Source: Eledone cirrhosa (Eukaryota). From it: DNA of 64,000 bases. The position numbers and the translations under genes are program-made. The notes beneath the pieces are model-generated. The model was not told the origin of the DNA. It worked only from the letters and a program-made list of their open reading frames with translations, and made no database searches. This document shows, one piece after another, positions 1 through 64,000 of the stretch. The stretch is from positions 84,010,001 through 84,074,000 of the forward strand of contig OZ024745.1 of the NCBI GenBank assembly GCA_964016885.1. The letters run 5' to 3'. The first letter of the stretch is position 1. Each line of letters begins with the position of its first letter.

Positions 1-755
1 AGGTCCCACCTGATTGAACAAATCTAAGATAAAAATCCGCAAACATCCTCTTTATTGATATGTAGGACTATGTTATCAAATGTTTTCCCAGCATAGATCC
101 TCCATCTTTGGAAAGTGAAACATTGATTATTGCTGTTCTTTAGTTTCGATCGAACAAACATAAGATTCTTGTCTTGACACTACTGTCTATTTTAGTCAGA
201 TTGTGTCCAGTACTATATTATCCAAAGTGACTTCCTTGTTTTATAACGTGATTGGTGAGAGGTTTTGCTACAAGCCAAACAACATAGAGTTGGCCTCGTT
301 TGCTCATGTAAGATAGGAGAAGTATAAAGGTGGGTAACTCTTGTAGGAGGTCCAATTTAGAAATAATCAAAATCTTTAATGGCGTTAATGATTGAAGCAT
401 TGTTTTCAGCCAACTTCTCAAGAAGGGAGCATTATTGATATACTATGTACGAGAGTAATTCTTTGATAAATGTAATTGTACAGAAGACGTGTACGTGGTC
501 ACTGAAAATATGAGAGGTTCACAATAATAAATGAGGTCAGTGTCCACCATAGTTTCTAATGGTTCTGGCAAGTTATAAACAAGAGCAATATATTGGTAGT
601 TAGCAGTGTCGAAGTGATTGTTCTTCCTAAAAATAGACCATGGGCATCAAGTGTTTCGGTAGGTTGAGAAAGATTCCCATACGTGGGAGTATGATTTAGA
701 TTTGCGATGAAGATATCTGTTAGCTCAGTAGAGAAGCATTTGGGAATGAGAGACC

Positions 756-757
<2 letters not shown>

Positions 758-851
<94 letters not shown>

Positions 852-948
852 GTTTGTTTGTGTGTGTGTTTGTTTGTTTGTGTGTGTGTTTGTGTGTGTA
901 TTTGTGCGTCTGTGTGTAAGTGACAGTGTGTGTGCTGTGTGTGTGTGT
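758..948. repeat. (GT)n microsatellite with degenerate extension; one example of dozens of (TA)n/(CA)n/(GA)n tracts in the window
   Basis: Directly visible; explains the [12 protein letters not shown] pseudo-ORFs. Confidence 0.95.
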
Positions 949-1203
949 ACGTTTAGTGTCACTGAATTCTCTGAATGTGACGGGAATCATTAGTCAATGT
1001 TAAAGGAATATTTGATTTGATTTTATCATGAACTCTCTGTAGTGAGATATTTGTTGAGGTGGACGACTGGAGTAGCTGGTGAGGTATAAAGAACAGGATT
1101 CATAGATAGGTAGGTAGACTGACAGAAAAATAGATAGATAGAGAGAGGGAGAGAGAGAGAAACAGACAGACGCACACACAAACACACACACAGTCAGGCA
1201 CAG

Positions 1204-1308
<105 letters not shown>

Positions 1309-1734
1309 CACACACAGATATATATATATATAGAGAGAGAGAGAGAATGGGAGAGATACAAGTAGGCAGGCAGTTAAACAGTCAGGTAGGTAGTTTGGTA
1401 AATAACACAAGATAAGAGAGAAAGAGAGAATCAAACATCCATTTAGAAGTAAGAATAAGAAGACATAATAGAGGGAAAGAGAGTGAGAGGGGAGGAAGAG
1501 AAATAGGATAGAAGCGAAAGCTGCGATCAAGACATCTGTGGTTTCTATGTACAAAGTTGTTCAAATAATGTTACTTGGTTTAATATATCTGTCTATTAGA
1601 CGTTCATTAATCATATTATTTGCGTTTCTACTTAACTCAGAAGACTGACATCAATGTAATGATTATAATTCAACACTAGTCGTGTGGCTTCTACTGCATG
1701 TCTCTGTCTAACTGTTGGTCAGTATCTCCCTCCC

Positions 1735-1831
<97 letters not shown>

Positions 1832-1906
1832 TAATTTCAGCGAGAATCACATTTCGGCGGGTAGAAAAACCGAAAAGTAACCAAATATATATATATATAT
1901 ATATAT

Positions 1907-2930
1907 ATACAAATATAAATTAGCGAGAATCGTATTTCGGCTTAGGAATTAACGAAAAACAACTTCCGAGATGTGTGGCAAGCGCTCAATGATTCAGATG
2001 AATCAGAGCTACAACATACGTAAAAGGCCAAACACACTGAGACGATGGTTAAACAAACATCCGCACAGCCAAAGAAACGACCAAGTAATTCGGGTCAAAC
2101 AATAAAAATATATGTGATTGAAAATTTACCCGGACCGCTGGAAGGTTGGTAAAATCCAGTATTTGGGTTTCTGCGACTCCTAAATCAAGTACTGTCCGCT
2201 TACATAAATAATGTTAGGCTTCTGGTAAGATGATTGAACAAGGAAGCCACTTTATCAACAGGTTTTAGTTCAATTGCTAATTCAAAGTGTGACTATTACT
2301 GACCCTACGTGGAGTTCAGCAAGGGAGGCAACATTTTTTTAGGCGAATGAATTCAGTTGTGTATAATATTGCAAGAATGCAAAACATCACAAATCGAATA
2401 AAGCTGTCGACAGAATGGTTAACATAAGCTATTCATCAGTCAATAGAATCAACTAAAAAAAATCAAGAAAATTAACTGGTCAATAGCTAGACTCTGGAGA
2501 TTAATACAAATATAAATTAGCGAGAATCGCATTTCGGCTTAGGAATTAACGAAAAACAACTTCCGAGATGTGTGGCAAGCGCTCGATGATTCAGATGAAT
2601 CAGAGCTACAACATACGTTAAAGGCCAAACACACTGAGACGATGGTTAAACAAACATCCGCACAGCCAAAGAAACGACCAAGTAATTCGGGTCAAACAAT
2701 AAAAAATATATGTGATTGAAAATTTACCCGGACCCCTGGAAGGTTGGTAAAATCCAGTATTTGGGTTTCTGCGACTCCTAAATCAAGTACTGTCCGCTTA
2801 CATAAATAATGTTAGGCTTCTGGTAAGATGATTGAACAAGGAAGCCACTTTCTCAACAGGTTTTAGTTCAATTGCTAATTCAAAGTGTGACTATTACTGA
2901 CCCCACGAGGAGTTCAGCAAGGGAGGCAAC
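1907..2930. repeat. Two ~425-bp near-identical direct repeats (1907-2333, 2504-2930) starting at a (TA)n tract
   Basis: Both start atacaaatataaattagcgagaatcg and end gagttcagcaagggaggcaaca; a related short start occurs at ~1830-1860. Confidence 0.9.
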
Positions 2931-2945
2931 ACTTATTTTAGATAT

Positions 2946-2981
<36 letters not shown>

Positions 2982-3093
2982 GCGTGTGCGTGAATTTGTA
3001 TATACCATTGTACTTGAAACTTAAAAATATCAACTAAATGAGTATTCAATACAGGTAAGCACAGCGCATATTTAATTTCCTAATATATAGGTA

Positions 3094-3128
<35 letters not shown>

Positions 3129-3159
3129 GTATATATTTATTTATTTATATATATATATA

Positions 3160-4011
3160 AATGATATTAATAAATGGAAACTATATTTATAAAACCATAT
3201 ACATTTTATTATATATATTTCAAGGGTACCAAAAACTTTGGTACGCACTCATCAGATAAAATACATTTGTTTTATAAATAGTGACATAGCCGATAAACCA
3301 GATCTTATCGGTTCAGGTTCCAAATGGTAGTACTATGGTAGTTCTGTGTGGTGGTATTGAGCTGGTGTTTTGTTATTGGGGGGGGGGGGGTACCTGAATA
3401 CCCCCACGTAAATTTATATACTTTAGGCTGGGGTGGAACTGTGGTGGTATTGTGATGGTATTGTGGTAGTATTGTGGTGGCACTGTGGTGGTACTGTGGT
3501 GGTATTGATGTGGTGTTTTGTTGCGGGGGGGGGGGGGACCTTGAATAACCCCCACATAATTAAAAGTGGACTAGGCGACAAACATATCAATAAGATCTGA
3601 AAGTGAACTTGCAGATAGACTGTGTGTATGGAGTCTCATTGTAGTCTTTCGTTGGTTGTTTGAAATTATACCAGGTGAATACCTTGGGTGTTACTCTTGT
3701 TTTGTACAGATATACAAAACAGGTGTGTCACACCATTATAACATATTGTGGTGGCATTTTGGTGGTACGGTCTGGTTTATCGGCTATGTCACTATTTATA
3801 AAACAAATTTTGTATTTTATTTAATGAGAGCGTACCAAAGTTTTTTGGTACCCTTGAAATATATATAATAAAATAAATATGGTTTTATAAATATAGTTTC
3901 CATTTATTAATATCATTGATATTATACTCCAGGAAATCTGTAGAGTGCTTCGAATCTGTTATAATAAATAAATTTGTTGAATTACCAGCAAATTAAATAA
4001 CTCTTTGCTTG
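3160..4011 (+). mobile_element. Fold-back cassette: inverted arms 3160-3302 / 3771-3918 plus ~90-bp tail, in (TA)n; probable Penelope-like pLTR remnant
   Basis: Arms are reverse complements by eye; a third partial arm copy lies at ~5897-6020. PLE assignment is inferred from the architecture. Confidence 0.55.
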
Positions 4012-4017
4012 TATATA

Positions 4018-4093
<76 letters not shown>

Positions 4094-4097
<4 letters not shown>

Positions 4098-4220
4098 AAA
4101 TAATTAAGTCAAATATGTAAAATTGGCTTCGTTTATTATAACTTATAGATATACTGCAGTATATCTATAAGTTATAATAAACGAAGCCAAATTTTACATA
4201 TTTGACTTAATTATTTTATT
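4094..4220. repeat. ~127-bp near-perfect palindrome centred on CTGCAG (4154-4159)
   Basis: Arms are complementary except for one 1-nt indel. Confidence 0.9.
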
Positions 4221-4224
4221 GGTA

Positions 4225-4738
4225 ACTAGCAGTGGTACTCGGCGTTGCACGGGATAAGGTATTTTGGAACGCGGGCCGCCAACAGACCTACTCGTGGGAA
4301 AACTGCATGCCTGGGTAATATGTAAAGAAAATATACCGAATACTCTGATGGCTGGATAATCTTTAAGATTTTCATCGATGAAGCAGGAAAAATGCAGGGG
4401 ATCAAGAAAATGAATTTTTTTTATGTGCATAATATGCCTTGAAATTTCAGGAAAATTGGCTAGACAAGCCCTAAAAAGCTTGAAAAATGAACTTTTTCAC
4501 CTAATGCAGGCCCTAGGCCATAAAAAGTTGGATTTTCTTTGCTCTCGGTATGAAGAAGAGACTGACTAATACATACTTACAATTTCAAGAAAATTGGTCT
4601 GACGTAACACCTCAAAAAAACGCTAAAAAGGTGAACAAACGCAGTTTTTCACCTAATGCGGGCCCTAAGGGATCAAAAAGTTGAAACATAAGTAATACAC
4701 ATGTAAAGTTTGAAAAAAATCGGTTGGGTACTTCTCGG

Positions 4739-4833
<95 letters not shown>

Positions 4834-5062
4834 TGTTATACTTGGGGAGGGTCATACCAGAATTAATAACAGAAAACACTCACTGTTTGGTTGGTTTTCG
4901 ATTCTGTGTCTTTTATATCGGTTAATTTAATTTATTCGATCCTCAATGTTACCATTGACTGACCAACGGTCAAAAATACAGATACAATACACACATACAC
5001 ACATACATACATACATATATACATACATCCTTCCTCAGTTTTATATATATACATATATAGAT
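4225..5062 (-). mobile_element. Non-autonomous Helitron-like element
   Basis: Minus strand starts A|TC (atctata...), carries an internal microsatellite, and ends with a GC hairpin (cccgtgcaacgccgag) ~11 nt before CTAG|T. Confidence 0.55.
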
Positions 5063-5070
5063 TAAAATAA

Positions 5071-5144
5071 TAGATTAAAGTTTAAGCAAAGAATCGTTGC
5101 TTTCACGCTTAACGGGATCTTCTGAAACTAAAATCATCAATCTG
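5071..5144 (-). ncRNA. Type I hammerhead ribozyme motif (family X pLTR), variant core CAGAAGA
   Basis: agttt-CAGAAGA-tcccgttaagcgt-GAAA-gcaa..ttgc-TT-aaact; stem I extended by agattga/ttaatct. Confidence 0.6.
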
Positions 5145-5344
5145 TGAACGTAGAAGTAAATATTTCGAAAAACGTTTCAAACGAATAGACTTTGCAAAAA
5201 TGAGGACACACACACAGGCAACAACAGTTTTATATATATAGATTACTCCGGAGTAAAGAAACCAACCTGCGTACTTCGTCGACTGTTCCAATCTGCATAT
5301 TGAGGTGTCGGTAAACAACCAACATATACTCAATATATATATAT

Positions 5345-5580
5345 GGTTTGCCATACAATAAGGGCTTTATTCACATTGCTGACAATCATTTCTCTGAACT
5401 GGTGGTCTAGAGATCGCTACCCGCCTGTTTTTGCGTCAATCGATCACCAATATTTTGTTATAACCAGTTAATTCATCAGAGCGATCTCTAGACCTATAAA
5501 TTCAGAGAAACAATTGTCAGCAATGTGAATAAAGCCCTTATTGTATAGCAAATCATGTCACTCTTCTTTCTTGATTTATT
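5345..5580. mobile_element. Fold-back cassette (arms ~5345-5418 / 5480-5557) carrying a hammerhead; Penelope-like pLTR remnant
   Basis: Inverted arms visible; GAAACAATTGTCAGC at 5507-5521 on the plus arm. Confidence 0.6.
5378..5482 (-). ncRNA. Type I hammerhead ribozyme motif with long stem II
   Basis: GCT-CTGATGA-attaactgg...ccagttcaga-GAAA-tgatt-GTC-AGC: canonical core and GUC site; stem III minimal and partly decayed. Confidence 0.65.
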
Positions 5581-5749
5581 ATTACTCCAAGTGTAAACTA
5601 CATAGAAATCACCGCGTACTCGCTGCATCACTATGGAAACGTCTTGTTGAGTCAAACTTAGCCAAACTTAGCCAAACTTAGCCACTACTCGGAGTACCCT
5701 AACTGGACTACATCTAAGTGGACTACCTATAACAATAATTTGTTATCCC

Positions 5750-5795
<46 letters not shown>

Positions 5796-6118
5796 TCACT
5801 AAGCCGAGCTTGCTCGGACATACATGCATATATATTTCCATATATATATATACATATACATCATATGTATATGTATATACATATATATATATATACAATG
5901 ATATTAAATAAATGGAAACTATATTTATAAAACCATATTTATTTCAAGGGTAACCAAGCCATTGGTACGCTTTCATCAGATAAAATACAAAGTTTGTTTT
6001 ATAAATAGAGACATACCCATGAAAATCATACCACTTCTACTTATATATATATACTCTGCTATGTATTGAGTACCTTACTTACTGTGGTTACCACCGATTC
6101 AACACGGAATAACTTACC

Positions 6119-6192
<74 letters not shown>

Positions 6193-6629
6193 TGTGTGTG
6201 TATGTGTGTGTGTGCAAGTGTCTGTATAATTTATACATATATACACATATGTATATAATTTATATATATATATGTGTGTGTGTGTTTGTGTTACTTCTTC
6301 GAAGTTACTCTTTCTCTCTCTCTCTCTCTCTTATGTGCGTGTGCGTGTGTATGTGTATATTGGGGGGAGGGGTTTAGCTAACCAGATGTAGGTAAATTTC
6401 ATGCAAACGGTTTCTGGTATTTGTGTTTCTACTTAACAGTGACATCGCCAGTGAATCACTACAAATGATGTTATGAGAATTGAATGTTTTTCTACTGAAG
6501 TTTGCTCTACTTGATTGTATATATGGTGGGTCTATCAATCTCTCCTTTTCTCTGTGTATGTAAATATATATTACTCTTTTACTCTTTTACCTGTTTCAGC
6601 CATCCGGCTGAGGCCATGCTGGGGCACCG

Positions 6630-6726
<97 letters not shown>

Positions 6727-6979
6727 GACGTAAAATAAGAAAATTATAAAAATTAACTTACTTACTAAAATTTCACTCCAACTAATTAGTTTCTGAAAGG
6801 GAATAAACATGGTTTCCGATTGGAAAAACATGGAGAAAAATCCTTTCGTCATCAGGGAGGTCTATTCTCAGCTAAGTTCCCAGGCAATGCGTGGACACAG
6901 GGAACTTATACAAAAAAATACTATATATTTGCTAGCATAGGTATGCATCTGTATATATATGTTGGTAGATATACTAACT

Positions 6980-7060
<81 letters not shown>

Positions 7061-7115
7061 AAGTTATATTTAAAATTGTTGGGTTACAACTAGTAAATAT
7101 TTATAACTGATATTG

Positions 7116-7222
<107 letters not shown>

Positions 7223-9036
7223 CTGCTATCAACACTTAATGAAATCTTTTAAGTCTTGCATCATGATCGGATGAGAAAACTAGGCCATTGAAATACGTAT
7301 AGTGTTTTCGTGGCATTAAGATTTTAAAGAAAGTTTCCAGTCCGGCCATCTTTTGTTTTTCATGAATATGATACACCCATGTGATACTACATCTACCATG
7401 GATGATCTGCAGAACGTTGAGTGCTTTAATTTTTTTATATTATAGTCTACTAATCGGAATCACCAATTCTACCCATTGGAAAACAACATAACAAATGGAA
7501 CACAGCTCCTGTTACAGTCGAGTGCTTTGTTATGTAATGAAGAACTGGGGCTCTGACCCCAATATAAGAGGAACTACCACCACGGACCTGCTAAAACTGA
7601 ATCTTCCTTAATACATGATTCTATCGTACATGGATACGTACTTCCTAATAGACCAAGTAGAAATCTGAGGGAGTCTCTAGATTGTCGGTTATGTGATACT
7701 ATTTAACTTTAGATATTTCGTATTGAGTTATTTATTTTGATTGATATGTTTCATAAATCAGATTACATTTCATTTGACTCTATATGATTCTGACTCGATA
7801 TTATATTTCTTATGTAGGTGGAATACACCTCACTCTATAGTTTAATGGTTATGATATAGTTCATGGGGATATGTATAATTCTGATATCACATGACTCAGT
7901 ATGGTCTCCAAACCAATAGCTAATGCCTCACTTTCTTCAACTATATATTGTGTATTATATATCAGTTATTATATATCAGTACTTCCTTAGTAAATTAATT
8001 TTCCATTATCAACCCCCGTAGTTATTTACCGCTTAACCTTCTTTTTATACTAGAACTACAACTTCACCTCCCCTTTATATTTGTTATATTTCTATAGGTT
8101 TCATATGTCATCTTATAGAATCTAAAGTATAATAAAGGAAGTTCTGCGGGACTGCGTACGGTTTATTTCTTTTTTATCCCGTTAGTAATTGAATAAATAA
8201 TGAATGAATATTACATAATTGATCTACTAAATTCGTAAACAAAAATAATTTCGTAAAAATAAATAATTTAAAATTGACTTCTTTTCACCACTTTAACTAC
8301 CATATATATAGAAAGAGAGAGAGAGTGTGTGATGTCAACACTTCCGGTGGCGATCACTTAAATAAAATATACTAATTTTCTGTCACTAATTTTCTCCTAA
8401 TGCAGTTTATATATAATACTAGCTGGCCCGTCCGGCTGGCGCTCGGCTAGGTACACCTGCCCACCACCACTCCACTGCAAAGATACCACACACCCTCCCG
8501 TGTCACATCTCTCTCTCTGAATAACTAACACTTTAATTGTATCTCTCTCTGTCTAAAGGCCTATCTCTCTCTTTTCCCCTCCTCTGTTTTTCTGTCTCTC
8601 TCTGTAGATCTGTGTGTGTAGTTTTCCTAATCTATCTCTATCTCTAAATCTCTCTTTCTCTCTAAATCTCTAAATCTCTCTCTCTAAATCTCTAAATCTC
8701 TCTCTCTATGTGTATATATTGAAGGAAGATACGGAAACTAAAACAGTGTTGTCATATAGAGAGTGAAGAACGACAGAGAGAGTAAAGCAGTTAAATCATA
8801 GAGAGGGGGAATGATCTTACATACATACATTCATGTTGGCTGCCCCCTCGTTATCGAGTATGGCCATTGCACGAGAAAAATACCCTATAATAATAACAAT
8901 AATAATAATAATAACAACATACATACATACATATAAAGTATAGATATGTGTGTGTGTGTGTGTGTGTGTATTTGTATATGTGTATGTGTGTTTGTGTATG
9001 TGTGTATGTGCATGTGTGCGTCTGTGTGTTTTGTTT

Positions 9037-9236
9037 NNNNNNNNNNNNNNNNNNNNNNNNNNNNNNNNNNNNNNNNNNNNNNNNNNNNNNNNNNNNNNNN
9101 NNNNNNNNNNNNNNNNNNNNNNNNNNNNNNNNNNNNNNNNNNNNNNNNNNNNNNNNNNNNNNNNNNNNNNNNNNNNNNNNNNNNNNNNNNNNNNNNNNNN
9201 NNNNNNNNNNNNNNNNNNNNNNNNNNNNNNNNNNNN
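9037..9236. other. Assembly gap (200 N)
   Basis: Run of N. Confidence 1.
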
Positions 9237-9301
9237 TGTTATAAAATGGCAACCCCCCCCCCCCCCCCACACCCCACCCCACCACCACCACCATTGGCTA
9301 T

Positions 9302-12300
9302 ATGAACAGAATGAAGATACACTGGGACGAAATGCACCCAGAGCTAAATTATTTCACAGCGAAAAATTTACGCCAACAAGCGACGTTTGTTGAACGCAAA
9401 AATAAGATAAATAGTATTAATTGTAAGTCCCTCATAACAAACATGTTATCAACAACACGTGCTACGGGTCGCCATGCTACTAGACTTCCTAGCAGCCAGG
9501 TCGAACAGCGCCTTGAAACAACTATGCCTGTAAGAAACTTGACACCACCTGTACCATCTAAGTCTACCTCGAATGCTGGGGAAAACACTATCGATTATAA
9601 TAATAATCGAAGAAATAATAATAATAATCGAATAAATTTGACACCACGTGTACCATCCGAGTCTACCTGGACTGTTGTGGAAAATACTATCGGTAATGAT
9701 AAAAATCAAAAGTATAAAAAATTGAAATTTTCCCTCAACGAAATCTTCCAGAGAGAAATGAATTCATGTATAAATATTTCTCTTGCTGAACGTATTAAAA
9801 CGACAATATTTAATAAAAAACCAAATAATTAAATATTACGTGTGTTATTGACGAAATAGGGGAGGAATATTTACGACGGATAAAAACCCCAACATTTTGG
9901 CAAATCGACGCCTGTTTATATGCATTAGCAACGACAGTGAAGCATTATCTTGGTGATACCAGAGATATTAACAAGAACAGAACACCACCAAAAATACCAT
10001 CATATATAACTAAAATAGAAAACAAGATTGCTGACCTACGAAAAACCATAGGATATGCGACAATGATCCTTACATGGAAACAAACACAAAAAACCTCACT
10101 CCTCACCAACAAAGAGTGAAAAATAAAATAGAGACGATGTTTGGTAACAGTAGAACCAGAACTCTTCAATATAAGCTGATCGCCTTCAAACAAGAATTGA
10201 GAGCTGTTAGCGAAAAAAACGCCCATACCTGAAGAAGGTAAATGAGACTAAAGTGCTTATTAAAAGATTCAGACGAAACCAAACATCAGTGTATAGAGAT
10301 ATGAAGAACAAAGTAATAATTATCACTGAGGCCCCATCCCAGAAAGACATAGATTCCTTTTGGAGCAAAATAAGGGATGAAAAGAAGAATTTCAACCAAG
10401 ATGCAGTGTGGCTAAGAGAAATCCGAAAGAACTATTGCTCCGACACTACAACAAAAACATACGAAATAAGTGAGGGTTCCCTTGAGACTGTGATAGGAAA
10501 ACTCCAAGATAAGAAAACACCAGGAAGAGACATGATTGTCGGCTACTGTTACAAAAACTGATATTCTATGGGAGATATCTTACTGACCTCTACCAACAAG
10601 TTCTTAAGGGAGATACACTTATACCAGAATGGTTGACATTAGCACAAACATTACTGGTCCCCAAGAACAAAGACACCCACTTGGCAAAAAACTACCGACC
10701 CATTGCATGCCAGAACCTGATGTATAAGATGTATACAGCCTGCCTGAACCTATTCCTCCAAGATCATAGTGAAAATAATAACATCATCACAGATGAACAA
10801 GCAGCTGGAAAGAAAGGGGTTTGGGGATGTGCTGAACAACTCCTAATCAACAAAACTGCGATGTCGGATGTGCGACAACTGAGGAGGAATATGGCTACAG
10901 TCTGGCTGGACTACAGAAAAGCTTTCGTTTCTGTGCCCCACTCTTGGATGATAGAAGCCCTCCAACTTGCTAAAGTCCCAGACATTATTGTCAGACCCAT
11001 AGAGAGGCTGTCTTCTTCTTGGGCTCCTATCCTAAGGTTAAAGACAGAGAGGGACAACTCTTCACTGATAAAATAAAATATTGCAGGGGTATATTTCAGG
11101 GGGACAGTCTCTCTGTGATATTATTCATCTTGTCATTAAACCCCTTGTCCTTTCTGCTCAAGAAATGGGAGGGATACATCATTGGCTCACAGGAGGACAG
11201 AAATACGAACCTAACCCACAATTTCTTTGTGGACGATCTGAAACTCTATACCAAGAACATGGATGGGATGAAGAAAAATCTTGACCTGGTTATAACGTTC
11301 TCAAAGGATATAGGAATGGAATTTGGCCAAGATAAAAGCTCATACATGATTGTAAAGCGAGGGAAAACAACAACCTAATCTAGCAACATTGTCATCAATG
11401 GCCAAACTGTTTCACCGATATCTGATGAGGACTGCTACAGATACCTGGGAATAGATGAGAACATATTCTATAATGGTATCTGTAATAAAGAACGCGTAAC
11501 CAGGGAATACTACACCAGATTAAGAAAGATCTGGTCATTGGAACTCTCTGCGCAAAACAAAACAGTGGCTCACAATGTGTTTGCTGTGCCTGTCCTAACA
11601 CCAACGTTTGGAATACTCAATTGGACGATAGACGAAATCCGAGCAGTTGATGTTGGAACTCGAAAAATACTAAACAACACCGGAAACTTCCACGTCAACA
11701 GTGACATAGACCGCCTTTACTTGAAACGTAAGCAGGGAGGCAGAGGCCTAACATCAGCCCAGACAACATTTGAATGTCGTATCATATCTCTCCGACAACA
11801 TCTAAGAACCTCAAAGCGTAGGAGCCCGTTTCTCGAGCAAGTCTATCTACATGAAACAGATAAGATCATGATAGTTGGGAAGGAACTCCTCGAGAGATAT
11901 TCCCTGTGTGATAATCAAAAACTCACACCCAGGGAAGTCGCTCAGCAGTATCGCAGTGAATCCATAGATGAAAAACTGTATGCTTTATCAGCAAAAAATG
12001 ATTCATGGATATGTTGACAGGAAGCTCCAGAGTGAGAGTAATATAGATAAGGAAAGTAGTCTATCTTGGACCAACAACCGCCATATTGGCTCCCACTTTG
12101 AAGGATACGCTTTTGCAATCCAAGAAGAGGAGATTAACACGAAATGCCTGATTCACAAAAGAGATAGGGATGTAGGCAAAACACCTAGATGTGATAACAA
12201 GTGCAGACTCTGCAGAACTAACATCGAGGATATCACCAATGGCATCAGCAGCTGTCCAAATATGTCATCGCGGTACTATTTACCTATGAGGCATGATGTA

Positions 12301-13000
12301 GTGGCCAAAACACTGTACAATGCAAACCGTAAAAAAGATAGCACCGATAATAAACACATTAAAAGCTATAGCAATGTGGAAGACATCCATGTACCTAATA
12401 TGAAAGAGTACCTGATGGAATGTTAATCCCAATAAAATGCAGGCATAACAGACCAGATATTATTATATGGGACAGGGAGAAGAAAGCATGCACAGTAGTG
12501 GAAATTCGCTGCCCAGCAGATGCCAATATAATATCAAAGATTAGCGAAAAGGAGAATATCTATGCAGAACTGATGAGAAATCTGCAGATACTCCACCCTG
12601 ATTACACCTTCGGATTTATGCCTGTGATAAATGGGGCTTTGGTGTATGTTAGTAACTGCCTTAATACAAATCTTGAGAAGCTAGGCTTCACAGGAACAGA
12701 AAGAACACAACTAAATTACAAGTACAATAGAACAATAAAAATATGTAAAACATTACAAAATCTATAACTGCATATAACTACATATATACTTGTACAGATA
12801 CAAAGCATATACACATGCACACATGCAACTCAAAACATACACATCCACACATACAATAACATCCATATATACATAAGCATGCATACATAATCTACCTAGT
12901 TGATGTGGTGTAAATTCCAATGAGAGAGTCTTGTGTTTATGTCAGAAACCGACTCTCTCTCTATTGGCAAACAATTGGTGAAATTATAAAACCAGAAGAA
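9302..13000 (+). mobile_element. R4/Dong-clade non-LTR retrotransposon (RT + CCHC + restriction-like endonuclease), decayed, near full length
   Basis: Fragmented ORF with NYRPIACQN, WLDYRKAFxSVPHSW, GIFQGDSLS, FFVDDLKLY, RLYLKRKQGGRGL, CRLC..E..S.C, RHDVVAK, NRPDIIIWD..VVE; multiple stops and frameshifts. Confidence 0.9.
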
Positions 13001-14199
13001 CATACATATATACGACCGTCAACTTTATAAGTATAGATATGTGTGTGTTTGTGTATGTTTATGTGTTTCTGTATGTGCATGTGTGTGTCTGTGTGCTTTG
13101 TTTTGATGTTATCCGGCGATTGGCGAAATCAGGTGTGAAAGTATGTGTGTGTGTTACTTATGCGAGCGACGACAGATGATTGAAGGGAGATACGAAAATT
13201 AAAACAGTGTTGTGAAGAGTGACAGAGAGAGTAAAGCATTTATATTATAGAGAGAGGATGGTCTATTATAGAGAGAGGGAATAGTGACGGAGAGAGTAAA
13301 GCTAAGAAACTATAGGGAGGTGTGTAGGATCCATACATAATACATACACATGACGCTCAGCTTTATAATATTATAGATCGTCTTTTTTTAATGTATCGTG
13401 GATTACGTTACTCATTACATAAGACAGTGTAACAACGCCTTCGTTCAATTTCTGTTTCTATTATCAATTACGATTTTATTTGATGTATCATATCTACATG
13501 TATATATACTTGCGTATAATATCAATATACACACTACACATGCTAGCAGAAAACCACATGAAGGGTGGTTTTTCTGCTAGTATAATTAAATAAACTACAT
13601 TATATTACATCTCAGAATCTACTCCACATGTAAGATAATATTCAACAACCCCTCTATTCAATAATACCTTCAGATTTTATTTTATTTTATTTTTATTTTT
13701 ATTTCAGTTTTACCATGTACATATTTCAGTTTTACTGTGTACATGTGTTTTTCTTCTACCTAAGTACATCTATATCTTATTAGTTACCGTTATCACTAAA
13801 TTTACCGCGCCATGGAAAATATAAGAATATGTAATGTGTTATCTATCTATCATCATATCATTTTCGTTGGTATGTTGGCGTTTTCCAGCGTGCAGTAAGC
13901 CATCGACAACCTGTGGACTTTACGGGGATGACGACTGAATCGTCAATCGATGATATACATTTACGTCCATAATACAAACGCTTATATGCGCGAAATACTT
14001 TGATTACGCCTTAATCATTCAATAATTTACTTTCGAGCATCTTTGACATTAGGATTATAATTAACTACCTTTGTAACCGTACACTATCAACACTTTAATA
14101 TCTATATTTCTTTACAATTTATCTTCTCTCATTTTATTCTTCCTAATTCATTTTTCTTAATTTATTTAATGTAACATCTCTCATTCTCTTTCTCCCCAC

Positions 14200-14885
14200 T
14201 AGCCGAAACTGCTAATGGAGTCGTAATGGCGCCAGTGACACACGACCTTTCTTAGACAATTTTGTTTTAAACCTGGCAGAGCCCATCTCCTGTCCAGGAC
14301 TGAATACGGGTGTTTTCCTCCAGAGAAAGAGATAGAGTGATAGAGAGGAAGTGAGAAAGTGATATAGATGAAAATCGACTTCTATACTAGATTAGTACTT
14401 TTTTAGTCTCGAACGGATGAAAATCAAAGTTGACATCGGCGAGATTAGAACTCAGAACGCAGAGAGCCGGAACAAATACCCCAATCCTCCGACTTTCTTA
14501 ATCATTTAAAAACTTGCAAAAAATAATAATATTTACTCTTAGTTCATTTCTTAATTGTACAGTCAAATATAAAATCTCAAAACCCTTCCTTCGCACTTAA
14601 CCTCCTCACAATCACAATTCTAAATAAGTTATAGATGAGAAGTTACTTTTTTCTCTTGAAAAAGTGTTATGGTAAATAAATATATATATATAAACCAGGT
14701 CTGAACACAAAGGAACCAAACTCCCACTGTCACTGCCTCCGTCTCTCTCGTTATTTCCCCATGTCTGTGTAGTTAGAAGCTGAGAATGTTTTCTTTGTAA
14801 TTTAAGTTCCTCTCTGTTTGTTTACAGTTTTGAAGGTGGGTCTTCTGTATAATTATAATATAAATAATAGGCTTATGTACCTAAT
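14200..14885 (+). repeat. ~686-bp segment duplicated almost identically at 17190-17876; contains a SINE fragment
   Basis: Both copies run from agccgaaactgctaatggagtcg to ggcttatgtacctaatt. Confidence 0.95.
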
Positions 14886-15077
14886 TCTTTCTCCCCACCC
14901 CTCTCCCTCATTCTCTTTCTCTCTGCCCCTCACTTTCATTCTCTTTGCCTTTCTCTCTCTCTATCTAACATTTACTATTTCTCTGCCTCTGTCTTCCATT
15001 CGCGTTTTCACCCTCACCTCTCTCTTAACCATTTGTATTTATGTATATATATATATATATATGTGTGTGTGTATGTA

Positions 15078-15110
<33 letters not shown>

Positions 15111-15121
<11 letters not shown>

Positions 15122-16029
15122 TAAACGGAATAGAAAATGCTGACAAATTGTTCACAGTTGAAAAATGGTTTAATTAGGAATAAAAGAGTATTAGTGATTG
15201 TATGGGTTAGTATTCAGTTGTGGTTTTAAGTTTTTAAGTTTTTACCGGTTGCGCATTTCTAAATGCTTTTCAAAAATAATTTTGAGATAGAGTGTCCGTG
15301 CTGTTTGCTCTGATCTGATTAGTTTTGGGAATTCTACCTGTTTTTATGTTAAAAAAGTGGCTCCAGCGTTATTTTTGTGTTGCAAAAATGCTTGTGGTCA
15401 AAACAATTTTGATTGGTCGGTAGAGGTCATGTGAATGTAAAAAGTTGATTTTGCGCCAAGACTGTTTTTATGTTAAAAAAGTGGCTCCAGCAAAAATTCT
15501 TGGTCAAAACAATTTTGATTGGTCGGTAGAGGTCATGTGGATAAAAAATTGGTTTTGCGCCAATTTTTTATCCACATGACCTCTACCGACCAATCAAAAT
15601 TGTTTTGACCAAGAATTTTTGCTGGAGCCACTTTTTTAACATAAAAACAGTCTTGGCGCAAAATCAACTTTTTACATTCACATGAACTCTACCGACCAAT
15701 CAAAATTGTTTTGACCACAAGCATTTTTGCAACACAAAAATAAAGCTGGAGCCACTTTTTTAACATAAAAACAGGTAGAATTTCCAAAACTAATCAGATC
15801 AGAGCAAACAGCACGGACACTCTATCTCAAAATTATTTTTGAAAAGCATTTAGAAATGCGCAACCGGTAAAAACTTTAAAAATTAAAACCACAACTGAAT
15901 ACTAACCCATACAATCACTAATACTCTTTTATTCCTAATTAAATCATTTTTCAACAGTGAACAATTTGTCAGCATTTTCTATTCCGTTTACCAATATATA
16001 ATAACTTGTGTGTTACACCTCTATTCTTT

Positions 16030-16033
<4 letters not shown>
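15111..16033. repeat. ~890-bp palindrome (centre ~15555) plus ~33-bp tail, in (TA)n
   Basis: Arms run from atatattggtaaacgg to ccgtttaccaatatat with few mismatches; ~100-bp internal direct repeat in each arm. Confidence 0.92.
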
Positions 16034-17178
<1,145 letters not shown>

Positions 17179-17189
17179 CGTATGTATGT

Positions 17190-17876
17190 AGCCGAAACTG
17201 CTAATGGAGTCGTAGTGGCGGCAGTGACACACGACCTTTCTTAGACAATTTTTGTTTTAAACCTGGCAGAGCCCATCTCCTGTCCAGGACTGAATACGGG
17301 TGTTTTCCTCCAGAGAAAGAGATAGAGTGATAGAGAGGAAGTGAGAAAGTGATATAGATGAAAATCGACTTCTATACTAGATTAGTACTTTTTTAGTCTC
17401 GAACGGATGAAAATCAAAGTTGACATCGGCGAGATTAGAACTCAGAACGCAGAGAGCCGGAACAAATACCCCAATCCTCCGACTTTCTTAATCATTTAAA
17501 AACTTGCAAAAAATAATAATATTTACTCTTAGTTCATTTCTTAATTGTACAGTCAAATATAAAATCTCAAAACCCTTCCTTCGCACTTAACCTCCTCACA
17601 ATCACAATTCTAAATAAGTTATAGATGAGAAGTTACTTTTTTCTCTTGAAAAAGTGTTATGGTAAATAAATATATATATATAAACCAGGTCTGAACACAA
17701 AGGAACCAAACTCCCACTGTCACTGCCTCCGTCTCTCTCGTTATTTCCCCATGTCTGTGTAGTTAGAAGCTGAGAATGTTTTCTTTGTAATTTAAGTTCC
17801 TCTCTATTTGTTTACAGTTTTGAAGGTGGTTCTTCTGTATAATTATAATATAAATAATAGGCTTATGTACCTAATT
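17190..17876 (+). repeat. Second copy of 14200-14885
   Basis: Near-identical sequence. Confidence 0.95.
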
Positions 17877-18192
17877 TGAGAGAGGGAAGTGTGAAGAGAA
17901 GGGATTGAGTGTAATGTATTCAAGTGTATTGTAACCCAATAGAACACAGATAAGTTAGCCTCTTTCACGTTTCTGTCTCAAAACTAGCGCCTATATTGTC
18001 TAATAACACTTTACATTGAAAATGTTAACAGTTAATCAATTTATATGCTTATATGCATGTGTATGTATGTATGTATATATTTGTGTGTGTATATATGAAT
18101 ATATTTGTGCATGAATGTATATGTGTGTATATATATAAATGTGTGTGTGTGTGTGTAACTGCGTGTATGTGCGCGCATGTGTGTATATAATA

Positions 18193-18280
<88 letters not shown>

Positions 18281-18804
18281 TTGGTTCTTAGCATATAATT
18301 TGTTTCACATTCTGTCCTCTTCACTTGAAATCAGACATTTTCTACCAACCTCCTGCATTAGTAGTATATTGTCATACTCTCAGGTCGCATTTTTGGAATT
18401 TAATTATTACTTTACTATCACGTTCCAAGTATTTACTGTATTTCCACTACAGCGTTGTTCTTCAGCCGATATGGTGTGAAGATCAAGAACCATTTAAAAG
18501 TAGTAATTACAGAATGTATGTGAAGTACTAACGATGCATTAAATCCGTCTTGTAATCAGATGGTATTCTTCAGATTGATACTATTTCAATATATATAATC
18601 ATTTTTTTCTTTTCTTTACACAGACATCAGTCCTCCAGAAATAAAAGAATTTTTTCTTTTACACTTTCAATATTCAGCACGCATTTAAAATATATTTCAG
18701 TTATGATCTTACTTAGATAAAATGGTAATTATTCAAGAGAGGCGGAAATGGATAGACGTACTGATATTTTATTAGTATATTACAAGTGTACACACACACA
18801 CACA

Positions 18805-18881
<77 letters not shown>

Positions 18882-19026
18882 CGAAGGAAATGTGGTAAGG
18901 AACCAGATGGACCATAACGCACCAAAGTACTTAGTAGTAGAGTGGGTAATAGGAACGAGTAGGACCCCGACGGCTGAGCCGTCGAAACGGCTTGAGCTCG
19001 GCCGTCGGGGTCCTACTCGTTCCTAT
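18882..19026 (-). mobile_element. Short fold-back cassette (family Z) in (TA)n; relative at 31973-32137
   Basis: GC-rich hairpin 18949-19026; both loci share gtaaggaaccag.tggaccataacgcacca and gtagagtgggtaatag. Confidence 0.6.
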
Positions 19027-19031
19027 ATATG

Positions 19032-19085
<54 letters not shown>

Positions 19086-19689
19086 GGGATATGGAAATAC
19101 TCGGATTGGTGCCCGAGCACATGGTTAGCCTACTGGGAGTGAGAGAACCCTTGCCCTTGTTATGAAATCATTCTAGGAACAGGAAAACTCTGATGTGAAA
19201 CCTGTGACTCGATGACATTCAATGATTCTGACCTGTTCTTCCTTTTGAGATTGGTCCAATGTTAGGCCTTTCTTCACTTCAAAAAATCTTCAAGCACAAG
19301 CATCACTGTATCTTGCTACTTTTTAATGATCGACTTCAAAATGCCTTCTCTGTCAGACTGATAGTTTTTTACATTGGAACAAATAGTGCCAAAGAGTTTC
19401 TGGGAGGCACCCACAACAATATAGAAGTGATTCTCACAGACCAGTTAGTGATAACATTTATCCAGTTCATAGTCTTTTTTTATTACCATTGCTCAGTGTC
19501 TGTTTTAGCAAGATGTAGAAAAAGATTCGCGTTTGAAATCTAAGTCGTTCTCATAGTAAATACTATGAGAATGGGTGGTCCTGTTGACCTCTCTGTTTAA
19601 GATCTAGTAGAAGTGGGTTATATACTATTGTCAAAATCAAAGCCAATGGCCACTAGAACATGGTACTAGTCATAAAAGCTAAAGTCTGT

Positions 19690-19970
19690 TCTAAGCCGAA
19701 GGCTAATCAGGCCAGTACTTATACTCGGTTGCTTTGGTGTTAAGCGACTGAGAGTATAAGACTCTCTCTCTCTCTCTCGATAGGATGCCAGTCTATCGCA
19801 GGTTTATGTCCCCAGGTAGTGCTGGTACTCATCTCAGCTGAGTGTACTGGATTAATATAAAATAAAGTGTTTTGCTCAAGGACACAACGCAGCAGCTTGT
19901 CCAGGAATCGAACCGACGATATTACGATCTTACATCAAACATCCTAACCACCAAGTCATGTGTCTTCGCA
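19690..19970 (-). mobile_element. tRNA-derived SINE, family 2 (relatives at 27880-28135 -, 29517-29815 +, 38665-38960 -, 40575-40745 +)
   Basis: B-box ggttcgattcc followed by gttgtgtccttgagcaa.acact on the element strand; this head is shared among copies. Confidence 0.75.
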
Positions 19971-20094
19971 CTAGTAATAGTCTAACGAAAACTAAACTGC
20001 CTGACCTCACCCCTCATCACAACTACCAGGGAGATGAGACGAAATAGGTCCCACTCGTCGTCTGAGGATAAGAGTAAAATAATGTCAAAGATGA

Positions 20095-20278
20095 AAGTGA
20101 TGTTGGTGATAGTAGAGTTGAAGGTGATGGTGATGTTGATGGTGGTAGTAGGGATGTTGGTGATGGTAGTATTGATGGTGATGGTGATGATGATGGTGAT
20201 GCTGTTGGTGGTAGTAGTGCTGATGATGATGGTGATAGCACTGGTGATAGTGATGATGATGATGACAGTGGTAGTGAA
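20095..20278. repeat. Degenerate (GAT/GGT)n trinucleotide tract
   Basis: Directly visible. Confidence 0.9.
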
Positions 20279-21059
20279 AAAGAAACACGTGGAAAAAAGT
20301 ATGATGCAGCGTTTAGTGTTGACTAGAATAAAGGTGATACCCCGAAATCTATGAAACTGAAGTATATCGTTACCTTTAGTATTCAGCACATTCTGGATTT
20401 CTCACAAATGGGATTTCATTCTGACTTCCTGATATTGGCTTGTGCTAGATTACTAATCTGTATTCAAAACATTACATCCAGATTGCTTTTATCAAGCACT
20501 TTCAGCATTTCAAATGTTTTCTCAAACTAGAAGTTATGTGTAGTATTCTATTAAACAGGTAAGGTCTAAAAGGTTATTTTGTAGCTATTGAAATTTTTGA
20601 CCAAACAGATGCAAAATACAAATGCATAATATTGAAGGAAATGCTTTAATAATATTTCAAATCAATGAATGCCATGTTTCAATCATCTGACGACGATAGT
20701 TATGAAAAATTCAAATATTTAAAGAGAATTTGAAAAAGCTCTGCATAATAGTTTGACATTGATGACTCGGAAGGAGGTATTGAAATGATTGAATTGGATA
20801 CTGAGAATTGGATACTGAGAAAATCACCATACTAAAAAAGAATTCAAACGTTCTAGCTGTCAAAACAAGATGCTTTAAATCCATTATTGAAAAAATATAC
20901 TAACTAGACCTCATGCTTTCTAAAATCCTTTATTGATTTATCTTTCCACAGTATTGTCTTTCCATATTTATCCATGTTACATTTAGCTAGAAAAGAATTG
21001 ATGAAATTGAGCAGCAATATATTACAATTAAAAAAATATATATTACAAAATACCAAAAA

Positions 21060-21300
21060 AAAAAAATCTTAATTTTAGAGGATTTTCGAAAACATTTTCT
21101 TGACTCCAGTCTGCCAGAGTAATTGTAATATATTTGTTTCTACGTTAGGCACAAGGCCATCAATTACTCAGTGTAAAGTACCAGTAATACACTGGGTAAT
21201 TGCTGGCCTTGTGCCTAACGTAGAAACAAATATATTACAATTACTCTGGCAGACTGGAGTCAAGAAAATGTTTTCGAAAATCCTCTAAAGTTAAGATTTC
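21060..21300. repeat. ~240-bp palindrome whose inner arms are a SINE 3' end
   Basis: Arms 21062-21174 / 21188-21299 are reverse complements. Confidence 0.9.
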
Positions 21301-21374
21301 TTTTTTTTTTATATTTCACCACAAACATTTTCAACAATTATTTGGTAACTCCAGCAAGTAATATTATTGCTTAA

Positions 21375-21583
21375 AGTATCGGTAGAGCGTTGGACACCTT
21401 GCTTCGTTGCATAGAGTTACAACCATTTACGATCTGAATTCAAATCCCGCCGAGGTTAGCTTTGCCTTTCATCCTTATGGGATTGATAACATAAAGTACC
21501 AGTCAAGCACTGGAGTCGATTTAATCGTCTTTTCCCCCTCGCCCAAAATTACTGGCCTTGTGCCTAAATGAGAAACAATTATT
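21375..21583 (+). mobile_element. tRNA-derived SINE, family 1 (relatives at 26349-26535 -, 29843-30035 +, 31128-31290 +, 37110-37289 -, fragments ~14385-14480 and ~17375-17470)
   Basis: B-box gagttcaaatccc, conserved core gccgaggtt.actttgcctttcatcct..ggggtcgataaaataaagtaccagt, 3' end ggccttgtgcc...gaaacaatta. Confidence 0.85.
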
Positions 21584-22340
21584 ACTTAAAGAATATTTCC
21601 ACTTGCAGCAGTAGTTAAACCAAACAAGAGGATGCAACTTAATATTTGATATGCTATCATTTGAATCTATGTACATTCCATTGAAAGTTCAATCCATTAC
21701 AAACACTTGCACTTTACTGAAAGTTGGATAATTTTATGTGAGACATTATTTACAGATACAATAAAAGCAAGGATTTTATGAATTCTTATTGATTTGTACA
21801 ATAGTGTAGCAATGGTTTACAAACAACTTTAGAATTTGGTCATTTTTTACCGTTAAAAATAACTGATCTGGCTGCCTATCTATCTCTCCCGTTTCTCTAA
21901 ATTAAATCGTGCGAAACCATTTTGCTGGTTTGAGAGCTAATGGGGGTAAAGATGTGTGTGTGAACTTGCCTTGTACATCGCCTTTCTTTATTTCCTTCTT
22001 CCAGTCACTTCTAAGCACCAACCCACTTCTTTTTGTCGTCCTCCTCTCTCAATCGTTTGTAAATTGCATCTGCCTAACAACCACCTCATGGATTATCTTT
22101 CTATTGGCCAATAGACACTGATCTCTGTCCTCTGAGGTTATTTCAAACACTGTCATTGACAGCATTTGGTTGTTTTAACAGCTATTCTTGCGTTGAATTT
22201 TCTCATTTTCTATATACTCTCGCTTTGTCTCGACCAGAGACAACAAATATGCTCTCGCTTTGTCTCGACGAGAGACAACAATGTTTATTCATATGTGTAT
22301 ATATACATATATATGTATGTATATATGTATGTATAAATAT

Positions 22341-22950
22341 GTCAGATCACCAGTTGATGCTACTGGTAACATGTATCCCAGTACAACCTGTCTCATGGTC
22401 GGGTCGTTGGCGACTAAACTGGCAACCCCACCAAGGTTTCTTGGTGAGGAGGGTGACTTTGGACATCCTGCAGGACGAAAAACAAAACCTGTCAAAGAGC
22501 AAAGGAGCTCTTAAGAGTCAATGGCCATCCAAAATCACCGGGAGAGATGACCCCTTAGCCTTTGTCAAAGCAGAATTCTAGGAGAAGGAAAACTCTGATA
22601 TAACACCTGCAACCCTGGTGGTATCCAATGATGTTGACTTGTTCTTCTTTTAAATATCATCTTGGTTAAGAGAGTGGGACTGGCTTTGTGCAGTGCCTAT
22701 GCTCACTATAAAAGCTTCACCGCACAGGCATTGCTTTATATCTGGAGATCCCTCTGCACTTGTCGTCACATGGTACCATGGGCTCAGCACTATGTGTCAA
22801 TAATTGTCACAAGTGTAGTGTTTGTACCAGAGTATTCAAGTCGCTGGCTAGACTAAAAAGTCACACTCGTTCAGGGGTTCTCCAACATGGATATAAAGTA
22901 GTGGCCGTACTCGAAAACGAGTTGGCAGCCACCATAAATGTATGTATGTG
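22341..22950 (+). mobile_element. Internally deleted (bipartite) RTE-type LINE derivative
   Basis: RTE-like 5' UTR motifs (actggcaacccca; ctaggagaaggaaaactctga) joined to a terminal zinc finger [17 protein letters not shown] and an (ATGT)n tail; related pieces at 19083-19255 (+) and 8817-8885 (-). Confidence 0.55.
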
Positions 22951-23052
<102 letters not shown>

Positions 23053-23564
23053 TGTACGTATTGTATATTTTATAATATACTGTATGTTCCTTTAAGAACA
23101 TTTTGAAAGCCTTTCGTTATGAATTTACGGTAGTGGCTATAGTCACATACCTTTGCTTCAGCAAAAAACATAGGAAAATAACCAACGCATTTCTCGCTCT
23201 AGCGGTTATCAAGGCTATATACACTTTTCTGTTTTTGCTGCGAGCTATAGAAACTGGATTTTTATAGAATACCACCTATGTTTATGAACTCATTAACATA
23301 CAGAGCGGTTACCGGCCCAACAACAATTAGAAATTTGTGCTGGAGTTCTGATAAAGCAATATATATATGTGAATGTACGTATTGTATATATACTGTACGT
23401 TTATTTTTAAATGTTTTCAATGCCTTTCGCTATGAATTTACGGTAGTGGCTATAGTTACATCCCTAGCTTCAGCAAAATCAAAGAGGAATAACCGACGCG
23501 TTTCTCGTTGTTTAGCGGCTATCAAGGCTATATACCTTGAAAATGTTTTTAATAGTTACATTTG

Positions 23565-24171
23565 ATCTTCTCATACTCATATATATGTGACTGTATGTCA
23601 GTTAGATTAGAACTTACAATGACTGACGTTATATATATCATTTGTTTGCTAAAATAATAATTAAATAAAAGGAAATCTACAATCTCATCTAAACATTGAA
23701 CCTGTAACTACACCATATCAGTCGTAACTGAGCCACCAGGATACCTACAGAATGGTATGTCAATAATAAAGTATTAAAATATCAAACTCAAACATGAGAT
23801 ATAAACAAAATAAAATAAAATATAAAATGAAATACAAAAAAAAAGGAAAATTTTAGATACTTAATAGGACACCGTTCATATATCTCCTGACAAGGATCGA
23901 ACCTCAGATCAGGAATTCCACCAACTCTATTCCATCTCACTCGGACATCGGACAGCTACACTAACATACAGAAATTTAACACTTATAAACCTACTTTCAA
24001 AATCGAAATACCAGAAGTCTGGTTTCGTTCTTGCCTTTCTTAATGTTATTGCTCCTTTTTAGGGTTTACTTGTATATCACGAGGGACTGCCGTAATCTAC
24101 ACAATCACTGTTTCTAATTAACCTAGTCTTTATTTGAACCTATAATTCATGTTTCATATTTGTAACACCTC

Positions 24172-24261
<90 letters not shown>

Positions 24262-26952
24262 TTCTCTCCCTCTCACTTTGTGAGCGCGTGTGATATTTGA
24301 ATTTACTATCATTTGGTCTTCTCATATTCATATATATGTGACTGTATGTCAGTTAGATTAGAAATTACAATGACTGACGTTATAATAATTAAATAAAAGG
24401 AAATCTACAATCTCAACTAAACATTGCACCATATCAGCTGTAACTGAGCCACCAGGATACCTACAGAAGGGTATGTCAATAACAAAGCATTAACATATCA
24501 AATTCAAACATAAGATATAAACAAAATAAAATAAAATATAAAATATAAAATTAAATACAAGAAAATAATTATAAGATAAAATAAAAATTGTGGTTCTTAT
24601 TAAATTTTTCCAATTGTTTCTAAGAGATATAATGGAAAATGTTACATATTTAATAGGACACCCTAAAGGTATCTCTGTACCTGGATTGAACCTCAGACAG
24701 GGATCCCCACCAACTCTATTCCATCCCACTCGGACACCGGACAGCTACAGTAATCCACAGAAATTTAATACTTATAAACCTACTTTCAAAATCGAAATCC
24801 CAGAAGATCTGGTTTCGTTCTTGCCTTTCTTAATGTTATTGCTCCTTTTTAGGGTTTACTTGTATATCATCTGCGTCTTCGGTAAACTACATCCTCTCTT
24901 TGTTTCTAATTTAAGGAAATCTACAACCCTCTTCTAAACATATAACCTGTAACTACACCTTATCAACTGTACACCAGGACACCTATAGAATGGTATGTTA
25001 ATAATAAAGTATTAACATATCACATTTAAACATAAAATATGAAACAAATTACAAAGTAGAATACAAAATAGAATATAAGATAATAAAAAGATATTAAATA
25101 TAAAATAGAATATCAAAAAATATATAAAATAAAGTTGTTTTTTTTTAAATATATAAAATAAAATCCACATTGGGGTTCTGAGAACTTTTTCCAGTTGTTT
25201 CTAAGAGAAGTAAAAGGAAAATTTAAAAAGATTAATAGGACAACCTAAATGTATCTTCTGAAGAAGTTTGAACCTCAGACCGGGATATCTACCAAATCTA
25301 TTCCACCCCACTCGGCCACCGAGACAGTAACAATAATCCACAAAAATGTAATACCTATAAACCTACTTTCAAAATCGAAAACCCAGAAGATCTGGTTTCG
25401 TTTTTGCCTTTCTTAATGTTATTGCTCCTTTTTATGGTCTGCTTGTATATCATATGGGTCTTCCATAAACTACATCCTCATTTGGTTTATAATTAACCTA
25501 GTCTTTATTTGAACCTATAATTCATATTCCATATTTCTAACACCTCTCTCTCTCTCGTTATCTCTCACTCTCTCTCCCTCCGTCCCCCTCTCTCTGTCAG
25601 CGCATGTGATATTTCATTTTACTATCATTTGGTCTTCTCATACTCATATATATGTGACTGTATGTTAGATTAGAACTTACAATGACTGGTGTTACATATA
25701 TCATTTGTTTGCTAAAATAATAATTAAATAGAAGGAAATCTACAATCTCATCTAAACATTGAACCTGTAACTTCACCATATCATCTGTAGTTAAGCAACC
25801 AGGACACCTACAGAATGGTAAGTCAATAATAAAGTATTAGAATATCAAATTTAAACATAAGATAGAAACAAAATAAAATACAATATAAAATGAAATACAA
25901 AAAAATTTATACGATAAAATATAAAATGAAATAAAATACACATTAGGGTTCTCACTAAAATTTTCCAATTGTTTCTAAGAGATGTAAAGGAAAATTTTAG
26001 ATACTTAAAGGTATCTCTGTATCAGTACCGAACCTCAGAGAGGATCCCCACCAACTCTCTTCCATCGCACTCGGCCACCGGACAGCTACAATAGGCCACA
26101 GAAATTTAATATTTATAAACCTACTTTCAAAATCAAAATCCCAGAAGATCTGGTTTTGTTCTTGCCTTTCTTAATGTTAATGCTCCTTTTTAGGGTTTAC
26201 TTCTATGTCGTCTGTGTCTTCCGTAAACTAATCCTCACTTTGTTTCTAATTTAAGGAAATCTACAATCCCAGCTAGACATTGAACCTGTAACTACACCTT
26301 ATCAACTGTAACTGAGCCACCAGGACACCTACAGAATGGTATGTCAATAATTGTTTCCACTTTTGGCACAAGGCCAGCAATTACCCAGTGTATTACTGGT
26401 ACTTTATTTTATCGACCTCGTAAGGATGAAAAGCAAAGTTAACCTTGGCGGGATTTTAACTCACAATAGAAAGGGCCGTAACTCTATACGTCAAAGCATG
26501 GCGTCCGACCCTCTACCAATACTGCCAATCCACCAATAATAAATTATTAACATATCAAATTTAAAAATAAAATATGAAATAAATTACAAAATAAAATCGA
26601 ATCCACATTGGGGTTCTGAGAACTTTTTCCAGTTGTTTCTAAGAGATGTAAAGATTAATAGGACGTTCATTTATCTCCTGAACAGGATTGAATCACAGAT
26701 AAGGATCTTCCCTAGCTCTAACACATCCCACTCGGCCACAGGGGCAACTAGAATAATCTGCTGAAAATTGATTCTTATAAACCTATTTTCAAAATCTGAT
26801 TACGTTCATGTCTTTCTTAATGTTATTGCTCCTTCATGTTATTGCTACTTGTATATCATTTGGGTCTTCTATAAACTATATCCTCACTTTGTTTCTAATT
26901 TACCTAGTCATTATTTGAACCAATAATTCATGTTTCATATTTTTAACACCTA

Positions 26953-26998
<46 letters not shown>

Positions 26999-27850
26999 GA
27001 GCTTATGTGATATTTGAATTTACTATCTTTTGGTCTTCTCTTATTCATATATATGTGACTACCTGTCAGATTAGAACTTATTATCATTGGCGTTATATCT
27101 TTTGGTCTTCTCATATTCATATATATCTGATTGCATGTCACTTAGTTTTGAACTTACAATGATTGGTGTTATATATATATCATTTGTTTGTTAAAATAAT
27201 AATTAAATAAAAGGTAATCTACAAATATATAAAATAAAATAAAATATGAAATAAAATCCACATTGGGGTTCTGAAAACTTTTTCCAGTTGTTTCTAAGAG
27301 ACGTGAAAGAAAAATTTCAAATGGTTAATAGAACAATGTTCATGCATCTCCTAACGAGGATTAAACCTCAGGCAAGTATCTACGCCAACTCTAATACATC
27401 CCACTCGGCCATCGAAACAGAACATTAATCGAATGAAATCTAATACTTATAAACCTTCTTTCAAAATCGAAATCCAAAAAAGATCTGGTTTCGTTCATGC
27501 CTTTCTTAATGTTATTGCTGCTTTTTAGGGTTTACTTGTATAACATCTGGGTCTTCCGTAAACTACATCATCCCTGTGTTTTTCATTTACCTAGTCTTTA
27601 TTTGAACCTATAATTCATGCTCCGTATTTCTAACACCTCATTTATCTCTCTCTCTCTCTCTCTCTCTGTTAGCGTATGTGATATTTGAATTTACTATCAT
27701 TTGCTCTTCCCTTATTCATATATATGTGACTACCTGTCAGTTAGATTAGAACTTATTATGATTGGCGTTATATATATCATTTGTTTGTTAAAATAATTAT
27801 TAAATATAAGGAAATCTTCAATCTCAGCTAAACATTGAACCTGTAAATAC
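23565..27850 (-). repeat. Degenerate tandem array, six units of ~580-790 bp, each with a tRNA-like A-box/B-box core
   Basis: Cores at ~23881-23955, 24670-24744, 25252-25327, 26012-26085, 26672-26746, 27345-27420: TG(G/T)CCGAGTGG-N33-GGTTC(A/G)ATCC on minus. Confidence 0.8.
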
Positions 27851-29181
27851 AATACGTACATTCATATATATTTTCAGTGCTCACTAAGACGGTGCTTTTC
27901 CCGGTTTCCTTGGCATGAAGTGACTGAGAGTACAACACGTTCCCCCTTGGACACCACGCCCGTCAATTTCAGAGTTAACCCTCTTTTTGCTGCTGGTGCT
28001 CATTTCCAGTTGAGTATAGAGGAGTAACGTGAAATGAAGTATTTTGCACAAGAACATAACGCACAACTTGGTCGAGGAATCGAACCCCCGGTATTATAAT
28101 CGTAAATCCAGCCTCCTAATAACGCGATCACGCCTAATGTTGGATGCTTCTAAATGACGAGCTATACACGACCAGGAGACCTTTGGTCATAAACTATTAG
28201 ATCAACGATGACCAGTGATTAAATAACAATATACCGGTCTTAAAAAGAAGATTTCTTTTTATCTGTTTAGGTCTCCAAAGCAAGAGGTATGTATATTCTA
28301 GTAGTCAAACGGTATAGAGTAAAACTAAATATATATTCTTATAACTATTAATTTGTATACTCAGTATTGTAATATATTGTTTGTCTCATAAAACATTGCG
28401 GAATCAACAACTTTGTGTGATTTTACGTATGCAAATATACATGATTCTTCAACAATCTACCTAGAATGTTCTGTAAACGCCTACGCAGGTTTGTAGCTTG
28501 GATGTGTTTTTTTTTTAAAGTATCAATATAACTGTACATTTTCCGTAAGGTGAAAGCGATAAATTGTTCGCACTGGAGGAAAAGAAATTGATTCAGATTT
28601 ATCTTAATGGACCCCAGAAGACTAAATGAAACACACCAGGGATTTGTTTTCTTTTGCAACCATCAATTCATTTTCTTTTGCCACAATTAATCAATTTGTT
28701 CCTTATGCTTCCATATCAACAACACGCACACTCACAGACACACTTACTCAAACACACAAAGTAGATAGATATACACATATAGATAGACGGGTATATATCT
28801 ATATATCTATGTATATATGTATTGTATGCATATATATGAGTGTATGAGTGTGTGTGTGTGTGTGTGTGGTAACGGGCATAAACATTTGCACGTATGTTTG
28901 TGTATATGAATAGATAACTATATAGTTTGAGTAAGACTATTCTCCAAACTAAACAATAAATTATGGTCACCATCATATTGAAGAATGTCTTTATGAACCA
29001 TTTAGCCAAATCGGCGCCATGCATAAAGAGATAATTATATACATACGTATCTATATATGTGCGTGGGGGGGGGGGGTTCTAGCCACGTATGCGTTTCTGT
29101 GAGTTCATTCAGACTATTCTTATAAGAAATTGTGTACATGTGATGTATTGTATCTATATGCGTCTCCAGTGTTAGTATAGT

Positions 29182-29251
<70 letters not shown>

Positions 29252-30275
29252 CAGAGAGAGGGAGGGAGAGGGGGGGGAGGGAGGGGGAGAGAAAAAGAAA
29301 GAAAGACAGATATAGGTATGCAACAAGATAGTGTCAAGGGGTTTAATCCTATTGATGAGATAATCATCCAAGCGACATTTTTCTGTTTAGTTGGACATAC
29401 ACTGCGACATGCTATATTGCACAATTTCATAGAAAACGCAATGACCTATGTATGGCGTCTATGACCAGGCTGTGCAAATTAACTTACAAATACATTATTT
29501 ACAGCACATATATTATGTGAAGTCGCATGGCTTAATGGTTTAAGAACGGGCTTGCAATCGAGAGGTTGTGAGTTCGATTCTCGGTACCGGGCTTTGCGTT
29601 GTATTCTTGAGAAAGACACGGAGTTCCAGTTCACTCAATTGTAGAAATCAGTTGCGACATTACTAGTGCCAAGCTGTATCGACCTTAGCCTTTCCCTTGG
29701 ACAACGTCAGTGAAATGGAAAGGGGAGGCTAGTATGCATGGACGACTGCTAGTCTTCCACAAACAATGGTGCCCAGATATGTGCCATGGTCATTCGTGAA
29801 CGAAAGGGTTTTTACCATTCATTATATCATATTATATTATATAAGGGTGGTGGATTGGCAGTATCGGTAGAGGTTCGGACGCCATGCTTTGCAGCAAAGA
29901 GTTACGGCCCTTTATGATCTGAGTTCAAATCCCGCCGAGGTTCACTTTGCCTTTCATCCTTACGGGGTCGATAAAATAAAGTACCAGTAATGTACTGAGT
30001 AATTGCTGGCCTTGTTCCAAAGGTAGAAACAATTATACCATATTATATTATAAAACATATATATAGATATCATTCATGTGTATATGTGTAAGCGCGTATA
30101 TTATACGGTCCTACTCATTTAGAAGTAAAATCTATATGAAATAAAATTCTATCTTCTCTACCAATGTATTGAGTGCTTTATTCAGCTTCGTTCTTTTTTT
30201 TTCGTTCCTATTCTTAATAATACATATATATGTATATATACATATGCATATATATATATATATATATATACATAA

Positions 30276-30329
<54 letters not shown>

Positions 30330-30337
<8 letters not shown>

Positions 30338-30480
30338 ATACTTTGGGAGGATCATGTTGCCAATAAGAAACTGGTGCGTGTGTTTCTTATTGGCAACATG
30401 ACCCTCCCAAAGTATAACAATATCGGTTTCAACACACGTTTTCAGATAAAGAATCTGGCTAAACAAATTCAGAAACGAAA
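30330..30480 (+). mobile_element. Short fold-back cassette (family Y) in (TA)n; relatives at 4830-4980 and 37035-37415
   Basis: Arms tattgttatactttgggagg..gaaac / gtttc..cctcccaaagtataacaata plus ~57-bp tail. Confidence 0.6.
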
Positions 30481-30485
30481 TATAT

Positions 30486-30549
<64 letters not shown>

Positions 30550-30556
<7 letters not shown>

Positions 30557-31918
30557 TAACAGATTAAAGTTTAAGCAAAGAATCGCTGCTTTCACCCTTA
30601 ACGGGATCTTCTGAAACTAAAAAAAATCAATCTGTGGACGCAGAAGTAAATATTTCGAAAAAAGTTGCAACCGAAGGAAGACAGGAAGACGATAGTTTGG
30701 TTCGGGGAGGCGTTCGCTGGCAAAGAACGGAAAAAACAACGAAGATAATACGTCATTATTTGGAGCGAAGAACAATTACACGCAAAGACAAAACCATGTT
30801 TATGGTATAAATGAAGTCGTAGACTAATATTCTATTTAGGAGGTTTGTGGAGACGTTCCTGGCAATGAACGGAAAAAAACGAAGATAAAACGTCATTATA
30901 TGGAACGAAGAACAATTACACGCAAAGACATAACCATGTTTATGGTATAAATGAAGTCGTAGACTAAAATTCTATTTAGGAAACCAAATGATTCTCGGCT
31001 TCTGAGTTAAGAATAATGTAAATAACTTACAGAGGTTATTGAAATCATTTATATATATATATTAAATATATACATGCACGCATCCATATACGTACATACA
31101 CATGCATACGCGAAAACACCCGCCATGGGTCGGACGCCTAGCTTTGCAGCACAGTAACGTCCCTTTACGGACTGAGTTCAAATCCCGCCGAGGTTAACTT
31201 TGCCTTTCATCCTTACGGGGTCGATAAAATAAAGTACCAGTAATGTATTGGGTAATTGCTGGCCATGTGCCAAAAGTAGAAACAATTATACCATATTATA
31301 CTATAAAACATATATATAGTGGTGTATACCTTCGTATGTGTGCAGGTACAGGCGTTGCGTGGGTTTTTGTATGTGTGCGCGTGCTTTTGTGTACGGGCTT
31401 GTATTTGCATACCCATGGCGGGTGTTTTCGCGTATGCATGTGTATGTACGTATATGGATGCGTGCATGTATATATTTAATTATTGTTGATTTCAATAACC
31501 TCTGTAATTTATTTACATTATTCTTAACTCTGAAGCCGAGAATCATTCGGTTTCCTAAATAGAATTTTAGTCTACGACTTCAGTTATACCATAAACATGG
31601 TTTTGTCTTTGCGTGTAATTGTTCTCCCGCTCCAAATAATGACATATCTTCGTTTTTTTTCCATTCTTTGCCAGGGAACGCCTCCACCAACCAAAGTATC
31701 GTCTTCCTGTCTTCTTTCGGTTGCAACCTTTTTCGAAATATTTACTTCTGCGTCCAGAGATTGATTTTTTTTTAGTTTCAGAAGATTCCGTTAAGGGTGA
31801 AAGCTTAAACTTTAATCTGTTATTTTAATAAATATTTGCTCTACCGTTCTTATATATTTGATATATATTTATCCTTATCGAGCCCTCTTTAGATTTTAGT
31901 CTTCAAATTTATTATTAC

Positions 31919-31920
<2 letters not shown>
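30550..31920 (+). mobile_element. Large fold-back cassette (family X): arms 30550-31128 / 31412-31829, SINE in the spacer, ~90-bp tail, in (TA)n
   Basis: Arms are reverse complements (left arm has a ~130-bp internal duplication); hammerhead motif at the outer end of each arm. Confidence 0.75.
30560..30634 (-). ncRNA. Type I hammerhead ribozyme motif (best-preserved family X copy)
   Basis: cagattga..agttt-CAGAAGA-tccc gttaa gggt-GAAA-gcag..ttgc-TT-aaact-ttaatctg. Confidence 0.65.
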
Positions 31921-31967
<47 letters not shown>

Positions 31968-32135
31968 CATATAGAAAGTGTAGTAAGGAACCAGGTGGAC
32001 CATAACGCACCAGAGGACTCGATACTTAGGGAAGTAGAGTGGGTAATAGTATTGTACCAGAATACTACGGGTTTAGTTCGGATATAGCTGTGAAAACGGC
32101 CGGAGCTCAGCCGTCAGGGTCCTGACTCTTTTCCC

Positions 32136-32188
<53 letters not shown>

Positions 32189-32250
32189 AACATTACATAT
32201 ATACATATATATTTATATACATTTAGATATATGTACATATACATATAACT

Positions 32251-32299
<49 letters not shown>

Positions 32300-32302
32300 A
32301 CT

Positions 32303-32340
<38 letters not shown>

Positions 32341-32427
32341 AGTTATATGTATATGTATATATATCTAAATGTATATAAATATATATGTATATATGTAATG
32401 TTTATGTGTATATATATATACGTATAT

Positions 32428-32935
32428 TTATTAAAATAACAGATTAAAGTTTAAGCAAAGAATCGCTGCTTTGAACCTTAACGGGATCTTCTGAAACTAA
32501 CAAAGTCAATCTGTAAACGCAGAACTGGATATTTCAAAAAACGTTGCAACCGGAGGAAGACAGGAAGACGATACTTTGGTTCGTGGAAACGTTCGCTGGT
32601 GAAGAACGGGAAAAAACGAATAATACGTCATTAATAGGAGCGGTGAAAAACAATTACGCGCAAAGACAGAACCACGTTTATGGTATAAAAGAGGTCGTAG
32701 ACTAATGTCCTCTTAGGTGGTGCATAGAGACGTTCTCTGGCAATGAACGAAAAAACGAAGATAATACGTCATATGTGGAGCGTGGAGAACAATAGCACGC
32801 AAAGACAAAACCATGTAAATGGTATAGCAGAAGTCGTAGACTAAAATTCTAACTAGGAGACCAAATGAATCTCCGCTACAGAGTTAAGAACAAAGTAAAT
32901 AAATACAATACAGAAGTAATAAATAAATACATACA
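32428..32935 (-). mobile_element. Family X pLTR copy in inverted orientation just upstream of the Naiad-type ORF
   Basis: Homologous to 30550-31045; hammerhead at 32440-32513 has GAAA changed to CAAA. Confidence 0.75.
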
Positions 32936-33099
32936 CGCAAACAAAAACGTACATATTCCTTTACTTATTTGTATAGGTATGTATATACTACCCGTATGTT
33001 TTGTGAAGGTACGTATACCTTCTCGTACGTATATTTGATTGCTATGGCGTATAATTTTATATGTTCTGGTACATAGGGTTCGGCTATGTGTATACGGGA

Positions 33100-34573
33100 G
33101 CTTTTGCCCTACCAATGACCCGAGGACTCAATAACAGCCAACTGAATAGAATACACAAACGACTTAGGTACATCTTTAAGACCCAAGGTTTAGCAGTAGA
33201 AATTGAACTTAGCAATAGGAGAGTTAACTTCTTAGACGTCACCCTAGAATTAGACTCAGGCCTCTACCGTCCATACCACAAGCCTAATGAAAATCTTAGA
33301 TACGTCAATAGACACTCCAACCACCCTAAGAGCATAATTAACTCTATAGTTAAAAGCGTCTCCAACAGAGTGTCCACACTGTCGGCTAACGAAAACATCT
33401 TCAAGCAGCACGCGGAATACTATGACTCCGCACTTATAAACGCTGGTTATACTGAGAAGATTTCTTACATCGACCCAAATAGAACCGTAACACAGCTAAA
33501 CATAGCAGGACCCTTAGAAACGAACTTAGAAGAAACCTCCACACATAGGACACACAATAACCTTAGACGCCCCCTAGCCGGCAGCGCAGATAGCACCACA
33601 CATAACTGTCTAGGAGATAAAGCTATACTCTCTAGCCCCAATAACAACTCCGACTATCGCACACATTTGCGTACCAATAGAGACAAGGGACATAACGCCA
33701 ATAGATTACCTGGAGCCTATTTAAAACATACGCCTGACCAAAACACACACAAACTCACTAAACAACGCATAAACCGAAGTGGACCTGTCAAGTAGTATAA
33801 CCCCCCTTATTCTATACACGTCGCCACTAACATACCGGGAACCTTTTTCAGGGCTCTCGAACAATCTTTTCCACACACACACAAATACCACAAATTCTTC
33901 AATAAACACACCGTAAAATTCTCTTTCTCCACAGCACCAAACCTAGGCCACACAATAGCACACAATAATAGGGCAAAAATACAAAAACACATGGTTTCCC
34001 CTCATCAAACCACCACCACAACCCAGAACGAAACCACACACACAACACAACAACACACACACCACACCAACACCGCACGACAACAACCGCCACCGTTGCA
34101 CCGCACCGGTTACACCCAAATGCAACTGCAAAAAACGAGACGAATGCCCACTAAACGGAGAGTGCCTCGTTAAGAATATTGTTTACCGGTGCGATGTCAC
34201 AGCCGGCAATAAGGAGCACTCATATATAGGTGCGACATCCACTACGTTTAAGGAGCGCTGGGATAACCACAGAAGCTCCTTCAAACATAGATCGAAACGA
34301 CCCCAAACAAAACTGGCCGATCTCATCTGGGACCTCAAGGACAGGAATATTGAACCCCGGATTTCGTGGTCAGTAAAAAGACGAGTGGTATACATCCTCA
34401 GTGACAGAAACCACTGCAGATTATGCCTAGCTGAGGCGGCGGAAATAATTAAACTTGATTCCGCCATAAACTATAGGTCGGACATAATTGTCAATTGCAG
34501 ACACACTAGGATGCACACCTTTTCTGCACAAACTTTCGCGGGAGGACCACGCACTAACCATGACCCACCATAA
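33100..34573 (+). pseudogene. PLE polyprotein remnant: RT thumb, linker, CNC/CPxxGxC finger, GIY-YIG endonuclease
   Basis: VNFLDVTL..YRPYHKPN..SNHP; TAG (for W) at 33793 then YNPPYS..TNI; one frameshift then CNCKKRDECPLNGEC..VY..YIG..FKERW.NH..CRLCLAE..N.RSD..CRH (hand-translated). Confidence 0.88.
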
Positions 34574-35845
34574 TAATAACCACAGCTGCCCCGTATCACC
34601 ATCGCCCATCTCAACGAACTTTAATTATAATCTAACTTCACTTTACCTTATTTCATTGCATTGAATTTAACCACATGTAAGCCCGTATGTTATATATCAT
34701 GCCGCATACATAACCGACACCAAAAATCACACTAACCATGACACTATATTAATAACCACCTATACCTCGTCTCAACATCGCCCACCTCAATGAACTTATT
34801 GTTTTATACTCCATGTAACCATTTCTAAGCCCGCATTTGTATATCATGCCGCACACATCACCATCACCACCACCAAAATTCACATCAACATACACACCTC
34901 ATCGTTGCAACATCGTATTAGATCGGTATCCTATGATACGTTCTACCTTGCAATCCACAATGACAAGCGACCATGTAAATACAATGTCGATCATATCACA
35001 CCATCGCTACCACCACCACACCACACATCGTCATATGCCTACCATACACGCCTACAACCTCATCCCCCCATGTTCCCTCTATCTACCCTAACCTACAACC
35101 CCACGCTAAATTCGACCCTGTAATTGTACTGTCGCACGCACACACAACCACCACCACCACTAGATACATCCACATACTTCAACAATCATTATCATTAACA
35201 TCATCAACACATATCATCCCTCGCTCCCAGATCGACTGTATTATATATCCCCCGCCCCCGTCTGCCTACCCTATAACACACCGTAACCTCTGATCATGTA
35301 ATCATCTTGTCGAACATATCACCCCAGCACCGCCACAATACACATCGCTGTACGTCCATAAACGCTTCTCCCCCGCGTTCCCTATGTCACCTTTTAAACG
35401 ATATTCGATCCGGTATATATATTTTTGTCCCTCACAACTCCACCACCACCACCACCACCACAAAACACAACACCATACTTCATCAACACGGACAACACAT
35501 ACCTCCACTCCCCAACCAACAATAGTGTGTGTGTCTGTGTGTAAGTATTTTTACCGATACGGGCGTTTAAGTGTGCGTGCGTTTACGCATACTTATATGT
35601 ATGTGTGTGTGTGAACACATGTGTATACATATATCTATATGTGTGTATGTATATATCTGTATATATATATATGTACGTGTATGCGTATGTGTATGTGTGT
35701 GTATATTTGTATGTGTATGTACGTGTGTGTATGTGTACGTCTACATATACATATATGTATATGGGTGAATCTGACTGTATGTGTAGGTGAGCTCGTATAT
35801 GTGCATGTATGTGTATATGTGCGTGTATGTGTGTGTTGGCTGTAC

Positions 35846-35897
<52 letters not shown>

Positions 35898-36681
35898 ATA
35901 CGTGTGTGTGAGTGTGTATGTGTATATTTTGCATACATGAGTGTGAGTCCATATGTATGTATGTGTATGTATATATGTAAAACAACTTCTACATTGCCTC
36001 TCGCCTTCCCCCCATCTCTGTCGTTCGCCACCCCCACCGATATTCACCCACTCTTCATATTCGTGCCCGCATGCGCGCATGCACATACATGTGTGTACAT
36101 ATACATATGGCTGTGTATGAGCGTGTGTCGATATGTGTGGGCAAGGATGTGCGTATGTGTTTTGTGTTGTGTGTGTTTATACAACAATATATGTGCACAT
36201 ATATACATATATGTGCGTGCGTATACGTATATACAAAGTATCTGTCAGACGAAGAGCGTCTAGCTATGTATCTATGTAAGGACCTTGACGACACCAATAC
36301 ATCAACCACACCACCACAAACGCCGCTACCATAGACAACGGCACCACTTCCACACCCCCACACACACGCCAACCCGTCTACTGACAATCAACTAACCTCA
36401 TACCACAGCCATCCCACTAAATAACCTTAACCACCACCATATCATCACATCCACCCCTACATACTCTACACGCCAAGGCCAACCCACCACCACCACACCA
36501 CAGCCCGCCTCATCCACCGACCGTCACCAACATCTCACCATCACACCCACCCCCATATACAATACAGGCCACTACATCGCTTTGATCCTTCCCACCAATC
36601 AAAACAACTCATTTTGTCAAACTCTTGAAACTCTGACTTTACCACATAGCATGTATTTCATTTTCTTATATCATTTTAAGA

Positions 36682-36768
36682 GGGTCCGTCGAGATGCTGA
36701 TTATTGAGTCGGGTAGGATCGATATAAATCGAACCTTGAGCTGATCAGTGGCGAAACGCGCGTCACCT
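36682..36768 (+). ncRNA. Decayed minimal type I hammerhead motif at PLE 3' end
   Basis: gggt-CCGTCGA-[long stem II]-GAAACGCGCGTC-acct; two substitutions relative to CTGANGA. Confidence 0.5.
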
Positions 36769-36916
36769 ATCAATAAATGCAATGAAGGAATAATCAATCG
36801 TCCTTTTTATCCTTTCTATATTTTACATTATGTATAGCTCTACACATCACAGAAGTGAACCTAAACATCGAGTGCTCACCCGGGTGAACCTGCAGTAACT
36901 CCTAGTTACACCCACT

Positions 36917-37014
<98 letters not shown>

Positions 37015-37416
37015 ACATATATATATATATACATGAATTTGTTTTGCGAGGTTTTTGAAATCGTGTGTCAAAACAGATATTGTTATACTAGGGGAAGGCT
37101 ATATTGTTGTAATAATTGTTTCTACTTTGGGCACAAGGCCAGCAATTATTCAGTGTATTACTGGTACTTTATTTTATCGACCCCATAAGGATGAAAGGCA
37201 AAGTTAACCTCGGCGGGATTTGAACTCAGAATGACAAGGGCCGTAACTATGCGTCAAAGCATGGCGTCCGACCCTCTACCGATTGCCAGAAATAATAACA
37301 GAACACTCACTGTTTGGTTGGTTTTCGATTCTGTATCTTTTATATCTCCATCGTTAATTCCTTCGGCAATCAATGTTTATCATTGATTGACCAACGGTCA
37401 AAAATAAAAATACAGG

Positions 37417-37461
<45 letters not shown>

Positions 37462-37559
37462 AACAAAGTTCTTTCGTTGCACATCTGCAACATCATCAGT
37501 GGTACTATTATGTTTCCTCCTGTTGTATTGTATGTCTACGCCATTTTACGAAAAAGTAA

Positions 37560-37620
<61 letters not shown>

Positions 37621-37949
37621 AAAGTATGTCCATAGAATCATTTGATAAGATATATACACCATCTCCTCTCCCAATCAGCATAATCAACCACACAAAAAAC
37701 AATTAAACCAGGCTATAAGATTAAAAGTCATCTATGAAGAAACAATAGATAAATAAATGACAGCCATCTATTCGTGATTCGCTATAGAATATTTACCTAG
37801 CATTTAAATAGCACGTGGAAATCGATTAAATATATCGTCAACCATACACAATTAGGTATAAAATTAAAGTTAGAAGAAAAAATGTATATAAACATACCAA
37901 GAATATATATACATATATATGTGTATATATATATATATTTGTGTGTGTG

Positions 37950-38071
<122 letters not shown>

Positions 38072-39525
38072 CGCGCGCGTGCGTATGTGTGTACGTGTGT
38101 GTATGTGTACATACGCTAAATATTGATGCAATTCAATTGAAGAGCTCAACGTAATTTTTCCACGTAGGAATGACGGTGTATATTTAGAATAAGAAAATGG
38201 AAAATGTGAAGTAGTTTCAAATGCTAAAGTCCTTTATTGATAAGGCCAGGATACATATTTCAATGACGACAGTGGCCACGCGATTCTGTGTAGTACCCAG
38301 TGCCATGATCTTATCAGACAGCTTCTTACGTAATAAGGTTACAATTAGGAGGTAATCCAAAATTGAAGCGATAAGGGAACGGACAAAGGTGATGTTCTTG
38401 GAGCCTTCGCCGGTTCCCTATATATATATAATTAAGAATGTCTTTTCCGCAGAGGACCGGAAAGAAAGCACGGTTAAATAAGGAGCTCAATGCATTAATA
38501 GAGAAGATACATATTTATTTTATATAAAAACGCCTTCTAATGGACTAGAACTGTTCAGGAATGTCAAGCAGGAAATCGCTGGAATGTTTTTCTCCGGGAG
38601 ATTTCCTACTCCTATATTTCTCTATTTTATTATATCTATGATGATACACGAGTTATGTGAAATTACTGGCACTCGGTTAGTTACGACGACGAGTATTCCA
38701 GTTGATACTATTAAAGGAACCGCCTGCTCATGAAAGTAACCTGCGAGTGGCTCAGAATTCCACAAACACGCGTACCCTTAACGTAGTTCCCAGGGTGATT
38801 CAATGTGACACCGAAGGTGACAATTCATTTTTGCCAGCTGGGTACACGAGAGAAAAGTGAAATAAAGGGTGTTGCTCAAGGACACAATGCGCCGCCGGGA
38901 ATCGAACTCAAAAGCTTACGATCGGGAGCTAAATACCTGAGCACTAAGCCCACATGCCTTATCTATGAAATTAAGTGTTAAAATAAAATCAATTTAATTC
39001 TAAATTATATATATATTTCTATATACTAATCCTATATATTAATAAAGGCGCTTAAGCGAAATTCTTGCCATTTCCTTATTTTATATTACTCCTATTGAAC
39101 GTGTTAAACTAATAAGATATTCATAATTATCTTCACCATTCTTGTATATTTACGGTTTTATTGCTCTGTGCACCTGAATTCATACAACATTCCGAATTGG
39201 GCTATGTTCAACCCACCATAACCACTGCACACAGAAGAATTCCCTCATTTTACACTGCCTGATAATATATGCAGTTTACGAAACAGAACCTTCTGTAGCG
39301 GAAAACTTACTACGGGGTATGTGCATGCATATTTTTTTTAGATCATGAATTAGAATCTCACTCTATAGACTTATATCACCACTCGAAATAATTCAGAATT
39401 TATATGAATATTTGCTGAGCACTTTGGGGGAAAGTATCAATCTCACACTAAATATATACTCTGTGAGATAGCTATGCGTATTATTACAGAGGACATATAT
39501 ACATACATGCATACATACATACATA

Positions 39526-40443
39526 CAAGAACAGGAAATCAACACGAAATGCCTGATTCATAAAAGAGATAGGGATGCAGGCAAAACACGTAGATATGAC
39601 AAGTGCAGAATCTGCAGAATTAACATCGAAGATGTTACCCTTGTCATAAGCAGGTGACCATAGATGTCATCTCGGTACTATCTACCTATGAGGCATGATG
39701 TAGTGGCCAAAATACTGTACAATGCAATCCGTAGAAAAGATAGCCCCGATAATAAACACATTAAAAGCTACAGCAATGTGGAAGACATCCATATACATAA
39801 TATGAAAGGGTACTGGTGGAATGTTCCAGTAAAAACCCCAATAAAATGCAAGCATAACAGACCAAATATAATTATATGGGACAGTGAAAAGAAGGCATGC
39901 ACAGTAGGGGAAGTCAGCTGTTCAGCAGATGCCAATATAATATTAAAGATTAGCGAAAAGGAGAATATTTATGCAGAACTAATGAGGAATCTGCAGATAC
40001 TCCACCCTGACTATACTTTCAGATTTATAGCTGTGATTATTGGGGCACTGGGATATGTTAGTGACTGTCTCAGTACAAATCTTGAGGAACTGGGTATCAC
40101 AGAAACAGAAAGAACACGACTAGTTAGGAAATTACAAGTACAATCCATTAATGGTTCAGTAAAAATATGTAAAACATTCCAAACTTTCTGCATGTAATAA
40201 CTGCATATACACATGCCCAGATACAAAGCAGATGCACATGCACACATATAATTCAAAACATACTAATACTCGCATACAATAACATCCATACCTGCACACA
40301 CACGTACGGATACAGACATGCAGACATGCAGACATATCTACCTAGTTGATGTTGTCTAAATTCCAATGAAAGAGACGTGTGTCTATGTTAGAAACCGACT
40401 CTCTCTATTGGTAAAAATTTATAAAATTCTAAAACCAGAAGAA
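39526..40443 (+). mobile_element. 5'-truncated copy of the R4/Dong element (RLE domain + 3' UTR)
   Basis: ORF 39664-40197 (RHDVVAK..WWN..NRPNIIIWD..IIGALG) is homologous to 12120-12767; same 3' end accagaagaa; (TACA)n on both sides. Confidence 0.92.
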
Positions 40444-41020
40444 TGTACATACATACATGTAATTGCCTAGATGATGTCTAAATTCCAAAGAAAAAGTTGT
40501 TTCTATGGTAGAAATCGTATCGTTCTACAACATACATACGTGACTGTGTATGAGAGTGTGTGTTTCAGAGTGTGTGAAGACACAGGGCTTAGCGGTTAGG
40601 GTGCTTGCTCACGGTGGTATACACCTTCTTTCACTTTTTTTCCGGCTCACAGAGCTGGAAGAAATGAGTTGAAACTAATTCAAGGGGGTCAACCTTGCTA
40701 GACTTTTTTGTCACGCTGAAACCTCATAAAAATTGCGTGAGGGGTGTACATAAATAGATAGATATATAGATAGATATATAGATAGATTTCTTTATTAGCC
40801 ACAAGGGCGCACAAGAAAAGGGGACAATACAAAGACATGCCGGGGATTTTACATGCAGTCGTGTAAAAAATATAAAAACAAACAATTACAACAATCGAAA
40901 TCCCCAATAGGGGGGAGGCGCCACAAATGGGTTGTTTAATACCCCGTCGATAGAACAACCCTCAACTCCAGGAGCGTGTTGTGCAAGTGCTCCTTTCTTC
41001 CTTTTGCTCTCTTCCTCAAC

Positions 41021-44000
41021 CTACAGGCTTATAAACAGAGAAGGCCCAATCACTCGGGACATTTTCGTTTCATTCACCCACCTATCAGTAAATTTACTGG
41101 GGTGCAGTGCCTCTCTTTCCACTCTGATTCTCCTCCTAAATTGATACTTAAAGAAGGAATCAATTGTTGTCCGGAGAGAAAGGCATCTGTCCTCAGTCCT
41201 CTCAGCCTCGTCCACCATATAACTTCTTTCACCATAGCCACCGTACAGAGGAAAACCGCCTCTCTTTCGTTTTTGAAAGAGGCTGGCGGTTTTTGAAAGA
41301 GGCTGGCGGTTTTTGAAAGAGGCTGGCGGTTTGATCCTTACTATGGACTCGCCAGTCAACTGGATTTGTCCCATACGCGACAGAATTTGTTCTGCATAGT
41401 TCCACAGGTCGGTTACGGTCGGGCAGTGTACAATTGCGTGCAGGACTGTTTCAATGTCCTGCGCACATCTTGGACACGTCCTCTTGGAAGGATCCCTGCC
41501 GGGGCGTCCGTGTCTGTAGATCTTGTCACGAACCGGTAGAGCTGCTCGGTAGCACTTCCAGGAAGTTGTCCATAGGTCCCGGGCGGAAAGTCCTACCAAA
41601 CAGACTGGTGAGCTCATCGTCTTCGACGCCCAGAGTCTCTCCGAGCACGTCGTCGCCCTTGTAACGTACAATCCCTCTATAGAATGTCGAAGTGGAGTCT
41701 CCACTGATTGCTGCTCCCGCTTGCCAGAGGACTGTGAGCGCCTGAGCGCATTAAATGTGCCAGGCGCCCATCGTTTTCGGTCTTTTCTTCACCCAGGACT
41801 GCAGCTCCGTCAGCGAAACGAGCTGTGGGAAAGGCTATCTCACAAACGGTGCCCACACCGGTTGGGTGTCGGTGAGGAATACCTGGAGATGCCGCAGCCT
41901 CATCGCATGTTTGCGCATCATCAACCACGGCATTCCCAGCCCTCCGTTGGAAGGGTGCTGACGGCAGACGGATCTCCTCACCAGCGGAGCCTGCTTCTTC
42001 CACAGAAACTGGAAGAGCATGCGTTCCATCTTGGGGAGGTGTTCACGGGGACAAGGCACGACAGTCAAGCGGTAGTAGAGGACGGACGCTATGAAAGTGT
42101 TCGCCACCTCCGCTCGACCTTTCAAGGACAGTTTGCACTCTGCCCACTTCTGGGTGAGTACAAACACCTTGGCCGTGATTTCGTTCCAGTTTTTCTCCAT
42201 CTGGAGGTCTCGACCGAACCAGACCCCGAGCAATTTCACCGGTCTGTCCGTCCAGCGTCCAACGACGCTGTCGGACGTCATCGGTTTGCCTCTCCACGTA
42301 CCAAGTTGCAAACCAACAGACTTGTCCGGGTTTAGTTTTGCTCCCGCCAGCGTTTCGTATTCTTTCAGTAAGTTGACGATCACCCCGATTTCGGAGGTGC
42401 TCGACACCATTACCGTCACGTCGTCGGCATAAGCCGACACCGCTTTGCGCAGTCCCGGTTCTAGAGGGATGACCTGCAACAGCCCCAATTTCCGCAGTAG
42501 TGGCTCTAGAGTCATACAGAATGGAGGAGAGAGGGCACCCCTGTCGAGTGGAACGCGTGATTGCGAACGGCTCCGATAGGTAGCTATTCACCTTGACCCT
42601 CGAGCAGATGCTGGTGTGCATCACTTCGATCCATCCTGTGAACACGGGACCGAAACCGGCCGCCTTGAGAACCGCTTCCCAGTATCGATGGTCGACCCTA
42701 TCGAATGCCTTAGACTGATCCAAGTTGATCAGAGCCCCACCGAAGCCGGGTTTACTACCCACCCTCTCTATGATGTATCGCATGAGGTGGAGTTTGTCGT
42801 GTATGGACCTGGTCGGGATTGCACACGTTTGCACTTTCCCTACCAGGTTCTCGACGACAAGCGCCAACGTCGTCGCTAGCACCTTGGCCAAAATCTTTAA
42901 CTCTGTGTTGAGCAGAGTTATGGGCCTGAAGTTGTTAATTTCGTGCCCCTTGTTCTTGTCTTTCCTGGTCAGCGTTACTACGCCCTTGCCTGCAGAACTG
43001 GGAATTCTCCCGTTCTGCTGCCAATTGCAGTAGACGGTTCGAGGACGCCAGAGAACTAGTCCGGCATGCCTATGTAAAATTCGTAGGGTAGACCATCTAG
43101 ACCGGGTGACTTGCGTTTCCCGCAGCGGCCCAGAGCGTCCCGTATCTCAGTGTTCGTGATCGGTCTTTCGCATAACTCGGCGCCCGTGTTCGAGAGATGC
43201 GGCAGGCCGTCGAGGTATGAACTAAAGTCCATTGCCCCGTTCGGCTCACCGTCGTTTTGCTCAAACAGTCGCGCAAATCGCCGCTGAAAGGCCGCGCACT
43301 TTTGCTTGGGGTCAAGTAGCACGCGTCCGTTTTGGTCGTTCAAAGACCGAATCGTGGACTTGTTGCCACTTTTTGCCTCCGCCACTCGGGCCCAGCTGAC
43401 AGCTTTCGCTCCTTCGTTTCCTAGAGCACGTGTTTTGCTTCTGACCACGCAGCCTTCGTGTTTCGCATCGAAGAACTGGTCCAGTGCCGTTCTCGACGCT
43501 AACACTCTAGCCGCGTTGCCACTTCTAAGTGCCTCCTCTACCTTGGCTACTAGTTCTCTTTCTATTCTGTTTTTCTCTAAGGCTAACTCTCTGCTATACC
43601 CTATCGATTCTATTCTAATTGCTTTCTTGAGAGATTACCACCATCTATTGTTGACGATAGCTCCCGTTAACTAGCGGATAAGTAGACTAGCTTGACTAGT
43701 CTACTTATCCGTTCACTGTAAGCTTTACGTGCCGGCAACGACACGTTCAGCCTCCAGTATCCAGCACCCTGTCTATGTATTCTATCACGGTTGACTAAGC
43801 AGACGACTAACTTGTGATCTGAATAGGCAACCATGTGCATTCGTGGACAGCTTAACATCTCCTTGTCCCTTTCTCTAATGAAGAACCTATCTAAATATGA
43901 TCTAGATGTCCCACTGCGGTTTGCCCACGTCCACTGTGGTGCAGTCGGGAAATCCAGTCGATACCTATCGGCCAGTTGGTATTGGCCGATTAAAGTTTTG

Positions 44001-44500
44001 AGGCTGTTGCACCCCGCTCTACTGGGACATGCTCCCACATAGTCCCATCGTGCATCTAGGATACCATTCCAGTCCCCCACTAAAATTAAGGAGCGAGACG
44101 TTCCCAGAAAATACTCTAGACGCTTAAAGAAGTCTGGCCGTGATTGCGATTGCCCGGTCGGGGCATAAATGGCCACCAGTCTGAAGGCTCCACCTCCGAT
44201 ACTGTTCACGTCTAGGACTACCAGTCTACCCTCCGGGTCCAAGTGTACTTGCTGTACTCCGACGTCCAGGTTCTTGCGAAACATGACAGCCACTACACCT
44301 CCACCTCCTGGCTGACAGAGAGATGCGTAGATCTCAAAGTTGTCGAAGATGGGGGTTAGTTGCTGCCTGTTGTGGATCGTGGACTCGGTGATGGCTATCA
44401 CATCCATACTGTGTGACCTAAAGTCGTTTAAAAGTTGGCCCTGTTTCCAGGGCATCCCTAGGCCACGCACATTCACGGTTCCAACTCGTAAACTAGCCAT
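41021..44500 (-). pseudogene. Copy D ORF2: APE endonuclease - RT - zinc finger, disrupted
   Basis: TVNVRGL, LVGDWN, SYLDRF, SDHK, KSPGLDG, LDQSKAFDRV, QGCPLS, AYADD, CPRC..ETVLH..HC. Confidence 0.92.
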
Positions 44501-44541
44501 GTTGGTGAAGAAAAGTTGGAGAAAAAGGACGAAAGGTGCAC

Positions 44542-46319
44542 TTACCTTTTTGTTTCCTGGAGATCGGGTTGTTCAATCTCCATTTGGGTGCTGGATGGGG
44601 TGTTGTGGGGTGGGGAAACATTTTAACAGGACGTGGTTGATGGGTTTGTGGCAGGGGTTGCCCACGTCCTGTGAAAATTTATTTTTTAGGTCTTTATAGG
44701 TTTCCATAGAAACCCTTATAAGTTTAAGGTGTGGAGACGATTCTGCCTTGACGAAAGTTTTGCCCTCCGTCTCCACCTTGGGGTTTTGGGAGATGACCTC
44801 CATCAAATTCTTGTTGCTTGTGTTGATGTATGCGTATTGTTGCTTGTGTTTTTGTTGTGTTGTTTTAGTTTGTTGTTCGTCCGGGAGTTTTTTTTTATGG
44901 TGGGTGCTTGTGTTGAGGTGGTGTTGGTGCTGGTTTTGCTGATAGGGGGATGTTTGACTGTGGTGTTTTTTGTGTTGTTGTTTGTGTCTGTGGTTGTGTG
45001 TTGGTGTTGGTGATTGGAGTTTTGTGGGTTTTGTGGTGTCTCTTTTTTTGTTTTTTAGATTTCCGCGGTTCTCCCTCTTCTTCACTTAAAGAAGGAGAAG
45101 CAGCTTCATCCGTCGATGAATAATCATCGTCAGGTGTGTCGGGTAAGGGTATGTTGTGTGGTGGTGGTGTTTCGGTATGTGTGTTTGTGGTAGTGTTTGA
45201 TGGAGTGGGATGGAGTGGGGCTGTGTTCTTCAGTGGTGTTGTCTCTGTTTTTTCTGTTGTTGTTGGTTGAGTGTCTGTTTGTTTTGTTGTGGTTGCTCGT
45301 TTCGTCTGTCGTTGTACTTGTGGTGGTGGTGGTTGTTTTGATGTTGGTGTTTTTTATGATGTTGTTGTGTGTTTGTGAACAAGAGGCTTTTAGGTGAGCT
45401 GTGCTACCACAGCGAAAGCAATGAAATTTTCATCCTTCTACCGAAATGTTTATTTTGTTGTTATTATCAATAACGACTCTTTCGGGTATTTTGGAGACTC
45501 TCTCCGGTTTCATTTGCAACAGAATCTCCAAATCTGTGCCCGCCCACCTTTGTCGAATAGATTTTCTTATTGAAAGTATCATGTCAGTTTCTGGCTCTAC
45601 GAAGCCAGCCAAGATCCACCAGATGTTAATGTTTGGAGGTATGTTTTTTATTTTTATTTTGTGTGTCCTTTTCCCCATGTATGTAGGGAAAAAGGTGTAT
45701 GCTTTTGACACCATTGGTGTCACAGAGTTTTTTGGGGCGAGTGCCTCGCTTTTAAACAGTACGGAAACACTTCCGTACTGTTTTCCTCGCTGGAGAAAAT
45801 CGACATTTGCTAGAATTTCCTTGAAAGTAACTTCTATATCTGCTTGATTAACAAATGTCGGCTTTCTTGTCGAATTTGACACAGTCCTAAAAGTGACTGA
45901 TCTGCGGATTGTGTCTTCCTTTATTTCAAGGAGTGAGTTAATTCTAAACCCACCTCTTTCTTTGAAAGTTACAAATGTTCTCCCTTGCTGGAGCATATCT
46001 CTTGCGTTGGAGATATCAAGATTTATAAAATCTTGTTTTTTGTTCACCGTTTCAGCGAAAGACATTTTCTTTTTTTGTGTGGTGTTGCTGTTGATGTTGT
46101 TGTTATCGTTGTTGGAAATCTCAGTTCCTTGTCGAGCTGAAACTTTATGTGTAGATGTATCTGTAGAGTTGTTGATGTCTTTTTCATTTGTATGTATGTT
46201 AATGGGTTTAATTCCTGTGTGTTGTTATTTTTCTCCGCTTCGACGGTAGACATTTTAAAATTTTCAAGTGTTAATATAGTTTTTTCTTTGTTGACACTTG
46301 TATCTATGGCGATGTCCAT
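44542..46319 (-). pseudogene. Copy D ORF1 (gag-like), frameshifted
   Basis: Homologous to ORF 54197-56113 (FRTVSNSTRKP, YTFFPTYMGKRT); knuckle CFRCGSTAHLKASC near 45378-45420. Confidence 0.85.
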
Positions 46320-46527
46320 AGTAGCAGAAGCAGATATAACGTTAATATCTGCCTCTTTCTCTCTCTCTTTTCTCTATTAACGTTCTCCAGCGTTCTTGTG
46401 TTGCTCAAGTTATTTAGTTTGTAAAATCTGATATTTTAAAACAAATTTTTAAAATAAAATTTTAGCCCCTACAGGGGCGAAAAATGGGATTACCACCCAG
46501 CTGACAATTCAGCTTGGGGGTTAATCT

Positions 46528-49500
46528 AAACAATTGAAATCCCCAATAGGGGGGGGGAGAGGTGTTACACAGGGGTTGTACACACCCCGAAAAAGTGTAC
46601 AGCCCTCATCTCCAGGAGCACCAAGAGTGAGTAATCCCTTCCTCTCTTCCTCTTTTTCCTCAACCTACAGGCTGATATAGAGAGAAGGCCCAACCACTCG
46701 GGCCATCTTTGCCACATTCACCCACCTTTTATAAAATTTGCTGGGGTACAGCACCTCTCTCTCCATCCTGATTCTTCTTCCAAAATGATATTTGAAAAAA
46801 CGAATCAGTTGCTCGCCGGAGAGAAAGGTGTCTGACCTCAGCCCTTTTAACCTCGTCCACCATATAACCAATTTCACCATAGCCATAACACATAGGAACA
46901 CCGCCTCTCCCTCGTGTTTGAGGGAGGGTGGCGGTTTGATCATGACAATGGCCTCGGTGGTCAACTGGATTGGTCCCACCCGCGACAATAGTCGTTCTAC
47001 ATAGCCCCACCGGTCGGTAACGCCCGGGCAGTGTCCAAATGCATGTGTGACGGTTTCCTCGTCGTGCACGCATCTCGGACAGATCTTTTTCGAAGGGTCC
47101 CTACCCGGGCGCCCGTGTCTGTAGAGCTTGTCTCGAACTGGTAGAGCTCCTCGGTAGCACTGCCAGGCCAGGGACATTTGGAAGTTGTCCATTGGCCCCG
47201 GGCGGAAGGTCCTACCGAACACACTGGCCAGTTCGTCCTCCTCTACGCCTAGAATTTCTCCGAGAGTGTCGTCGCACTTGCTGCGGACCAACCCTCTATA
47301 GAATGTCGAAGTGGAGTCTCTACTGATCGCCGGGTCCGTTTGCCAGAGGACTGTGAACGCCTGGGCACATTCGATGTGCCAGTCGCCCATTTTCCTCGGT
47401 CTTTGCTTGACCCAGGACTGCAGCTCGGTCAGCGAGACGAGTCGTGGGAAGGCTCGCCTCACGAACGGGGCCCACACCGGTTGTCTGGTGAGGAATACGT
47501 GGAGGTGCCGCAGCCTGAGCGCGTGTTTGCGCATCGTCAGCCACGGCATCCCCAGCCCTCAGTTTGAAGGGTGTTGGCAGCAGATGGATCTTCTCACCAA
47601 AGGAGCCCGTTTCTTCCAAAGGAAATATAAGAGCACGCGCTCCATTTTCGTGAGCGTTTTGGCTGGACAAGGCACAACGGTCAAGCGGTAGTAGATGACG
47701 GACGCTATAAAAGTGTTCGCCACCTCCGCTCGACCTTTCAAGGATAGTTTGCACTCGACCCACTTCTGGGTGAGCGCAAACACCTTGGCCGTCACCTCGT
47801 TCCCGTTCTTCTCCACCTGGAGGTAAGGGCCAAACCAGACCCCGAGCATCTTTACCGGTCCTTCCGTCCAGCGTCCGACGACGTCATCGGAAGGCATCGG
47901 TTTGCCTCTCCACGATCCGAGTTGCAAACCGACGGATTTGTCCCGGTTCAGCTTCGCTCCTGTGAAACTTTCGTATTCCTCCAGTAAGGTGCCGATCGCT
48001 CCGATTTGCGAGGTGCTCGACACCATTACTGTCATGTCATCGGCGTAGGCCAACGCCGCTTTTCGCAGTCCCGGTTCCAAAGGGATGCCCTGCAATAGCT
48101 CCAACTTCCGCAGTAGTGGCTCGAGAGTCAGTACGTACAAAAGGGAGGAGAGAGGGCATCCCTGTCGAATGGATCGCGTGATAGGAAACAGCTCCGAGAG
48201 GTAGCCGTTCACCTTCACCCTTGAGCAGATGTTGCTGTTGTGCATTGCAGCAATCCAGCCCCTGAACACGGGACCGAAGCCTGCCTCCTCGAGCACTGCA
48301 TCCAGGTAACGATGGTCGACCCTATCGAAAGCCTTAGACTGATCCAAGTTGATCAGGACCCCACCAAAGCCGGGTTTACACCCTACCCTCTCTATGATGT
48401 ATCGCAGGAGGTGGAGGTTGTCGTGTATGGACCTGGTCGGAATTGCGCATGTCTGCGCTTCTCCCACCAGGTTATCGACGACAAGCGCCAGCCTCTTTGC
48501 CAACACCTTGGCCAAAATCTGTAACTCTGTGTTTAGCAGAGTTATGTGCCGGAAGTTGCCTATATCATCACCCTTGTTCTCGTCCTTCCTGACTAACGTG
48601 ATTACGCCCTTGGCCACAGAACTGGGAATTCTCCCGTTCTGCCGCCAGTTGCAGTAGACCGCTTCCAGGAGACCGGAGAACAAGTCTGGCATTGCTACGT
48701 AAAATTTGTAGGGTAGACCGTCGAGACCTGGAGATTTGCGTTTGCCGCATTGCCTCAGCGCGTCCCCTATCTCAGCGGCTGGAATCGGCCTTTCGCAGAA
48801 CTTCGCCTCGCTGTCCGAGAGTCGCGGTTATCCGTCGAGGTATGAACCGAAATCCATAGCCCCTCCCGGCGAGCCGCCCTGCCCGAACAGTTGAGCAAAG
48901 TGCCGCTGAAAGGTCGCGCACATTTGCTTCGGCTCACGCATCACGCCTCCGTCCTGGTCCCTCAAAGACCGAATCGTAGACCTGTTGCCACCTTTCGCCT
49001 CCGTCACTCGGGTCCAGCTAACAGCTTCGGCCCCCTCGTCTCCCAGAGCACGTATTTTGCTTCTGACAACGCAGCCCTCATGCCTTGCGTCGAAGAACTG
49101 GTCCAAGGGCGCCCCAGCCGCTAGCACGCTGGCTACGCTGCCACTCCCAAGTGCCCCCCCCCCCAACTTATCTACCAGCTCCTTTTCAGTCCTATTTCTA
49201 TCTAACACTAATTCTTTACTAAAACCTATCGAATCCAATCCAACTGCCCTCCCGAGAGAGTACCACCATCTGTTGTTGACAATGGCCCACGTCAAGTGTT
49301 GCTTAACTAAAGTGCTAATCCGTTTACTGTAGACCTTGCATGTCGGTAATGACAAGTTCAGCTACCAGTAGCTGGGTGCCTGTATATGGGTTTTGTGAAG
49401 GTTGACTAAGCAGGTCACTAATTTGTGATCTGAATAGGCAACCATGAACATTTGTGGACAGCTTAACATGTCCCTATCCTTCTTTCTAACTAGAACCCTA

Positions 49501-50506
49501 TCTAGGTACGATTTAGATGTTCCGCTATATTTAGTCCACGTCCACAGTGGCACAGTCGGAAAATCTAGTCGATATCTATCGGCCAGGTCAAATCGGGCGA
49601 TTAACTGTTTGAGGCTGTTACACCCTCCTCTATCGGGACATGCTCCCACGTAGTCCCAACGTTCATCTAGGATTCCATTCCAGTCCCCCACTAACAGCAG
49701 GGAACGGGACGTTCCCAGAAAGTCTCCAGACGTTTGAAGAAGTCTGGCCGCGGTGTCCCGGATGGGGCATATGCGGCCACCAGCCTGAAGGCTCCACCTT
49801 CACTACCGTCAACCTCTAGGACCACCAGTCGACAATCCGGGTCCAGATGTACCGTCTGTGTTACGAGGTCCAGGTGTTTCCGCAGCAAAACAGCAACCCC
49901 ACACCCACCTCCCGGCTGTCAGAGAGATGCGTAGATCTCAAAGTCGTCGAAGATGGGGGCCAGTTGTAGCTCGCTGTGGATCCTGGACTCGCAAATTGCT
50001 ACTACATCCATACTGTGCGACCTGAGGTCGTTTAAGAGTTTGCCCTGTTTCCAGGGCATACCCAGGCCGCGTACATTCACACATCCAACTTTTATATTGG
50101 CCATGTTAGTGATGAAAAGTTAAAAGAAGAGGAAAAGAAATCACTCACCTCTTCGTCTCCTGGGGACCAGGCTGCACAATTTCCATGGGGGTGTTGGAGG
50201 GGTTGTTTGGTAGGGTAGGGGGAGATGTTTAGTGGGGAGGGGGTGTCAGGTGGGGTGGGGTGCCTGGGGTGGGGGTGGGGAAACATTTCAAAAGGACGCG
50301 GTTATAGGGTTTGACGCAGGGGTTACTTACGTCGTTAGGAAATTTTTCTTTCAACTATTTATGTGTGTCCATGGAGATCCTAATCATTTTAAGATTAGGA
50401 TTCTCCGCAGAGTGTATAAAAGTTTTCCCTTCTGTGGAGACCGAAGGGTTTTTACATATGGTGCCTGTTAAAGTTTTATTGTTAGTATTTATGTAGGTGT
50501 AGGTGT
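46528..50506 (-). mobile_element. Tx1-clade copy C: 5'-truncated inside ORF1, last ~100 bp missing
   Basis: Begins at YTYTYINTNNK of ORF1; ORF2 remnant 46665-50104 closely similar to copy B. Confidence 0.92.
46665..50104 (-). pseudogene. Copy C ORF2 (APE-RT-zf), disrupted
   Basis: Consecutive ORF fragments with the same motifs (AYADDMTV); ends GPSLYISL*. Confidence 0.92.
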
Positions 50507-50756
50507 ATAGATAGATATATTTCTTTATTAGCCACAGGGGCACAAAAGAAGGGGACAAATACAAAGGGGGAAGTTTACATACAATAAAAACGTGTAAAAT
50601 GTTATCACAGATGGAATTCAAAAGTTAGTCGACCTTCCCCAACAGAGGGAGACAGTTCATATGGGCAACACATACCCCCGAAAAAAATGTGCAACCCTCA
50701 TCTCCAGGAGTACGAAGAGCTTGTACTCCTTTCCTCTCCTCCTCCTTTTCCTCAAT

Positions 50757-53700
50757 CTACAGGCTGATATAGAGAGAAGGCCCATTCACTCGGGCCATTC
50801 TCGCCACTTTCACCCACCTTTCATAAAACTTGCTGGGGTACAGCACCTCTCTCTCCATCCTGATTCTTCTTCCAAAGTGGTATTTGAAAAAAAGAATCAG
50901 TTGTTGGCCGGAGAGAAAGGTGTCTGACCTCAGCCCTTTCAACCTTGTCCACCATACAACCTCTTTCGCCATAGCTATCACACAAAGGAAAACCGCATCT
51001 CCTTCGTTTTTGAAGGAGGGTGGCGGTTTGATCATGACAATGGACTCGGTGGTCAACTGGATTGGTCCCACCCGCGACAATAGTCGTTCTACATATCCCC
51101 ACAGGTCAGTGACGCCCGGGCAGTGTATGAATGCGTGCGCGACGGTTTCTTCGTCTCGCACGCACCTCGGACAGATCTTTTTGCAGGGTCCCTGCCCGGG
51201 CGCCCATGTCTGTAGAGCTTGTCTTGAACTGGTAGAGCTCCTCGGTAGCACTGCCAGGCCAGGGACTTTTGGAAGTTGTCCATCGGTCCCGGGCGGAAGG
51301 TCCTACCGAACAGACTGGCCAGTTCATCTTCCTCCACGCCTAGAGTTTCACCGAGCGCGTCGTCGCACTTGCTGCGGACCAACCCTCTATAGAATGACGA
51401 AGTGGAGTCTCCACTGATCGCCGGGTCCGCCTGCCAGAGGGCTGTGAGCGCCTGAGCACATTCGATGTGCCAGTCGCCCATTTTCCTCGGTCTCTGCTTG
51501 ACCCAGGACTGCAGCTCGGTCAGTGAGACGAGTCGTGGGAAGGCTCGCCTCACGAACGGGGCCCACACCGGTTGTCCGGTGAGGAATACGTAGAGATGCC
51601 GCAGCCTGAGCGCGTGTTTGCGCATCGTCAACCACGGCATCCCCAGCCCTCCGTTAGAAGGGTGTTGGCAGCAGATGGATCTTCTTACCAAAGGAGCCCG
51701 CCTCTTCCAAAGGAATCGGAAGAGGGCGCGCTCCATTTTGGCGAGCGTTTTGGCTGGACAAGGCACGACGGTCAAGCGGTAGTAGATGGCGGACGCTATA
51801 AAAGGATAGTTTGCACTCGGCCCACTTCTGGGTGAGTGCAAACACCTTGGCCGTCACTTCGTTCCAGTTCTTCTCCACCTGGAGGTCCGACCAAACCAGA
51901 CCCCGAGCAGCTTTACCGGTCCTTCCGTCCAGCGTCCGACGACGCCATCGGAAGGCATCGGTCTGCCTCTCCACGATCCGAGTTGCAAACCGATGGACTT
52001 GTCCCGGTTCAGCTTCGCTCCTGTGAGACTTTCGTATTCCTTTAGTAAGGTGCCGACTTTTTCGATTTGCGAGGCGCTCGACACCATTACTGTCACGTCG
52101 TCGGCGTAGGCCGACGCCGCTTTCCGCAGTCCCGGTTCCAGAGGGATGCCCTGCAATAGCTCCAGCTTCCGCAGTAGTGGCTCGAGAGTCAGTACGTACA
52201 GAAGGGAGGAGAGAGGGCATCCCTGTCGAATGGATCGCGTAATATGGAACGGCTCCGAGAGGTAACCGTTCACCTTGACCCTTGAGCAGATGTTGCTGTT
52301 GTGCATTGCAGCAATCCAGCCCCTGAACACGGGTCCGAAGCCTGCCGCCTCGAGCACCGCATCCAGGTAACGATGGTCAACCCTATCGAAAGCCTTAGAC
52401 TGATCCAAGTTGATCAGGGCCCCACCGAAGCCGGGTTTACACCCTACCCTCTCTATGATGTATCGCATGAGGTGGAGGTTGTCGTGTATGGACCTGGTCG
52501 GGATCGCGCATGTCTGCGCTTCTCCCACCAGGTTCTCGACGACAAGCGCCAGCCTCTTTGCCAACACCTTGGCCAAAATCTGTAACTCTGTGTTTAGCAG
52601 AGTTATGGGCCGGAAGTTGCCTATGTCATCCCCCTTATTCTCGTCCTTCCTGATTAGTGTGACCACGCCCCCGGTTACAGAACTGGGAATTCTCCCGTTC
52701 TGTTGCCAGTTGCAGTAGACCGCTTCCAGGAGACCGGAGAATAAGTCCGGCATTGCTACGTAAAATTCGTAGGGTAGACCGTCGAGACCTGGAGATTTGC
52801 GTTTGCCGCATTGGCTCAGCGCGTCCCCTATCTCAGTGGCTGAAATCGGCTTTTCGCAGAACTTCGCCTCGCTGTCCGAGAGTCGCGGTAGGCCGTCGAG
52901 GTATGGACCGAAATCCATAGCCTCTCCCGGAGCGCCGCTCCCCCCGAAGAGCCGAGCAAAGTGCCGCTGAAAAGCCGCACACATCTGCTTCGGCTCACGT
53001 ATCACGCGTCCGTTTTGGTCCTTCAAAGACCGAATCGTGGACTTGTTGCCACTTTTTGCCTCCGTCACTCGGGCCCAACTAACAGCTTTGGCTCCCTCGT
53101 TTCCCAGAGCACGTATTTTGCTTCTGACAACGCAGCCCTCGTGCTTTGCGTCGAAGAACTGGTCCAAGGCCGTTCTCGTTGCTAGCACGCTGGCTACGTT
53201 GCCACTTCTAATAGCCTCTTCTACTTTATCTACCAGTTCCTTCTCGGTTCTATTTCTATCTAACGCTAATTCTTTACTAAAAACTATCGAGTCTAATCTA
53301 ACTGCCCTCTTGAGAGAGTACCACCATCTGTTGTTGACAATGGCCCCTGTCAAGTGCTGTTTAACTAAAGTGCTAATCCGTCTACTGTAGGCTTTGCTTG
53401 TCGGTAACGACAAGTTCAGCTTCCAGTAGCCGGGTCCTTGTCTATGGGTTCTATCAAGGTTGGCCATGCAGGTCACTAGTTTGTGATCTGAATAGGCAAC
53501 CATGAACATTTGTGGACAGCTTAACATGTCCCTATCCTTATTTCTAACTAGAACCCTATCTAGGTACGATCTAGATGTTCCGCTACGATTACTCCACGTC
53601 CACAGTGGCGCAGTCGGAAAATCTAGTCGATATCTATCGGCCAGGTCAAATCGGTCGATTAACTGTTTGAGGCTGTTACACCCCCCTTTATCGGGACATG

Positions 53701-54163
53701 CTCCCACATAGTCCCAACGTGCATCTAGGATTCCATTCCAGTCCCCCACTAAAAGCAAGGAGCGGGACGTTCCCAGAAAAGTCTCTAGACGTTTGAAGAA
53801 GTCTGGCCGCGGTGTCCCGGATGGGGCATATGCGGCCACCAGCCTGAACGCTCCACCTTCACTACCGTCAACGTCTAGGACCACCAGTCGACCCTCCGGG
53901 TCCAGATGTACCGTCTGTGTTACGAGGCCCAGGTGTTTCCGCAGCAAAACGGCAACTCTGCCCCCACCCCCCGGTTGACAGAGAGATGCGTAGATCTCAA
54001 AGTCATCGAAGATGGGGGCCAGCTGTCGCTCGCCGTGGATCCTGGACTCGCAAATGGCTACCACATCCAAACTGTGCGACCTGAGGTCGTTTAAGAGTTT
54101 ACCCTGTTTCCAGGGCATCCCCAGGCCGCGTACGTTCACACATCCAACTCTTATATTGGCCAT
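50757..54163 (-). pseudogene. Copy B ORF2 (APE-RT-zf): open for ~755 codons, then frameshifts and a ~29-bp deletion at ~51803
   Basis: 769-aa ORF with APE and RT motifs (YADD); continuation in 51089-51841 and 50757-51251. Confidence 0.95.
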
Positions 54164-54196
54164 GTTGGTGCTGAAAAGTTAAAAGAGGAAAAGAGA

Positions 54197-56113
54197 TCAC
54201 TCACCCTTCGCCTCCTGGGGACCAGGCCGCACGATTTCCATGGGGGTGTTGGAGGGGTTGTCTGGATGGGTGGTGGTTTCCGGCGGGGTGGGGACGCAGA
54301 TGTTTGGTGGGGTGGGGTCTGGTGGGATGGGGGTGTCTGGGGTGGGGAGACATTTGAGAAGGACGCGGTTGAGTTGTTTCACGCAGGAATTCCCCACATC
54401 CTTCTCAAATGTTTCTTTTAGGGACCTATAAGTTTGTATAGGGACCCTAATCAGTTTTAGGTTCATTTTTTTGCTATTTTTTATAGAGTGGGCGAAAGTT
54501 TTCCCTTCGGTGAAAACCGAAGGGTCGTTCGTAATGGTCTCCATTAGTGTTTTGTTTTCAGTGTTTATGTAAGTGTAAGTGTAATTTTCTTGTGTTGTGT
54601 TTGTTTTTGTCTGTAGTTCTTGTGTGTGCTTTCGTTTTGTTGTAGGTATTTTGTTTTCAGGAGGTGGGGGTTTTGTTTGTGATATTTTTGTTGTTTGTGT
54701 TGGTGGTTGTATGTTTGTGGTAGTGTTTGCTGGTATTTTGCTTTTGTGATGTCTTTTCTTTCTTTTCGAGCGATGGGGTTCTCCCTCGTCTTCACTGGGT
54801 GATGGCGAGATAGCCTCATCTGTTGTATCGGCTGTGTGATTGGGGAGGGGTATGTCTTGGGGAGCTGTTGTGTCTGTATGTGATTTTGCAGTGGTTTTAG
54901 GTGGAGTGAGGTTGGGTGGGACTGTGTTTGTTGTGGTTATTTTTGTGTGTTGGTGTTGTTGTTGTAGTGGTGGTGTTGGTGGTTGTGTTGTTTTGATGGG
55001 TGTTGGCAGAAGAGCCTTTTTTTGGTTCATTAGTTTAGGACAGGAAGCCCTCAGGTGACCCCTGCTAAAGCAATGGTAACATGAAGGCCGCCTACCCTCA
55101 ACCGAAAGGTTTATGTAGGTAAGTCCGTCCAGGAGTACACGCTGTGGGATCATAGCTATTCGCTCTGGGCTCATTTGCACCAGAACTTCAATGCTAGTCC
55201 CATTGAATACATCTCTGTGGGACTTGCCTACTGATAGTATTCTGTCTTCATCAAAATTGATGAAGCCGCACAGTATCCACCATATGTTCACCTTTGGTGT
55301 GACACTTGTGATTCTGATCTTTTGTGTCCTTTTTCCCATGTATGTAGGGAAAAAGGTGTACAGGTTGGATACAATTGGCGACACAGAGTAATTTTGGGCC
55401 GTCAATTGATCCTTCATGAGTACCGAAATACTCCCAAAAAGTTTGCTTCTTTGAATGAATGCAATATCATTCATTGAATCTTTGAAAACCAGTTCAATAT
55501 CTTTCTGTGACAATTGGACTGGTTTTCGGGTAGAATTGGAAACTGTCCTAAAAACTATCGTTTTGAGAGCAGTTTCCTTGCGAATTTCTACCGGAGAATT
55601 GATGCTGAAAGCACCATTTTTTTCGAAGGTGAGATATCTCTTAGCGTCCTTTAAAAGGTGTTCAGCATTTGTTATGTCGAGATATATCAATTGTTCTTTC
55701 TTTTGAACTTTCTCCGCAAAGGAGATTTTTGGTTTCTTTGTGGAATCCGTATTGGTGATGTTGTCATTATTGTTGTTATTCTTGTTGTTATTCTTGTTGT
55801 CACCGATGTTGGTATCATCCGTATTTTCCTTGGTGTTGTTGTTGTCTTTGATGCTGGTGTTATTGGCGTTGTCTTTATTTTTTTCTTTGTTGTTGTTATC
55901 ATTGTTGCTTTTATCATCATTATTGGTTTTGCTGTTATTTTTGTTGTCATTGAGCTGTTTGGTGTCATTTGTGTTGTTTGGATGTGAATTCGTTTTTTTA
56001 TTTTCATTTTGTCTTTCCATCTCTATAGTATCTAGTGAAGAAGACGTTGTTGACTGCGAGCTTTGTAGTCTTACCGCCTCTCCACCACCATTATCGTTGG
56101 ACGCAGCGTTCAT
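54197..56113 (-). CDS. Copy B ORF1 protein (638 aa): Asn-rich N-terminus, conserved core, one CCHC knuckle, Thr/Pro linker, conserved C-terminal domain
   Basis: Uninterrupted ORF; CYHCFSRGHLRASC; homologous to ORF1 of copies A, C and D. Confidence 0.9.
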   Translation of the reverse strand: MNAASNDNGGGEAVRLQSSQSTTSSSLDTIEMERQNENKKTNSHPNNTNDTKQLNDNKNNSKTNNDDKSNNDNNNKEKNKDNANNTSIKDNNNTKENTDDTNIGDNKNNNKNNNNNDNITNTDSTKKPKISFAEKVQKKEQLIYLDITNAEHLLKDAKRYLTFEKNGAFSINSPVEIRKETALKTIVFRTVSNSTRKPVQLSQKDIELVFKDSMNDIAFIQRSKLFGSISVLMKDQLTAQNYSVSPIVSNLYTFFPTYMGKRTQKIRITSVTPKVNIWWILCGFINFDEDRILSVGKSHRDVFNGTSIEVLVQMSPERIAMIPQRVLLDGLTYINLSVEGRRPSCYHCFSRGHLRASCPKLMNQKKALLPTPIKTTQPPTPPLQQQHQHTKITTTNTVPPNLTPPKTTAKSHTDTTAPQDIPLPNHTADTTDEAISPSPSEDEGEPHRSKRKKRHHKSKIPANTTTNIQPPTQTTKISQTKPPPPENKIPTTKRKHTQELQTKTNTTQENYTYTYINTENKTLMETITNDPSVFTEGKTFAHSIKNSKKMNLKLIRVPIQTYRSLKETFEKDVGNSCVKQLNRVLLKCLPTPDTPIPPDPTPPNICVPTPPETTTHPDNPSNTPMEIVRPGPQEAKGE

Positions 56114-56574
56114 AACGTAATCAAAATTTTACAATATTTTTTCCAAGATTCGATGGAGAAAAATTTTTTAAATGGATATTCCGCCCCTGAAGGGGCGAAA
56201 ATGAGTTGACCCACCACCTGAAGGTCCAGACGGGTGGTCAAGTTACACAATGATATAAAATTGAACTAAAAACTCACGTTTTTTCCTTACATAAATTAAC
56301 GGAAACTTCTCCGCGAAGTGACACACGACTGATAGAGAGATAAATTTCTATTTATTTGCCACGAGGGCACAAAAGAAGGGGACATTTACACAGTGGGGGA
56401 GTTTACATAAATCGAGTAAAGAAAAAAGGAATAACAATAATAATATAACAATAAAAAGTCCTCAAAAGGGAGGGGGCGTGTTGGGGATTGCACATACCCC
56501 CGAAAAGTGTGCAACTCTTTTCGCGGGGGAAGCCCAGAGAGGAGGCGCTCCCCCTTTCCTCTTCACTTCTTCAC

Positions 56575-59500
56575 CTACAGAACAATGTAGAGAGAAGGCC
56601 CATTTACACGGGCCATTCTCGCTTCTTTCACCCACCTTTCATAAAACTGTCTGGGACCAAGCACTTCTCTCTCCATCCTGATTCTTCTTCCGAAGTGGTA
56701 TCGGAAGAAGTAAACCAGGTGATGGCCGGAGAGAAAGTCACCCGACCTCAGACCTTTCAGGCGCGTCCACCACACAACCTCTTTCATCATGGCTATTACG
56801 CACAGAAAGACCGCCTCTGCTTCATTTCTGAAGGGAGGAGGCGGCTTGATGTTCACCACAGACTCGGCGGTTAATCGAATCGGCGCCACACGCAACAGCA
56901 GTCGTTCGACGTAGCCCCACAGATCGGCAACGCCCGGGCAGTGTACCAGTGCATGCGCAACGGTTTCCTCGTCGCGCACGCATCTGGGACAGATCTTTTT
57001 CGCGGGATCCCTGCCCGGGCGCCCGTGTCTGTAGAGCTTTTCTCGAACGGGCAGAGCCCCCCGGTAACACTGCCAGGCTAGGGACCTCTGGAAGTTGTCC
57101 ATGGGTCCCGGGCCGAAAGTTCTACCGAACAGGCTGGCCAGTTCGTCCTCCTCCATGCCTAGCGACTCTCCAAGGGTGTCGTCGCCCCTGCTAGCCACCA
57201 ACCCTCTATAGAATGTCGAGGTGGATTCTCCACTGACAGTCGGGTCCGCTTGCCAGATAGCCGTGAGCGCCTGGGCACACTCAGTGTGCCAGTTGCCCAG
57301 TTTTCTCGGTCTTTGCTTCACCCAGGATTGCAGTTCGGTGAGCGAGACGAGCTGTGGGAAGGCTCGCCTCACAAACGGGGCCCACACCGGCTGACCGTTG
57401 AGGAATACCTGTAGATGCCGTAGCCTCAATGCGTGCCTACGCATCAACAACCACGGAATACCCAGCCCTCCTTTCGAAGGGTGCTGGCAGCAGATGGATC
57501 TCCTCACCATGGGAGGCCGCTTCTTCCAGAGGAACTGGAAGAGCATGCGTTCCATGATGGTGAGCTTTTCCTTGGGGCAAGGCACGACGGTCAGGCGGTA
57601 GTAGATGACGGACGCTATGTAAGCGTTCGTCACCTCCGCCCGACCTTTCAGTGATAGTTTGCACTTGGCCCACTTCTGGGTCAGCGCAAACACCCTGCTC
57701 GTCACCTCGCCCCAATTCTTCTCCACCTGGAGGTCCGGTCCGAACCAGACCCCGAGCAGCTTCACCGGGCCCTCCGTCCACCGCCCGACGACACCGTCTA
57801 ACGGCATCGGTTTGCCCCTCCACGTTCCGAGTTGCAAACCGACTGACTTGTCCTGGTTCAGCTTAGCCCCCGTCAGCCTTTCGTATTCCTCCAGTAGGGT
57901 GGCGATCGCCCCGATTTCCGAGGCGTCCGCCACCATTACTGTTACGTCGTCGGCATAGGCCGAGACCGCTTTGTGCAATCCCGGTTCCAGGGGTATGCCC
58001 CGCAGCAACTCCAACTTCCGCAGCAGTGGCTCGAGAGTCAATACGTACAGAAGGGAGGAGAGGGGGCACCCCTGTCTGATGGATCGGGTGATTTGAAACG
58101 GCTCCGAGAGGTAGCCGTTTACTTTAATCCTAGAGTAGATGTTGCCACTGTGCATGGCAGAAATCCAGCCCCTGAAAACGGGTCCGAAGCCCGCCGCCGC
58201 TAGCACCGCATCCAGGTAACCATGGTCGACCCTATCGAACGCCTTAGATTGATCCAAGTTGATCAGGGCCCCACCAAAGCCGGGTTCGTAGCCAACCCTC
58301 TCTATGATGTATCGCATGAGGTGGAGGTTGTCGTGAATGGACCTGGACGGGATAGCGCATGTCTGCGCGTCTCCCACCAAACCACCCACCACAAGCGCCA
58401 ACCTCTTCGCCAACACCTTGGCAAAATCTGTAACTCTGCATTCAGCAGAGTTATGGGCCTAAAGTTACTTAAGTCGTCCCCCTTGCTCTCGTCCTTCCTC
58501 ACTAGCGTGACCACGCCCTTGGTCACAGAACAGGGAATTCTCCCGTTCTGTTGCCAGTTGCAATAGACAGCCTCGAGGAGTTCGGAGAACAAGACCGGCA
58601 TAGCTAAATAAAGTTCGTATGGTAGACCATCGAGACCCGGGGATTTGCGTCTGCTGCATTGGCTGAGCGCTTCCCCGATTTCAGTGGTTGTGATTGGCCC
58701 TTCGCAGCACTCCGCTTCGCCGCTCGAAAGACGCGGTAGACCGTCGAGGTATGGACCGAAGTCCACATCCCCGTCCGGCCCCCCGCCACCTCCGAACAGT
58801 CGAGCAAAGTGCCTTTGAAAGGTCTCGCACATTCGCTCAGGTTCAAGGATCACCCGTCCATCCTGGTCTCGCAAAGACCGAATGGTGGATTTAATCCCAC
58901 TCTTGGCTTCTGTCACGCGGGCCCAGCTAACAGCTTTGGTCCCCTCGTTTCCTAAAGCACGTATTTTACTTCGGACAACGCAGCCTTCGTGCTTCGCGTC
59001 AAAGAACTGGCTCAATGCCGTTCTCGTCGCTAACACTCTGGCTACGTCTCCGCTCCTAATCGCCTCTTCTAGTTTATCTGTTAACTCCCTTTTCCTCCTA
59101 TTTCTATTCGCCGCTAGTTCCTTACTGTAACCTATCGAACTTACTCTAATCTCTCTCTTTAGAGATATCCACCACCTACTGTTGACGATCGCTCCCGTCA
59201 ACCGCATCTTAACTAAGCTACTAATCCGGTTTCTGTAATCTTTCTTTGTCGGTAAGGACAAGTTCATCTTCCAGTAACCGGGACCCTGTCTATGCGTTCT
59301 ATCAAGGTTGACCACGCAGGTCACTAATTTGTGATCTGAATAGCCAACCATGATCAGTTCTGGACAACTAAATACGTCCCTATCCTTACTCCTAACCAAA
59401 AACCTATCTAGGTACGATCTAGATTGTCCACTGCGGTTTGCCCAGGTCCAGGTTGGCGCAGTTGGACAATCTAGTCGAAATCTATCGACCAGGTCGAATC

Positions 59501-60014
59501 GATCGAGTAACCCCTTGAGGCTGCTACACCCCCTCTATCGGGACATGCCCCTGCATAGTCCCAACGCGCATCTAGGATTCCATTCCAGTCCCCCACTAAA
59601 AGCAGGGAACGCGACGTTCCTAGAAAAGTCTCCAGACGCTGGAAGAAGTCGGCTCTTTCCGCCCCGAAGGGAGCATAAAGACCGACCAGTCTGAAAGCCC
59701 CGCCTTCACCGCCTCCGACGTCCAGCACCAGTAATCGACCCCCCGGGTCCGAGTGAACAATCTGTACGTCGAGAGTCAGACGTTTATCCAGCAGTACGGC
59801 AACTCCCCCCCCCCCCGCCTCCGGGTTGACAGAGAGATGCGTGCATCTCAAAGTCATCGAAGGCGGGCGCCAGCTGTCTCACGCTGCTGATCCGACTCTC
59901 GCAAACAACCATCACATCTATACTTTGTGACCTGAGGTCACTTAGAAGCTTTGCTTGCTTCCAAGCTGAGCCCAGGCCACGCGCGTTCAAACAGCCAACT
60001 CTCAATTGATCTAT
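56575..60014 (-). pseudogene. Copy A ORF2 (APE-RT-zf); ATA where other copies have ATG, about three frameshifts
   Basis: Fragments 59784-60005, 59471-59857, 58302-59399, 56575-58416 are colinear with copy B ORF2. Confidence 0.92.
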
Positions 60015-61837
60015 TTTGGTGTTGAAAGTGAAGAAAGAAAAGCACTTACCTCTCCGGGTTGCGTAATTTCCATGGCATCAGGTGTGTTGGGTGGAGGGAT
60101 GTTTTGTGGTGGTGTGGGGGTACACGTGTGTGGTGGGGTTGGGGTATTTGGAGTTGTGTCAGGGAGAGGGGCGGTTATGGGGAAATCTTTCAAGAGGACG
60201 CGATTCAACGGTTTTAAACAGGGGGGGCTCATGTCCCGTCTAAATTGTTCTTTTAAGGAACGATAAAGGTCCAGAGGGACCTTTATCATTTTTAAATGGG
60301 TGAAGTTCTCTGTCTGTTGAGATAAAGTTTGGCCCTTCGGTCTGCACCATAGGGTTATTGTTTATTAATTTAACCAGTTTTTTGTTTTCTTTATTTATAT
60401 ATGTGTATTGCAACGTCTTTTTTTGTGATGCTGTCAATGTTTCGGAGAGGGGAGGCGCAGATTTATTTTTGTTTGTTGAGGGTGGGGTGTTTTTGATTGG
60501 AGTTGGTGTTTGTGTGTGGGTTATTTGTGGTGTGCTGGGTGTGTGTTTTCTTGTTTTTCTTTTAACTTGTCTGAAGGCTTCTCCTCCTTCTTCTTCAGAA
60601 GTTGGGGGAAACTCTTCCGCGCTAGGTGGGAGGGACGTGTTGTGTGGTTGTTTTTTTTTTGCGGGAGGGGTAGATTTGTTACTGTTTTTTTTATTATTTG
60701 TTTGGAATGGGTTTTGTGGTGGTGGTGGTGGTAATGTTTGTGTCGTGCTTGTGGTTGGTGATGGTGGTGGTGATGTTTGTGTTGTGGTTGGTGGTGGTGA
60801 TTTTTGTGTCGTGCTTGTGTTTGGTGCTGGTGGTGGTGATGTTTGTGTTGTGTTTGTGGTTGGTGGTGTCTGTATTTTGTTTGCTGTGTATTTTTGGAGG
60901 TGGGTGGTGCTGGTGTACTGTTTGTGGTGGGTGTGGGCAATAGTCCTTTTTGGGGGATACGTTTCGGGCAGTTAGCCTTAACGTGTCCCCTTTCCATGCA
61001 TAAATAGCATGCTGGTCTTCTCCCCTCTACAATTATGTCTATTGGGGTAAGGTCATCCAGCCAGATGCGATCCGGGATTTGTGCTATTCTTTCGGGCCTC
61101 ATTTGGACTAGTATGTCGAGGCCCATTCCCAGGAACGCATCTCCAGTTGCCTTCCCCATTGACAGCATAGTGTCTTCGCCCATATCAATGAAGCCAGCAA
61201 TAGCCCACCAGAAGTCCATTGTGGGCAGCATTGTTTTTACTTTTACTCTCTGTGTTCTTCTACCCATGTAGGAGGGATAGAAGCTATATGTTGTCGACGA
61301 GAGTGGGCTTAGGGAAAGCTTCTCCGCCGTTTCTTTGTCTCTTGTTAGGACCGAAATGCTGCCATAGAGTTGGTCCTTTCGTATGAAGAGAATATTCTTC
61401 ATATAGTCTTTTAGGACTAACTCTATTTCCATTTGGCTGGGCTGTGCTGGCTTTCTTGTCTGGTTCAGTATAGTTCTGTATAGAACTGTGTTTTCTGCTC
61501 TGGCTTTCTTGAATTCTGGGGGGGAGTTAATGGAAAACATTCCGTTCTCCCCCAAAACAATGTGTTTCTTTGCTTCGGCCAGTTTTTCTCTGGCGGCAGT
61601 TAGGTCAATTGGTGTGTATGTAATGGATTGTTTTGTTTTCTGGGCGAAAGTTGCCCTGTTGTTATTTGTATTATTTTCTGTTTGTTTGTTTTCTGTTTGC
61701 TCATTTTCCTTAACATTTGTTTTTTCATTTTCTTTGTTTGTTTCATTGTCTAATTTTGTTGTAATTATTTTTTGTTCTTCAGACTTGGGGGGCGTGGCAG
61801 AGCTAATGGCAGACATGTCTGCCATCTTTTCCGCCAT
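60011..61837 (-). pseudogene. Copy A ORF1, frameshifted in the 3' part
   Basis: VEGRRPACYLCMERGHVKANCP; C-terminal YTYINKENKKL..TEG..LNRVLLK fragments. Confidence 0.88.
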
Positions 61838-62038
61838 GCTGCCAAGAAAGAAATTTTTCGGCAAAAATAGATATTTATTTTACCCCCTAAAAAGGGGGTA
61901 AATGCAAAAATATTTCCCTAAATAACAGGGGTTAGTGTTCCAAATGTGTTGCACTGAAAAATTTATCCGGTACTTACAATAGTAAGGGTAAATCCCGATG
62001 GAATAGCGGAGCCGATGTGAAGCGTGTCTTACTCTATC

Positions 62039-62040
<2 letters not shown>

Positions 62041-62070
<30 letters not shown>
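62041..62070. repeat. (GATA)n tract flanking the Tx1 stack; partner tract at 40754-40787
   Basis: Directly visible. Confidence 0.95.
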
Positions 62071-62182
62071 CAAAGACAGACACATGTGTACATCTTACAA
62101 TCTACATGATTTATTTCGCGTGTTATCTTATCGTTAACTCTAAATCAAACCACATTTCCCCCACTTCCACCCTTCCTTTTGT

Positions 62183-62548
62183 GAGTGTTGTTGATATTGG
62201 GGGCGCTGTTGTTGTTACTGCTTTTATTGCTGTTATGGCTGTTGTTGTTGTGGCTGTTGGTGTTGTGGTTGTAGGTGTTGCTGTTGTAGTTGCTGTAGTA
62301 ATGGTGGTTGTGGTTATCGTTGTCAGTGGTGGTGATAGTGTTATTTTTATTGCTGTTGTGGTTGCGGCTGTAGCAGTGGGTTTGTTGTTGTTGTGATTGT
62401 GGTTGTTGTTGGTGATGGTGGTTGTGATGATGTTGTTATTGTGTTTAAGTTGCTGTTGGGGTCGTGGTTGTAGTTGTGGTTGTGGTTGTGGTTGTGCTTG
62501 TTTTATCTTGGTGATGGTGGTGTTATTTTGGTGTTGTTTTTGTTGTTT
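62183..62548. repeat. Degenerate (GTT/GGT)n low-complexity tract
   Basis: Directly visible. Confidence 0.9.
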
Positions 62549-62919
62549 CAAATACATGAGTTTGTCTTTCTTGACGCCAGTCTTGGTGGAGAAGAAAGAG
62601 CACTAACCATTGTCAACAGACTATTGTCACTAATAAACAATACTTTCACAGTTGCGACTAACGTTAATGCAGAAGTTACAATATTCAGACCTTGTTTATT
62701 TATCACTATGTATTAAATAAACGTCGTTATTTAGCGGAGCAAGGGTCTTTTCTGGTTTTCCTTTCCTGCTATGCAGCTTTTATCGTTCACAACAGAAATG
62801 ACACTCTGACACGGCTACGTGTGTCTGTGCGGGTCTATGTGTGTGCGTTCGCGTTTATGTGAGGTGTGTGTGAGTGTATGTCCATGTGAGTGCGTGAAGG
62901 TTTGAATATTTTACTATCA

Positions 62920-63234
62920 CTGTCTTTCTTCGACTTTCACACCTTTTTTCTTTCTCTCTCTCTTCCTCTCTCTCCCCGTCTCTCTTCCTCTCTCATCCAT
63001 CTCTCTCTATATATTTCCTCTCTCTCTGTATTCTTGTCCCTTATGTTCTGTCTGTCTCTCTTTAACCCTTTACCTTCTCTCTCTTCCTCTCCCCCTCTCT
63101 CTCTCTCCCTATTCCCCCTCTCTCTGTATTCTTGCCCTTCATGTTCTGCCTGTCTCTCTTTATCCCTCTCACTTCTCTCCCTCTCTCTCACTTTCTCTCT
63201 CTCCCTTTCACCCTCATAGATCTCACTTCTTTTC

Positions 63235-63279
<45 letters not shown>

Positions 63280-63570
63280 TCTCACCCTCATACATCTCAC
63301 TTGTTTTCCAATAACTCTCTCCCGACTTGATGTATACATACATTCTTTCTCTATATTTATCTATCGCTATATCTGTCAATCTGTTTCTGTCTCTCTGTCT
63401 TGTATCTCTTTTACTTTCTCTCTCCTTCACTTTCACCCCCCCCCCCCCTTATTCTTTCCTCCAATCATTTAACTTCGTACCTCTCTATATCACCTAACAC
63501 ACACTTTCTCTGTACATTCTCTTTTTCACTGTCTTTTTCTTTCAGCATCTGATCGTATCTCACTCCCAAC

Positions 63571-63632
<62 letters not shown>

Positions 63633-63831
63633 TTCTCTCTTCCTCTCTCTCAATCTCTCTCTCATACACTCCCACACGCACATACACACGTTTATTCATT
63701 CTCCTCTACTTCTCACCTTCTCTCTCTCCCTCTATCTCTCCTCTCTCATTCTTTTCCTAGCTCTCCCTCTCTTTCTCTCTCATAGATTCTCTCTAGCCAC
63801 GTGCTTTTCTCTATTTCGTCTTGTTATTCTC

Positions 63832-63907
<76 letters not shown>

Positions 63908-63940
63908 GTATATATATACATCGCTCTTTCTCCCTCCCTT

Positions 63941-63982
<42 letters not shown>

Positions 63983-64000
63983 ACCTTCACCCTGTTCTCA
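62920..64000. repeat. CT-rich low-complexity region with (CT)n and (TA)n
   Basis: Directly visible. Confidence 0.9.

Follow-up and report, generated by a model that had tools for sequence, protein, structure and literature searches.

On the usual view a LINE obtains both of its proteins from a single bicistronic RNA that is not spliced, the surplus of ORF1p being set when the RNA is translated, and a cis preference is established for L1. HAL1 and HeT-A are genomic, ORF2-less derivatives of non-LTR elements that express ORF1 only, splice sites have reportedly been found in a study of TART, and among LTR elements Drosophila copia is one of those that make a subgenomic GAG RNA. In plant Ty1/copia elements the donor is the conserved half of the splice-site pair, and Arabidopsis EVD is an LTR element with one polyprotein frame and a short intron coupled to premature termination (available text of PMC5580714). 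The donors described in human L1 lie in the 5' UTR, remove the promoter or ORF1 and are harmful, one being kept for its RUNX3 overlap (available text of PMC5860796).

By anatomy the closest systems are the microsatellite-targeting elements of the Tx1 clade, namely Kibi, Koshi and crocodilian Tx1 (PMC4494074) and the 'L1-Tx1' families of Octopus vulgaris (PMC13282606). As portrayed in the text available from these two sources, they share with the elements described here two ORFs, APE plus RT plus a cysteine-rich end, a zinc-knuckle ORF1, insertion into microsatellites and tandem arrays; unlike in these relatives, insertion here is into (TATC)n and (TAT)n-type repeats. In the text examined 'splic' occurs 0 times for the O. 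vulgaris families (PMC13282606) and only for snRNAs in the case of Kibi, Koshi and crocodilian Tx1 (PMC4494074), and for neither group does it mention a conserved donor, a clamp or an ORF1-only RNA.

The elements of the window

The window is a stretch of 64,000 nucleotides from Eledone cirrhosa (contig OZ024745.1, positions 84,010,001 to 84,074,000), within which all positions are counted. Its four copies, A to D, represent four subfamilies of one LINE family, all on the minus strand, and are related by descent, without independent invention of the donor site discussed below. On their anatomy we take them to be Tx1 elements, the closest proteins found carrying no family name. ORF2 is broken in all four copies: that of A (56575..60014; APE endonuclease, RT, zf-RVT) is frameshifted and, like that of every A-type copy examined, has ATA in place of a starting ATG, that of B (50757..54163) has sister copies with an intact ORF2 of 1144 codons, and those of C (46665..50104) and D (41021..44500) are degenerate. 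Pfam domains in ORF2 are Exo_endo_phos, RVT_1 and zf-RVT, the last just under cut-off. The separate ORF1 is intact in B (54197..56113, 638 aa), with a CX2CX4HX4C knuckle and low-complexity ends; it has no Pfam match, and look-alikes in Atlas at 0.90-0.92 carry zf-CCHC, RRM or ZCCHC3-type domains, which is a lead. In A a frameshifted ORF1 (60011..61837) reads through the donor to a TAG that overlaps the ORF2 start. Copy C is 5'-truncated, and its ORF1 end (50149..50507) stands directly behind the AATAAA of B (50524-50529) and TATC repeats, which is the tandem layout required for a splice from a donor to the next element. TATC repeats flank B-type copies at both ends and TAT-type repeats lie behind copies of the K/I lineage, a microsatellite target preference as in the Tx1 clade.

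A conserved donor at the end of ORF1

At the ORF1 end stand GAG/GTAAGT in A (60044..60052, +1 at 60049), in phase 0 of ORF1, AGG/GTGAGT in B (54199..54207, +1 at 54204), in phase 1, and, both in phase 2 and overlapping the ORF1 stop, GAG/GTGAGT in C (50143..50151, +1 at 50148; AG/G TGA) and AAG/GTAAGT in D (44540..44548, +1 at 44545; AG/G TAA). These four coordinates, and the four acceptor ones below, are as given in a preliminary description of the window, and the overlap with the stop in C and D likewise stands. The donor is kept in 30/30 genomic A loci compared and in 30/30 B loci, which were selected across the site, and GTAAGT is retained in 28/30 D loci.

Conservation in all four copies, as claimed at first, extends to the whole family: G/GTRRGT is found 25-47 nt before ORF2 in 13/13 subfamily representatives, whose ORF2s are 68-93% identical, with positions -1, +1, +2, +5 and +6 invariant and +3/+4 being A or G only. 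In these representatives conservation around the donor stops at +6, and 54/290 fourfold sites (19%) are invariant. The donor occurs in reading phases 0, 1 and 2, and GTRRGT lies within 120 nt upstream of 224 of 232 ORF2 starts, a set that includes decayed and duplicate loci. Scored with a generic matrix, it is the best GT of the 208-230 downstream in 13/14 representatives and second in K. Most of the more distant L1/Tx1-like elements lack the motif, G/GTRAGT being present in 1/37.

Could shared descent and chance suffice, the site having no role? All subfamilies are related, and the motif alone is not rarer than chance (AGGTRAGT has 5 matches in the window vs 4.1 expected). It is the donor's position and not its frequency that exceeds chance, because the site is a subfamily consensus at the homologous place in 13/13 representatives. 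Five invariant positions set against 19% at fourfold sites give 0.19^5, about 2e-4, or 0.19^3, about 6e-3, if two positions are granted to codon and stop, and the invariance persists in a spacer of variable length, 25 to 47 nt. The alignments thus support conservation of the donor beyond descent, beyond the stop codon and beyond the ORF1 frame, and place at the ORF1 end a conserved 5' splice site that is a candidate start of a GT-AG intron over ORF2.

Chimeric junctions at the donor

Elsewhere in the genome the C donor type forms the left side of two chimeric junctions, J1 (14/72 inspected matches) and J2 (4/72), both of them chimeric lineages, which begin exactly at the donor and resume just behind the parental CAG of another element. 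J2-type copies are 89-92% C before the junction and 90-94% H after it. Of the 25 AGs in the 400 nt that precede the next donor, the J2 acceptor ranks first. Such genomic junctions exactly at a donor and behind an AG are a SpIRE-like trait. These are only two events, both from C-type donors and both leading to the next element, not to the ORF2-stop acceptor, and junction searches found no donor-exact chimera for A, B, G, H, E/F/I or K donors. The donor is likely used by the cell's splicing machinery, because some hybrid genomic copies join exactly at it, and we infer splicing as the cause of J1 and J2; the fossil chimeras indicate use of the donor.

Descent and chance would instead make J1 and J2 template switches at the 2-nt AG microhomology that both share, and ordinary recombination is known in the family, subfamily I having an ORF2 with an E/F-like 5' part and a K-like 3' part. 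At a control AG that lies 10 nt before the donor 17/17 matches were free of chimeras, and this account, with the invariance of the donor also against it, seems very unlikely.

The acceptor side

The ORF2-stop TAG follows a C/T-rich stretch at 56575 (A), 50757 (B), 46665 (C) and 41021 (D). The candidate acceptor of A, made up of the last ORF2 codons and the TAG stop (56575..56598), ranks first among 261 AGs downstream of the donor as scored on a related A copy; that of B (50757..50780) contains another AG 7 nt before the stop AG, and those of C (46665..46688) and D (41021..41044) have two AGs as well. Across 10 representatives having the stop AG intact it ranks 1-10 of about 260 AGs, TAG/G stands at the ORF2 end in most lineages, and another AG about 450 nt into ORF2 scores equally well.

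The initial claim that every copy has its ORF2 bracketed by splice signals is borne out for the four window copies and fails in the K/I lineage, where ORF2 ends in TAA and the candidate acceptor TAG is missing. There the element's strongest acceptor is a U-rich CAG 160-170 nt further on in the 3' UTR; its gain is one event, and a join to it would add 20-50 residues to ORF1. The distal U-rich UTR of 11 other representatives is AG-poor (6 AG vs 32 expected; GA 27 vs 32).

Joins to an acceptor in the stop region would end ORF1 within 4 residues in 10/10 TAG subfamilies, counted as the best of two acceptors (shuffle 0.04, not tree-corrected). The early ending already proposed for A, B, C and D holds for one acceptor, and does not for the alternative one, which gives tails of 28-35 residues in B, C and D. 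The acceptor tract encodes the conserved hydrophobic C-terminus of ORF2, in agreement with the earlier view of it as the weaker half because it is coding, and a synonymous-site check, as suggested earlier, showed no extra conservation of fourfold sites at the ORF2 end in 13 representatives. By sequence the acceptor half is weaker than the donor, being an ORF2 stop inside coding sequence that is lost in K/I, and the ORF2-stop acceptor is a candidate partner of the donor.

Genome junction searches for ORF2-less copies gave 0 for B/C/D vs 1,734 unspliced, 0 for E/F/I vs 1,067 unspliced, 0 each for A, for C/H/M and for G, and 0 among 65 inspected of 105 variant sites for K/I; J, H2, H3 and other subfamilies were covered in part. 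With none among thousands overall, the earlier idea of a retrotransposed non-autonomous form lacking ORF2 is unsupported. In human L1 spliced copies are about 2% of full-length events (available text of PMC5860796).

This absence, and an acceptor that is weak and coding, would suit a U1-binding element without a regular acceptor, where U1 likely either prevents polyadenylation from occurring too early in the A-rich ORF1 or aids elongation and export, ORF2 is kept in by the clamp and by the scarcity of AG in the UTR, and J1 and J2 are rare splicing accidents. AWTAAA lies 190-355 nt upstream of the donor in 13/18 representatives, a count without a chance model and within A-rich coding sequence, and B, D, M, H4 and H5 lack it. 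In the text available, U1 blocks premature termination of full-length EVD RNA (PMC5580714) and most human L1 RNA evades conserved splice sites (PMC5860796). Against such a role, the most abundant lineage, K/I (7,780 copies by 3' ends), combines a strong donor with a textbook acceptor further down, an arrangement that should carry a cost if splicing did nothing but harm, and ORF1 would stop soon after the join in all ten TAG families. A U1 site of this kind is possible and, to us, rather doubtful.

A predicted RNA clamp around ORF2

According to the prediction, donor and spacer form a duplex of 25-44 bp with the 40 nt that follow ORF2, which would turn ORF2 into a loop and bring its start and stop codons next to each other. 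The 5' strands are the pyrimidine-rich spacers of A (60015..60043, computed on a related A copy), B (54164..54198), C (50105..50142) and D (44501..44539), and the 3' strands the purine-rich 3' UTR starts of A (56533..56574), B (50713..50756), C (46623..46664, whose stretch 46623-46634 is complementary to the donor) and D (40979..41020, including a stretch complementary to the donor). This long-range pairing of spacer and 3' flank had been missed in the preliminary description. Cognate duplexes beat all 200 shuffles in 7/13 representatives and are the best window of the element in 8/13; G, I and J have a weak clamp, and no more than 5/13 have their best partner in the cognate pair. Without any splicing, such a clamp can account for the G and the purine-rich run that follow the stop.

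Might the clamp itself be the functional unit, juxtaposing ORF2 start and stop for translation coupling or RNP assembly, with the donor look-alike a by-product of an Arg codon, the stop codon and helix pairing? In phase-2 families +2 to +4 run through exactly the three stop codons, the predicted helix mostly pairs G+1, G+5 and T+6, there is covariation between +3/+4 and the partner (shuffle 0.016, not tree-corrected), and the A subfamily lacks an ORF2 AUG in 39/39 copies, so that ORF2 translation is unusual there. Yet families in phase 0 and phase 1, which have no stop there, show the same motif, the Arg codon always has G as its last base, and J1 and J2 are exact at donor and CAG. Also, the donor bases are constant while their partners vary, T+2 facing four partner states and being Watson-Crick in 3/13, so the helix does not explain the donor. 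This reading, with the clamp as functional unit and the donor as by-product, is improbable.

A proposed model: ORF2 as an optional intron

The best reading of these sequences, to which we would give about an even chance, is that ORF2 is an optional, clamp-regulated intron. The consensus 5' splice site at the ORF1 end likely opens this intron, and removal of ORF2 from part of the RNA would yield an ORF1-only message, while the helix between donor plus spacer and the 3' UTR start would mask the donor and keep the remaining RNA full-length. U1 would bind the donor co-transcriptionally, and acceptor and clamp strand would emerge 3.4 kb later, so splicing would compete with clamp formation. Either the AG of the ORF2 stop or the one lying 7 nt before it would serve as acceptor, and in K/I the U-rich CAG of the 3' UTR. 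Spliced RNA would yield no ORF2p and, by cis preference, would not be copied back. In read-through RNA of tandem arrays the donor may sometimes splice to a CAG that closely precedes the donor of the next element, yielding a product that would keep an ORF2 and may have founded the chimeric lineages. The fuller proposal is more tentative and somewhat short of probable: that the whole ORF2 is a regulated intron, that a clamp with an anti-donor strand switches between full-length genomic RNA and ORF1-only mRNA, that acceptors turn over while the donor stays, and that the donor shuffles ORF1s between subfamilies across tandem arrays.

Comparison with known systems

With Ty1/copia GAG RNA, as in Arabidopsis EVD, the family shares a conserved U1-type donor close to where the structural gene ends, a donor better conserved than the acceptor, and the proposed purpose of excess structural protein, U1 also guarding full-length RNA in EVD (available text of PMC5580714). 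Unlike EVD, this is a LINE with two separate ORFs and a predicted long-range clamp, and its candidate intron is 3.4-3.5 kb long and runs up to the normal 3' UTR. Membership in the Ty1/copia subgenomic GAG strategy was rejected, the anatomy being non-LTR and the second exon one that would be the normal 3' UTR; by analogy the way of working may be Ty1/copia-like.

Human L1 SpIREs (PMC5860796) and SpORF2 (PMC2896524) share, as far as the available text goes, functional splice sites in a LINE and spliced RNA that keeps ORF2 and is copied back into the genome, as would apply to J1 and J2. In contrast to human L1, it is ORF2 that would be removed here, from a donor where ORF1 ends, and each fossil junction connects two elements and gave rise to a multi-copy lineage. 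HAL1 and HeT-A obtain ORF1 without ORF2 through genomic ORF2-less elements, none of which turned up here in the junction searches. If the reading is true, a lineage that keeps a U1 site and a masking helix where ORF1 meets ORF2 would be a case of the copia solution arisen again in a non-LTR element, the host would have a handle for silencing by splicing, and splicing across tandem arrays followed by retrotransposition in cis would be a mechanism for ORF1 swaps between LINE families.

A large LINE family and its copies in the window

Four non-LTR retrotransposons lie head to tail on the minus strand of the window at 40.8-62.0 kb, as copies A, B, a 5'-truncated C and D with TATC repeats between them, and their ORF2 carries endonuclease, RT and zf-RVT domains, while the ORF1 of B is intact and includes a CCHC knuckle. 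The label Tx1 appears apt from this anatomy and the targeting of microsatellites; a PDB search with the endonuclease gave no match. In the 3.0 Gb host genome (G000) a degenerate ORF2-start motif gives 6,784 matches, many with intact frames, and the LINE family is large and young.

Several features of the family's layout were seen alongside. The 3' ends of subfamilies E, F, I and K are TAT-type repeats and those of A, B, C, D, H and M are TATC repeats, making two target groups. Copy C is without a distal 3' UTR and passes directly into the 5' part of D (46500-46560, minus strand), and elsewhere at least 10 F-type elements form an array with a spacing of about 5.84 kb (G000:C1:423365266-423418069). 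Subfamily I (L312, L307) has an E/F-like 5' part of ORF2 with a K-like 3' part and 3' UTR, and is an ordinary recombinant with its breakpoint within ORF2. The 5' end of B is TCAGT directly behind the TATC repeats (56320-56330, minus strand), which we take to be initiator-like and so suggestive of an internal Pol II promoter. An N gap of 200 bases occupies 9037-9236.

A conserved donor at the end of ORF1

The preliminary description placed a splice donor at the end of ORF1 and an acceptor at the ORF2 stop codon in every copy, and the four donors and four acceptors of A to D are indeed there. Relative to the ORF1 frame the phase of the donor is 0 in A, 1 in B and 2 in both C and D, each being a subfamily state. 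Matches to the donor motif in the window number 5 against 4.1 expected, not above chance, so only the position of the donor matters. Subfamilies were sampled with an ORF2-start motif that excludes the donor and with a distant protein, and 13 representatives (ORF2 68-93% identical) were picked from 19 tried, omitting close relatives, copies that lack an ORF2 end and L313, a locus with a mutated donor. All 13 have G|GTRRGT 25-47 nt upstream of the ORF2 start, with −1, +1, +2, +5 and +6 invariant, only A or G at +3 and +4, and no conservation past +6; fourfold sites of ORF2 are invariant at 54 of 290. Counting duplicates and decayed copies, GTRRGT precedes 224 of 232 ORF2 starts. Scored with a generic splice-site matrix, the donor is the top of 208-230 downstream GTs in 13 of 14 representatives, and it outscores all upstream GTs among those listed. 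The spacer behind it is 72-88% pyrimidine across the 13 and itself unconserved in sequence.

Chance would account for the motif count in the window, and as the source of the donor it is very improbable. Overlap with the ORF1 stop codon explains +2 to +4 only, and only in phase-2 families. Selection as a U1-type site is highly probable. The trait looks lineage-specific as far as the sampled sequences go: of 80 distant L1/Tx1-like loci fetched from metagenomes, 37 include an ORF2 start (23-32% identical over the starts used, a set that excludes the sister clade P0002-P0036 at about 40% identity), and only a single one of the 37 carries G|GTRAGT within 90 nt, a pattern that leaves out GTAGGT.

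In the young A subfamily, whose ORF2 frames are intact, 39 of 39 matches have ATA and not ATG as the ORF2 start (60012-60014, minus strand, in the window; L047-L076, L283-L287), and the ORF1 stop overlaps this codon, which implies that ORF2 of A may use non-AUG initiation or reinitiation.

Chimeric junctions at the donor

Searching with C/D-type ORF1 ends lacking the following G, a search conditioned on the donor, gave 120 matches, of which 72 were inspected: 47 differ by point changes, 3 have small local deletions, 4 are unrelated, and 14 and 4 belong to two chimeric junctions, J1 and J2. The small deletions (L549, L553, L558) were set aside as local slips. J1 links a C-like ORF1 end, which stops precisely at the donor, with the final 23 nt of an H-type ORF1, nucleotides that follow CAG in five parental H matches; the full-length representative (H4) is 96% H in ORF2 and 66% H in ORF1. 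J2 likewise has a C ORF1 end that stops precisely at the donor; its sequence resumes just behind CAG, 99 nt short of the donor of a J1 element, and J2 with its likely collapsed derivatives is 89-92% C on the upstream side and 90-94% H on the downstream side. Among the 25 AGs in the 400 nt before the next donor the J2 acceptor ranks first; the J1 acceptor is the second of 14.

When the search was repeated at a control AG that lies 10 nt upstream of the donor and lacks GT, all 17 matches were point changes and none was a chimera. None was found from the donors of A or G (0 matches each), B (12 of 12 inspected), H (14 of 14), E/F/I (13 of 13) or K (30 of 77), nor in C/D matches with an altered +2 (30 of 32 inspected). 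J1 and J2 probably derive from read-through RNA of tandem arrays, spliced from one donor into a small exon that the next donor defines; they are two events, both C-type, with 2-nt AG microhomology, from the donor-conditioned search. Such RNA would have been retrotransposed because it kept ORF2, and B followed by truncated C in the window has the tandem layout that this splice would use. It is probable that the donor has been spliced at least at times.

A proposed optional ORF2 intron and its candidate acceptor

The most likely reading, held at about even confidence, is that ORF2 is an optional intron whose removal, gated by a clamp (a predicted helix of donor and spacer with the start of the 3' UTR), would yield extra ORF1p. 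Next comes a U1 site that guards full-length RNA and is spliced only by accident, a possible though distinctly less probable account. On copy B, contigs from four runs whose kind is unrecorded show no donor-to-acceptor joint among the 15 of 184 joints listed, and those of run X4 span the donor unspliced, which speaks neither for nor against splicing. A search of ORF1 proteins for spliced C-termini gave no match.

The acceptor is the uncertain half of the proposed intron. Most lineages have the ORF2 stop TAG followed by G, with the stop-region AG ranking 1-10 among about 260 AGs; its tract codes a hydrophobic C-terminus common to distant relatives, another AG, some 450 nt inside ORF2, has an equally good score, and fourfold sites near the ORF2 end are not extra-conserved. 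In the K/I lineage ORF2 ends in TAA, and a U-run with CAG 160-170 nt downstream is the element's strongest acceptor (7,780 copies); the U-rich distal UTR of 11 other representatives has 6 AGs against 32 expected, the lowest of the 16 dinucleotides. This looks like acceptor turnover, as one event. The earlier claim that joining ends ORF1 early holds within four residues in 10 of 10 TAG families if whichever of two AGs does better is used (0.038 by phase shuffle, not tree-corrected); in I the join adds 50 residues and in K 20. In many subfamilies the bases behind the ORF2 stop are often GTGAG, GTAAA or GTGAA, with the look of a weak donor right after the acceptor.

A retrotransposed, non-autonomous form without ORF2 had also been proposed and was dropped, since junction probes gave no ORF2-less copy for B/C/D (against 1,734 unspliced), E/F/I (against 1,067), A, C/H/M or G. 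At the K/I acceptor none was found in 65 of 105 variant sites inspected; two K-type copies, L336 and L377, carry a deletion that runs up to the distal acceptor but does not begin with GT, and they were rejected as splices. Absence of such copies does not remove splicing because of cis preference (PMC5860796).

Other splices were considered too. A mini-intron of the spacer fusing ORF1 to ORF2 was discarded, because AG precedes the ORF2 start in some subfamilies only and, judged by the frames, would not keep phase in A or B. For an ORF1-removing splice from the 5' UTR no conserved strong upstream donor was found, the 5' ends being poorly defined in several copies. The 5' UTRs of A and B each contain a weaker GTRAGT some 55-60 nt from their start (61972-61977 and 56272-56277, minus strand), which was not found conserved as a strong donor elsewhere in the family.

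The predicted clamp

Donor and spacer are predicted to pair with the 35-50 nt directly behind the ORF2 stop in a duplex of 25-44 bp that covers the donor. It beats all 200 shuffles in 7 of 13 representatives and is the best window of the element in 8 of 13, with a mean energy of −37 kcal/mol for cognate against −31 for non-cognate partners; only 5 of 13 have the cognate as their best partner, and the clamp is weak in G, I and J. In C, D, G, I and K a six-base anti-donor tracks the +3/+4 state (shuffle 0.016, not tree-corrected). The helix might serve translation or the RNP, with the donor a look-alike only, and this we consider improbable: the partners of the invariant donor bases vary, so the modelled helix would account for the G next to the stop and for the purine run, and not for the donor.

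Comparison with known systems

No description of such a donor or ORF2 intron in Tx1/L1-type LINEs was found in the open literature covered. Splice sites have reportedly been described in zebrafish ZfL2-1.

The LINE donor would work like the plant copia donor (PMC5580714), yet the element is not a member of the copia system. The LINE junctions are fossils similar to those of L1 SpIREs (PMC5860796), yet they are not SpIREs.
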